Below are positions 1-64,000 of a stretch of 64,000 nucleotides of DNA, in pieces. The position numbers and the translations under genes are program-made. The DNA is from Penicillus capitatus. Lineage: Eukaryota > Plantae > Chlorophyta. The stretch covers positions 1,394,477 to 1,458,476 of the forward strand of contig OZ287699.1 in the NCBI GenBank assembly GCA_965649825.1, given 5' to 3'. The notes below the pieces were generated by a model. The model was not told where the DNA came from. It did not search any database and saw nothing but the letters and a program-made list of their open reading frames with translations. Every line of letters starts with the position of its first letter. The first letter of the stretch is position 1.

Positions 1-1304
1 ATAACAAAGACCCAGGTGTTGGTCCGCCGCGGTGAATGACGCCATCCGACAAACTAGAGAACAAGACTGAATCTCCCGTCGCCGCATCTGCATTGATCAT
101 CTGAGCCAAGTGCATCAAGTCCTGACTCAAACTGGCAGATGTCGAGTGATGATGCATGCCTTGCTGAAAAGCCCCGGCAGAAAGACTTTGACGTGGACTG
201 ATGTAGTCACTGAAACTGCGGGGCGTTTGTGAAAGCTGCTGAGCATGTAGTCCATGAAAATATGTCAAGAGTTGTTCAGAGCCGCCAATTGGCTCCGCCG
301 CCATGCGAGTAAATGGATCAAATGGTGTATGTGTCGTCGTTGCTGACCATGGTGTCGTTGGGGTCAGTGATCCAAGCGGAGAGACATCGCCAAATGGCGT
401 CGTAGGAGTTGCGGATGTTGTGTTCGTCAACGCACTTAGTGCCGCCTGCAGCTCTGCAAAGTTGTTTGCAGAGTAGCGATTTTCGTCTGGTTGACGCGGG
501 GTCCCCATCGAGTTGGAAAAGGCAGCGAGCCGTTGACGAGGAGAAGGAACTGGGCCACCACCATTTTGCAAAGACGAGAGAGCTGCAAGGGCAGCTGGAT
601 CTCCATAGCTTGATGTGTGGCTGAGTGTCGCGGACTGCGTTCTCGGTCGTGTTGGCCAAGGGGAGGCGGGTATTGGATATCCTCGATCGCAAGATTCCGA
701 AGCCGATAGGACGCTCTCTAGTCTGTGCTTGTTTCGGGCAGTTGTGGCAGAATCGATGAAAGGGCCCTGTTTGGTGAACACGACAGGTGGGGCCGTGCGA
801 ATCTCTTCAGGGCGATGCGCAAAGAAGCAGATCTTTCTGCTGCATCCAGGTCCTTGTTTGCAGTACTCTGTCTTGTACCTGCACCAAAAACACGTGTCGG
901 CAGGAGGGACTCAAAAATGAATGGGCAACACCTGGCAGGATGCAGCCAATATTCAAAGTCGTTATGAGCGTATTTACACGAATCTCCACGTGGACAAGGA
1001 TTTCCCTAAACGGCGACGACATTAGAACGATGGAAGTTAGGTAGATGCGGACGGACTCCTTTGCTCTCTGGACAGGGAATCGGTTTGTATAGATGCGGTT
1101 GTCTCCGTCGCGCGCTTTCTCCTGAATGCGCGTAGGGGCAACTTGTCCAGTCGTGTGCGTACTTTGTCGGGCAGGTCGTTATCTACACATCATTCATGGC
1201 GGTAGTTGCAGCTCGGGTTTAAAATAGGGGAAGCGGACCTTGTATATGTACATATAAAAATTCTCTACGTCTGCTGCGCTTTTTTGCGAAGAGTTTTCCC
1301 GCAT
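1..1304 (-). CDS. Plant-type tandem CCCH zinc-finger protein (RR-TZF family); 3' end runs off the window
   Basis: Manual splicing over three GT-AG introns gives MRENSSQ...[34 protein letters not shown] (CHCH + RR motif), [20 protein letters not shown] (C-x8-C-x5-C-x3-H) and [28 protein letters not shown] (C-x5-C-x4-C-x3-H). The frame stays open to position 1. Confidence 0.9.
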
Positions 1305-2019
1305 TTTGCCACGGAGAGATTCTTGCCAATAAAATGCCTTTCAACGCTGAGCACTCGTCAAGAGGACGTAAAGGGCAGAAAAATTAAGCCCGCAATACGC
1401 TAACAAGAGAGCCTGTTCGAAGGTAAAGCAAGATGAGGAGACAAAACAATAAATGGCGGGCGTGCGCAAGAAGCTGGTCGTCACCGCGAACTATGAAGTT
1501 CTGTTTAAATCATAACATTTTCGCCCACATGCGCTATGACGTCAGCCTTGCCTCACTGGCAGTTGTACTCCAACAATCGGTACGGTTGTTAATGGGCATT
1601 GGGGAGGAGACCTTGGACTCCTAGCATCCCAACAACAGGTTTGATGGTTGGCGATGGGGACTTTGGACTTCAGGCATACCAACAACAGGATCGGTCGTTC
1701 GCGTGGGAGGCATTTTGGACACAAGCATATGAGACCTTTAAATGAGAGATGTCAACAGATGATCAAGAAAATCATCAACACACAAGCTTATAGCAAATTA
1801 AACTTGCATTCGTCGCTTGTAATAAGGAAGCACAGTTCAGTCAGTGTTGTTTCCGTTGCAAAAAGGGGCAGCTAGTAGAGATTAAAGAGAACAATGATTC
1901 CTATCTCCTGCTTGAACGGTTAGTATGATAGTCACAGTGAAAACCACCCATGATCCACAACGTTGTTCGCAATGTTTCGTTTGACTTTCTCTGCATAGAT
2001 GCTAGATATGTTCAAAAAC

Positions 2020-4304
2020 TTAGCGATAAAGAGATTTGCACTCAGGAACTTCTTTCTTGGTGCAGGACTTCTCTCCAGCGACCTTCTTGCAGACCTGCTT
2101 CTGTTCGCACTTCTCCCCTGCTTTGCAGTAGACAGATCCGCATGCGACTGGCTTAGCATCGTCGCATTTCTGTTGTTTCACGTATTTGCATTCCGGCTTC
2201 TTGTCGACGCACTTCTGCTGCTTCACGATCTTGCATTCCTTGACACTCACAATCGTGCAGACAGGCTTCTCAACTTCGTGGCAGACAGGCTTCTCGACAG
2301 GTTTGCACACTTTCTCCTTGTTCTTTTCGCATTTGTCGACATAGACCGTCACGCACTTCTTCTCTTCTTTCTCGGTGCAGTCTTTGACATACTCTGTCTT
2401 GCACTCTTTCTTGTATACGGTATCACACTTATCGACGTATGTCTTTTCACAGACCTTCTTGTCGACGTACACGCACACATCTTCGTACTGAGGGACGCAT
2501 TCTTTCTTGTCGACGTAGGTGCAGTGTGGCTTGCTCTCGTATCTGCATTCTTCTTTTTGCACGGTCACACAAACGTTATCCTTGTAGGGAGTGCAGTGCT
2601 CTTTGTCGACGTAGTCACATTTTTCCACGTAGATGTCTTTGCAGACCTGCTTGTCGACGTAGTCACATTTTGGCTTGCTGATGTACTCGCATTTGTCGAC
2701 GTAAATCGTCTCACACTTCGGCTTCTTGACGTCTTCGCATTTGGGCACCTTCACCTTCTCACACTTTTTCTCGACTGGAGGGCAATACTCGTCGTCGACG
2801 TAGGTGCACTTGGGCGTGGAGACGGTCTTGCACTTCGGCACCGTCTTGTATTCACACTTATCCTTGTACACGGTCTCGCACTTCTGCTCGTCCTTGTAGT
2901 CGCATTTGTCGACGTACACCGTCGTGCATTTCTTCTCCTTGACGTCGTAGCACTCCTTTGTGGTGACTGGTTTGCATTCTTTGACGTCTTTGTACTCGCA
3001 CTTCTTCTCTTCCTTGTTCTTGAAGTCGAAGAAGCCGTTGAGGCGACGGCGACCTCCTCCACTGCAGACCTCTTTCTTCACGTAAGCACAGACTTCCTTG
3101 GTAACGTCCTTGCAGACGTTTCTAGGAACGTCTTCGCATTTCTGCTGAGCGACTTTCTCGCAGATCGGCTTCTTGACGTAGTCGCATTTCTGCTCAGGCA
3201 CCTTTTCGCAGACGTGCTCCTTGACATCCTCGCATTTCTCTTCGCTGACCATCTTGCACTCCTTTCGGGGCTTCTTTACGCAGGGAGGCTTGTAGTCTTT
3301 GCAGACGTCTTTGTATTCATCGGTGCAGACCTTTTCATAGTCGTCCACACATTTCTGTTCAGGGACCTTTTTGCAGACCTTCTCCTTCTCGTAATCACAC
3401 TTCTTCTCCTTAACGATTTCGCATTTTTTCTCGGGCACTTTTTTGCAAACCTTCTCCTTCTTGTTCTCGCACTTTTGCTTCGTGACTACTTTGCACTCCT
3501 CGCGAGGGACAGTCTTGCAGACTTTCTCTTTTTTGGATACGCACTCTTTACGAGGCTTCATCTCACACTTATCGTCGACTTTCTTCTTCTTGCAGACCTT
3601 CTCAGGTACGTTCTTGCATTCGTCCTTGGGGACCTTTATGCATTTCTGCTCAGGAACGTCGTGGCACTTCTCCACTGGTTTGTCCGTGCAGACAGGCTTC
3701 TTCACGTAGTCGCACTTTTCCTCAGGCACCTTTTTGCAGACGTCCTTGTCGGCGTAATAGCAGTCTTCGGTTTTCTTGGTCTCGCATTTCTGCTCCTTCA
3801 CGGTTTTGCACTCTTTGCGTGGGACGTATTTGCACTCGTTGACGTCGACTGTCTTGCAATCCTTGACAGGGTCAGGGCAGACCTTCACGTCAACTTCGTA
3901 GCAATGTTTTCCATATCCATCGCCGGCGACGCACAGCGGAACGGTTTCACAATGATCTTTCGTTTCGCCTGGAACGCAAATGTCTTTCCAAACGGCGGCG
4001 CAGACATGGCCATGAGGACATTTCCCACAACCTGAAAAGACGGTTAGCCGACTCCATGCTGTGTGCATTGGAACTTACCCGTGGCTTGTTTGAAGTCCAC
4101 GATTTTGGTTTTATCCCCGAACGCGGTCGCTGAGGATGCCTAAACAACACAGCATTGGTCAACAGGAATGGCTTCACGGTCGTTTCCGAATTTCAAGAAA
4201 TAGAAAGAGCGCATGGAAAAAGGCCGCCTACGCGGGTCCGGCGTTCGAAGGCTTACCGCGAGGAGGACGAGCACTCCCAGAAACAGGTTGCGCTGAATCT
4301 TCAT
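2020..4304 (-). CDS. Secreted Cys/Lys-rich octapeptide-repeat protein, copy 1 (3 coding exons)
   Basis: ATG at 4304 gives signal-like MKIQRNLFLGVLVLLA, then two GT-AG introns and a ~670-aa exon with Cys every 8 residues (CKTVPREE CKVVTKQK ...). TAA at 2020-2022. Confidence 0.9.
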
Positions 4305-4842
4305 ATTTTCACCTACACCCACACCATCATGTTATCCGTCGCGTTGACCAGAAGACGGCGCGAGGGTCAGTCAATACCCTATCGACGTGTTTTTCGACGT
4401 CGCGGTGAAATCTGTCTATGTCTTCGTTTGTGAATCACGGTAGACGAGAAATAAAACAAAACGTTGCGAAAAGCTCGCCCCTCTCCGACGAGTTAGCAAA
4501 ACAGATGTCGCCGGATTCAAACTCGAATCGAAGCAAAACAAACAGCGACGAGCCGTTAAATACCGCTCGCTCGACGGCGACAACAACGAGTCCGAGTGCT
4601 GTGCATGTGCCCGAATCGACAGATGGCGACGCGGACAACCCTCGAAGTCGCATCGCCAGACCGTTCGTAACACTGCCCCGTGAAGTGCGACGCGTTTGAA
4701 CAACGCGTTTGAGATGTCTTACCGTGGTCGATGAATCGGACCTCCTCGGCAAAAGACGGATACGGTAACAATCGCTTCACAAAGAGAAAATGATGTTCGC
4801 TGTTCAAAACAGACAAAACTGGATAATGGCGTCGCGCGCGGG

Positions 4843-4850
4843 TTTATATA
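4843..4850 (-). promoter_or_regulatory. Probable TATA box (TATATAAA) for Cys/Lys repeat gene copy 1
   Basis: TATATAAA on the minus strand, upstream of a CG|GTAAG donor (4722) and a TGTAG acceptor (4313) lying 8 nt before the ATG. Confidence 0.5.
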
Positions 4851-5653
4851 GGAGATTTTCAATCCGCCAGCGCGAAGCTCCTTAGTGCGAAGTTCCTGTT
4901 TCCTGTGAGTTCCCACACGTTTTCCTTAGGAGTGGATGACTCATATCATTGACTTCGCAGTGAAACAGGTTATGACGAGAAGCGATGCGCGAACATGGAT
5001 GCGCTTGCGTCAGGTTGACGTGACGTTCAACATGCTCACCTGTCTTTTCATCTGCCTCCAGCCCGCGGCTGTCTTTATTCCAAGGCAACGTTGTCCTTCC
5101 TTTAAGAAATGGGTCGCTTATCCACTTTTCTTGTCCAGCGTCACTGGGATATCTTCAAAGTCGTTTTTCCGTCCTCTATCGGCTTTGGATTCCTCTACAC
5201 GATGCAGTACGGCACCTCTCCATTGACCGACGCGAAGAACTATCTCTCTGGTACGGATGTCGCGCCGAGACAAAATGTTTGGAGTGAGGAGCACCGTATG
5301 TCTGCAGGGTCGACTTCTCCAACGGATGTGTTGACGGTGCGTTTCTCTTCGAGCAGCCTCGGCGGCTCACGTTGACTTGACACGAGTCTACCCGTCGACC
5401 AAAAATCCACGTAGAATCCGTGCCAGGGAGAGTGTATTTTGAGCAAGTCGTCGCTGTGGGGAGTGCAATGCAACGCGTTGTGACCGACCTGAGTGTCTAG
5501 CTGTTTTTTCTATGGCATCCCTTTTTTCTGCTGTAAGCAGTTGTATAGACTCTTGGAAGTCAAACATGGGATGTCTGAGAACCCCTTTGTCTTTTCATGA
5601 TCCGTCTGAGAGGCTCGTGCGACGATGTGTGGCGTCAAGACACCGAGCATTAT

Positions 5654-5677
5654 CGTTCGTTCGTTCGTTCGTTCGTT
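5654..5677. repeat. (CGTT)6 microsatellite upstream of RPL34
   Basis: Six perfect tandem CGTT units read directly. Confidence 0.9.
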
Positions 5678-5707
5678 CGCGTTACATTCGCCGCCGAAGA
5701 TCGAAGA

Positions 5708-6227
5708 ATGGTTCAGCGCGTTACCTATCGACGGAGGCACCCTTACAAGACGCGATCGAATCGCGTTAAGATCATACGTCTCCCAGGTCGCCGATTCAAA
5801 TCGATGAGGGCGTTTCATACGTCCTCGATTGCCAGGTGGAAAGTTGGCTGTTCATTACTTGCGCAAAAAAGCAAAGAATGCTCACTGTCGTATTTCTGGA
5901 GCCCGTCTCCATGGACTGAAAGCCCTGAGGCCTGCAGAAATGCATCGGGCAAAAACGAAAGGCAAGTGGAAGACACCCAAACGGAAGTATGGTGGCAATC
6001 TATCCCACACCGTCGTTAAAGAAAGGTTTCCTACACACTGCCCTCTCATGGACACATCTCTTGTTTGTCATCATCTAGAATCGTCCGTGCTTTTCTCTTA
6101 GAAGAGAGCAAGATCGTCAGAAGAGTGCGTTCTAAATCTTAAATAATGTGTGATGATGAACGTCCATTGTTTTCGCTTCTAGGTTCTCAAATTGCAAAGA
6201 GCAAAGGAGAAGAAATCCGCAAGATGA
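5708..6227 (+). CDS. RPL34: 60S ribosomal protein L34 (4 exons)
   Basis: MVQRVTYRRRHPYKTRSNRVKIIRLPG/GKLAVHYLRKK...YGGNLSHTVVKER/IVRAFLLEESKIVRR/VLKLQRAKEKKSAR*; three GT-AG introns. Confidence 0.97.
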
Positions 6228-6647
6228 GGCGTACCGCTGCTACCTGTGTTTATCTGGGGCGGGCGCTTCCCAAAACTATTGCGCAGATGCTTACAGTGTA
6301 TCTGTGAATGTTTAAGAACTTCAGGAAAGGCGCGTCGCTCTCATGAGAGAAAACAAAAAGTGTCATGCAAGACAGTGCCGCTTCATCTCTTACATTCAGG
6401 CTGGTGCACTGCCGAAGAAATGGGCATCTCAGCGCCATCTAATTACTTAGATGCAAAGCTGAAGGTACAGACACTCATGTTATTTAATTCTAAGAGGCAG
6501 ATTCATTAAACAAGTACAGAGAAGGTAAAAAATGGCGGCAGCTGGACATATTTGATATCATGGAAGAACGACGCTCGAAGAAAAATCACAGAAGTCCATA
6601 AGATGAATACACAACAACAGGAACGAAGAATGTCTGTCATCTTATTT

Positions 6648-9618
6648 TTACGGCAGTGTCATTGTTGGTGCTGTGTCTACGTCGTCGGGTTCTTCGAGGG
6701 TTGGGGCGGCGGTTGGCACCGGGGAATGCGGTGGTGGATGTTCATGTTTGAGCATCGAGTTCAGCTCATCGATGATGTAATCCAACGTCGGTCGCCAGTC
6801 TGGGAAGTCATTCCAGCACATGCAAGCCAATCGAGAATACGCCTAGAAAACAGACAGACAGAGAGATCATTGATGGTGGAGGAGGTGATGTGACGGAGAG
6901 GGTGTACTTGAGGACAGTCATCTGTGAAAACGGGTCTCCACGAACCCATGGTAAGCCGAGAACTGACTTTTGGAGCATCTTTGATCGCATCTTGTATCAA
7001 TTCTCCAGTAAAGAGTTCCCACAACAAAATACCAAAAGAGTAAATGTCAGACGCGGGCAGAATCTTCCCTCGCATTGCCACCTCGGGCGAAACATATCCC
7101 CCAGTTCCCTACAAGCGTCATGATCTCATCAAAAGTGCACGTGTGAGAATGCATAACTGACTGACCATACGCATTCCGTCAACATGTGACTGCTCGCTCT
7201 CCATCTTGATGCTCAGACCGAAATCTGCGATCTTGGCAATGAACCCACGAGAATCGACAAACGGCTTGTTCTGCAGAAGGACGTTGTGTGGTTTGAGATC
7301 TCCGTGGATGATATTGTTTTCATGCAAACAACACAGTCCACGGGCAATGTCGAGTGCGGTCAGAATCACAGCTTCGAAATCAGGTTGTGAAGGATCATCG
7401 GGGCTTCGAAACCATCCGAGTGCGATGGCCGATACGAGAGACCCTCGATCACAGTACTCCATAATGATCCGCACTTCCAGATCGTTTTTGTATTGGGACT
7501 TCATGAAATTCTTGGATGCATTTGTCATGTTAAAACGCTCAATGGACATCCACTTCAGCTTGTTCTGGCTGTCTTCAACCGAAAACTTCTCGGCTTCTTT
7601 CTCAAGATCGCTCGCTTCTCGAATCTCACACGTATACGTCGACACAATGTTAGGGTGTGCTAAGCAACCTGCACGACACGTTGGGATAGATACATGGTAG
7701 AGGGGAGTGGCTACCTGACAGTGCGGCCTCCATAATGGCCATACGTGCTTGCTTCTCCTCTTGTCTGAGATTGGCATGCAGGGGGACCACTTTGAGGGCA
7801 ACGGGTGTTCCTTGCCATCTCGCTTTCCACACCTTGCCAAATCCGCCTTTACCTGAATCCATCAGCAAGACATTCGCATCAGGGCAATTCGGAAAGGGGA
7901 TGGGTAAACAGACCCAGACGTTCTTCGATTTCGAGGACGCGGTTTTTCCTTCCGACTTTTGACGTCCAGAAAGACCGGTGCAGATGTTTCGATAGATCAA
8001 TGAGCTGCTCGCCAAATCCGTCACGCGTGGCCGTAACATCACGCTTAGCAGGCGGTTCTCTGGTTTGTTTAAGTGTGCCATCAAAAGTGCAACTGAAATT
8101 GATGCTCTCTGTCGGCAGAGACCTATCAGTGCAGTGCGGGTGCATTCCTTGATGAGGAGGAGGCGGTGGCGCCTAGACACCACACATGCATTCCAACGAA
8201 ACCAACAAGAGAGCAAGCAGCTCACTCTTGGCGTATTTTGTGCAGCAGAATCGGAAGGGTAAAAATGTTTGTAGATGAACGGGAAGTTGTCTTCTATGTA
8301 ATCTGCAATGAAATCTTGAACTTCTCCGTTTCGATAGAGAAAAACTCCGATAATGACCACAATAATCAGGAATCCACCAATGATTGTTGCCGGAAGCCAG
8401 TGAACAAGTTTAACACTGCCTTGGTCATTCTGCTCACTCTTTATCTCGGCTGCCTCATCGTTATTCTTCGGAATCCCTCTATCCCCGACAAGGCGCTCTA
8501 CAAACTCTGGGTCATGTGTCAGGTCGCCATAACCTGTCAACTTGATCTTCGAGATCTGTAAAGAATCTGCTTCTCTGCCTTCGATGACGAGATCGACATA
8601 AGTCGGAAGACAGTCGAGGATTTCTGTGAAATTGATTTTCACTTTGTAACGTCTCCAGCAGTTAGACTGGTAAGAGTCGTCCTTGAGCTCTGGCTGAAGA
8701 TGTTCCGGTTTGCATTGGGGTTCGACGTATGGCGTGATCCCAAACACGGAATTGTTATGCTCACATTGATACAGTGTCACGTCGATCGCAGCGATACCGC
8801 GAGGCATCGAATACGTGATGATCCCCTTGTTCGGTGAGCGACGGCGAAATCGATGATCATCACCGTTGAAATTGGCGACGGCATTGGCCGACTCCAGCAT
8901 GATGTTTTCGCTTGCCATAAAAACCATTGTGAAATCTCGAGCTGAGTCATCGAATTCATTGGACTTGGCATCGGACACTGCAGCAATGCAATCATCGGAG
9001 CTTATCATGCTCAGACATTCAGGAATGACACAGGACTCGAGAACACTTTCTTCCAGAACAACACGACCGACCTGCAACCCCCAACCCGGAAATGCATTTT
9101 GCGAAGCGTTTCCTCGAAACCAAAGTTCTAAAACCTGCAACAGATCGTTCATGACGCATCGTTCAACGATTTTGCCTTGCCTTGGGACAATCACGGATCT
9201 CATGAGTCAGTTCGACTTCGAATCTGATAAAACGCGTTGTCGTGTTGGGTGTGTTCTCCCACTCTTTCGAATACTCTTCGAGATTGGAGGGCTCCAGAAC
9301 GAAGGCTTGGGCTAATTGAGTGTCCGTCGTGTCGCCTGTTAGGATTTCTAATCGCCACTCGATTCCCAAGTAAGCATATCCAGAAATAGTGGCGTGTGAG
9401 AAGCCCGTTTCTGAGACGTACCGAACGAATCCGTCGTCCGTCACATTTCGCCGAAATCTGAATGCGTCAGCGATGGGTTCTACAATACTGAAATCCAGTG
9501 TCAGATTTTCCGTGTGTTTGCGCAAGCCCTCCGGCATGAGAGAATCGCACTCGTCCACATAACAGCGAACAGCGGGAGTGGTTAAAAACAAAGATGCCAG
9601 AAGCAAAAGATAAAACAT
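6648..9618 (-). CDS. Single-pass receptor-like protein kinase (TKL/MAP3K-like chlorophyte type) with tandem extracellular domains
   Basis: Signal peptide MFYLLLLASLFLTTPAVRC; TM WLPATIIGGFLIIVVIIGVFLY; kinase motifs GKGGFG, VALK, HPNIV, HGDLKPHNVLL, DFG, GTGGYVSPE, SDIYSFGILLWE. The first intron is GC-AG (9135-9180). Confidence 0.9.
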
Positions 9619-10105
9619 GATGGCCGGAATCGGAATCCTTTAAACGCAGAGACTCCCGTGTTGCCAACGGTTTTGCCAAACGACGCGTTGCGGACGAACC
9701 GAGCTAGAAGCACAAAGGAAGAGGTATCATTTAGAGGGTTAATGATATCTATACCTCGCTAACCGTACATACCCCATCAATGTGTACGATCGCACTCCAT
9801 TTCTACGGTTCAAAATACGCTGGCCTCGTTTGGAGTACCATACCATTTGTTTGTGCATAGAATTCCTGCCCGAAGCTACATTCGCCATCGTATTCGTTCC
9901 CTTTCGCTCGCCGCTATCGAAGCTGAGTGGTTCAGGCGCCGTCAGGTGTCCTTCCGTCGACAGTCGTGACGTTCGTTCGGGGAATGGGTTGAAGGAAGCA
10001 TCAAGCGCGCTTCGTTTCGCTGTCGACAACTCTTTCCTTTCTGCCTACAACCTAAGTCTCATTGACAAAGACCCCTTCAAACAAACGTACTGTCTTGCGA
10101 GAGAA

Positions 10106-11389
10106 ATGCCGGAAGAAGATAAAGAACCGACTGACGATCCACCACGACCACCCCCAAAACCTGTTAAACAGTCATCTAAGCACGTGCGCGTCGGACCTGT
10201 CGAATTGGAAGACCCCACTGTCGTCGAATGGGATCCCGAAGAACGTTTCCATCGTTACGCAGAAGAATTGGCAACGGGACGATATAAGACTGTCTATCGA
10301 GCCTATGACACAGAGAATGGTATCGATGTAGCCTGGTGCAAAGTACGAACGGCAGAGGGCGATCCATCGCCCAATGATGCATTGACTCAAATCTATAAGG
10401 AAATGAAAAAAGGACTGACTCTAGACCATCCAAGCATTGTCCGATGCTTTGCCTGTTGGTTCGATCGCAACAAGGGCTGCATCAATCTCATCACAGAGCT
10501 CTTTACTTCTGGAACATTGCGTGCCTATCGTCAGGCTTACAGCAATGTGGATCTGAATGTGTATCGTAAGTATGTGCGTCAGCTCCTACAAGGATTGGAG
10601 TATCTGCACGCCCAGACGCCGCCAATTGTTCATGCCGATTTGAAGTTGGACAAGATCTATGTCAATGGCTTCAATGCGGAAGTGAAGATTGGTGATTTGG
10701 GATTGACAACGCTGATAACCAAGCACTACGACTCTTCGAAGCCACCCGTCGTGGACTCTCCCAAGGAAGATATGCTTGCATTGGGCTTATGTGTTTATGA
10801 ACTGCTGACTGGAATTCCACCGGATCGTACCAACGCTCCCAGTTCCTTTCGTGAGAATTTGCCTCTGTCGAAGATCATGGACAAAGATGCTCGAGATTTC
10901 ATTATTCAATGCTTGGATACGGACAATCCCCTTACTGCTCATGCTCTCTTGGAACACCAATTTCTCAAATCTCAAACGACAGAATTCAAAGTGAAGAATG
11001 GAGGTGAATGGGATCTTAAACGGGTAGAATCGAGGAACCAAAGTATCGAAACCAAACTGAGGGGTGAAGACTGGAACTTTGCATTCCAGGTCTGTTCCGT
11101 CTACATGGCGGCTTGCGTTCTGAGATTCTCTGCCTAGGGCTATGAATCTGACGACGATGAGACATCGCTGCACATTCGGTTAACCATGTCGAACGAGACC
11201 GAGACGGAACACGTCACGATTCTGGATTTCGACTACAATTTAGAAACAGACACACCAGACAGCGTGGGATGCGATATAGCGGATTCCTTTCAGTTAAGCA
11301 GCACAGATCGAGAACTGTGTACGGCTGCGCTGAAAGAATGGCTCGCAGTGATGTCTGCATCCAAAAGAGACGGATCACCCCCACCCTAG
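10106..11389 (+). CDS. WNK-like kinase, probable pseudokinase (2 exons)
   Basis: LATGRYKTVYRAYD, GIDVAWC, ITELFTSGTLR and EVKIGDLGL are WNK hallmarks. Exon 2 encodes a WNK CCT-like segment (LDFDYNLETDTPDSV). Start placed at MPEEDKE (10106) rather than the GTG start of the track ORF. Confidence 0.85.
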
Positions 11390-11513
11390 CCTAGGCTAAA
11401 AAGCAAGCCCGCTGGGACACTGGAGAGTTTCATATGCGTTCTAGAAAGTGATTGATGGACACACGTTTACTCTTCATTCATTTTAAATCTGTTGTATCCG
11501 TGAGCGCCATCAG

Positions 11514-14500
11514 TTAGTTATTTCGGTCATTTCTGAACAGGGCGCGTTGTGTGCGTGCACACTTGCTGCAGTACCATTGCGTCTCATTGCCTCGGCCACC
11601 ATACATGCAAGCACGATGGATCGTGGCATCGCAATTTAGACCACTGCATTCAATCAGACGACCACCAAAGCCACAGACACGGCATCGTGCCTCTTCATTC
11701 GTGCTTCCCTGTTCATCATCGCTGTCTTGAGCGACTTCATAGTCATCGTCTGTCACATCATCCAATCGATTCGAATCCGAAATCTCGGAAAGCGTCCCAG
11801 ATGACGAAGAGCCTTCGGCGATCACGTTCGGGACATTTGCAGGAATGCCTCTTCGGGTGTGACTCCGTGTGACTCTCCAAGGAACAGCATCGAAGGCAAG
11901 CATATCTGTTGTCTGATTGACATCCTCCGATGTCTCGTGTTTCTGCTTGATCTTCTTCGTCGGTGCTGCAAAGTCGCTACTGGTGGTCGATTTTTCAGAA
12001 GTGCTCTTCTCTCCACGCTTTCTCTTTGCCTCAGCTGCCACCTGTTGTGCTTTGCTTTTGGCTCGAACGAGTGGATCGATGATCTCTCTCAAGGTGGCTA
12101 CGTAGAGTCCCAGTTCCGAAAGGGACATGTTGGAAGAAACATCGAAACTCTCCAGATGCGCCGTAAGTTTCATTTGCGTCTTGCCGTTCTGTTTTTCTGT
12201 TCCATCTTGAAAGACTCTCTTCAGCACGTCATTCAGTTCAGAGAGAAAGGCAAGCATGGCTTCTGCTGTGGCAATGTTGCTGAGTTCTATTCGTCGTGTC
12301 TTGATTTCATCCTGAATCTCGGGTTCAGCTACAGACGCCACACCTCCAACAACCTTGTACAGACGGTTAACCATCATCTAGAATGAAGAGCACGTGGAAA
12401 TGTAAAAAGCCAAATAGAGATCGACTTTGAGTGCACAGGAGATGTGCTCGTGTTTGAGTTTCTCGACGGGAGCACGGCTCTGTTTTTTGCTTGCCTTGTG
12501 GAAAGACTCCAGCTCTGCACAAGGGACACCTCTTGGAACATTGTTCACATCGAAGGAAAATTCTGCAGGTGCCAAACAGATACATAGATTCTCATAGTCT
12601 CTCTTCAATGCCTCCATCAGTTGCTTCTCGCGAATGCCTCGCAAATTCAGACCCGACATCACTCGATCCAGATCCTCTTGGCCACGAAGACACCTACATC
12701 CATACATCATCATGCGATATATCTTCTCTCGCGGCCTTGCCGAATGTGGGTTTGTTCAGGATTGATAACACAAAGGCTTTCTGGAAGAGAAGGAAACCAG
12801 TAATACTCGTTGCGATGGCGATCGAAACCGATCGGCTCGCAACGAACTTTACAGCGCTCTAGTTGCTCTTCCAGCGAAGCCAGTTCATTCTGAGCAATCG
12901 CCTCTTTATCCTCTTCTGTCGCCCCTCTACGTCTCAGATGTCGCTTCCCACTCTCTCCATTCTCAGTGACGGTCCTTTCGCCGTCCTCTACAGAAAAAGA
13001 TCGTCTGAGATCTGTTTCTGAACGAAAGGGACTGGATATACGCTCTTGATTTGCGCTGTTGTTGGTGGCTGCCGTTTGTGTCTTGCTCTTCGGTTTATTC
13101 ATTTCTCTTCGAATCTAGGGGAATGCATGTCTCCAGACAGCAAGGGCCAAAATTAACGGACTTTAGTAATAGCAGACTCGAGATGCTTTGCCTCGGAGAG
13201 ACGCGCATCGGTGGACTGTCTGAGCATCGCAGAAGACGACACGTACATCACAAGTGCCGAAAGTATCTTCAAGTGCAATTCGGGAGGGAGTTCCAAAAAT
13301 AGTGTCATCTCATCTCCCTTCTCGTGCTTCTGTAATGCTACACCATCAGCGGCAATGCAGGCGGTCGATGACGTCACTCATGCACGAGCGGACGGACCTT
13401 CATGAATTTGCCGGATAATGTCATGCTCCTGTTGGTGAGCGAAATAAAATTTGAGAATCTCCGGCCACGTGTAACCATCCAACACGGCATTCCACTGTCG
13501 CATATCTGGTGGTGCATCTGATAACTTCATCTGAGAGACACAGAGATAGAGAACGTCATTGTGTCGATCTGAATCGAGGAACGGAGCTACCGCTTGATGA
13601 ATGGCTGTTTTCAGAAGAGCCTGATATGTGTTCTTTAGCAGCGAGGAGTCCAGCGGCCAGCATAAGCTGTACATGAATTCTGCCACAGTCAGATCCGCAA
13701 TGACAGGTCGATCATCCAGCTCCGCTCCAAACATCGAAAGAAACTCACAGACGGCCAATGCATCAAGCATTATTTCCGACTGATGATGAGGATCTGGTAA
13801 AAGGGGGCCGTTCAGAAGAGCTTCTTTATGTCTGTGATCATCCGGTGTCAAATCCAAGTCTTCAATCGGGTAGCGAGCAACCGGAGGCTTGTGAGGAAAA
13901 AGGCGTTTCTTGCTCTGCAGATCTTTCCCCTTGTCCTGCGCATCATTGAGGCGTTGGTTTCGCTCTTCTTGTCGTTTCTGTTTTTCTTCCTCTCTCTTTT
14001 GACGGACAACCTTCTGACGCTCGGCCATCTTCCTCTTCTGTACGCATTTGTAGCAAAGATAAGGGTATTTGATTCCGCCACCGCCTTCTTCTTGTGACAC
14101 ATCTCGCATGGCTGCATCATACTCTTCAGCACAGACAGCGTGAATTGCAGAAGGGCACCGATCGCAGAACACAAGTGGAGAATTGTCGGGGTGCTTTGCC
14201 TGTCGGCACACAGCTTAAACAACCCCACCAAAGACGGAGATTTCTGTCTCACCTTAAGGCACTTCATGCAACGTCCGTTATTCCGTGGACAATCTGCTGC
14301 ATCTTGCTCATCTGTCCAGGAGATCAACGTCCAGATCGAAGGCGTATTCGTCATCGCTTACTTGTACTGAGCTCTCTCTTCTCGTTCTCTGCCTCGTCTT
14401 CTGCAGCTTTGACGTAGGAAGCCAAAGCGTAGTGTCCATGTTTCGGAAGCTTGACAAACGCTTTGTCATGATTAAGCAACGAGGCAATGCAGTTTCTCGC

Positions 14501-15684
14501 AGAACTGTCAGCCCATGTCGTCTGGATCTTGCAATCTTTGAGCCTCTGATGCAGGTAACTGATGCTCGCGCCATTAGCACCGACCCACTTGAGTGTCTGT
14601 ACATGTTTGCCAAGCCTCGTACTTTTTCAGAGAGAACTGGAGAATCGGACGCACCTCATAAATGGTGTGTTTCACAGTGCCCGGTATTTTCTTGGCATCT
14701 GATTTCGGTTTTGTCTACAGAAGAGATTGCCTTTAGTGTGAGATACACAAAGAGGCATTTCACATGGTCGCTGTCTTTTGCTGAAGATCTCCTCTTCTTC
14801 CCATCGCTTGTCTGATTTCCACTGTCCACAGCCAGAACACCTTCCAATCCATCTGTCAGTGTCACTCTATGAGATTCAGAGCAGTGAGAGTGTGAGAGAG
14901 AGACCTGGTTTTATGGCAGATACGATGCTTCGCGCTTCATTGCGCAAGAAAGGCCCAAGGAGTTGCAAATCCATGTCAACAGTTGGTTGCATGACGGCTG
15001 ATGTCAGGGTCATTTGCAAACAGGGTGGTGGTTTTGTCAAGGGCTCCTTCTGCAAGGCCACATCCTGTCATGACATGACTGCTCACTGCTGCAGGCGGAT
15101 GGCAAGTAAGAATGGACCTCTTCTGTCCTCTGGGCATTTTCACTGGCGACCGCTTGGAGGTAAGAGAGGCCAGATCTCGACGTTCGTGTACAAGTCCATG
15201 CAGGTTCGCGATAGAGTCGAACTTTCTGCAGATAGAGCCTAGAAGGGCGAGAAAGATGGATTTTTGGATCGGCATTTGAGAGAGGTCGGTCAACGGGCAA
15301 TGAGAGGAAGCGCGGGGAGCGAGGTGGCATGACGGTTGGTTTCACGACGGCTTTCGGCGAAGAGAGGGCGAAAACGACGCCATGCGCTCCACCCGCAGAC
15401 ATGTCCTTCCAAAAGATTCCGCCGACCATGTGACGGGTGGAATTTTCGAGTCGGAAGAAAGACAGCAGCGGCGAAAGAAAGTTGCCAGAAACGCGACGCC
15501 GAAACTCGCAAAACATGACACGAGTACCGCGCAGGGCGTATTTGTAAGCGCAGCTCGCATTGACTTACTCGTAGTCGAGGAAGACTTCACCCGTCGTGCG
15601 AATAACCCACACTTCATGATTACGTTTGAGACCGGGGGGAAGCTGCTCCGTTGGACGATAGGGTTGGCCTTTGAGTAATGGCAT
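11514..15684 (-). CDS. ISWI-partner chromatin protein: WAC, HARE-HTH, PHD, DDT, WHIM, PHD (ACF1/RLT-like), multi-exon
   Basis: WAC MPLLKGQPY...EVWVIRTTGEVFLDYE; HARE-HTH-like GTVKHTIYE/TLKWVGANG...IASLLNHDKAFVKLPKHGHYAL; PHD CMKC..CDRC..HAVC..CYKC; DDT LAVCEFLSMFG; WHIM PIGFDRHRNEYYWF and LNLRGIREKQL; C-terminal PHD CRVC..CSGLNC..HRAC..CSKC. Confidence 0.85.
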
Positions 15685-17121
15685 CGTATCTAAGCGACTC
15701 GCGTTGAGAGGTGAACAATGTCGCTTCGCATTGGTCAAGACAAAATGTCTGTCGATAAGCGGAATGAAAGAACAGCAAGCGCAACGCAAAACGTCGATGA
15801 TCGCACGTGCCGTATACACGATGGAAAGACCGTAGACAATGCCCCTTTGATGCTAAGGCTCCCGCTGAGGGCCATCTCGCTTCCGTGGCTGCTCTGTTTT
15901 ACCGGACATGTACGAAAACGAAGTGTTTGGATGTCTGCAAACGATTTGGCATTGACGACGAATCGTCCAAGAGAAACAAGCGTCGCACGTGGATTCTCGA
16001 TATGAGCCCATGTGGTTTATGGAAAAGCCAGGCGCGGTCCGTAATCTTCTTTCGTCTCACATCTAATCCTCCACATAGTTTTCTCTTGTGATACACGCAC
16101 GTCATGGGCAAATGACTGACGAGAAGTATGCCAACATAGCTGTAGACGTCGAGCATATGCAAAAGCGTGTGAGAGCGGAGCCTTTCCGGTTTATTCTTCG
16201 CATGGCGACTTCAAATCCATATCATGAAACTTTACGTGGCTTTAGCCATCGTGCTGGTGCCGCTAAGCGTATGCATTGAATCCACTTTGTAGATAGCTCT
16301 TTCAGGAGTGGCGAATTGGAGACGCGAAGACCATGCATTGACTCTTCGACTACCATGTCTGCGACTGCCTTTTTCAATTCCTCGACGATGCTCAATAGGA
16401 ATGGCCAGGCAGCTGAGGAAAGAGTACGGCGAAGGCAGAGGTTTTGGTATTCGATACTGCTGTACCCTTTCGGGCGCTGAGAAATCTCGAAAGTTGTCTA
16501 GAAGGAGAAAAAAATGTACAATCTCTTCTAAGTTTCAACGGTTGCTACTCTTAGGAAACGCACGAGAGCGATCTGGTCCAGTCGCCGACAAAATACGGTT
16601 AGGATCTGTTTGTCGATGCTTTTACAGATGTCATCGCGCTTCTCTGCTTTGACACAAGACGGCAAAGAACCCCTGGCCTCTTTGCTTCTTTTACCTGAAA
16701 GCACTCTTTCGCAGTTATGCTTTCATGAGTAACTCGTTTTCGTCGTCGACATCCAAAATGAAGTGGACAAGAGTGGGGCATGTAGACGAACAGTTCAAAC
16801 CGACGCTGGCCATTATTATAAATCTGTGTCCTTATGTCTTACAGTTCGACCATAGGTATGTTCCACTTATTTGTGGCCGAACTCTATTCCCGCAACTCGA
16901 TAAGCGTTAAAAGCGATCAAAAGTGGAACACTTTACATACAGAGTGACTCAGAAGTGTCTATCTCGTCCGTCAGTTGTGCGGCGCTTTATTTTTTTGCTC
17001 TTGATCAAGATGCGGTTAGATAAATAAACTCTCCTCGGCAGCTGTTCAAAGACCTGACGCTTTTACACAAACAAACAGATCTTCACTTTTGCAAGGCTTC
17101 TTCCTATTATTCTTCGTCGTC

Positions 17122-18225
17122 CTAATACTGTTCCGATATGAAGTTATAGCCTAAGAGCTCGAAATCCGTCCGGAAATGCTTTTCTACTTCTTGCACACAT
17201 TCTGGGTTTTCTGTATACAGTGACACAGCATAATGATCGCGGTGATTTGCATTTCTGGTACGCAGATGGTCTGGTATCTTGAGATCTGGTAAGCTTGACG
17301 GTTTTCTCTTGTTGATCTCGTCCAGCACAGTCTTTATGTCTCTGTGAAGGAATTCTGTTTCTCCGACAAAATCAACAGCAGGTAATCCTTCCTGTGTGAA
17401 AAAGCAACTGGATTGCTCCATGATGTGATGAACGTGGTGGTTAAACCAGTTCAGTCTGGTCTCATTGAAGACCTTAAAGGCTTGAAGAAATGGCTCGTGA
17501 CAAGCTTCTTCGAAAGGGATTCGTTCCTCATTTACTGTCAGGCCTTTGATGTATGTGTAACTGCTGCCGTATCTCGAATAGGGATTTCGAATGAATCCAA
17601 ACACGAAGTAGTCATCCCAGTACTGCTTGGCTTCCTCTAGACTGGTTGTCTTGTTCTCGTACCAACGCTCAGAACAAAACTCCATGCTGATGTTCTTGGG
17701 TGTCAACCAGTGGTCGCCGCAGATCCACCCAAGCGGTTCGCGGATAGTCGTCCCGCCCACCTTCTTTCCCTTGATCCAGATGAACCGGTAGGCGTGATTG
17801 ATGTGCACCAAACATCCTGGAAGCTGCATTGGCGGCTGAGCGATCTCGCAGAACGCCCCAGTGTGCTTTATTCGAGATACTGCCCAATTCAGCGTCTTAC
17901 TCCGGCGCAGTTTCTTGAATTCAGGCCTCCAGTTTAAGGGATTCAGCATGCCAGTTTTGTTTTGGAAGCCTCTAACTGTGGGTCGCATAGACAGAGCTTC
18001 TTCTATTGTTTTATTGCTATATTCGACTTCTGACGAAGCAGATTTCTGCAAATGGATACTGCAATTGATATTGTTCCAGACTACCCAGCTCGATGTGTTC
18101 AAGACCCGATGGAGCGAAGTCGAGGCGAGGAACTGAAGCAGAATGTATAGCAACGACAGAAAGACAGCGAAAATACCCAATCTAGTCGTCCACGGATAAG
18201 ACAAACGTGTGTTTCGGAGGCCCAT
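17122..18225 (-). CDS. Golgi type II membrane sulfotransferase (Sulfotransfer_2-like), paralog 1, intronless
   Basis: N-terminal TM, 5'-PSB-like WIKGKKVGGTT, 3'-PB FGFIRNPYSRYGSSY, DFVGETE, DFELLGY. First ATG at 18225. Confidence 0.88.
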   Translation of the reverse strand: MGLRNTRLSYPWTTRLGIFAVFLSLLYILLQFLASTSLHRVLNTSSWVVWNNINCSIHLQKSASSEVEYSNKTIEEALSMRPTVRGFQNKTGMLNPLNWRPEFKKLRRSKTLNWAVSRIKHTGAFCEIAQPPMQLPGCLVHINHAYRFIWIKGKKVGGTTIREPLGWICGDHWLTPKNISMEFCSERWYENKTTSLEEAKQYWDDYFVFGFIRNPYSRYGSSYTYIKGLTVNEERIPFEEACHEPFLQAFKVFNETRLNWFNHHVHHIMEQSSCFFTQEGLPAVDFVGETEFLHRDIKTVLDEINKRKPSSLPDLKIPDHLRTRNANHRDHYAVSLYTENPECVQEVEKHFRTDFELLGYNFISEQY

Positions 18226-19459
18226 ATGTGAAAGACGCGCAAATGAAGTCAGCAAGACGGTATTCTGTTCATCGTTGTCATTTTGTAGCACATCAAATGG
18301 AGGTTAGAGATTGTCATCAAATTCTCAGGAAAACACTTTTCGGCTAAAAACAATGCATGACGCACAAACGACCCCATTCCGAAAGAAACAATAACCGTTC
18401 GCTTAAGGTTGCCATCCTAAATCACAATGCAATAGATCATTGTACAATAGGATCGGAGGAGGACTGAATGCCAAAGTTCATCGTCGATTCTTCTCGACTA
18501 AATGCGTAAAAACAATGTTAAAGGGAGAAGAAACCAGATTGGTATGAGCTTTTTGAAGATGGCGTTGTGCACTTGTGGCTGCTGATCGTGTAAGAGGCAC
18601 CTGAGAAACCTTCAGGGCAAATCTGACAGCGTCATTTTCTCGTTGCCAGACGAAGCCACATCTGAAGGGTTATGTCATTTCCGCCGCTCCCCTCCACCTG
18701 TCCTTTCTCGGCACTTTCAACGAAGTCTCCCCCTATCATGGCGATTTGAAGAACGCGCTAATAAATCTAATGATGTCATTCTGCTGTCAGAAGAACAGGG
18801 CCGTCACGATGTGACGTGTCTTGTTATCCAAGGGGTTTGTCTCCGAACGGGGCGCTTACACGACGTATCATGTCACCTGTGACATATAAAGACATGAACG
18901 TAGACCCGTGTGAGCCTTTTGCTCTGTCATACGTGAAGCTTTTCGCTAACATCTGAAATGGACGAGGTCAGTGACTTCGTTACATATGCACAGAAGCAGC
19001 TCCATAAGCGCGACACCGCGCGTAAACTACGTCAAGTTGGAGCACCTGACCTGATACAAACGGACCAGTCGCAAATTGACCCCGACTCACGCAATTCATA
19101 TGTCATCTGCATGATTGGCATCGGAATGAGGCGCGTCTCCGTCGTGATTTGGCTCAAACTGCGTTTTTTCTGAGCACACTTGTGCGGTCGGCCACGAACG
19201 TTTTTCTCCGGCGTTGTTCCCCTGCACGAGACCGGAGATCTGCCGTGAATTCTACGATTCCAATATCGCTAAGATTTTGATTGGCGATGTGGCTGCCTTG
19301 TTATCAATGAGTCATCTGGTGGAAAGGGTGCCTGTTGTCACGTCACATGGGCGCATTGGCTTCAAAGAGGGTTGACGGGTGGACGTAAACAGTTTCCGGC
19401 CCGCGGCCCGGACACGTCGCAGCTTCGCGACGTGACGTCCGTCCGTGGGCGATCAGGGG

Positions 19460-19465
19460 TATAAA
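19460..19465 (+). promoter_or_regulatory. TATA box with upstream GGCCC and ACGT-core elements; no recognised downstream CDS
   Basis: GGCCCGCGGCCC, ACACGTC and GACGTGACGTC within 70 nt upstream of GGTATAAAGAC, followed by a CT-rich leader-like tract. Confidence 0.4.
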
Positions 19466-20779
19466 GACAGTGCGTGCCCCGACCTGTAGTCTTCGCGTTG
19501 ACTCGTGTCTGTTCTCCGTTTCTCGGGACGCGTCTGCGCGACCGCGGCGCAGGTCTCTCTGAAGATTCCCGTCAAGGGTTCTTTTCTTTGGTTCTAGCAG
19601 TGTAGTGACTCATCTGCCTGGGGACGTCATGTCACAACGCGAGTATTTAACGGTCTATCTGCATCACTCGAGACCTTGCTCCGAACAACTTGTAAGAATT
19701 CCGCTTGAATCGTTTTCGCTGCGCGGCCGACCGGCGACAGGCGCAATCTTGAGTTCCACATAAAGACCATCCATACCAAAGATCGCAAAGTGGACGTCAA
19801 GCACTACCAAGAGCTCACCGACTTGTGACATTCCCAATGTTCGACGAGAGATCACCTGCTCGAATGTACGGGACACGTAAACCCGGTACCCATAAGGATG
19901 TTTACAACCATGGAAAGAAAAGGTTATCACACTCAATGACTTTTATGAATTCAGAGCATTCTTATGTGGTTTTCATCTCCGAAACAGCCCTTGGCTCGAA
20001 AGGCATACCTTTATGTGCATCTTCATGTAAATTTCCAATTATGATGACGATGAATACGTCCAGTCATCAATTGTTTAGCATGCATTGCCAGCTTTTGTCG
20101 AGTGACCCGTGTGAAGAACGCAATTTCCATCGTGTGACTTCATGGGTGAAGTTGGCAGCCGGTTTATGCCGGAAAGACCAAAGAGATCTCTGCAGACAGA
20201 GAAGGCGACGACCACAAGCTTCCCCCTCAGGACAACGCTGTCGATGGTATTAGCATTCGTCTGCCCTAAGCTGTCCGATGCGCTGTCGTTACGCTTTGTA
20301 TCAATACGTGTCCCGTCAAAAGCCAAGTAAAGGCCTTGTCTTCTGTTCTCTTGACCGCTCACGGGGCGAGTTCAGTGTTACAAATAGATAGATAACGTGG
20401 GAGCGAGTCTCTTTGTTTCAGTCTGTTTCTACTGAAGTCCACATTTACACAATGTTCGTGATGAACATAAGCCGTGGATGCTTGGGTCACGGGCTCTGAG
20501 AAACAATTAACTCGGGTAAGCAAAATGGACCAAGGCAAAGGAAGATGAGCCAAATTGCAAAGAACAACTTGGCTCATATCAGACAGTTTTTTATCATCAT
20601 GCAAGGCATGATTGACACATCAAAGCCAAAATATCTTATTATCAGAACAGCACAGGAATGACGGTCTTAACTAACTCTTATTGGATCTCTGACTACACCC
20701 TCTGTTTCAGCAAAACCCAAGACATCGTTTCAAACAATCGATGTTCTCGGCACTGCAAACACCCGACCAACTATGCGAT

Positions 20780-21161
20780 TTTATTGTCAATCGCACTCGA
20801 CAACGATCAAAGAATGCCGACTCCGGTACACTTGTTATAATCAACTGCTTCTTTATCTGCATCTTCGGCCTCGACCTTAATGACATGTCTCCCGTAAGGA
20901 TCTTTCCTTTTAGAGTTCGATGCTTGCAAAAACAATGTCAAGGAACTCCGTAACGATTGGCAGCTTTTCTAAAAGGTGGACTGACACGGAAAGGCCGGTG
21001 TGTTTAAAGACAGCACTGACGACAGCTTTGTTCGGAACAGTAATGACGAAAGTCTCGCGGACTCCGGAACTCAGCGACAGAAATGTGTGACAGGGTACCG
21101 AACATGAACAATATTTCCTCATTTTGGAAATCTCGACATGATGTGAGGCTTGTATGAACAA
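20780..21161 (-). pseudogene. Degenerate second DUF6174-like copy
   Basis: HVEISKMRKYCSC...TFVITVPNKAVVSAV...LPIVTEFLDIVFASIE aligns with the upstream gene (YQMTITRQCFC...FTLTVVNKA...VPTIEELFALIQDAI). It is bounded by in-frame TAA codons and has no ATG or signal peptide. Confidence 0.55.
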
Positions 21162-21206
21162 TTATTCTTTTCGGTCTACTCAATCCATCTTCTGATCGCA
21201 AAGGTA

Positions 21207-21895
21207 TTAAGGGAACAAGAAATCGTTGTTCCACGGTTTGAACGGCAAAGGTGAATAATTATTGGGATGGATCTGAGGAATGTCGAATGTCAATTTGCCT
21301 TTTTTCAGTACCATGACATCTTTAACTTCATACCCTATCTCCTCATCGGCAATGCGGAAGTCCTGGTCACAAGAGATGTATCTGTAAGAAGAGATTCAAT
21401 AGTCATGGCAAATGGTTACCCGATCGATGTAGACATTTGTCGGAAAACCGAGCGTTGCATCATAGCTAACAGTCAATTTGGCAACCTTGTCATTGATAGC
21501 GTCCTGGATTAGAGCAAAGAGTTCTTCAATGGTTGGCACGGAATCACTGAATTCGTTGTCTGGATTGATGTTGGCCACCTACGTAAGAAGAAAAGTGACG
21601 AGGTGTTTCTAAGGGGCAAGCTAGAGACCGCTTTATTGACGACAGTGAGAGTGAATGGCCCGAGAGACTCGACAATGCAGAAGCATTGACGGGTAATCGT
21701 CATTTGATACGAGGAACCACCGACGTTGGTTTTCCAAAGCAATCGGTTTTGGCCAAGTTCAAATTGAAGCACTTTGAAGTCCGGTGCGTCTGGAGAATCT
21801 GGAACTGGGTCGAGGGGTTTTTCAGGTAATAAGGCACGAACTCTGGTGCCCAGTACCAGCAACGTCGACAAACACAGAAGCTGTCTGAACATCAT
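21207..21895 (-). CDS. Secreted DUF6174-like protein (bacterial-type family), 3 exons
   Basis: Signal peptide MMFRQLLCLSTLLVLGTRVRA; motifs W...YQMTITRQCFC...GPF, PTIEELF, V.YD..LGFP...IDR/DFRIADEEIGY match my recollection of the DUF6174 consensus; two GT-AG introns. Confidence 0.75.
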
Positions 21896-22088
21896 GGTAA
21901 GAAAAGCGCTGTCTTGTTAAGAAGCAGTAAAAGGACTGATAACAAATGGTCGTTTCTCGTTTTGTCCGACAACTGACTACTCAATTTGATTCTCTTCAGG
22001 TCATGTCGCGAGTGGACGCGACAGGATTACCGTCGTTGTTTGCTCCAACTGTCCGATCTGTCTTGCGTGGTCGGAGTCTCTTGCGACA

Positions 22089-22939
22089 ATGGCGCTGCTG
22101 TTCGTTCGTTCATTGAATCGACTCTGTGCACCTCACACCTCGCGTCTCGTGGCGACGCCTCTGCAGTCGAATTCGAGTGGAATGCTACTCACCGAGCGGG
22201 CTTCTACTGTTGGCAGCCTTCCAGCTGGACACGAGAACTCGGATCTGAGGGATGTGATGTGCAATATCCGACTGAGTCGGATGAGAGACATCACGCTGAG
22301 ACGAGATGTCTCCCTCTATGAAGAGGGGAAGCCAGTTACACTTGCTTCCATCTTCAAAGTCTTCTCGATTTCGATTTTGGTCCATCTCGAGTTGTGCCAA
22401 GCGTTCAGGGAAGAAGGACGCTGTTGGTTGGAGTACCTGGTGGAAAAATCTGCTGTCAACAACACCTGCCAGCCTATCTCGATAAGGTTCAGCTGCGCAT
22501 CCAACAGAAGGTCTCTGACAAAGAACGTTTCCATAGGCCAATGATTTGACGAAGAACAAACTGGACAAGATTGTCTGCGTTTTCTCGACGAGTGATGCTG
22601 AATTGGAGAAGCTGATGAAATCTGCAGACAAGACAAAAGTGCGATCTGCTGTCGAAGGGCATAAAAGACGCAGAAATGTAGGTCTGTTTCTTCGAAGATC
22701 GAGATCTGACGTTTGCACGAATGCTGGGTCTGGAGCGAAACGATGGACCCAAAACTCAGAGATTCGCAGCTGTGGTGAATGATGGCCTGTTGCTTCGGAT
22801 GGTGCGTGTAACGGCTCTGCAAAAGGCGGTGCGACGGGCTAATTCTCTGTAGAATGTTGAGAAGCATCCACGGGAAGTGAAGGAGACGAATTACGATGTC
22901 TTGTTGGATGTTTGGAAACAGTTCTGCTCGAAGCCCTGA
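22089..22939 (+). CDS. Atypical type II peroxiredoxin-like (PrxIIF/Prx5, redoxin fold), probable mitochondrial presequence, 5 exons
   Basis: Spliced product VTLASIFK/GRRTLLVGVPGGKICCQQHLPAYLDK/ANDLTKNKLDKIVCV.../VCFFEDRDLTFARMLGL...KTQRFAAVVNDG.../NVEKHPRE; four GT-AG introns; TGA at 22937-22939. Confidence 0.8.
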
Positions 22940-23254
22940 TCCCATAACGTCGCCTTTCTTCCATTTTATCCTGTTACAGCATTCTTGCTTAGTACTTACC
23001 ACTCTCTGTGTTTTCTGTGTATACTGATAAGGGAATCAGCATCGCATGACGACCCTTCTCTGAGACGATTGATGTGAGATCGCAGCAGTAAATTCTTTTG
23101 TCGTCCTGATTCTGTGTCGACAATGCGCTCCCGCGTGCAACGAAGAGCTTGATTGGCGAGTTTACATACGACTCGCAGTTTCAGTGTGTATCCGTGATTC
23201 GATGGAAGGGAGTCGCTGCATTTTATGGCAGAGTCATTCGCATTTTAAAGAATC

Positions 23255-24684
23255 TTACATCCTGGGCTGTTGAGGTTCATTGACCATCACAGTCGGCTGT
23301 TTCCCATCCATTATTTGCAAAACCTCCCTCGCCACAATTTTTGCCATCTCCCTGTACGACGGCTCCGTGACGCCTGCGACGTGGGGCGTCAGGATTACCC
23401 TGGAAAACACGTTAGGTGCCAAAACGCCTGACGTATTTCAACTTTGGATGCTGAGCGATCGCATGATGTGGATCAAAAGGCTCAAACCACTGGACATCTA
23501 ATCCCAGACCACCGATCTTGCCGTTCTCTAAGTAATGCACTACGGCCGATTCATCCAACAGTCCTCCGCGGCACACATTCACGATCTTCACTCCATCTCT
23601 TTGGTACACACACCCAGAGTTTCGTCTTGGTCGACGGGCTGTCTGTTACACATCTTACTTGCAATGCGTCAGAAATTCCGCATTGATCATTCCCTTCGTC
23701 TCACTGTTCTGTACACATGCCAGGATGACAATGTCAATCGTTGGCAGCACATCTGCCAGATCTTTCCACTGGATTCTCTCATCCAAAGTGTCAGCCACTT
23801 CTCTGAACAACCCATTTCTTCTAGGCTGGACGAGATAAAAGACGGAGACGACTTTTCCTCTGAGGATAGAGAAGACCATGATCGCTTCCGCACCCCAATC
23901 ATGGAAACCTACGAGGCGGCGGGTCTTCAAACAATAAGAGACGCACAGAGGATGCCTGAAATGGCTTGAGACGAGGGATAAGGGAAAGAGCAATGCCACC
24001 AAACCCGATAATCAAAACACGTTTACCGTACAGAGTATCACCCAACGGAACTCCGATTCTCCGGTTCTGCACAGCACCGCTGCTTCGTGCCGTTGACTCG
24101 AAGGAAAGAAACCTCGATCGAATGCTGCATGTCTTTTTGATTCCGCAACAGAGCCATTGACAAGTAGATGGCATGTTCGGCACATGAGAGTCCATTCGGC
24201 GTTTCGGAACTCGGAATCCGGGAGACATAGATTCCCAGACGATCCGCCTATCCACACCATTCATAGGACTCATGCTCCTTTTCTGCTTCGGGGCAAACCG
24301 TTTCGATGTCGACACCCTCCAGTCCAACCCCATACTGTAAGATGAGTTTCAGCTTGTTTGCCGGTTCGAGAACAGAACGCGTCAAAGGCGTTCCAAAAGG
24401 AATTGCCACTGTTGCATCCGCGATGGCATCGCGAAGAGTGGCTCCGTCGCAGCGAACGATCTGATAAGCACAGAAGCCACTTTACAAAAAGCGCTGCAAA
24501 TGGCAGAACGCCTGACGTCGACGGTCGGAATATGTTTCAGTTCTTGCTGAGTGAAGTGGAAGGCGGAATCAAATTGCTTGCCGCAGAAGAGTACTCGGAA
24601 GTGCTTATTGGAAACGATCGCAGCACTCGCGTGCGTCATGGCGCGAATCGGTCGAAGAATCCGTGAATGGAAGGGGCGATACAT
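23255..24684 (-). CDS. D-isomer-specific 2-hydroxyacid dehydrogenase family protein
   Basis: RVLFCGKQF; NAD-binding LIIGFGGIA; NVCRGGLLDE; GGLGLDVQWFEP; ILTPHVAG. Includes a GC-AG intron at 23909-23955. Confidence 0.9.
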
Positions 24685-24731
24685 GAAGGATGATAGCAAG
24701 TCCTCTCTCGTTCCACGAAGAAACGCTGTGA

Positions 24732-25895
24732 TCAGACGTTAGGCAGCGATTCCGATCGATCGGACACTCTCCAGGTGACATGCTCATAACCCAGTCGTTC
24801 AAAGTCTATCCAGAAGTGCTTCTCCACTTGCCGTAGACAGGCTGGGTGCTGCATGTATAGTGGAACCGCATAGTCTTGGCGCAGGTTTGTATTTTTGGAC
24901 TTCAGATGCTCTGGCATTTGCAGATCTGGTACCTCTGGATTTTTTCTCTTGTTGATCTCGTCCAGTATCGTCTGCAAATCTTCAGAAAGTCGTTCCGTTT
25001 CGCCTATGAAGTCCACAGCCGGCACACCTTCTCGCGTGAACAGACAGCTGCTCTGCTCCATGATGTGATGAACGTTATGGATAAAACCCCATTTGACTCT
25101 TGGGCGAAAGGCTTGAAGGAATGGTTGCCGACAAGCCTGTCCAAAAGGAATACGGCCCGCTTGTCTCGAAAGCTTCTTGATGTATGTGTAACTGCTGCCG
25201 TATCTCGAATAGGGATTTCGAATGAAGCCAAACACGAAGTAGTCATCCCAGTACTGCTTTGCTTCCTCTAGACTGGTTGTCTTGTTCTTATGCCAGCGCT
25301 CAGAACAGAACTCCATGCTGATGTTCTTGGGTGTCAACCAGTGGTCGCCACAGATCCACCCAAGCGGTTCGCGGATAGTCGTCCCGCCCACCTTCTTTCC
25401 CTTGATCCAGATGAACCGGTAGGCGTGATTGATGTGCACCAAACATCCTGGAAGCTGCATTGGCGGCTGAGCGATCTCGCAGAATAATCCAGTGTGCTTT
25501 ATCCGAGATACTGCCCAATTCAGCGTCTTATTCTCACGCAGTTTCTTGAATTCAGGCCTCCAGTTTAAGGGATTCAGCATGCCAGTTTTGTTTTGGAAGC
25601 CTCTAAGTGTGGGTCGCATAGACAGAGCTTCTTCGACGACGTCAATGTGGCCAAGGTCGGATAGCGACACTTTGTGCGTGCTGTTGCAGCCCACTTCCCT
25701 AAGAACTGGTTTCCGCACTGAAATGCGAACATTCGTTGTCCTGAGAAGGCTCCATTTCTTCGTGTTTTCTGTCTCAGGTTGTAACAGTGAAGGCACCACC
25801 GAAACGAAATGGAACGAGCCATAGAGCAGTATGAACAAGACAAGGACTGTCAATGCCCCAACACAATGACGTTTGCGATAGTTACAGAACTGCAT
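24732..25895 (-). CDS. Golgi sulfotransferase (Sulfotransfer_2-like), paralog 2, intronless
   Basis: TM LTVLVLFILLYG, KGKKVGGTT, FIRNPYSRYGSSY, DFIGETE, DFERLGY. First ATG at 25895. Confidence 0.88.
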   Translation of the reverse strand: MQFCNYRKRHCVGALTVLVLFILLYGSFHFVSVVPSLLQPETENTKKWSLLRTTNVRISVRKPVLREVGCNSTHKVSLSDLGHIDVVEEALSMRPTLRGFQNKTGMLNPLNWRPEFKKLRENKTLNWAVSRIKHTGLFCEIAQPPMQLPGCLVHINHAYRFIWIKGKKVGGTTIREPLGWICGDHWLTPKNISMEFCSERWHKNKTTSLEEAKQYWDDYFVFGFIRNPYSRYGSSYTYIKKLSRQAGRIPFGQACRQPFLQAFRPRVKWGFIHNVHHIMEQSSCLFTREGVPAVDFIGETERLSEDLQTILDEINKRKNPEVPDLQMPEHLKSKNTNLRQDYAVPLYMQHPACLRQVEKHFWIDFERLGYEHVTWRVSDRSESLPNV

Positions 25896-26209
25896 CCTTG
25901 CTTTGAAGCCCCTCCGGCAGTTTGACTTCAAACTGCTCTGTTGTGACAGCGACGTCGAAAGCGACGTTTCAACGTCGCGCGCAAAATAAAGTCTGCGTTA
26001 CACACAGTGACGTCCAGCCCTCTCTGGAGTAAGTGCACGCGTGAAAGATTGATTATTCCAGTATACAAATGTGAAAGCGGGCATCTAAAAACTGACGGAA
26101 TTTGTGTTCCCCATCTGTGTTCAAACACCGTCTGGATGAAGTGAACATGTCGACCAATTGTCATCTTGTCTCTTGTCTCGTCACCATTCCCTCCTCAGTC
26201 AAATTCGGT

Positions 26210-27409
26210 TTACTCAAAAGACGCGGTTATTCGATTGTATCCCAATTTTTGAAAATCCGACCAATAATTCCTCTCTATCCGTTCCAGACAAGTACTGTTG
26301 CGCAGAAACAGGTCTGTGATGTAATGATCTCCATGGGCATTGATTCTTGGAAGGACCTGTTCACGAATAACGAGCTTTGGCAGATGTGAAGGCTTTCTTC
26401 GATTGAGTTCATCCAGAACGGATTGCAGATCTTCCTGCAAATTTTCCAGCTCTCCAACGAAGTCAACGGCCACTCGACCGTCGTCTGTAAAGAGACAGCG
26501 ACTCTGTTCCATGGCATGACGGAGATGATGCGTCACGGCCCCTGACCAACAGCATCCAAGTATGCTGCATGTTTTTGCCATCAGAAAAGGGGAGTCACAG
26601 AGCTTTCCGAAATTCACCAGACGCGGACAGTCTCCCATCAGTGTATCCACGTATGCATAGCTGCTGGCAAATCGGGCGTAGGGATTGCGTACGAAAGAAA
26701 ACACAAAATACTCATTCCAGTACTGTTGCGCCAGTTCCGGCGAAATGTCTTCGTCGGCATGGAGCTCTTCGGCACATAGCGTTCGATTTGCCGTTTCCGG
26801 AACCAACCAGTCATCATTGCAGATCCATCCAAGCGGCTCTCGGATTGCAGTGCTGCCCACTCTCGTGCCTTTGATCCAGATATATCGATAGTGATGATTG
26901 ATGACGACATCGCAGCCAGGGTAATGCAAAGAAGGTTGCCTTTCCAGGCAACCCACTCGCTTTTTATGGGGATACGAAAACCAAACAGACATCTCCTCAT
27001 TCCTTCTCTTTTTATGTTCCGGCCTCCACTGAAGGGGGGACAGTATCACGTCACTCTTGTTATGAAATCCTGCAATAGCCGCTCGGCTTTCGATGGCCCT
27101 GGCAATAACACTCTGCTGGCGAAGCCATGCCTTGTCAGCGCGAAATGCGTCGTCGGAGCAGTCAAACACTTCAGGCGGAACAAATGTGGACACCTTGCGC
27201 TGATGACCGTTGTCAAAGACCGAAGGCGTCTCACGACTCTCGAGTAGACGCACCTGAGCAGTGACGGTCCTGACTTCACTGTACGATGTTTGTAACTGAG
27301 CTTCGTAGTGAGCGCTCTGACGGACGACGTTGTACAAGGCAATGATTCCGATCAGGAACACGATTGCCAAACAAAAACGGCTCGACTCGGCATTCCGCTT
27401 GCTACGCAT
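26210..27409 (-). CDS. Golgi sulfotransferase (Sulfotransfer_2-like), paralog 3, intronless
   Basis: TM FCLAIVFLIGIIALY, WIKGTRVGSTA, FVRNPYARFASSY, DFVGELE, DFQKLGY. First ATG at 27409. Confidence 0.88.
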   Translation of the reverse strand: MRSKRNAESSRFCLAIVFLIGIIALYNVVRQSAHYEAQLQTSYSEVRTVTAQVRLLESRETPSVFDNGHQRKVSTFVPPEVFDCSDDAFRADKAWLRQQSVIARAIESRAAIAGFHNKSDVILSPLQWRPEHKKRRNEEMSVWFSYPHKKRVGCLERQPSLHYPGCDVVINHHYRYIWIKGTRVGSTAIREPLGWICNDDWLVPETANRTLCAEELHADEDISPELAQQYWNEYFVFSFVRNPYARFASSYAYVDTLMGDCPRLVNFGKLCDSPFLMAKTCSILGCCWSGAVTHHLRHAMEQSRCLFTDDGRVAVDFVGELENLQEDLQSVLDELNRRKPSHLPKLVIREQVLPRINAHGDHYITDLFLRNSTCLERIERNYWSDFQKLGYNRITASFE

Positions 27410-27449
27410 TTTCTCAAATTCGAGACAGATGATGGACAAGTGTAGCGGT

Positions 27450-27940
27450 TCATCGATCGACAGTAGAAGATAATCCATTTCCCTCAACGCCACTCGGTCC
27501 CTTCGTTTTTTGTGTTCGGACTATGCGATTGAGACTCTTGATTTTCTGTTCGATATCTCGGTTTCGCCCGCCATCGCCTCCGACGCACTCTGCAGCACGT
27601 TTGTACCAACGCAGTGCTTCGTCATAGAGCTCCTGGGCCTCGTAGATGCTCGCTTTGCGAAAGTATCCCTTTTCCCAGTCAGGACGCATAGAAATGACAC
27701 GGTCGGCGTCGCTTTGAGCCTTTGTCATTTTGGACAGCTTTATCAGCGCCGCACAACGATTGCTACACCACACATTCTTCATGGCGTGACGCGCGGACGG
27801 CGTAACCTGAAGAGCAGCACATTCTCTGGGTCTTCTTTAATGGCCTTTGTATAGAGACCCGCCGCTTTCAGGAAGTTCCCTTTCTTAAACTCAACGTTGC
27901 CTTCTTTTTTCAGTTGTTCTGCTTTTTGAGGGTCCGACAT
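27450..27940 (-). CDS. Small TPR protein (STI1/HOP TPR1-like), 2 exons
   Basis: MSDPQKAEQLKKEGNVEFKKGNFLKAAGLYTKAIKEDPEN...S/NRCAALIKL...PDWEKGYFRKA: three TPR motifs. Confidence 0.9.
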
Positions 27941-27977
27941 TTAAAACGTTGACGAAAACACGCAAGCATTTAAACCC

Positions 27978-30900
27978 CTAATGACGGATGACATCTTCTC
28001 GGGTGTCTAGCAGCCGTTCCATCATCGCCGAGGACACCCAGGAAGTCTTGCGGGCCAGAGCGACGGAGCAGTAATCCATGAGCTTCAATGCTCCCGTCTC
28101 ATCCTGACCCCAACGCAAAATGTACTGGGTTCCTGAAGGAGACATCGCCGTTTCGGCCCCCAATGGAACCTGGACAGAGAAGTATGATGCCTCATCAGAC
28201 AGCCACAGATTCTGTGCGAACTTCGATGCTGATATTCTTCTCTTCTGCGATGGTCAGCATCTCGAATGTGGCATTGTTATGTGCGTATTCGAGCTCAGCT
28301 TGACGGGCAACATTCAAGAACACTTCCTCCAGAGGTGTCAGACTCAGCTGGATGTCTTGGATGTTCAGCTCCTCCTGACGATCCTGGACAAAACAGTGAA
28401 AGCGAGATGGCGGAGGATAACAATGTGAACGCTTAGAGATTGAATGAGCTCTCCAAGGAGATGCTCTTTTTCGTTGGGGACCAAGACATGCAGATAGGCT
28501 TCAGATTCGTCGAAGATATCCATTCCCAGTGACTCTTTCAAGATGCTCTTGACTTGGATGGCTTTATCGGATTTCGTTTTGCGATCCTGGCCACACAGAG
28601 AAGGTAGAGGTACTGGAGATTTGACGACAGTGATGGTGGCTACTCCGATGCTGATGGACATTTTATACCCCGATCCGAAACGGGCCTTCAGGCGCAGACC
28701 ATTGCCCAGGCACCGCAGACGTCCGCGAGCCATGATGCCAATTCGATCACCCAACATATCTGCCTCTTCCATGGCATGCGTCGTGAGAACAATAACGCGT
28801 CCTTTCTTGGCCTTGTCAATTAGATTCCACACATGACGCCTGGAACACCATACCCTGCAGATAAGCTTCCAGGTAGCTTCTGAACCGTGAGATGGGATCC
28901 ATTCCAGTCGTCGGCTCATCCAAGTATACAATCTTTGGATCGCCGAGCAGCGCGATGGCAACACTGAGTCGTCTTCGCATGCCGCCGCTGTAGGCACTCG
29001 AGATCAAGTCTGCTGCCTCTGTCAGCTTAACCTGAAAAACTTGGTGTGATGGAAATGATTGGGAGGGGGAATGGAACTTGTTCCAAGAGATTCGCGATCT
29101 CAACCTTGGCAGACGATCGAGGCACGCCCTTCACTTCGGCAAAGAGCCTCAGATGCTCTCTGCCTGTCAAATTGTCGTAGAGCACATCGAACTGCGGACA
29201 CACTCCCATGATGGATCTTATGGTATTCATGCCGCCGACATCTCGAATGCTTTCGCCGTACACATAGGCGTCGCCTCCGGAAGGAGACATGACCTCAAAG
29301 GCAGAAGACTGTCAATCGTGACTATTCTTCCGTCGGAGCCCTCACTCCTGTCAGACAATTGATCGTCGTCGTTTTACCGGCACCGTTTGGTCCTAGCAGA
29401 CAGAAGCATTCGTTTTCATTGATACCCAACCACGTGCCTTCGACCGCCGTGTGGTTTCTATACGTCTGCCAGTCCAACACATACGATCGTTTGTTCAATG
29501 CTGGACTAGAAAATTGGCACATATGACCTTTCTAAGGCTGAAGAGTTCGAGCTTCGGTTCACCCAATCTCTGTCCTTTCTGACTGCCTTTGAATCTCTTC
29601 GTCAGTTCAGACTCTCCACTCGAAACGGGGAGTTCTGAATCATCGGAAGCCTCAGTCGATCTAGACCATTGGATTGAAGGCAGCGCATGATGATTGAGCT
29701 GCATCATAACCTTGGATCCATCTCTCGGATCCGTTTCTTGCAGCGCAGACGCATTTTGTCGCGTTCCTTGAGAACATCGGAGTCGATTTCTAATCCACAG
29801 GATTCTTCTACTGGCTGAGCCGCTGCCCACTTCAGATCATGTGCATCGCGTATCTGAAAGCAAGAGACATCTGTTACATTGAGTGACACTGACGAAGACA
29901 TTGCCTTGGATGGCCACCAGTATCGCCGTTGCAGAAAATAGTAGAAGGGCTTGCGACCGCTGTCGGCATTAGACACAATGTTGTTGATGTATATCGCCAC
30001 GATGAAATAGCCGAGGAATTGCACAAACATCAACCGTAGGCATTTGTCGATAGAGACCACACAATCCAGTTGGATGTAGGCATTACGATTAAATGCTGTC
30101 GGAGGGGGTTGATCGTTACGGCAGTAGAGATCTCGTTGAGACCAGGAGATACCCTCCAGACTCAGCACTGTCAAACAGAACATCTATTGCGGAGGACATC
30201 TGAGAGAGGCGGATCTACCTGATGCTCGGGAGAGATCCTGACATGCCTTTGCCAGCAACGTCCAAGGAAAGAGATTGAAGGGAATACGGATGCTGTCTGA
30301 GAACGAGACGGCATAAGGAAATCCATTCTGCACGCACATTTGCATGATCCATGCCAGCACGAAAATGCCAAATCCGATAGGCACGGCTGAGTCTGCTCGC
30401 TTCAGTATGGCGGAGATGAGAAAGGCGATGGACATTAGGGATACGTTCGTCATGAAGATCAAGATGGCGACGAGGAACAGGCTGTTGTCCACAAAGAGAG
30501 GAATCCGAAGGGCCGTCGCTGTCATGATGACGATGGCCGTGTGCGCCGCCGATGCAATGATCTCGGAGAGCAGCCACGATGCCCAGAAAGCCGTTTCTTT
30601 GAGGCCCATGATTCGAAGCGCCTGTAAGACTCCTGTCTCTTTCTCGGTGACGAGTTGGAAAAGCAGGGCGACGAAGTGAAACATGGAAGACGCTAGGAGA
30701 AAGGTGGGAGTCACTGTGGACACTACAAGACACCATCTTTCTGGTTTGGCCCTCCGGTCGCACAAGAAGGCGCACCTATGTCTTCTGCACTTGTCTCTGG
30801 ATGTGCAAAGTCTGTGAAACTGACGTTCCATTCGATTCCTGGATCTGTGCGAACAGAGAAGTGGAGGTGCTGAAGAGAATTTGGTATCTACCGTTGGTCA

Positions 30901-31753
30901 TCTTTCGCGCGATCTCGCGCTCGACTGCCATCTGAAGTGGCAATTGAACGAAGAAATTGGGATCGCGAAAGCTCTCCTTGAAGAATTTCACACTGACAGA
31001 CGCCACGATGCAACACCTTTCTTGCGCTGCTTCATCATACGTACCTCGTATTAGTCTGGATCACGAATTCGATTCTCTAAGGCCAGACAGACACAAATGA
31101 GAAACGACCAGTGACGTATCTATACCTTGTCTTGTTCGGGAAAGAAATGCACGGCGGCGAGGACGGATTCCTGATGCTCCATAAGGAAACGATCGACCTG
31201 GTCACACGATCGAGCTTCGACCGTCGACAGTAGATGGCGTTTGTCATCTTGCCTCCGTCATGTTTGCGAATCCGCGCACGTGTTCATCTGGAATCGGCGG
31301 GTCATTGTTCTGAACGACGCCGTTGATGATGGCGGCGACAAAGGGATCGTCAAAGGGACTGTAGAGAAGCGTATAGCATCGACGATCTTTCTGCATTCCA
31401 TTCAGACGGCTGGCAATTCTTGTCCATCGAAACGTCGGACGTCAAGACTTTGAGAAACAGATCGTCGGCGCAATCGGGAATGGCGGAGATGTAGCGCGGC
31501 TGTGGATGCAGGGTATCCTTCAGAGATTTGAGTCGTTCGTTTGAATTGATGATGGCCCAGTTGACGAGCCAAATCAAAAAGACAAAGGCGGCTGCTTGCA
31601 GCAACTGCACCAGATTTTCGCGCCATGCGTGATACCTCCACTTCAAAGCTCGCTCCTGATGACGATCGGATCACTGTCTTACCGCAATTGCCCGTTCTTG
31701 CGTGTCAAAGCGAGAAACTGACGCAGCAGCAGTAAGAGACCTGTAGATGTCAT
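27978..31753 (-). CDS. ABCA: ABCA-subfamily half transporter (plant ABCA2/ATH-like), multi-exon
   Basis: N-terminal QFLALTRKN; TM block [18 protein letters not shown]; Walker [12 protein letters not shown]; signature [15 protein letters not shown]; Walker [12 protein letters not shown]; [10 protein letters not shown]; plant-like C-terminus RWGQDETG. Confidence 0.92.
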
Positions 31754-31877
31754 GTGCTTGTCGCCCAGTCAAGATGCCGTGTCTGCTGAAACGACGTGAC
31801 GATGCATGACATCTTCCCCGAGTCATCCGATGCCAACAATTCACCTACAAAACTCCACGTAGGTCAACAAACACAAT

Positions 31878-33194
31878 ATGCTTTCTTGTAGACGTCTCAG
31901 CGCACGCTTTGCGATGCGTCGATCCAAGAGCGTCGCAACAGCGCACATCGACGAACTTGTCGGTGCCAAGAGATTTGTACGTCAAAACCCCAAAACAGAT
32001 GCGTTTCCAGTTCATCGTTTTCACCACGTCGAGTTCTGGTGTCCTGACGCCACAAACGCCTACAAGCGTTTCCAGGTGGGTCTGGGAATGCAGCTGGTAG
32101 CAAAGTCCGATCAGGGAACAGGAAACGGCCAGTTCGGATCCTACGTGTTACGTTCCGGGGAGCTCATCTTCGTCTTTACTGCCCCCTATTCTTCCAAAGT
32201 GTCCCAGGCAGGAGGCAAAATACCACATCCTGGGTACAAACCAGAAGAGGCCTTTCGTTTCACGAAGGCACATGGGTTCGGTGTTCGTGCCATCGGTGTT
32301 GTCGTTGATGACGCCAGTGAGGCATTTGACATCTCTGTTCGCCGTGGAGCTGTTCCTGTGCTGTCGCCGGTGGAGATTCGAGATGAAGAGAGTGGCGAGG
32401 ATCAAGTGTTCTCGGAAGTGCGGCTCTATGGCGATGTCGTGTTAAGATATGTTTCGGGCGATTTTACAGGACCGTATCTGGCTCAGTATTCTTCAGTCGA
32501 CAGTAAAGAAGTATTTTACGGTATTCGCCGCCTCGACCACGCTGTGGGGAATGTGGAGGATCTGTTGAAGACAGTGAACTATGTCGCAGGCTTTACTGGA
32601 TTTCACGAGTTCGCGGAGTTTACAGCCGAGGATGTGGGAACCGTCGATTCTGGCCTGAACAGTATTGTCCTGGCGAACAACAATGAATATGTCCTCCTGC
32701 CTCTGAACGAACCCACTTTTGGGACCCGGCGCAAAAGCCAGATCCAGACCTACCTTGAGCAGAATGAAGGAGCTGGATTACAGCATCTGGCATTGAAAAC
32801 GGACAATATCTTCACCTGTCTTCGCCACATGCGAAAACAGATTGGCGGCTTCGAGTTCATGCCAAAGCCATCGGATGAATACTATCGAAAATTGCCGGAG
32901 CGTATTGGGGACAGATTGACGCCCACTGAGTACGCAGATGTTGAGGAATTGGGCATTATGGTGGACAAGGATGAGGAAGAAGGCATCTTGCTGCAGATCT
33001 TTACCCGACCGATTTCCGACCGAGCAACTGTGTTTCTGGAGATTATTCAAAGAATCGGCTGCGAACAGGACCAAGAGGATAAGTATGGGAATCTTGTGGT
33101 CACACAGAAAGGCGGCTGTGGAGGATTTGGAAAGGGAAACTTCTCAGAGCTCTTTCGCTCTATCGAAAACTATGAACGTACGTTGAGAGTGTGA
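31878..33194 (+). CDS. HPPD: 4-hydroxyphenylpyruvate dioxygenase, intronless
   Basis: FHHVEFWC, LDHAVGN, GLNSIVLA, SQIQTYL, QHLAL, LLQIFT, GGFGKGNFSELF. Confidence 0.97.
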   Translation: MLSCRRLSARFAMRRSKSVATAHIDELVGAKRFVRQNPKTDAFPVHRFHHVEFWCPDATNAYKRFQVGLGMQLVAKSDQGTGNGQFGSYVLRSGELIFVFTAPYSSKVSQAGGKIPHPGYKPEEAFRFTKAHGFGVRAIGVVVDDASEAFDISVRRGAVPVLSPVEIRDEESGEDQVFSEVRLYGDVVLRYVSGDFTGPYLAQYSSVDSKEVFYGIRRLDHAVGNVEDLLKTVNYVAGFTGFHEFAEFTAEDVGTVDSGLNSIVLANNNEYVLLPLNEPTFGTRRKSQIQTYLEQNEGAGLQHLALKTDNIFTCLRHMRKQIGGFEFMPKPSDEYYRKLPERIGDRLTPTEYADVEELGIMVDKDEEEGILLQIFTRPISDRATVFLEIIQRIGCEQDQEDKYGNLVVTQKGGCGGFGKGNFSELFRSIENYERTLRV

Positions 33195-34043
33195 CCATGT
33201 CACGCTCGTTCTGTAGCATGTTTGTTCAAGGAACCTTGCCCACGGAACTCTCCTGTATTATCAAGGTGTCTGTCTGTCCACACTGCAGGCACCGCGTGTC
33301 TAAAAGAGGCATCGAATGTAGATGCCACCTACTCTGGACGGTAAACTGTATTGATATTTGACTTCTACCCATCTCTGCCGAGTTCTATTTTTTATCTACT
33401 GTGGAAGGTGTGGACAGTCTGTGTTCTTTTTTCTGTATTAAAAGATTGACTCTGGCTCTGACGTCGTTCGCGACGCTGTAAATTCTCGCCGTTCAGAAAA
33501 GTTCGCGTTGACGGCGCGCAGCTTCATTCCAGGTCCAAGAGACGGCGAACCGCGTGTGTCATGTCAAACGGCGTTTTCCCAGAACGTGAACTATCCTTGA
33601 CTTCTTATCTTTTCTCGCATTCTCGATGCTGGAAATGGAGTCAGGCGCGTGCTGTCCGCGACTCTTCGGTGTAATCTCTCAGTAATGTTGACTCATACCA
33701 TCCTCTGCGTCATGATCTTCGCATGCATGCTAACACGTCAGCTTCTCATCGGAAGGCAAAAATCACTGTCATGACGTGGACTTTCTGACTCCGCCGAATA
33801 TTTAAACCCTGCCGCCAGCGAATCGGCACGACTTTGAATTTGCGTTTGTTTTTCTTGACTTTTCGAACTTGCTTTACGTTCGTCCGCACGACGTAAAGCT
33901 ACGTTTGGTGGTGTGTCCATCTTACCTCAGATACTCTAACCCTCGTGAATACGATTGAAGACGAGAAACGCTAACTTGCGACCGAAGACCAGCGAAACGC
34001 TGCTATCTCTCTAAATCTCGACATTGCGCACCAGTTGTGAACG

Positions 34044-36184
34044 ATGAAAGTCCAATACATCTTCTCTTTGGGCGTCGTGATTCTTCTCTCGGTAAGTCCC
34101 AGCGCACACCGTTGACTGTCGTTTGCGCGTTCGGTGCTGTCGATTCGCATGCGGAAGTCGCCGTGAAGTTACTCGGGTGTTGAACTGTGTTTGTTTCTGC
34201 AGGCCACGTCCGCGTCCGCGTTCGGCTACAAGAAGGACAAAATCGAAAACTTTAAACCCGCGACCGGTATGCGGCTCTTCATGTGCTACTACGAGGTTTG
34301 CTAACCGTCTTTTCAGGTTGTGGAGAATGTCCTCACGGTCAAGTCTGCGCCGCCGTGTGGAAAGACATTTGCGTTCCAGGCGAAACGAAGGACGACTGCA
34401 AGACCGCCCCGCTGTGCGTCGCCGGCGACGGATATGGAAAACATTGCCACGAAGTTGACGTGAAGGTCTGCCCTGACCCTGTCAAGGATTGCAAGACAGT
34501 CGACGTCAACGAGTGCAAAAACGTCCCGCGCAAAGAGTGCAAAAACGTGAAGGAGCAGAAATGCGAGACCAAGAAAACCGAAGACTGCTACTACGCCGAC
34601 AAGGACGTCTGCAAAAAGGTGCCTGAGGAAAAGTGCGACTACGTGAAGAAGCCTGTCTGCACGGACAAACCAGTGGAGAAGTGCCACGACGTTCCTGAGC
34701 AAAAATGCATAAAGGTCCCCAAGGACGAATGCAAGAACGTACCTGAGAAGGTCTGCAAGAAGAAGAAAGTCGACGATAAGTGTGAGGTCAAGCCTCGTAA
34801 AGAGTGCGTATCCAAAAAAGAGAAAGTCTGCAAGACTGTCCCTCGTAAGGAGTGCAAAGCAGTCACGAAGCAAAAGTGCGAGAACAAGAAGGAGAAGGTT
34901 TGCAAAAAGGTCCCTGAACAGAAATGTGTGGACGACTATGAAAAGGTCTGCACCGATGAATACAAAGACGTCTGCAAAGACTACAAGCCTCCATGCGTAA
35001 AGAAACAACGAAAGGAGTGCAAAAACGTCAACGAAGAGAAATGCGAGGATGTCAAGGAGCACGTCTGCGAAAAGGTACCTGAGGAGAAGTGCGATATCAT
35101 CAAGAAGCCTATTTGCGAGAAAGTCGCTCAACAGAAATGCGAAGACGTTCCTAAGAAAGTCTGCAAGGACGTTACCAAGGAAGTCTGTGCCTACGTGAAG
35201 AAAGAAGTCTGCGGTGATGGAGGTCATCGTCGCCTCAACGGCTTCTTCGACTTCAAGAACAAGGATGAGAAGAAGTGTGAGTACAAAGACGTCAAAGAAT
35301 GCAAACCATCGACCACAAAGGAGTGCTACGACGTCAAGGAGAAGAAATGCACGACGGTGTACGTCGACAAATGCGACTACAAGGACGAGAAGAAGTGCGA
35401 GACCGTGTACAAGGATAAGTGTGAGTACAAGACGGTGCCGAAGTGCAAGAATGTCTCCACGCCCAAGTGCACCTACGTCGACGACGAATATTGTCCTCCA
35501 GTCGAGAAAAAGTGTGAGAAAGTGAAAGTGCCCAAGTGCGAAGACGTCAAGAAACCAAAATGCGAGACGGTTTACGCCGACAAGTGCGAGTACGTCGACA
35601 AAGAGCACTGCACTCCCTACAAGGAGAACGTTTGCGAGACCGTGCAAAAGGAAGAATGCAGATACGAGAGCAAGCCACACTGCACCTACGTCGACAAGAA
35701 AGAATGCGTCCCTCAGTACGAAGATGTGTGTGACTACGTCGACAAGAAGGTCTGTGAAAAGACATACGTCGATAAGTGTGATACCGTATACAAGAAAGAG
35801 TGCAAGACAGAGTATGTCAAAGACTGCACCGAGAAAGAAGAGAAGAAGTGCGTGACAATCTATGTCGACAAATGCGAAAAGAACAAGGAGAAAGTGTGCA
35901 AACCTGTCGAGAAGCCTGTTTGCCACGAAGTTGAGAAGCCTGTCTGTACGATCGTGGATCGCAAGGAATGCAAAATCGTGAAGCAGGAGAAGTGCGTCGA
36001 CAAGAAGCCGGAATGCAAATACGTGAAACAACAGAAATGCGACGATGCTAAGCCAGTCGCATGCGGATCTGTCTACTGCAAAGCAGGGGAGAAGTGCGAA
36101 CAGAAGCAGGTCTGTAAGAAGGTCGCTGGAGAGAAGTCCTGCACCAAGAAAGAAGTTCCTGAGTGCAAATCTCTCTACAACTGA
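34044..36184 (+). CDS. Secreted Cys/Lys-rich octapeptide-repeat protein, copy 2 (3 exons)
   Basis: ATG 34044 MKVQYIFSLGVVILLS, same exon structure as copy 1, near-identical repeat exon; TGA at 36182-36184. Confidence 0.9.
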
Positions 36185-36628
36185 AAATCGCGATAACACA
36201 TATCCATTTCTTTCAACGAGAGTTCATACGTCGAACGATTTGATTGTATAACCATATGATTTGTGTGACGAGTTTTTTGTTTGAGTGAATACTATCTCAT
36301 TCTTGATTCTCGTCCAAGTCTCCAATAGTGTTAGGATATATGACACCTCTTTCGTTACCTTGACTTGCCTCTACACAATTGTTATCCGTGCTTGTGAACA
36401 TTGACTGCATTATGGGACATGTGCCCCAGATATGTGTGGAGGTCATAGTCTCGGTTGTAAACAAGGTGTGATCCAGCTGTTGCACGATCGAACTGTCCCA
36501 TCGCCCGACGATCGAAACAAACATCTAACAACACTTGCTCATTTGAAGTGACAGCGCCGACACTTGACGATTATTTTTGGCGCGGTTTTGGTTTCGCGCT
36601 GCCTCTATTACGTCTTTTCCATTCTCAA

Positions 36629-39384
36629 ATGTCTCGCCGCGCCTCAGACGCCACATCAAGGCGTCGTTCCAGCATCCCAGACCTCATGCGCCGACACTCC
36701 TCGTTGTTGGTACGTGCAGACTCACTCCATAAACGTCGTCGTTCACGAGACCTATCCTTCTCCGCATCAGGCTTCGTTGACGAGTGACGTTGAGAGAGAA
36801 AGACGCCGCAGTGAACGTCGGTACTTAACACACTTCAATCGAACGTTTTCGGACCTGTGCGTCCCTCCTCTGTAGCCAGAGCACCACCGATCTCGAAAAG
36901 GAGTTTCCCAATCTTCGAGCAAGTCTTCGGCGAAGTACCTGTCAGAGTATCATGGAAGAAGAGACACAGTCTCTATCTCTGGAAGAGCTCGAGCAACTCG
37001 TCTCGTCAGCTTCCTTTCAGGTTCTCCGCTAAAGCGTCGCGTGTAGTTAGAGAACTGTACGAAGCTTACAAGGGATAATCAGCTGACGGAAGGGAGACTG
37101 TGGGGATTGGCATTGCCACAGCACATGCCAGACCTTGTCCGGCAGAACACAGATCAGGCCGCCTTCAATTTTCAGAAGGTCGTGCCGAATGTGGCTATGG
37201 TGGATGCTGTATGGCGTTTGCCTAACAGGTGAGTTTTGGATTGGATGCCGCTGTACAGATCTATTCCAAGAGGGTCGACAGCATGCACAATGCCGCACTC
37301 GATACCCGTTCGCGTCTATCCACTCAGCAGAAACAGAAGGAAACGGACTCGGCTGAAGAAACGAGGCCGACGACGGCAAGCACAGCAACAGCACGCCGAC
37401 GTGCTCGACGACATTCAGAGTTTGGGGGAGATTCGACATTGGCTTCCAATCTGGAGGCGATCACGATCAAAGGAGATGCAGAAGACAGCATTCCACTGGA
37501 TCCCCTTTTCCACAAGACGTCGGCGCTGTTTGATGCCGGTGGCTTCAAAGGTGTCATGGATGATAGGGATGCATTCCTTCAGTCGTGCGTGTGTTTCTCA
37601 GGTCTACCAACACTCAATCTAGGAATGAAGAAAGGTGGCCGATACTTCTTAGACATGGCCGAGATTCCGCATCCGTCTGTGCATCAGACCTGTCATCTTC
37701 CTCAGGAGCACAAGGTCATATCGATCACTCTGTGAAGAATAGTGGGTCGATGGAGTGTCCTGGATGCTGTAGTTGAATCCAGAAGCGTTCGGAATTCAGT
37801 TTGAGCCTTTGTACGAGATTCGGCAAATTGCGCCATCTAATGTTCAGCTCTATCGTCTACTTGAACGTCCTGACCAGAGCCACGACGTTCGAGATCTCAT
37901 CCGACGCGGAAGTATGATGGACAGCTGTCTGAAGGATCTCTGTTGACAAAGGACATGTGGTTTGAGTGAATGCTGTGGCACTGACGGCACAGGAAGTGGA
38001 TACAAAAGATCCAGAACAGACATCGCATCAAGAGATTCCGCAGAACGGCATGTCAGACAGCGGATTCGAGGCAAACGTCGATCTTCCAATCACCGATGAC
38101 ATGAACGGATGCGAGCTGTATGTGGAGGAATCTGTTGATTTGCCAAGTACCTTCTCTCTATCAAATCTTGCCCGTTATCTGCTTTTATTCTCACAGACAG
38201 TGCTGAATACGATGTGCTGCTGCCACCTGAGGATGAGATGGATCACGACTGTCGAGGTGACCACAACGTCATGCTCTGATCGCTTTCCATTGCATGGGTT
38301 GATATCCAGATGAAGTGGATGGCGTTCAGATACCGGGAACGAGTGGAGAGGGAGAGGGAGAAGATCCTCCGACGTTTGCGTTTGACACAGAGATACCCAC
38401 AGAGGACGATGATACACAGGTATCGAGTGCACGTTTCTTTGGCATTGCTTGATGCTTTCTCGTTTCTTGGCAAGTTGAATCTGTTGGATGAAGAGACGAT
38501 CAGTTGGCTTTTGGATGCCAAGTTCGATAAGGGAATGAGTAAAGGTCGTTCTTGGACAGGGGCATCGCACTGGAAGTATCCACAAGCGGCCAACAGACCC
38601 CGATTCGAAAGAGATTCCGTCACTAGACAACGTCGGCGGTGCGATCCCTCTCTCGAAAGCATGGCAGTTTCACACGTGGCGATGCAGGGAACCGAAGACC
38701 AGTGTCGACTTCGTGCATCTTCCAGACACCGATCTCTCAAAGTTCAAGAAACCAGAGAAAGAGAACGCGATCACGATGCCCTTCAAAGAGGATGTCAACT
38801 TTCTGCTTCCAACAGACTACAGATACAATGTTCGTCCGGCGCCAGTACGAGATGGGCAGCATTTGAATCGCTGTTCCTGTGCGCAGGCCTCTTTCTTGCT
38901 TCAACTGCCTTTGCTGCCTTCTGTCAGACCACGGGATTGGCTATGGAAGTGTTGCGCATCTAACAGCCACCATTTCTATGCCGACAGAGAGGCCATGCCC
39001 ATAGATGACGATACACAACATATGGAGATGATGGACAACTGGGAACACGACGTCCATGAAGAGAATGACGACTTTGATTTTGATCTGATTCAAGCACCAC
39101 CTCCTCAGATCGAGGAAGACGTATTTCATGTCGAAGCTGTACCAAAACGCGTCAACATGCAACATCTCAAAACACAGTTGTGGTCGAAGATCGAGGCTCG
39201 GAGACGAGAACAGCAAGAGATTGCGTTTGAAGACATTATCCCCGAGTTGATCGAGAGTTTAGACGTCTCCTTCGGTGTCTGTTTTGCATGTTCTCTCCAT
39301 CTAGCCGTGGAACATGGCTTCCACATCGTCAACCATTCAGACGGCAAAGCCTGTTTCGTTCTAAACAATTCGATGCAACCATGA
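36629..39384 (+). CDS. NCAPH: Condensin I kleisin subunit H (Barren/CAP-H), multi-exon
   Basis: LENCTKLTRDNQLTEGRLW, NFQK/VSFGLDAAVQIYSKRVDSMH, DPLFHKTSALFDAGG; C-terminal KRVNMQHLKTQLW and CFACSLHLAVEH. Confidence 0.9.
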
Positions 39385-40211
39385 CAGCAATAGAAGGATG
39401 TGCAAAGAAGACGGACGCTCTGTACGAATAAATAGTGTGGGTACAAAGCCTGTTTTTAAGCATAGATGGATGTTCTTGAAATCTTACCAAACGGTGGCGT
39501 CAAGTCTTTTAGCCATGGTTTTGATTTGTCGTTCAGGTCCAAGCGTATGCATCTGTGTCTTTTCAGAGGCGATGCGTTTCATTGGGGTCTGTTCCCGCTT
39601 AACGCCCTCCACCAATTGGCGGCTCGGTATTGCTGGAATGGAAGATGCGCCGTAAGAGACATCTGCTGGCACATTTGAGTGTACCGGAATCTTTGGTGCT
39701 CAAAAAGTGACGTCCTCCAAGACCCAAAGCACCGACTCTTCTCAAATGATGTCCTCCGTGTAATGTACTTAGTTAGAGACGCTGAGGAGCCTTTCTTTCG
39801 CAGGAAGCACCAGAGATGTATAGAAGGCACCACTGACAGTGACTCTCTGAGAACTGAGTGGCTCTCCTGGAGATCGTGAACTTCTGGGCCGTGTCTAAAG
39901 CTTTGAGATGACCTGCAAGAACGCGACCCTCAAGAGTATTATGTTTGAATCGCGGGCCGAGTGCAGATAGATAGAGCGAGGACTTGAGTAAGAAGGTAGT
40001 TGACTGGTTGACGGACGAGATCCGTTCTCTGCCTGACATCTTGACAGATTTCTCATGTCGGTGTCGGTCAGTCCGACGATCGACACATCCCGTAAGATCG
40101 CGCGGCGTTGTCGCGCCGCGTCGAAGAGCAATACGAATCGTCACCGTCGAAAATCAGATGTCACACAATGGCGATCTGTATGTAACGTCAGACAGAACAG
40201 ATGCATTGTCG

Positions 40212-40231
40212 AATCAATCAATCAATCAATC
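40212..40231. repeat. (AATC)5 microsatellite
   Basis: Five tandem AATC units read directly. Confidence 0.85.
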
Positions 40232-40623
40232 ACCAGACCGGCTTTCCTTAACTTGAGCGAGGAAATGGTCACCTTCTGTACGCGTCTACTCTAACAGATT
40301 GTCCGAAACACGATAATACGATTCGATACTAATTCCGATTCACAGAGTCAGGTCGCTGTCAAAAACGCAGACATGCAGTAGAGCATTCATTCCTGAGGGA
40401 AATGGCTCCTTGTCGACGCTGTATGCTGCTGCCTTGTGGAGACAGCACCATTTCGGTGCTCATCGCATAAGTGCTTCTGCTTAGGGGGTGGGTCAAAGAA
40501 ATGAAATTTGTCCAAAAGATTCCCATAACCGAATCTGCCATCCACACACAGATATGGACGCATCATGAGTTCACGAGTTTCGGCTCTGAGTCGGTTCGTT
40601 TATCTGCTGTGGTTGGTATCGAA

Positions 40624-41762
40624 TCAAAGGAGAGGCATATCATTTCTGTAACTCTCCAAACGGTTCTCAAACTTCTCTGTCTCAAGGGTCGGCCATACCT
40701 AAGACAACAACAGAGATTCTGTCGGTGGACGTATGTAGCAGACAGATAGGGCAGTACAAGAGAAAGATTGTCAGAAATGGCACGGAGGATGTTTTCGGTC
40801 TCCGGTTGCATCTTCAGATCACTTGCCAATGGTTTTGGCTTGTCGCCCAACAATACACGCATACACTGGTCAACACAGGCCGACACTTGAAGAACATTGT
40901 ATCCTCCTTCCAGCACGAGAACCGTTTTGGAGTTCAATTGCAACAAACGGTTTGTCATGTGTGCAAATCCATTGGGAGTAACAGAAAGGCCGCCTAACGG
41001 ATCGTGCATCACGGCATCGAATCCAGCGGAAACAAGAATGATATCGGATTGAAAAGCAGCGATCAGAGGTTGTACAATACACTCAAAAGCTGCCAAATAA
41101 TCTGCATCGCCAAATCCTCCTCTTGGCCAAGGGATATTGACATTGAAGCCATATCCATCTCCCTCTCCGATCTCAGCCACGGTACCCGTTCCAGGATAGA
41201 AGTCACCTCCTCGGTGCAAAGAGATGTAGAGGACGTTGGGATTGTTGTAGAATCCACTCTGCGTTCCATTGCCATGGTGTGCATCCCAGTCCACAATCGC
41301 AACCCTTTGACACAATGATGTTTCCTGCAGGGCCTTTGCTGCCGCAATGGCAACGTTATTGAAGAAACAGAATCCGCAGCAATGGGATGGTTCTGCATGG
41401 TGTCCCGGGGGTCGTACCAAAGCGAAAGCATTGTCCAAAGCACCATGCATCACAGCATCCATGGCTTGAAGGGCGCATCCTGCTGAAAAAACAGCGCTCT
41501 CTAATGTCGAGTCTTGACACCAGTATACGTCCGCATCTTCATCGATCTCTCCAGATTCAATGTGAGCCACATGCTGCGGTGTGTGAAACAGAAGAAGTTC
41601 GGCAGTCAAGGCCGGACGGGATTCCAGACGAAAACAACGCGGCAGAGTCCCTTCGCGCTTGAGTCTCTCGTAAGGGACAATGGTTCGACCGGGACGTTCA
41701 AGGTGTCCCGGTTGCTTGTGTGTCAACATGGTTTCGTCATAGACAAAACCGACGCGCGGCAT
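40624..41762 (-). CDS. Class II histone deacetylase family protein
   Basis: VGFVYDETML, HLERPGR, RPPGHHAE, GFCFFNNVA, VDWDAHHGNGTQ, SAGFDA, LEGGY. Start placed at MPRVGF; one 3' intron inferred. Confidence 0.9.
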
Positions 41763-42055
41763 GCCCTCGAGCCAACTCTGAGGTCGCGTGTAGCGTGTCC
41801 ATGTCGGACGGAGCCTTGTACGACACCTTGGCGAGAGCCTCAGTGACTCGAGATGGCCAGAAACGACGTTGAGCGATTCGTCGAACTGCACAAACGGCGC
41901 GAGAGATGGTGAGGCAGCGGTGTCGCTTCGAGCATCGATTTCGACCCGCATCGGTTTGGATTGCGTGAAGGGCTACGGAAATGCGTCATCCTATCCAGCA
42001 TGTGATGTGACGTTTGATGTGGTTTTTGAATCGTTCGTTTGAACAGTAACGACCA

Positions 42056-45000
42056 ATGGATGGCCAGTGGACGTCTACTCCATTGACACCGCCACGCGGC
42101 GTTCTCCTCGACGAAGTGCACAAGTTGACGCAGCCACTGTGCACAGCATCGACGACCGAACCGCTTTCCAGTCATCAGCTGCTCAAATTTGGAAAGGAGA
42201 CATTTGATGGCGAAGGGGAACGGGACGAAGCTAACAGAGGTGCCAAAGAGAAGGAGATCGTTTCACATCCTGTCAAAAATTTGAGAGCAGAAGAGCGTCC
42301 GCGATGGAGAGGAATTCCGATATCCCTGCTGGCGAATTCCATGACGCTTGGTCACTCTTTTTTCGCTTACCGTGTGATCGTCGTGTGAATACGGACTGAA
42401 CAGGATTGGGTGGATCTATCATCTACCTTGGTCGCAAATGGAACAAACTCCATTTGGCGCCTGGCACGGTTGGCGGATTCGTCATCGGCCTCCTCTGGGG
42501 AATGCGATACTGTCGTAAGTACAAGAGAAACAGGTGAGCAGTCTTGCTGGGTGAATGTACTGCTTTGCGGAGAGTCTGTGACTGCTAAGGCGAATAAAGG
42601 CGTTGCAGAGTGAGATCATGGGTCTGCCTCTGGGCGAAAAGGGACTTTTTCAAGTGGCACGTCCAGCAGAACATCGGATCCCATCGTCCGAACGTATCGA
42701 CTACATTACACATGTTTTGGAACAGATGTGGCGCGTCTATGACCCCATTCTCTGTCGATGGTGACAACATCGGCTCTCGGAGATGCTATCGATCCATGGA
42801 TGCATGCTTCTCTGTGACAGGATTATCGATTTCCTCAATCCCATGTTGGAAGAATTGAAGCCGCAGTTTATTCGTCGCATTCATTTTTCAAGTCTGACAT
42901 TTGGCAGTATCCCGTTCAACATCACAGAGGTCCGCGTGGTGCAAGAAGATGCAGATGCGTTTGTGATTGATGCCGGCGTGCGGTAGCACATACCTCTTTC
43001 ATCTGCAGGATCCAGCATGTGTGCATACTCTGCTCTCAGGTGGCATGGAAATGCAGATGTTGCCATCATGATCGAGGCGCGTGGCGGCAGTGTTCTCCGT
43101 CCCAAGTTCAAGAGATTTAATTTTACTGGCAATGCACGTATCGCTTTTACACCCCTTGTTCCGCATTTCCCTGGATTCGGTGCCATGACCATCTCTCTCC
43201 AATCGACGCCTACTGTTCGACTGTCCCCTGTGAAGAATGTTTCTGTCGAGATGCTGTGTTCTTAGGTAGACTTCAGTCTAGAGATTCATCAGTCTATGTT
43301 GTCTTTCGTGGGAGATCAAGTGCGACAGTTCTTGTCGTCCTTTGTGACGGACCACATCTTCGGGACGGTTCTGGTGTGGCCAGCTCGGATTGTGGTAAGC
43401 CATTGGATCACGATAGTGTTCTCTGGCACAGAACAGCTGAATCTCTAGATTCCCATCTTACCTGAGACACAGAGGGGGAACTTGGATCATCTTGAACTGC
43501 ACACCCGCGGGGTCCTACGGGTCTTGGTCGTGGAAGGCAAAGGCATGGGATCCGGAGAAAACCACAACGGATTTGACAACTACGTCAAACCATTCGTCGT
43601 CTTAGAAACGGTTCCTTTGCAGCCCATCAGCACCAAGGCATCTCATTAACCGATGTTCTCCGACCTGCACGACATCGATCTTCTGACTTCAGGTTCTGCC
43701 AGATGGCTATCATCCAGTATGGAAGGAGGAGCATTTCCTCAAAGTCCAAGAACTGGAGCAGGTACTTGCCGTGGGTTATTGCTCGTCAGTTGCTGTCCGT
43801 CAACAATTGGATGTGCGTTTTGTCTAGTAGCGTCTGAAAGTGGAACTGTTTGATGATCATTATGATCCAGCTGTCCCATCTGTTTCCAGCGCCCAGCGCC
43901 ATGGAAGAAAGATTGGAAGCGTCTCCATTCCTCTCAAGTCCTGTCCTGCTGGGAAGACCGTTGACAAATGGTTTAGCTTGGATGGCGTGGAGGAGTCCTC
44001 CAACACAGCAGTACGCAGCAAACACCACGGCCAAGACCTTCTGAGTGAAATGTGGTACTTGGACAAGGTCACACATACCCTTCAGCGCAATACGACATGA
44101 CTGATGCCTGTCCTGTCCCGATCCCAGAGCTCGAGTTCGGATGTGAAACTGAGACTGTGTTTGACGTACATGCCTGTGGAAGAACTGCGTCAGGGACGAC
44201 TGTTCTTGGAGCAACCTCGCAGACGGATGTCATCTTCACATTATGGACTTCTTTTTGTTCGCCTTCTCAGGTATCTCTCATCTCGTGAACAGTGATGTGA
44301 CGGACAGTGGTGGTCGTGACAGGGGATACAATCTCCAGAATGTCGACTTCCTTTCATTATCAGACCCCTTCTGTGTTCTGTCGCTTAACACACTCCATCC
44401 CAAAAGATCGAGAACAGCGAGAAACACCCTCGATCCGGAGTGGAGAGAAAACTATGAGTGGTTTAATGTCTGCGTCAAAGACACCCTCTTCATCGAAGTC
44501 TCTATCCATACTTCCGTGGAACCAACTGCCTCTGGAGCAACACTTGTTCTGTGCAGGTCTTTTCAGAAGGAAAGATGGTCGATACACCGATCGGCTACAT
44601 CAAGATCCCTATCTTATCCATTGCTAAGGAGTGTGAACGTGATGCGAAGCCGGTGGATGCTATTCTGCCATTGACGGATGGAGGAGGTGATGTTCATGTT
44701 GAGTTGGATTGGGTACCGCTTGACAGCAATCTGACAACGGTCTGTCACATCACCGTCCTATACACCTGGTTTCCAGAATCTCCCTATAGCGAGCATCGTC
44801 GGAAGGAATGTGCCTTCGAGCGCTTCATCCAACTTCGCCGCGTGGGAATCTGTTTATCCAACTGAGATGGGCAGATGGGATCAGAAATGTGGGATTCTTT
44901 GGACTGAGTGATCCTTATTGCATTCTCAAGGTCAGCTACCTCATAAAGGAGCGCTCTCGTTGGGTGTACCATTGCGATGGCGACAGGTGAAGGGCAATGA

Positions 45001-45451
45001 GCGAAGATCCCAAGTGATCAACGACACCTTGAGTCCAGTCTGGAATGAGGAATTTGTATGGGAAAGTGTTCAACGGAGCGATCACCTCGACATTGATGTC
45101 TGGGCACGGGGCTCACTGCATGACACATTCCTATGCAGATTCCAGTCATCCATCGAGAGAGCCATCAAACAAGAAGGCACGTTGCCCGATGTCGATGAGC
45201 CTATGTAGTCCCTGATCCTCCCGCCTGTGGTTTTAGGTGTCGTACAGGAACTCTCGGAGCCACTGCTTCAGAGAGATGGCACTCCTTTTGGCAACCTGAC
45301 TTTTCAGATCATGTGGGAGCGTCTTGCCCCGGGATCGGTTCGCCACCGACGAGATCTGATCTCTCCCGTTTGGCCAACACCAGCAGCCCCCGCTCCCATA
45401 ACGAAGAGAAAATCTTTCTATGGCTTTCTGTTTCGGCGTCTTGAGCATTAG
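42056..45451 (+). CDS. Synaptotagmin/extended-synaptotagmin-like protein (TM + SMP + at least 3 C2 domains), multi-exon
   Basis: TM near 42400-42520; SMP segments IHFSSLTFGSIP and FTGNARIAFTPLVPHFPGFGA; C2 motifs GVLRVLVVEG, SDPFCVL, SDPYCIL, TLSPVWNEEF. Two GC-AG introns. The start codon is tentative. Confidence 0.85.
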
Positions 45452-45545
45452 CTGTCACATCATTGACATCTTCATGCGCCACCGCTACATCATCCCATCG
45501 AACAACGTTTTGTGTGCTTATCATTGCTGTTGCGGGTCAACGCTA

Positions 45546-47599
45546 ATGAGTTCGATTCCATACGGACTCACCGGTCTACTCAAAGAAGGCTATAAACTCT
45601 ATGCTGGTGTCAGCGATGTGGTGAAAAAGAATATCAATGCCTGCCGAGAGCTGTCGCAGATCACGAAGACGTCGCTCGGTCCCAACGGTGCACCTCGCGA
45701 GACACATACGGTGTATGTATGAGTGGGATGACGGCGGCAGGGATGAGCAAGATCGTCATTAACCATTTGGACAAGCTCTTTGTTACGAGCGACTCGAATA
45801 CCATCGTCACAGAGCTTGACGTCTATCATCCCGCCGCCAAAATTGTGGCAATGGCTGCCAAGGCGCAGCAACAGGAAATAGGAGATGGCACGAATACGGT
45901 ATGTCACAAGAGGCTGTCTCATCGAGTTGCTGAGAGAAAGAGTGAGGTGACAGGTGATTTCGTTAGCAGGCGAGCTGCTCAGTCTGGCAGAGAGTCTACT
46001 TCAGGATGGACTGCACGTGTCAGAAGTGGCAGATGGCTACAAGAAAGCATCAAAGAAAGTGCGCCAGACAACATACCTCTTCTCTCTTCCCTGCATCTGT
46101 AATATCTATGCAGGCTTTAGAGATGCTCGAGTCTTTAGTGATACCTGAATCAAGTGACTGCGATGTTCGAAACAAAGAGAAGGTGTCAAGAAGGGAAAAC
46201 AGCATCGGAAATCATTTCCGTCGAATGTTGCTGGCGTAGGTGGCAGCTTTGTTGTGGGCGAGTGTGTCGAGCAAACAGAGTGGATATGAATCCCTGTTGT
46301 GTCCATTGGTGGCCGAGGCATGCATCAATGTCTGTCCCAAGAATCCACACAACTTTGACGTGGACAATGTTCGCGTGTGCAAATTGATTGGTGGCAGTGT
46401 CCATGATACCACCGTCGTGAAAGGAATGGTTTTCAAACGCGAATCTGAAGGCATCATCAAGAGAATAGAGAATGCAAAAGTCGCTGTCTTTGCTCAAGGT
46501 CCTGCAGATTTCTTGCCTGGCACCATCGAATGCGGATCGTTCTCTGTTGCAGGAGTGGATACAAACACCACAGAGACGAAGGGAACCATACTGATTAAGA
46601 GTGCCGAGGAGCTGGAATCTTATGCGTCATCAGAAGAGGCAAAACTCGAATCCTATATAAAGGTAGAGAAAACGACAAAGCAGCCGTGTGCGAAGTGGTC
46701 GTCTGGATGCAGGATATCATATCGACTGGGGCAAAAGTCGTCGTGAGTGGATCATCGATCGGCGAAATGGCTATGCATTTCTTGGACAAACATGGTATCA
46801 TGGTTCTGAAGATCACATCGAAGTTCGAATTGAGGCGCCTCTGTCGTGCCACAGCTGCAACGGCTCTCTCTTCCTTCAGGTCTCCCTGCACCGCACTGCC
46901 TCGCCTGAATGCGTTTTCTGCCAGAGCTCCCTTGGCAGATGAGCTGGGCTATGTGAAGGAAATGTATGTGGAGGAGATCGGCGATACTGAATGCGTCATT
47001 CTGCGACAGGCGTCTGAGGCCGAGTGCGATATCTCGACCATCGTTCTGCGTGGAAGTACCAATGCGATTCTGGATGATATTGAACATGCCATTGATAATG
47101 CTGTCAACAATTACCGTGTTCTCTGCAAAGATTCGAGGACACTACCTGGCGGAGGGGCAGCAGAGATTGAACTCGGTCGATCGCTGGCAGAGTTCGGCCG
47201 CAAACAGACAGGACTGGATCAGTATGCCATTGCCAAGTTTGCCGAAGCATTGGAAATCGTACCCCGTATGTTGGCCGAGACATCGGGCTTCGATGCGACC
47301 GATGTTGTCTCGGCCGTTCAAGCAGCCCACTCCGGAGGAGAGACGGTGACAGGTGTCGATGTCCAAACTGGCACGCCAAAGGATCTGACCAAGGACAATA
47401 TCTACGATCTCTATCAGACGAAGTGGTGGGGAATCAAGCTCGCAACAGACGCTGTCGTCACTGTATTGAAGGTGCGGCTATGGTGTGATGATGTTGAGTG
47501 ATCGTTGGTTGGTGATAGGTGGATCAGATCATAGTGGCGCGTCAGGCTGGAGGACCGAAGCCCAGAGGGCAGCCTGGTGGATGGGATGATCAGGACTGA
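45546..47599 (+). CDS. CCT8: T-complex protein 1 subunit theta
   Basis: MSSIPYGLTGLLKEGYK, TSLGPNG, HPAAK, GDGTN, ITSKFELRR, LPGGGAAEIE, VLK/VDQIIVARQAGGPK. Confidence 0.97.
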
Positions 47600-47771
47600 G
47601 ATCCGAGCGTATGCCAAAAGTAGTTTTACGATATCAATGACGAATGTAAGAAACGGGAATCTCCAATAATCCAAGAAAGTGCACGGTGGTGCCAATCCGA
47701 CGCCTTAGAAAGATAAAGGGCCCATCAAAAAAATCTAAAAATCAGGAGAAACCCCACGTTGTGACAGCCTC

Positions 47772-50091
47772 TTATCTGTATTCGTCTTCCAATTGCTTAA
47801 AACGTTCTTTGATCTCTTCGTTCAGCTCTCGCAAACGACCCCTCACAGATTCCTCGCCATTGGCTACAAACCACAGTCATAGTGATGGAGTGCTCGTGTG
47901 GAGGTGTGTGAAGTGGCCTACCTGGATCTTCGAATTTCTGACTGGAGACCTTGGAAAGAACATCTCCCAATCTCTGTCTGATCACATTGTATGTGATCTT
48001 TTGCCCTTCAGCATTTCCTGCTGCCGTTCTCTCGATCGCAGCCGTTGCGCATTTGTGGAACTGGACAATGTTCTTCAACATTTCAACGGATTTGTAGAAC
48101 GGGCAGTATTTGTCGTATTTACTAAAGGCATTCTGTTGCAAATAATCATCCTTCAAGAATCTGCACACACATACATTTGTTATGCGTCATGGAATTGAAT
48201 GGATTGTGCCATACCTGGCTGTTTCGAGGATAATCTTATCAGATTCTGCCAGAGCGTCTTTTCCGACCAATTGCACAATTTCATTCAACTCATCTTCTGC
48301 CTGAAGGACTTCCCTTGCCACGGTTCTGACAGGCACGAATTCGGAGTCGAATTTCTCATAGAATGGCTCCAAAGGTGCCGAGTATTTAGAATAGGAAATC
48401 AACCAGTTGACAGACGGAAAGTGCTTTCTCTGGGCAAGCTTCTTATCCAACCCCCAAAAGACTTGCACGATACCCAGAGTAGCTGCTGTGACAGGATCGG
48501 CAAAGTCACCTCCAGGTGGAGAGACGGCACCCACAATGGTCACACTTCCTTCTCTTTCAGGAGAACCCAAGCACGACACACGTCCAGCACGTTCATAGAA
48601 GGACGCCAGACGAGATCCCAGGTACGCAGGATATCTACACAACACATGTGTGAGATGTCTCACATCTGAGACCTATGCAAAAGAGGATACCCTGAATCGG
48701 CAGGCATCTCTGCCAGACGCCCCGAGATTTCTCTCAGCGCTTCTGCCCAACGCGATGTCGAATCCGCCATCATAGAGAAATTGTATCCCATATCGCGGAA
48801 GTACTCGGCAAGGGTAATGCCCGTGTAGATGGAAGCTTCACGTGCTGCCACAGGCATGTTAGATGTGTTGGCCACCAAAGTGGTTCTCTTCATCACAGAC
48901 TCTTCGCGACCATCCGGCAGCGTCATGGTCAGCTGAGGGAAGTCCATCAACACTTCAGCCATCTCATTACCACGTTCACCGCATCCGACATAGATGATGC
49001 CATCGGAGTTCGAATACTTAGACAGTGCCTGAGAAATGACGGTTTTGCCACAGCCGAAGGCACCAGGAATGGCACATGTTCCTACATCCCCATGTCACCT
49101 CACTTCTCCACACAAGGCAGAGATGAAGCTTACGTACCGCCTCTCACAGAAGGGAAGAGTGCATCCAGGACACGTTGACCCGTGAGGAGAGGAGAATTCG
49201 CCAAGAGCTTTGACGCGACAGGTCTAGGTGCACGCACTGGCCATTGATGCATCATTGCATACTCCTGCACAGCATGTCTTGCTGCGGCCTTTGCTCTCAC
49301 TCAATACGCATCACGTACCTTCTTCTGTCCTTGGAACTCGATTTCGATCACTCTTTCGTGGATGTTGTATTCGCCTGGAGGGGCCAAGAAAGAAATGACA
49401 CCTTTGGCATCGGGAGGCAACATGATGCGATGTTGGAGCAAAGAGTTCTCCTCGACGGTTCCGTAGACATCTCCACCCGTCACACGGTCACCCACCTGAG
49501 TGTCTCTTCGGTAGGAGATCCCTTTTGGGCAGAGGGCTGGCTGACTTTAAAGGTTGCCGGGACGAACTCCCATGTCGCTTTCGGATCCAAGGCAGGCACA
49601 TTGACACCTCTCGGAATGAAGCAGTCGCCTGACGCTTTGGCAATGGTCTCCAACGGACGTTGGATACCGTCGAAGATGTTCCCGAGAATTCCCGGACCCA
49701 ATTCCACCGACAACGGCTACAGTTTACTGCCTCAACGAGGCAGTTGAGGACACAACAAGTCACCTTCTTTGTGCGCAAAACGGGGTCGTCGACCGTCAAA
49801 CCGGACGTATCCTCGTAGACCTGCGAACGAGACGGACATGGCGGCGGATGTGCGCCGGTCGAGGTCGCACTTGAATTGTCGCGTTTCCTCCCTCGAGTCG
49901 AATGATTTCGCCGATGAGCTGAGAGGGACCCACACGCACCAACTCGTACATGGCAGCGCCTTCCATCTTCTCGGCCACCACGACGGGCCCAGACACCTTA
50001 CGAATGTATCTGCGCACCAAGACATGCGGCGGTGTTATGGGAAGACGAGAATGCACCCATAGTCGCTTTCTTTTTCGAGATCGCGTCCCAT
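47772..50091 (-). CDS. VHA-A: V-type H+-ATPase catalytic subunit A, multi-exon
   Basis: [81 protein letters not shown]. Confidence 0.97.
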
Positions 50092-50953
50092 TGTGAAAGA
50101 GCTCGAGGCGCAGAGGTCGACCGAATGGATGGACGTGAAGAATTGGCGAACAAACCAAATCCACAGACACAGTCGCTTTCATCTGTCACATCTTCATCAT
50201 CCGACCTTTTGCTTGGCAATGGGCGCTTTGGACAGGAGGGAAACACCGAGAAGCATAAAAACGATACCGATGCACCAGTTTCGCGTCAATCGCTCACCAA
50301 AGACAGCCCATGCCACACATCCCTGCTAACAGAACGCTCTTGTGCCTTCTCATCATCTGTCAATGCCATAGAGGAGACCACCATGGTAAGGGTGTTGGTC
50401 GAGTTAGCGATGACGGTGGCCTGCAGAGATGGCATCTCTCCCATGCCTTTGACATGACAGACCCAGGCGCTCCAATTCAACTGCTCTCATACTTTATGTC
50501 TCGATGAGAAGGTGGGGAGAATGACAGTTATTGTACCGCAATAGAAATGAGATAAAAGAGAAGGGTGAGTCCAGTTGATATAAAGGCGTTCCAGAGGGGC
50601 AAGTGTTGGGTCCATACGGTTACATTGCCGGCGGTTTTGAAAGACGCGGCTGCAAGCGCATCGAGGATACCAGCTGTCATACTCGCTCTCATTATCGAAG
50701 CTTAAAGATAGTTGTACTACGGTGTGATTTTCATGACAGTTGTCAATTAACATAAAGGTTACTTCTAATTCTCCTGCGGAGTTGAACAAGCGTTTGTACA
50801 TTCTGCATCGCCTATTGGCACTTCGGCGTTGATTCTTCGGCCATTCTTGCGTGTTGAAAAAAACGTGTTATATGGTCGGCTTACGAGAACTGGTGCGTTT
50901 GCCTTCGGTTGTCACTAGGGCGACATCTCAGAGCGTTATCGTAGGTGAAGCGA

Positions 50954-52508
50954 ATGGGTTGTTGTGCGTCGACCGTGGCAAAACAAAATTCTTTGGAAAG
51001 CGAACTTCCCAGCTACCATCCTCGTACCGCGGGTTCCGGCCATGAGATGAATGTCCGGCCGCGAGGTGTCCAGCCCAACAGAGCTGCTGCCGCCTCGTCC
51101 AAAATTGTGACGCTCACAATTCCTCCTACGCCTGACGGACCATTTGAAGAGGCCGAGCAACGCATGATAGACTCGTAAGGGATAGAGGCACTAAGACGTT
51201 GATATGACTGTATTTGACTGCAGGCCAAAATTCCGAAGAGGCCAGTCCGTCCGAGAAAAATACACACTTGGCAAAGTTCTGGGCGCAGGAGGTCGGATTG
51301 CCTCGTTGATGTCTCGTTGTGTGACGCATGACATGCTTTTAGGTTTTGCTGTTGTGAAAATCGCAACGAACAGGGAGACCGGCAAGAAATATGCATGCAA
51401 GATTATTCGTTTGCCCAAGAATGATAATGTAGCAAAAGATGATGTATCGAGGTGTGTGACCATCATTCCCTTCGTCCATTCATGAAAAGTGTGAGAACTC
51501 AGGAGCGAAGTTTTTCAAGAGGTCGAAATCGCGAGTTGTGCAAATCATCGAAACGTTATCTCTGTCAAAGAGTTCTTCGTATCCGAGAAACGCGTAAGAC
51601 GCCGTCATCCCTCTTAATGTGTTCATGTCATTATTGGATGGATGCAGGTTACTCTTATCATGGACTACATGGAGGGAGGTATGGTCTTGGATTCGCTACT
51701 CGACCGGAAAAATGGCCGCTACACCGAAGACGACGCAAAGGGTGTCATGAAACAAGTTTTGGAAGGTCTGGCCTACTTGCATGCTCGCAATGTTGCTCAC
51801 CGAGATCTCAAACTCGAAAACATACTGCTGGCGCGCAAGAATGATCTCTCTCACATTAAAATCGTCGACTTTGGACTCTCTAAACATACAACTGGCATGA
51901 TGTCATCTGTGCTGGGAACACCTCAGTTTGTCAGCCCTGAGATGCTGAATCGCAAGGTGAAGACTTACGGGAAGTATGTCGACATGTGGAGCGCCGGCGT
52001 GCTTCTATACATCTTCCTTTCTGGATTTCCTCCGTTCTTTGACACGAATGAAAATGCATTGTTCAGGAAGATCATTGCTGGAAACTATAGCTTTAATGAC
52101 CCCGTATGGAACAGCGTATCGGAAAGCGGCAAAGATCTTATCTCTAAACTGCTAGTAAAAGATACGGATGTACGTTTATCGGCGACAGAAGCATTGGAAC
52201 ATGAATGGTTTGCCACACACGAAGAGCACAGTGAGCCATTGCAGGAGACTCAAAGCAATCTGTTACGTCTCAAGAGAGCAAAAGTAGGCTGCCGTTCGTT
52301 TCCAGCCACTGTCACATCATCTCATACTTTTCTGTCTGTCTAGTTACTGCAGAAAGCTGGTAGAGTCGTTATTGCTCTCAATCGAATGCGTCTGACGCCC
52401 ACGGAGGAGAATATTCAGGACATGGCAATGCAGCTGGAAATGGAAGACATGAATCTTCCAGACTTCCTCCTCGGCGATTCAGAGGAAGAAACCACACCTC
52501 GTCATTAG
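50954..52508 (+). CDS. CaMK-family Ser/Thr kinase with N-terminal MGCC acylation motif
   Basis: LGAG/GF, YACK, HRDLKLEN, DFG, GTPQFVSPE, DMWSAG; C-terminal basic amphipathic segment; TAG at 52506-52508. Confidence 0.92.
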
Positions 52509-52701
52509 GAGGCAGAGTCGTCGGCAGAGCAGCGCGTATGCAAGCTGGCTGATGTATAACAAGTTTACAATCTACTATTCATCACATTGTTCATCTGACT
52601 GCAAACTAATGGACCAGATGATCTTGTGTCGTCTTTGAATCACAAGTCGATTGACGCGATGGCTCATTCTTCGATTTGTGTCTGTTAGATGGATCGCCAT
52701 C

Positions 52702-53915
52702 TTAATCCACAGTGGCTTTCTCGTTCTTTTCCTCGGCGTCGTCTTCGTCCGATGTGGTTAGGGAATGGTCGGCAGGTGGATGATCAGGAGCCTGGGATAC
52801 CCGATCGTCATTGCCGCCACATTGCGTGTCTTCTCTCGGGATACTCGTCTCGCGCGGCGCTGCTGCGTCGGTTGATGTGACGTCCGCCGACTGTGTGTGT
52901 GCGCCGCCAGCAGGATGCGCCGCCTCTTCCCCTCGACGGAACGATTGTGCGACGTCGACGGGCTTTTCTCCGACGCCTGAAGCGACATCTGCCACGTGTG
53001 TCGTTTCACGCTTTGGCGATAGACGTTCGGCGTTGGTTGTCCCTTTGTGCACGGCCTTCTCGAGATATCCGTGCTCGGTTTGTGTCATGGCAGCTTGTCG
53101 CTGTGCGTGCGGCAAAAGTCTGTCGTTGCGTTCGGCCTTGATGGTCGTTCTTAATCGCCCCTTCGTGGTAATAGCTTCAAAGATAGTCAAAGGTAGGAGA
53201 GGTCGACTTACCGAACGTTGATGTGAATGAACCCGTTCCATTAGCATTTCGAAAGGAATCTCCTTCTCCTCGATTCCATTCATCTTTCCAAGCTGCTTAA
53301 GAATATCCGTCGACACAATCTGTCCAGGCCGCATCGTACGAAACGGTCTAATCTTGGTATTGTACAACTCCATACGCGCACCCTCGCTGCGTTCCATTGC
53401 CTTACACGACAGAGCAGCAATTTTCAGAGCAAACGAAAGGACACTGAAGTGAGGCGACTTGCTCAAAAGCATTCCGACGCAGTTCATGAAGCAGAGGGGA
53501 TGCTCGTGAATGTTGACAGAATTCGAGATAGCGTTTGTGATTACAGGCGCGTTCTCTCCTCATCGTCTCTCGTTTTTCTTGCCGTTTCTGGATATCTTCG
53601 AGTATCGCCGTCAGCCGATCGCGTTGGATGGCCTCAAGCGAATGCATCTGTCGCTTCTCCAGAATCACACGTCGCTGTCGTTGAAGTTCGGCCTGTCGCT
53701 CTTCAAATCTGCTTTTCTCGATCGGCCAATTACGAATGCGAATGAACTCTTCTCTCGACGGCGCGGACAGCTCCACCTGTAGCCTCTGTCGCGGATGAAC
53801 ATCTCGGCCGTATTTGTTCCAGGGATGGTGATGCCGGACGGTCTGTGCAGTAGCCGAAGTGCGATCCGTTTCTTTCAGACTTACAAACAGACTCGGAGAC
53901 CGTCGTCGAGTACAT
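52702..53915 (-). CDS. Hypothetical coiled-coil protein (exon structure partly unresolved)
   Basis: Two long overlapping ORFs (175 and 261 aa) with a charged coiled-coil stretch (FEERQAELQRQRR...), joined by plausible GT-AG introns. No recognised family. Confidence 0.55.
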
Positions 53916-54176
53916 GACTGTCCAGTCATTACGTCGTTATGCGGGCGGACGGTAAAACGAGGCAGAACTGTGAGGCCGAGGCTGATGTACTAACCGACAA
54001 TGTAATTCTTAATTGCCAACTAAACGCAAACATGACGAGATGCAATGAACGACGCATACCACACAAACACACCCCGTGCACAAAGACACACGCATACAAA
54101 CGGACATAAGGCTTCTTCAAAAGATCGCTGTGGAGTGAAACAAAATTATGAATGCGACGCACAGAAGGCGTTGATA

Positions 54177-55484
54177 TCAGGAGCGTTGTGCTCTTGGAGA
54201 GGTGTCGTATCCCAATACCCAGGGATGCCGCAATGCCTGTTCTGCTGTCAATCTCTTATCCGAATCGATCTCCAACAAGAGTGTAATCAAGTCTTTCGCT
54301 CTGTCGTCACACTTTTGTCATAGAGTGACCACCGAAGGAGAGATACGCTTACGCCTGAGAGATGTGTTTCCACATGGGTGTCTTGAATGTATACTCTGCC
54401 CTTATGATTTTATCGAAAATCTGCTCTTCTGTTCCAGTGAATGGCTGTGTGCCAGAGAGCAGAATGTAGAGCAACACGCCAACACTCCACATGTCCACAC
54501 TCTTTTCATAGACTTGCCCCTTTGTCCTCGTAATCACATCTGGTGCCACATAGTTCAATGTGCCACACATCGTCTCCAATGGACGCGACGTCTGCTTTGC
54601 TAGACCAAAGTCAACAATTCTCACACTTTCAAAGTCATCTCTCTTCGCCAAGAGAATGTTCTCCAACTTCAAGTCGCGGTGAGCGACTCCCCTAAGATCA
54701 ATCCCCTCCACGATGCATCTCACAGATGCTGAAGGCACAAACCGTGAGTGCAAGTATTTTATTGCCTCACAGAGCTGTTTGAAAACAATCCGGGCTTGGT
54801 CTTCGTTGAGTTTCCGGCGAACGACTTCGAGTAACCGACCGCCCTCCATATAATCAAACACTAAATACACCTGCCAACCATACGTTTAACACAGACCATA
54901 CGTTTCTGCATGACAGAGGCGCACTTTCTTGCGGCCAATGTAGAATTCACGCATGTTGGCAATTTGAGCATGTTCGAGTTCCGCTGAGATTTTGATTTCG
55001 CGAAAGACATCTTCACTGCAGAGACAGGGAATGACCTCATAGGATGCCTCTGTGGCAGAGAATGGGCACACCGAGTCATCTCCTCGTCGGACAATTCTGC
55101 ATTTGGACGAGGCAATGTCATGATTTTGCATGCATACAATTTATCGTCGTCCCTTTTATCAAAGATCTCGATAACTTCGGCAAAACCTGTCCATACATGC
55201 ACCCATCAACGCATGTCGATAGACGGTAGGTCGACAGCTGCCGACGAGCGTTACCTCCATCAGCAATTTTGGTGCCGAATGAATATTTCGACCGAACCTT
55301 CTTTGCGTTGTATTTCGTTCTAATAACAACAACGGCGTTCCCGTGAACATCCACGTCATATACGGACGCGTCGAGATAGATTCAGAAATAGGAGACGACT
55401 TACGATGCGTATACTTCACGTTCCAACTCCGTCTGGCCGAGATTTGTACCGTCTCCACTGTCACCCACCTGTTTGGCATCCCAT
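54177..55484 (-). CDS. Second CaMK-family Ser/Thr kinase (5' exon uncertain)
   Basis: IADG/GFAEV, YACK, HRDLKLEN, DFG, CGTLNYVAPD, DMWSVG, LRHPWV; TGA at 54177-54179. The ATG (MGCQ, 55484) is tentative. Confidence 0.85.
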
Positions 55485-55647
55485 AATGTAGAGGGCAGAA
55501 AAGATATCACTTGCCGCGAATCGTTTTAAACCGGCCAGTGGATGGAAACCAAAGCACGCAAACATGGTAGCTCGATAGTTGTTGTTGTTGTTCTCTGGGA
55601 ATTCACGCGACAAACTTTGTTAACGAACGGACAGACCGTAGCACTAT

Positions 55648-58382
55648 TCAATCAATATCCATCACATCTCCAGTCCATACGCTGCCTTGAAATGAGATAT
55701 TCAAATGCTCTCCGCCGTACGAAAGGCAAAGGCGCCTGAGATCGCTCGAGAAGGCAAAGTGTGATGGAGGCAGACTGAGATCATCCATCAATTGCTGACC
55801 CATTCGACAGAGCGATTGGGCACGAGTCCCGTTCTCGAGCAAGAGGGAAAGATGTATCGCTCTTTCCAGTACAGAAATGAGAGCTTTATCTGGTACCCCT
55901 TGATTCGAAATCGCCGATTTAACATTCCAGAGGAGAATCATGACTTCTGCTCGAAGAGACAATGGACCTTCCGAGAGGATAAATGGAAGCAGAGATGTCA
56001 GAATCTTGTTGACTTCATGAGCCGCATTCCTTTGCAAATTGAAGAGCCCTTTGCAGAAGAGATAGACAGATACGGCCGTATGCAACGTCAGATTTGTATC
56101 CTCCAAAAACACTCCGGCATCGAAGATGAAGGAGGCTGTGAGATCGATGTTGTCTTGACAGTCGTCCAGCTTGCTGTGGAGCAACAGGACTTCGGGTTCC
56201 CTTTCTGCCAGTTTGCCTCTCTCGCAGATATTGGCAAGTGTCTGTATTTGCTGCACAGATTCCTGTGTCTTTTCCACGGACATCAGGGATCGGATGATAA
56301 GGGATTCGTGGCGGACGAATTCGTCGATACTCAATGGCACTTGGTTTGCTGTCCATGCTGCAAAGCTTCGCAAAGAGATCTCCTGTAGCGGCGGCCATAT
56401 GTTCTGATTTCCATGCGCTGCTGGACTCTGCATCAAGCTTGTCTCTAGAGACATATATTTCTCTGCCGCTTTCAGGGATAACTGGTCCTTAATATCTGTC
56501 ACCCTATAAAGGACCACAGGTGCAGAAATCGCAAAGTCTAGATGAACGTGTTACGTTGCCACTAAAGATAACATCATGCGGCCAGCAGCATACCCCTTTC
56601 TGTCTGCCTGCGTCGTGACAACATGCACTAGGGCCTCGGCTCGATCCGTCAGACTTGCACGTTGGCTGAACGCGAGCTCGACGGAGAGGGCAGAGATCAG
56701 GCCGAGCGTCTGATGGCCCACACGTTTCCAGGACTGAGCACAGTACACTTGCATGGTGGACACGAGCCGATCCATCTAGAGAACAACACGAATGGCCTAC
56801 TGTTAGAGCTCGGAGATGGATGGATGTACGGTGCTGTTGATGTCTGGATCGATGTTCTTCACAGATGGATCAAAGATATGGAGGGCGTTCATAAAGAGTT
56901 TTCCTGTTTCGACATCGTGCTCTTCGGCTATTCTAGATCTGCGCTTTACATTCAGGACAACAGTGGCAGCCGAAACATAATCCCTCAGCTGTCGGAGGTT
57001 CTTCTCGCTTGTTGTCACCAGACGATGCACTTCAGTGGTACTACATAGCGCGCTATGTTAGCCATTGCTATTGCCTCTTTCTTCGTCACCTGGCCCTGCG
57101 GCCCTGAATGATGCCATGCTTCAGGGCCATGAGTGACTTGACAGTGACAGAACAGGCAAGGATGTGTGGCAGTTTTGCATGCCTGGCCTTCGCACACGAT
57201 CGCTCTAGCAATCGATTCGCTGTCTCAAGCGTCGCCTCGTTCTTCTCGAATTCGGGTGGCGATTGCAGCAACACTTCGACGAGCAGTATTAGACAAGACA
57301 ACATCACCTTTTCATCTTTGAGCTTCCTGATGGACTCAAAGGCATTGTCCAGCGCAGCTCGACTTCTCTGTAACAAACATCGCCGGACGAATCGACCCAA
57401 TACAGTCCATCCTAGACTGGGTGCCTACCTCCACATGATCGAAAGTCTTCTCCAGCGAAGCCATCTTCAGAGACATCGAATGCAACCTTCCAGAAGTCGA
57501 TTCCGACGAACGAAGCTCTTTCTTTTCGGCATTGTTTGACGCTGTGAAAGCCTGACTGCAGTATCTATACATGAAAGATGCATGGTCCAAATAGCCCTCC
57601 CTTCGAGAATTTAGACGGTCACCTGTGCAGTGTTTGAATGGAATCTGTAACATCTTTACGCAAGAGCGCGATATCGTGTTGCATCAGGAAAGAGTTTGGA
57701 TTGTCGGATGACAGCGACTGCAGCTGTTCGAGCTGCTTGTCGATCTCCGACGGAATCTTCCCTCGCTCAAAATCTTCCAGCAGATCTTCGTAATGCTTCT
57801 CCAGAGCAACGGAGTTGACCACGTGATGCGAAAAAGGCTCTTCGTCGAGCATAGGAGGACAGTACTGTGACATACCCATTGCCAAATCACTGATCGTTTC
57901 AAATTTCATCTCTTCGAAGGACGCAATGCATTGCTTCAGAAAGACGCCGAATGGACTGTTGTCCGGGATGCGGAGAGACTCATCAGAAACGAGCGTCTTC
58001 AGCAGTGGAGATATACCATTCAGCCCTTCAAGATCGCGCTTGAGTTCGGTGAAAAAACGCGCGAGTTGGGGTATGGACGTCAAGCTCTGAATGCAAACGT
58101 CACATCACTGCCTGCGGAATCGACACTTACAGAGAGACAATCGCGACAATAGTTTCCAATGGCCACGCCGTGCTCTCCGAACTCTTCTTGAAGAAGACTG
58201 AGCAGTCTGTCGAGGGAAGGCAGACGCAAAGAAGCCACATCGTAACGCTGACGTAGACAAAACTGAACAAAACGCGAAGCCGTCTTCGGTTCCGTTTCGA
58301 ATGGCAGTTCCGTCTGCGCCGATGTCATGACACGCATGATCGCACAGAGGGCGATGTGAGGTGGCGACACCACGAAACCCAT
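55648..58382 (-). CDS. APC5: Anaphase-promoting complex subunit 5, multi-exon
   Basis: MGFVVSPPHIALC; SPFGVFLKQCIASFEEMKFE; APC5-domain-like HDIALLRKDVTDSIQTLHR/Y; TPR-like helical C-terminus. Confidence 0.75.
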
Positions 58383-58524
58383 CGATTCCGAACATAACAA
58401 CACCATTACTGCACAAACACACGCGTCATGATTACCGCAAGGAGAACGTCAGCCTACGAAGCGACATTACATCAGCGCCTTTTAAAGCAGAAGAGTATTG
58501 AATGAGCAGGAGTACGCGCTTGCC

Positions 58525-59220
58525 ATGTCAACCTTGCCAAGCTTCTTGGCCCGCTTACGTCGTCGCTGCGAAATCGTATTAGTCAAAACGACGCTACAGA
58601 TATTGAGACCCATTGAGGCCTTTCTGGAGGAGTGCTCGTACATGTTGGAAGGAAGAAAACACGCACATGCGAACCATCTACTGGGCCAGGCTGTCTATCG
58701 CTGTTACTTTCAAGAGAGAACGGCACTCCAAATGCAGAAGCTCCTGACTGCGCATCAACTGCACTCGTGTCGTGAAGAACTCGTTGCACTTTCAAGAGAA
58801 AACAGACAGCTAAGAGGCAGACTTCAGATGTACGAGTATGAAGAAGATGCAGCTCAGGTCAATCGCAGAACACTGCTGGGCCTGCATAGAGAGAAGTCGA
58901 GTCTCAGTGAACGAAACGGACAGCTGAAGTCAGAACTGAAGCGCACGGAGTATCTACTGCGCTCTGTTGAGCACGAGATCGAAGGTCATCTTCCGAAGAG
59001 GTCGAGAGAGGATAAGAGAGTAACGCTTAGTAATAATTCGACCTCTTACTCCGTCGACATCGAAAATGTATCTGTCTCATCCGAGAGTGAGACAGGAACT
59101 GTCAAAGTCTGTTGCAGTTCTGTATCTTCGGAATCTTTTGATTCGGATTCGACATGGATATCCAAGCATCAGATCATCGTTCATGTACCATCATCAAATA
59201 TATCACCCAAGCCTGACTAG
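58525..59220 (+). CDS. Hypothetical coiled-coil protein
   Basis: 240-codon open frame with a heptad-like region (ELVALSRENRQLRGRL...LSERNGQLKSELKRTE), divergent from APC5. The start is uncertain. Confidence 0.55.
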   Translation: MSTLPSFLARLRRRCEIVLVKTTLQILRPIEAFLEECSYMLEGRKHAHANHLLGQAVYRCYFQERTALQMQKLLTAHQLHSCREELVALSRENRQLRGRLQMYEYEEDAAQVNRRTLLGLHREKSSLSERNGQLKSELKRTEYLLRSVEHEIEGHLPKRSREDKRVTLSNNSTSYSVDIENVSVSSESETGTVKVCCSSVSSESFDSDSTWISKHQIIVHVPSSNISPKPD

Positions 59221-60482
59221 GGAGGGGGTACCACCAATGGGTCGTGAAGCAATAAGATTGTCACACGCTCTTGTGTGTACATGATGACATGCAGACTAAC
59301 AACAGACAGGGTATTCCACCTGTCATGTCATGCGTTTTCTTGGATCGGTTTTCATTTTTGTGTGATGTCAACAGGAGGAGTCGTCATTACACGGACTCCA
59401 ATAACATGCTCTCGCACTCAGCAGTTATTAAAGGATTTTGCCTCCTAGCCTTCCACTGGACTTTTCGTCAGTTAATTGTACTTCCGTGTGTCATGTTTTT
59501 AAGGATATCCACTTCCTATGCATCCAACCCAACTAGTGATCGACAATGCCGGTGTTCTTTTAACGAAGCATTCTCTGGCCCTTCAATGATTGTGGACAAT
59601 TAAATGGTTTGAATGCTGGTGGAATGTGCCTTACTATCCACTCTGTTCTGTGGATGCTGCATAGGTTTGTTGTCACTGAGAAGGGGATCTTCGGTTAGCC
59701 ACAACATTTCCCATAGCGACAGTTGAAAGATCGATCTATCGAAAAAGGCGAACCATCTGATAATCGTTCGATAGCCTGCTTGGCGACAGAACGCGACACT
59801 GATGAGGACCACACGATGCCTTGCTGAAATCCATAGCGTACAGAGAGATGATGCCACTTCTTGTGGATGTAACACCAGCGAATTGCGCTTCTCGATAAAG
59901 GTGCAAAAGGAAAGGGGATTAGCCCACTCACCAGCAGTCGGCAGATCTCTCTGTCTGTCAAAGAATTCTGTTCTGTAGCCGCGCAGTATGACAGACTCTT
60001 GCTTTCGGACATCTCGACTCGCTGGTGTCATCCATCGGCTTTGCATTGAACTGCTCTAAAGCGGTGTGCGGCGATCTTATGTTCGCTTCTTTACTCTTCA
60101 CGCGAAACCGAGAATTGCGTTCTCGATGCCCCTCCATCATCGAGTGATAAACTGTGCCGTTGAAGTTCCGTGTTTCTCTATGTGGAAAGAACTTGTCATT
60201 CATTTCGCACGGTGGTGAAGGAACGCTGTCGTGCTGAAGAAGATTAATGGCAGACATTCAAAGCAAATAGATCGACGATTGTGTCGACAGCTTAAAAGCG
60301 ATGGGATAGACATGGCAATCCTAACGCATACTGCGCGTGGACGACATAAACGCCTCCGTCAAGATTGTCTGCACTCGAATCGCGTTCGATCTATTGTGAC
60401 AAGGTATTGGGAAATTCTAAAAACGCAACTTAGAGAGACTCTCCCTCATAATAAACACTCTGTCAAAAACAGGATTACGATG

Positions 60483-62159
60483 TCAAGACGGTATTGGCTT
60501 CTTTCCGTAAAAGAGGCCCCATCGCTGTTCACCAGAACTGGCTCTGACAATCTTGTCTTTCCATCCTTGCACAACGGCAGTGTAATCCTCTTCGCTAAAC
60601 TGATCCAGGAATGATGCGCGTTGCTCTTCCGCCGTTTTCACCTCGCGTTCCAGAATTGGAAGGAATTTCGATTCCGTAACGTCCTCAGCAGACACCTCCA
60701 CAAATCCGGCATCCGTAAGCATCTGACCGTACGCAGGAACAGAATGCAGATCATAGCCCCTCTGTGTGATATACGCAGCAAACCCAGGACTTGGATCATT
60801 CACTGAGCGGCAGTAGTCCGTAATCAACACCTGCCCACCAGGCTTCAACCAACCATACATTCTCTTAAACAAGCTAGGCTTGTCTTGTATGTGAAGGATG
60901 GCATCTCGGCTGTAAACGATGTCGATGCTGTTGTGTTCGAAGTCGCACTTGGTACAGTCTGCCACTTTGAATTTCGCTGTTCCATTCGATATGGCATACT
61001 CTCCAGTGCATGCCCTTTCCAATGCAATGGCGATCATGTTGACAGAGAGATCAATGCCCAGCACATCCACGCCAAATCTCTCTGCCAGATAAAAGCATCC
61101 ACCACCGATACCGCAACCCACATCCAACAGCATTTGCCCTGGTTGCAGATCCAACTTCTGAACGATGTCATCTGTCGATGCCATTCCTCCGGTGCTGACG
61201 AATCCATGACCAAACAGCTTTTCATAACGCAGGATGCCATTCTTCGTATACTGAACATGATCCAGGAAATGGCGAAATTCGACATGCTCTGCATCTTTCT
61301 CCACCTATGGACCATCCACGATCACAGAGAGCACGACATCTCTGGCATCGCACTTTTGTAAACTTCCAGTAGATCTGACTGTAATTGTGTTTGATTTTTA
61401 CATAGGAGGACAGATTGGCGCATTCGGTCAGCTTGAATTTGTAATGCTTTCCGTCTGCACCTATCATGTGCACTTTGTCCAGAATAGAAAAGTAGAAGAC
61501 GACATCTCTGTAGTGTGTCGGGTTCTGATCTCTCTTCACATCTCCCGATGAACGATAACAAGACTCTCGAAAAAAGAAAGTACCTCCCTCTCTCAACTGC
61601 AAAACACAACAGGAAACGGAGTGGAACGGAAGGTGAATTGCCGAAGGATCTTACCCACTCTAATGCTCTCTTCACAAATCTCTCGGTCTCTTGGTCAGAA
61701 AGATACATGAGCAGCCAATTGGAAAAAACAACATCCAGAGATCCGTTCGGCAGTTTCAGTTTTGTGGCATCATCGGTGATGAAGTCGATGTTCGCCATAG
61801 ATCCGTTGTGTTTCTCGTTTTCTCTCGTCAAATGCTCCAAGAAATCACAAGCAATGACCTTATTAGCTGTTTTCGCCAGTTCTCCGGTTAAGCGACCCAT
61901 TCCGGCACCGAGTTCAAGAACTGTCTTGCCTTCTACAGGACCCAGCGCCTTCAGAATCTGAAAACAGCAGCAATACATGCCGACCCGGGAACACGCTTAG
62001 GCATCGTTCGTTTCTCACTTCTGGACGATCTGCCGCATCGAGTGCCGTCGCTCGGGTATCGAGCATCATTGTCTCAATCGACGGATTCTGAGAATGGTCC
62101 TTCCAGTAAGTCTTTTGTGCCGTGCGCTCCCGTTCGTTATCGTCGACATTGCGCTCCAT
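60483..62159 (-). CDS. PEAMT: Phosphoethanolamine N-methyltransferase (plant two-domain type), 4 exons
   Basis: YWKDHS...[71 protein letters not shown]. Confidence 0.95.
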
Positions 62160-62254
62160 CTGTCTTGCTGATGATGTTGTCGATATTTTTGACTCCAGCC
62201 GCCAAAAGGGTTTATGTCGGCTGTACGTTTACTCGATGATGTTGAAGTGACTGG

Positions 62255-64000
62255 TTACAATGATGTTGTCTCGTCAAGCGATTCTTGTTTTATCTTTCCT
62301 TGTTTCTGAATTCTCCCCAACGTATCCATCAGACAGGAGAGCTGAGCATCGGAAAGCTTAGATAACCTCTCCGGATTGGAGAGCACAGATTTGGTGACAT
62401 TCATCACCGTCTGCTGAGATCCCACACCCATCAACCAGTATGCATGCATGATTAGGAGGAGAGTCTTGGGCTGGAACTTATCGACATCTCGCACGTCTGA
62501 AAGGACACGTTCCAGAAAACCGATAAACCGCAAATGGCAGAATCGAAGGGAACCCAATGCATAGATAACGTTGAGCAGATGGCCTTCATGATAGGAACGC
62601 AGTCTCTTGCCTTTCGTGGCTTCTTCCATCAAAAGATTCATGAACCCTCTGTTGTCATACTTCACTTTGCCCACAGTGTTGATGATATTGCACAGAGCTG
62701 TTTCGCTTAACGCCCCCAGCTTTGAAGGTTTGGATATCTCTGCAGCCACAAGGTCCATGAAATCGATCGGAACGAAATCCATCCGTCCAAGACTGTACAT
62801 GGTGTTCCCTAGAATATTCCCATCCATTCTCTCTAGCCTTCCAGGCAAGGAGAGTTGATCGATGATGGGACGCAGCACAGATGGACTCCTTGTATGTTTT
62901 TTGAGGCCCGTCATGCTAAAGAGAATAGCATTGAGGGACATGTCTCCCAGCGATTCAAGTCTCCGAGGATTGGTCATCTCATTCAAAGCATTTACCAGAT
63001 AAGAATGGTCTCGTGGATTGATCTTCACGAGGCTGAAGAAGAGCATCGATAGATCGGATCCGCTGCATTTCGCTAGAGTAGATGGATTCACGGCTGCTTT
63101 CAAGAGTGGCTCCAGCAGACGCTCATCTGATATGTTCATGTTACAGAATGAGAAGAGGGTGCCCATCAACTGGCGGTTGTTGAAATACCGAAGCCGGTGA
63201 TCGAGGCAGACTTCTCTGAGGATGGGGAGTAAGGCCTGCGTATCAAGAAAGCGAAATTGTCCAAGTGCAAAGACCAGTGTTGCCAGCCCATGCAAACTGT
63301 ACTGCTGTAGTCTTCCTGTCTTGATGCTGTTCACAATGAAAGGATAGAGCATGGTTTTGTTTTCGACTCCAATCTGACCAAGCCCATAGAGAATGGACGT
63401 CAGACTTTGGTTATTCAGCTCATCCATATTTTGGCCGTACTGATGGTGTAGGATCTCCAGGATCATCTGACCAAAGGAGTAGTCCTTCTTGTGACACATA
63501 GATCCGATTCCTTGCACCAGCAACGCCAGACATTGCTGATGGATATCGACATGCTTGCCACGCCGAAAGACCTCATTCTTCAGCTGAGTGAACATGTCTG
63601 GATGATGCATCCCAGCCTTACCCAATGCATAAGCACTTCCAGCCAAGTCTCTGATGTCCAAATTGCCAAAGATGTCAGGTTGGAGCAGACGGTGCAAGAG
63701 CGGCTGAATATCTGGACCGTTGTATTCCATGAGAGACAGTGCAGAACAGACCCGACCGAGTTCCTTGATCGCATAGTTGGCGACGCGATCAGGATCCAGA
63801 CTCTCTGAGATAATGTGCTTGAGAGTAACATAGTCTTTGTAACGGATTCCCATGTGTCCCAGTCCATGCATGATAGCTCCCAATTCATGATTCTTGAATG
63901 CGGCCCTCCTGTGTGTGAGCTCATCGATGATTGGCATCACGATCTCATTCGATTCATTGTACTGCAGCTGGCCTAGTGCAAAGACAAAGGCTGACAGTGT
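62255..64000 (-). CDS. Helical-repeat organellar RNA-binding protein (OPR/HPR-like); 5' end beyond the window
   Basis: Frame is open to position 64000. It carries ~14 repeats of ~38 aa with consensus like LxxxxLxxxxYALGxxxx (e.g. FKNHELGAIMHGLGHMG, YSLHGLATLVFALGQFRF, YHEGHLLNVIYALGSLRF). Confidence 0.75.
   Translation of the reverse strand, partial: TLSAFVFALGQLQYNESNEIVMPIIDELTHRRAAFKNHELGAIMHGLGHMGIRYKDYVTLKHIISESLDPDRVANYAIKELGRVCSALSLMEYNGPDIQPLLHRLLQPDIFGNLDIRDLAGSAYALGKAGMHHPDMFTQLKNEVFRRGKHVDIHQQCLALLVQGIGSMCHKKDYSFGQMILEILHHQYGQNMDELNNQSLTSILYGLGQIGVENKTMLYPFIVNSIKTGRLQQYSLHGLATLVFALGQFRFLDTQALLPILREVCLDHRLRYFNNRQLMGTLFSFCNMNISDERLLEPLLKAAVNPSTLAKCSGSDLSMLFFSLVKINPRDHSYLVNALNEMTNPRRLESLGDMSLNAILFSMTGLKKHTRSPSVLRPIIDQLSLPGRLERMDGNILGNTMYSLGRMDFVPIDFMDLVAAEISKPSKLGALSETALCNIINTVGKVKYDNRGFMNLLMEEATKGKRLRSYHEGHLLNVIYALGSLRFCHLRFIGFLERVLSDVRDVDKFQPKTLLLIMHAYWLMGVGSQQTVMNVTKSVLSNPERLSKLSDAQLSCLMDTLGRIQKQGKIKQESLDETTSL

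What the first reader, a model, noticed from the sequence alone, without database searches (positions are those of the whole stretch)
2020..4304. Secreted Cys/Lys octapeptide-ladder protein: candidate unrecognised extracellular cross-linking or structural protein
Seen: signal peptide, Cys-rich N-cap (CPHGHVC), about 75 consecutive C-x7 units dominated by K, E, D, V, Y and P with almost no Leu, then a similar C-cap (CKAGEKC). The first half favours CxxVPxxK and the second half alternates CxxVYxDK with CxYxxxxx. I recognise no named domain. Inference: a disulfide-laddered extended beta fibre for wall, cuticle, adhesive or wound plug. Established: wounded Caulerpa converts caulerpenyne to the dialdehyde oxytoxin 2, which cross-links proteins via nucleophilic side chains. 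If the host is siphonous, a Lys/Cys-dense, TATA-driven, duplicated secreted protein would be an ideal plug substrate.
Basis: partly seen in the sequence, partly recalled or inferred. Interest (0 to 1): 0.75.

Follow-up and report, generated by a model that had tools for sequence, protein, structure and literature searches.

The report
Giant disulfide-ladder hairpin protein, green alga
A seaweed gene, present twice in this window, encodes a secreted protein that most likely folds back on itself as one very long two-stranded ribbon pinned by about 42 disulfide rungs, a design with no named family or solved structure that also occurs unannotated in small marine animals and bacteria.

Summary
Window 2020-4304 (-) is a three-exon gene for a 706-aa secreted protein with 84 Cys; 68 of 83 Cys-Cys intervals are exactly 8 residues. 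An inverted paralog lies at 34044-36184 (+). A syntenic ortholog and a transcript-like homolog exist in related algae, and dN/dS is 0.13-0.16. The host is a green alga whose HPPD is closest to Caulerpa.

New result: the Cys spacing is a near-perfect palindrome about a central loop, with 42+42, 39+39, 39+39 and 30+30 Cys in four homologs. Odd-length units mirror each other. Indels in one arm are matched in the other, all but one at exact mirror positions. Opposite charges face each other specifically in the mirror register. Pro sits at odd unit positions and Val/Ile mostly at even ones. AlphaFold2 folds a fragment into 48-residue-long hairpins.

Best reading: one chain forms a giant cystine-ladder beta-hairpin, a proline-type arm zipped to a tyrosine-type arm, probably a rod of roughly 90 nm. 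The same grammar holds in 64 of 161 distant relatives from plankton animals and bacteria. Pfam, NCBIfam and PDB searches gave no usable match.

Function is inferred only: an extracellular structural or cross-linkable strut. The wound-plug idea is untested.

The parts
4556..4562 (-). TATTTAA box of copy A, 258 nt upstream of the ATG
   Evidence: Read directly. A matching box sits at the same distance in copy B and in the relative.
4257..4304 (-). Copy A exon 1: MKIQRNLFLGVLVLLA (start of the signal peptide)
   Evidence: ATG at 4304 and GTAAGC donor at 4256. The spliced product is colinear with the intronless transcript-like homolog L002.
4079..4139 (-). Copy A exon 2: end of the signal peptide plus the short N-terminal segment (ASSATAFGDKTKIVDFKQAT-G)
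   Evidence: TTTAG acceptor and GTAAGT donor. The exon junctions are conserved in copy B and in L001.
2020..4031 (-). Copy A exon 3: the whole Cys ladder with both caps and the stop codon
   Evidence: ORF. dN/dS is 0.13-0.16 in this frame, against 1.3-1.8 in the open antisense frame.
3901..4029 (-). N-cap: Cys0-Cys6, irregular spacing 3,6,8,9,6,10 (42 residues in all)
   Evidence: Conserved in copy B, in L001 and in L002.
3064..3900 (-). N-arm: Cys7-Cys41, proline-type units C-x-x-V-P-x-x-K
3388..3459 (-). 24-aa segment present in copy A only (holds Cys25-27)
   Evidence: Alignment. Its mirror partners Cys56-58 are the other A-only segment.
3001..3063 (-). Central loop SGGGRRRLNGFFDFKNKEEKK between Cys41 and Cys42; proposed hairpin tip
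   Evidence: It is the exact centre of the Cys-gap palindrome. L002 has a tight 6-residue loop YGKWG in its place.
2167..3000 (-). C-arm: Cys42-Cys76, tyrosine-type units (C-x-T-V-Y-x-D-K alternating with C-x-Y-x-x-x-x-x)
2614..2685 (-). 24-aa segment present in copy A only (holds Cys56-58)
2023..2166 (-). C-cap: Cys77-Cys83, spacing 8,5,6,6,9,8 (42 residues from Cys77 to Cys83); CKAGEKCEQKQVC is identical in all four algal homologs
1999..4035 (+). Antisense open frame of 678 aa; not a gene
   Evidence: dN/dS is 1.3-1.8 and it has no homologs. The equivalent frame was mis-called as a gene in the relative.
33799..33806 (+). TATTTAAA box of copy B, 245 nt upstream of the ATG
   Evidence: conserved in L001.
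34044..34091 (+). Copy B exon 1 (signal peptide)
34203..34266 (+). Copy B exon 2
34317..36184 (+). Copy B exon 3: ladder with 39+39 Cys and the loop at 35213-35275
   Evidence: It is syntenic with L001, lying just downstream of HPPD.
34313..36199 (-). Antisense open frame of copy B (628 aa); not a gene

Best explanation
The gene encodes a secreted protein whose mature chain folds back at a central loop. The N-terminal arm (about 320 residues, proline-type units C-x-x-V-P-x-x-K) then runs antiparallel to the C-terminal arm (about 320 residues, tyrosine-type units).

Cys n of one arm bonds Cys 83-n of the other. This gives about 35 regularly spaced rungs, one every 8 residues, plus a 14-Cys knot formed by the two caps where the chain ends meet.

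Within the ribbon, the odd unit positions carry the cystines, Tyr and Pro; in an antiparallel sheet these are the non-hydrogen-bonded sites. The even positions carry a Val/Ile stripe on the other face.

The expected product is a stiff, highly charged two-stranded beta-ribbon of roughly 90 nm (279 ladder residues at about 0.33 nm each; this is inference). One face is hydrophobic and could drive side-by-side packing.

Shown here: gene structure, purifying selection, the palindromic Cys spacing, matched indels in both arms, register-specific charge pairing, and the beta-type residue alternation.

Inferred: the actual disulfide map, the rod shape, and the role. My best guess for the role is a tensile or spacer strut of the extracellular matrix (wall, or material released on wounding), whose exposed Lys and Tyr could be cross-linked.
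For: 1. Palindromic spacing. The Cys-gap series is a palindrome about the central gap. Copy A has 42+42 Cys with arms of 321 and 320 aa. Copy B and the ortholog have 39+39 Cys (297/296 aa). L002 has 30+30 Cys (224/225 aa). The 7-residue units mirror each other (unit 7 with 75, and 31 with 51, in A; 27 with 31 in L002). With the caps held fixed and the remaining gaps permuted, 0 of 100,000 trials reached the observed pattern for A.

2. Matched indels. The two A-only 24-aa segments hold Cys25-27 and Cys56-58, which are exact mirror partners. L002 lacks Cys34-41 and Cys42-49, the hairpin tip. Mirror partnerships are conserved in 39 of 39 aligned pairs (A against B, and A against the ortholog) and in 26 of 29 (A against L002).

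3. Charge pairing. In the mirror register the counts of opposite to like charges are 46:18, 41:17, 41:13 and 37:16 in the four homologs. Shifted registers give about 25:26. Permuting the partner units reached the observed value in 0, 9, 1 and 34 of 20,000 trials.

4. Beta-strand grammar. In A, 28 of 29 Pro in the 8-residue units lie at odd positions. Val/Ile/Leu lie at even positions (46 at position 4). Tyr lies at positions 3 and 5. There is no Gly in any 8-residue unit. Pro at non-hydrogen-bonded sites, and cross-strand disulfides at such sites, follow from established antiparallel-sheet geometry.

5. Structure prediction. AlphaFold2 on a 184-aa C-arm fragment gave strands 2-49 paired with 57-104 and 107-141 with 149-183. 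Mean pLDDT was 65.5, with 78 residues at 70-90.

6. Generality. Of 161 distant relatives, 64 have exact gap palindromes, against 7 after shuffling. One example is P0140: [12, 8x13, 6,8,7,8,6, 8x13, 13]. In these relatives Pro lies at odd positions 1399 times and at even positions 15 times. Charge pairing is 316:146 in register, against 173-221:142-182 off register.

7. A real, selected gene. dN/dS is 0.13-0.16. A syntenic ortholog exists, and a transcript-like homolog confirms the splicing.
Against: No disulfide has been mapped. The full-length AlphaFold2 model was useless (pLDDT 27.9). The fragment model has only moderate confidence, and its alignment was largely built from the protein's own repeats.

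The two caps are not mirror images of each other. A 9-against-8 length mismatch (unit 19) is conserved in all homologs. One single-unit indel pair in L002 lies about four units away from exact mirror position.

The charge test alone is not decisive. A parallel register shifted by +2 units scores 37:16 in copy B.

I know of no precedent for an isolated two-stranded ribbon this long. Foldseek found no analogue (best E = 1.3).

There are no expression, localisation or wounding data for this species. Signal-peptide status was judged by eye.
Confidence: 0.6

Rival explanations
1. The pairing is the same antiparallel N-arm to C-arm ladder, but between chains. The product would be an antiparallel homodimer, or a head-to-tail disulfide-linked polymer in which the N-arm of one molecule zips to the C-arm of the next, giving a covalent fibre.
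For: Palindromic spacing, mirrored indels and mirror-register charge pairing are predicted equally well by an antiparallel dimer. Relatives with inserts of 84 to about 500 aa between the two arrays (P0017, P0156, P0008) could swap arms between chains. A polymer would suit a wall or plug material.
Against: The central element behaves like a loop rather than a paired segment. It is 22, 22, 20 and 7 residues long in the four algal proteins. It is Gly-rich (SGGG..., YGKWG) and lacks the unit grammar. L002 differs from the others by loss of exactly the tip of both arms. Short loops favour closure within one chain. AlphaFold2 folds single chains into hairpins.
Confidence: 0.2
2. The disulfides are local, in the spirit of the first reader's picture. 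Neighbouring units bond to each other and stack as a beta-solenoid (16 or 24 residues per coil, like the disulfide-braced beetle antifreeze helix) or as a short-strand meander.
For: The C-half has a 16-residue super-period. The A-specific indels are 24 aa, that is three units. Beetle antifreeze protein is a precedent for regularly spaced Cys in a beta-helix (from memory).
Against: Local pairing predicts none of the following: equal Cys numbers in the two halves of four homologs, mirrored 7-residue units, mirrored indels, or charge pairing specific to the mirror register. Charge statistics for the stacking and meander models are near neutral, for example 61:65, 61:71 and 62:43 in A. Three-unit indels would also break a pairwise neighbour pattern.
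Confidence: 0.07
3. Functional reading from the first reader, compatible with either ladder topology. The protein is stored and released on injury, where it is the main substrate that oxytoxin 2 or an oxidase cross-links into the wound plug of a siphonous alga.
For: The host is closest to Caulerpa and Bryopsis. There are 153 Lys, and 37 Tyr that lie mostly on one face. The protein is secreted or lumenal. Two gene copies would allow high dosage. Three carbohydrate sulfotransferase genes lie between the copies, and sulfated polysaccharides are discussed in connection with Caulerpa wound plugs (PMC7554865, found). The cross-linking of proteins by activated caulerpenyne is established chemistry that I recall from memory.
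Against: There are no expression, proteomic or localisation data. If the Cys are oxidised, they are not available as nucleophiles. The same module occurs in bacteria and animals that make no such plug, which points to a generic structural role. No homolog was seen among the Caulerpa or Bryopsis proteins searched, though mis-called antisense frames could hide one.
Confidence: 0.15
4. The Cys are kept reduced and bind metal (a metallothionein-like store), or the protein acts as a giant cationic beta-hairpin antimicrobial.
For: The protein is Cys- and Lys-rich with pI 8.6. Small cystine-braced cationic hairpins are known antimicrobials (from memory).
Against: A signal peptide implies oxidative folding. 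There are no CxC or CC metal-binding motifs; the spacing is strictly 8. The Cys count is even in all homologs. Charges are largely paired across the arms rather than displayed as a cationic face.
Confidence: 0.04

Closest known systems
Cystine-ladder beta-hairpin peptides (theta-defensins, tachyplesin, protegrin, gomesin)
   Same: Two antiparallel strands are joined by a turn and braced by parallel cross-strand disulfides at non-hydrogen-bonded sites. The peptides are cationic.
   Different: They have 17-18 residues with 2-3 rungs every second residue pair. Here there are about 640 residues with about 42 rungs, one every 8 residues, two chemically distinct arms and terminal caps. There is no sequence relationship. 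The comparison rests on my own knowledge plus reviews that surfaced.
Tenebrio molitor antifreeze protein (disulfide-braced beta-helix)
   Same: A short tandem repeat with strictly periodic Cys and an all-beta, rod-like shape.
   Different: It has 12-residue coils with local disulfides across each coil and a Thr ice-binding face. The mirror-pairing evidence here argues against local disulfides.
Cornifin/SPRR small proline-rich proteins (Pfam PF02389)
   Same: Octapeptide repeats that contain Cys, Pro, Lys and Val. They act as heavily cross-linked structural precursors. Weak hits to this model, below its curated threshold, appear for two bacterial relatives (P0145 at E = 2.7e-5 and P0140 at E = 0.0037).
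   Different: The algal protein gives no hit at E <= 1. SPRRs are cytosolic, Gln- and Pro-rich, and are cross-linked by transglutaminase. They are not disulfide ladders and have no signal peptide.
SasG/Aap G5-E repeat rods of staphylococci
   Same: Very long, thin, single-layer beta-sheet rods without a hydrophobic core, used as extracellular stalks.
   Different: They are three-stranded modules arranged in tandem, have no disulfides, and use local rather than fold-back topology. The comparison is from memory.
Ciliate surface antigens with periodic cysteines (Paramecium, Tetrahymena)
   Same: Large secreted or surface proteins with a marked Cys periodicity (papers listed).
   Different: They have a different period and different motifs (CxxC-containing periods of about 75 aa), carry a GPI anchor, and have a Pfam family. 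There is no Pfam hit here.
Unnamed palindromic C-x7 arrays in plankton animals and bacteria (e.g. P0001, P0008, P0006 of Tigriopus, P0140, P0145, P0176, L003)
   Same: They share the unit grammar C-x-x-V-P/Y-x-x-x, the gap palindromes, the pairing of a proline-type arm with a tyrosine-type arm, and a signal peptide.
   Different: Identity is only 29-36% and E-values are no better than 1e-28. They have fewer rungs (7-21 mirrored gaps). They are often fused to enzymes or carry large inserts at the tip. Common descent and convergence cannot be told apart.

Membership tests
Palindromic C-x7 cystine-ladder arrays (unnamed; defined here) | Cys spaced exactly 8 residues apart over long runs | tested here: met
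   68 of 83 gaps are 8 in copy A. A gap of 8 is the most common in nearly all relatives.
Palindromic C-x7 cystine-ladder arrays (unnamed; defined here) | The Cys-gap series is mirror-symmetric about a loop, including the gaps that are not 8 | tested here: met
   Met in copies A and B, the ortholog and L002. Also met in 64 of 161 relatives, against 7 after shuffling.
Palindromic C-x7 cystine-ladder arrays (unnamed; defined here) | Unit grammar: Pro and aromatic residues at odd positions, Val/Ile at positions 4 and 8 | tested here: met
   In A, Pro is odd 28 times and even once. In the relatives, Pro is odd 1399 times and even 15 times; Val occurs 1200 times at position 4.
Palindromic C-x7 cystine-ladder arrays (unnamed; defined here) | Nested disulfides Cys(n)-Cys(N-n) | not testable with these tools
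   This needs non-reducing peptide mapping. Only indirect support exists.
Cornifin/SPRR (PF02389) | Match to the Pfam model at its gathering score | tested here: not met
   No Pfam family at E <= 1 for either copy.
Cornifin/SPRR (PF02389) | Cytosolic, Gln/Pro-rich transglutaminase substrate without a signal peptide | tested here: not met
   A signal-peptide-like N-terminus is present. The 682-aa ORF has only 17 Gln.
Metallothionein-like metal binders | Clustered CxC, CC or CxxC motifs and a cytosolic location | tested here: not met
   The only short Cys gap is a single CxxC at the start of the N-cap. The rest are 5-10 residues, mostly 8. A signal peptide is present.
Beetle-type disulfide-braced beta-helix antifreeze proteins | 12-residue TCT-containing coils with local cross-coil disulfides | tested here: not met
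   The period is 8 or 16 and there is no TCT motif. The evidence favours long-range mirror pairing.
Cystine-ladder beta-hairpins (structural class) | Two antiparallel strands cross-braced by registered disulfides | tested here: inconclusive
   The spacing palindrome, charge pairing, Pro parity and the AlphaFold2 fragment all agree with it. No connectivity was measured.
Any solved structure or curated family | Sequence or fold match | tested here: not met
   PDB phmmer gave none at E <= 1. Foldseek against PDB gave a best E of 1.3. NCBIfam gave none.

The most novel reading that the evidence does not exclude
This is the longest known example (42 rungs, two arms of about 320 residues) of a previously undescribed protein architecture. 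In it, a single chain is zipped into one two-stranded beta-ribbon by evenly spaced nested disulfides. The same module is used across bacteria, animals and green algae as a rigid extracellular rod or stalk. It has stayed hidden partly because gene callers pick the open antisense frame.
Probability: 0.45. Interest if true: 0.88.

Novelty: new variant of a known kind. Interest (0 to 1): 0.78.

Why it matters
If the mirror-pairing model holds, this is a new way to build a protein rod. Its length would be set simply by the number of 8-residue units added in equal numbers to both arms. That would be a natural, genetically tunable strut or spacer tens of nanometres long, held by covalent rungs. Such a design is of interest for fold classification, for oxidative folding (how are 42 nested disulfides set in register?), and for biomaterials.

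It would also give a name and a testable structure to several hundred unannotated proteins in bacteria, crustacean-like plankton and algae.

For seaweed biology it offers a concrete, abundant-looking candidate for the wall or wound matrix of giant-celled algae, which can be looked for in plug and wall proteomes.

There is also a practical lesson. The antisense strand of such genes is fully open and was called as the gene in a related assembly, so this family is under-represented in protein databases.

Tried and rejected
- Pfam on both copies found nothing. NCBIfam found nothing. A PDB sequence search found nothing at E <= 1.
- AlphaFold2 on the full exon-3 protein with a two-row alignment gave pLDDT 27.9 and was unusable.
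- A pseudo-alignment of the protein's own shifted windows worked only partly. MAFFT re-aligned overlapping windows to themselves. A third alignment misplaced copy B and was dropped.
- Foldseek of the fragment model against PDB gave only insignificant matches to the long hairpins of pore-forming toxins (best E = 1.3).
- I searched the protein database with the antisense-frame product, hoping to find mis-called algal homologs. Nothing was found.
- A scan of bacterial and archaeal genomes with P0140 found no relative. The profile version could not be run.
- Literature searches for octapeptide or Cys-periodic repeats, C-x7-C, cystine or disulfide ladders, and Bryopsidales wound-plug proteins found no description of this family.
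- Models considered and rejected: the antisense ORFs as genes (dN/dS above 1), parallel arm pairing (the indel positions do not fit), local solenoid or meander pairing, and the A-specific segments as recent tandem duplications (best internal DNA match only 49 of 72).
- Four database hits (P0155, P0173, P0182, P0223) are perfect tandem repeats and were excluded as unrelated.
Full report
**1. What is there**

The finding lies on the minus strand. A 682-aa ORF (2020-4068) carries the ladder. Upstream sequence shows two short exons with canonical GT..AG introns. The gene is 4304-4257 / 4139-4079 / 4031-2020 and encodes 706 aa. Its N-terminus is MKIQRNLFLGVLVLLAASSATA|FG, which looks like a signal peptide (judged by eye).

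A second copy in the opposite orientation lies 30 kb away at 34044-34091 / 34203-34266 / 34317-36184 (659 aa). Both copies have a TATTTAA box about 250 nt upstream of the ATG. tblastn finds no further copy in the window.

Copy A has 84 Cys, and 68 of the 83 intervals are exactly 8 residues. Shuffled sequences give a mean of 4.07 and a maximum of 14.

**2. It is a real, selected gene**

The antisense strand of exon 3 is also completely open (678 and 628 aa). Between the two copies and an ortholog, dN/dS is 0.13-0.16 in the Cys frame. It is 1.3-1.8 in the antisense frame.

The neighbouring 4-hydroxyphenylpyruvate dioxygenase (HPPD) gene (31878-33194) led to a 960-kb metagenome contig with a 91% identical HPPD. 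Just downstream of that gene lies a 657-aa ortholog of copy B with the same two introns. The gene caller used on that contig had called the antisense frame instead. This probably explains why no close relative turned up in a search of 5.8 billion proteins.

A scan of JGI metagenome contigs returned L002, a 1,887-nt contig. It holds a 5' UTR, an uninterrupted 500-aa homolog (45% identity; same signal peptide, caps and order of parts) and a 3' UTR. It looks like a transcript. It joins the sequence exactly where I placed the splice junctions.

Copies A and B are 87-99% identical only from about 20 nt inside intron 2 to the stop codon. The remaining exons, the introns and the flanks are 35-59% identical. 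Copy B shares its flanks with the ortholog. dS is 0.18 between A and B and 0.56 between either copy and the ortholog. This suggests gene conversion confined to exon 3.

**3. Host**

Among named organisms, the best HPPD matches are Caulerpa lentillifera (70%; EukProt EP00210) and Bryopsis sp. KO-2023 (63%). Chlamydomonas-type algae follow at 62-65%. The host is therefore a green alga, most likely a relative of the siphonous Bryopsidales. This rests on one gene ranked by identity, not on a phylogeny.

Other genes in the window are two protein-kinase genes (only 9782-11137 has a Pfam kinase hit), three carbohydrate sulfotransferase paralogs, an ABC-transporter-like ORF (judged only from the Pfam hit on the syntenic gene in L001), a histone deacetylase and a TCP-1 chaperonin. 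No Rfam family matched.

**4. The key result: the ladder is a palindrome**

The first AlphaFold2 run, on the full length, failed (pLDDT 27.9). A second run used a 184-aa stretch of the C-terminal half. Its alignment was made of the protein's own windows plus distant hits. The model had mean pLDDT 65.5, with 78 residues at 70-90. It showed extraordinarily long two-stranded hairpins: strands 2-49 with 57-104, and 107-141 with 149-183.

That prompted a look at the Cys spacing of the whole chain. The spacing turned out to be mirror-symmetric about the central 22-residue gap:

- Copy A has 42 Cys on each side, with arms of 321 and 320 residues.
- Its two 7-residue units in the N-half (units 7 and 31) face the two 7-residue units of the C-half (units 75 and 51).
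- The irregular caps each span 42 residues.
- Copy B and the ortholog have 39+39 Cys.
- L002 has 30+30 Cys, with a tight CKYGKWGC centre and its own mirrored 7-residue units.
- The only conserved exceptions are a single 9-residue unit and the internal spacing of the caps.

With the caps held fixed and the other gaps permuted, none of 100,000 trials reproduced the pattern for A.

**5. Independent tests of mirror pairing**

(a) Indels. Copy A has two extra 24-aa segments relative to copy B, the ortholog and L002. They hold Cys25-27 and Cys56-58, which are exact mirror partners (83-n). L002 lacks Cys34-41 and Cys42-49, which is the tip of both arms in one piece. It also has one single-unit loss in each arm, placed near but not exactly at mirror positions; placement of a one-unit gap in a repeat array is ambiguous. 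Across the alignments, mirror partnerships are kept in 39/39, 39/39 and 26/29 pairs. Parallel pairing of the arms cannot explain these positions.

(b) Charges. When residues are paired as an antiparallel ribbon in the mirror register, opposite charges face each other 46 times and like charges 18 times in A. The other three proteins give 41:17, 41:13 and 37:16. Registers shifted by one to six units give about 25:26. Permuting the partner units reached the observed excess in 0, 9, 1 and 34 of 20,000 trials. Alternative geometries (parallel arms, stacking of successive units, a meander) are near neutral on average. One parallel register in copy B scores 37:16, so this test alone is not decisive.

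(c) Strand grammar. Of the 29 Pro in the 8-residue units, 28 lie at positions 3, 5 or 7. Val/Ile/Leu lie at positions 4, 8, 6 and 2. Tyr lies at positions 3 and 5. No unit contains Gly. In an antiparallel pair, Cys-Cys bridges prefer non-hydrogen-bonded sites. Every second residue from there is also non-hydrogen-bonded, so Pro is tolerated there. This is established sheet geometry and matches the pattern exactly. The frequent cross-arm pairs are Pro5-Tyr5, Val4-Val6 and Lys3-Asp7.

**6. The same design elsewhere**

An exhaustive HMMER search of 1.84 billion cluster representatives gave 261 hits at E <= 1e-3 and none below 1e-30. Almost all of the 161 hits examined (top-ranked hits) have 8 as their commonest Cys gap. 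Four are perfect tandem repeats and were discarded.

Many of the rest are palindromes in the same sense. Examples:

- P0140: [12, 8x13, 6,8,7,8,6, 8x13, 13].
- P0156: [12, 8x7, 6,8,8, 113, 8,8,6, 8x7, 12].
- P0008: a tyrosine-type N-terminal array mirrors a proline-type C-terminal array across roughly 500 residues.
- L003: palindromic about a 58-residue gap.

Of the 161 hits examined, 64 have an exact palindrome of at least six gaps that includes a gap other than 8. After shuffling, 7 do. In their 2,615 eight-residue units, Pro is at odd positions 1,399 times and at even positions 15 times. Val is at position 4 in 1,200 units. In-register charge pairing is 316:146, against 173-221:142-182 off register.

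Some relatives are bacterial by gene context. P0176 sits beside an ECF sigma factor and an S8 peptidase. P0145 sits beside a DUF4142 protein and next to an upstream gene whose product length (476 aa) matches its relative P0153, possibly a tandem paralog. One relative comes from the copepod Tigriopus. Others come from marine metatranscriptomes. Several are fused to a flavin amine oxidase or to a reprolysin-type protease.

None of these proteins has a usable Pfam or NCBIfam assignment for the array. The only matches are weak Cornifin hits, below the curated threshold, for P0140 and P0145.

**7. Interpretation**

The best-supported model is a single chain folded into one giant cystine-ladder hairpin. 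A proline-type arm is zipped to a tyrosine-type arm, with a rung every eight residues. The two ends meet in a conserved 14-Cys cap, and a variable loop forms the tip. One face carries cystines, Tyr and Pro. The other carries a Val stripe that could drive side-by-side packing. With 279 ladder residues per arm, the rod would be about 90 nm long; this figure is inference.

An intermolecular version (dimer or head-to-tail polymer) fits most of the data too. It is less likely because the centre behaves like a loop. Local solenoid-type pairing does not fit.

Function is not shown. By analogy with rod-like stalk proteins, and given the exposed Lys and Tyr, I favour a structural strut of the wall or of wound-released matrix. 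The Cys themselves would not be available for cross-linking.

**8. Novelty**

I found no family model, no solved structure and no paper that describes this architecture. Small cystine-ladder hairpin peptides share the principle at one-thirtieth of the size. I therefore file it conservatively as a new variant of a known kind. I put the chance that it deserves to be called a new fold class at 45%.

Noticed in passing
window 1999-4035 (+) and 34313-36199 (-); L001 12422-14134 (-): The antisense strand of the ladder exon is one uninterrupted open frame (678, 628 and 570 aa; rich in L, F, D, V and A). It is not under coding selection. It was nevertheless called as the gene in the related assembly, which hides the true protein from databases.
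   Followed up: yes
window 17122-18291, 24732-25931, 26210-27493 (all -): Three paralogous carbohydrate sulfotransferase genes (Pfam Sulfotransfer_2) lie between the two ladder genes. This may bear on sulfated wall or plug polysaccharides, or it may be coincidence.
   Followed up: no
window about 2020-4050 against about 34300-36184: Copies A and B are 87-99% identical only across exon 3 plus about 20 nt of intron 2. Exons 1-2, the introns and the flanks are 35-59% identical. dS between A and B (0.18) is far below dS to the ortholog (0.56). This suggests gene conversion limited to the ladder exon.
   Followed up: partly
window 3001-3063 (-) and 35213-35275 (+): The central loop carries GGG-RRR-L and FFDF(K). 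It could be a dibasic processing site, which would leave a two-chain ladder, or a sticky tip. The homolog L002 has only YGKWG there.
   Followed up: no
P0002, P0010, P0004, P0009, P0008, P0156, P0017 (database relatives): In animal-like relatives the ladder is fused to a flavin amine oxidase or a reprolysin-type metalloprotease. In others it carries inserts of 84 to about 500 residues exactly at the hairpin tip, as if the ladder were a stalk that presents something.
   Followed up: partly
L004 6001-10029; JGI 3300047160 contig with P0145: Bacterial proteins carry the same C-x7 array. P0176 has DUF11-type repeats and sits next to an ECF sigma factor and an S8 peptidase. P0145 sits next to a DUF4142 protein; the upstream gene on its contig encodes 476 aa, the same length as its relative P0153, so it may be a tandem paralog (not verified).
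   Followed up: partly
L001 1250-8287: Retroelement genes (aspartic protease, reverse transcriptase, integrase) lie upstream of HPPD in the relative. No ORF of 150 aa or more in the window just upstream of HPPD (about 29.7-31.9 kb) looks like a retroelement gene; this interval was not searched systematically.
   Followed up: no
window 7118-9203 (-) and 9782-11137 (+): Two kinase-type genes lie next to copy A. The ORFs at 7118-9203 read by eye as a split receptor-like kinase (a hydrophobic, membrane-span-like stretch, then an HGDLKPHNVLL motif), but Pfam found nothing in the 7650-9203 part. The 9782-11137 ORF has a clear Pkinase hit.
   Followed up: no
window 33700-33800 and L001 11810-11900: The promoter of copy B and that of its ortholog share conserved ACGT-core motifs (CACGTCAGC, TGACGTGG) just upstream of the TATA box. 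Copy A's promoter is not obviously similar.
   Followed up: no
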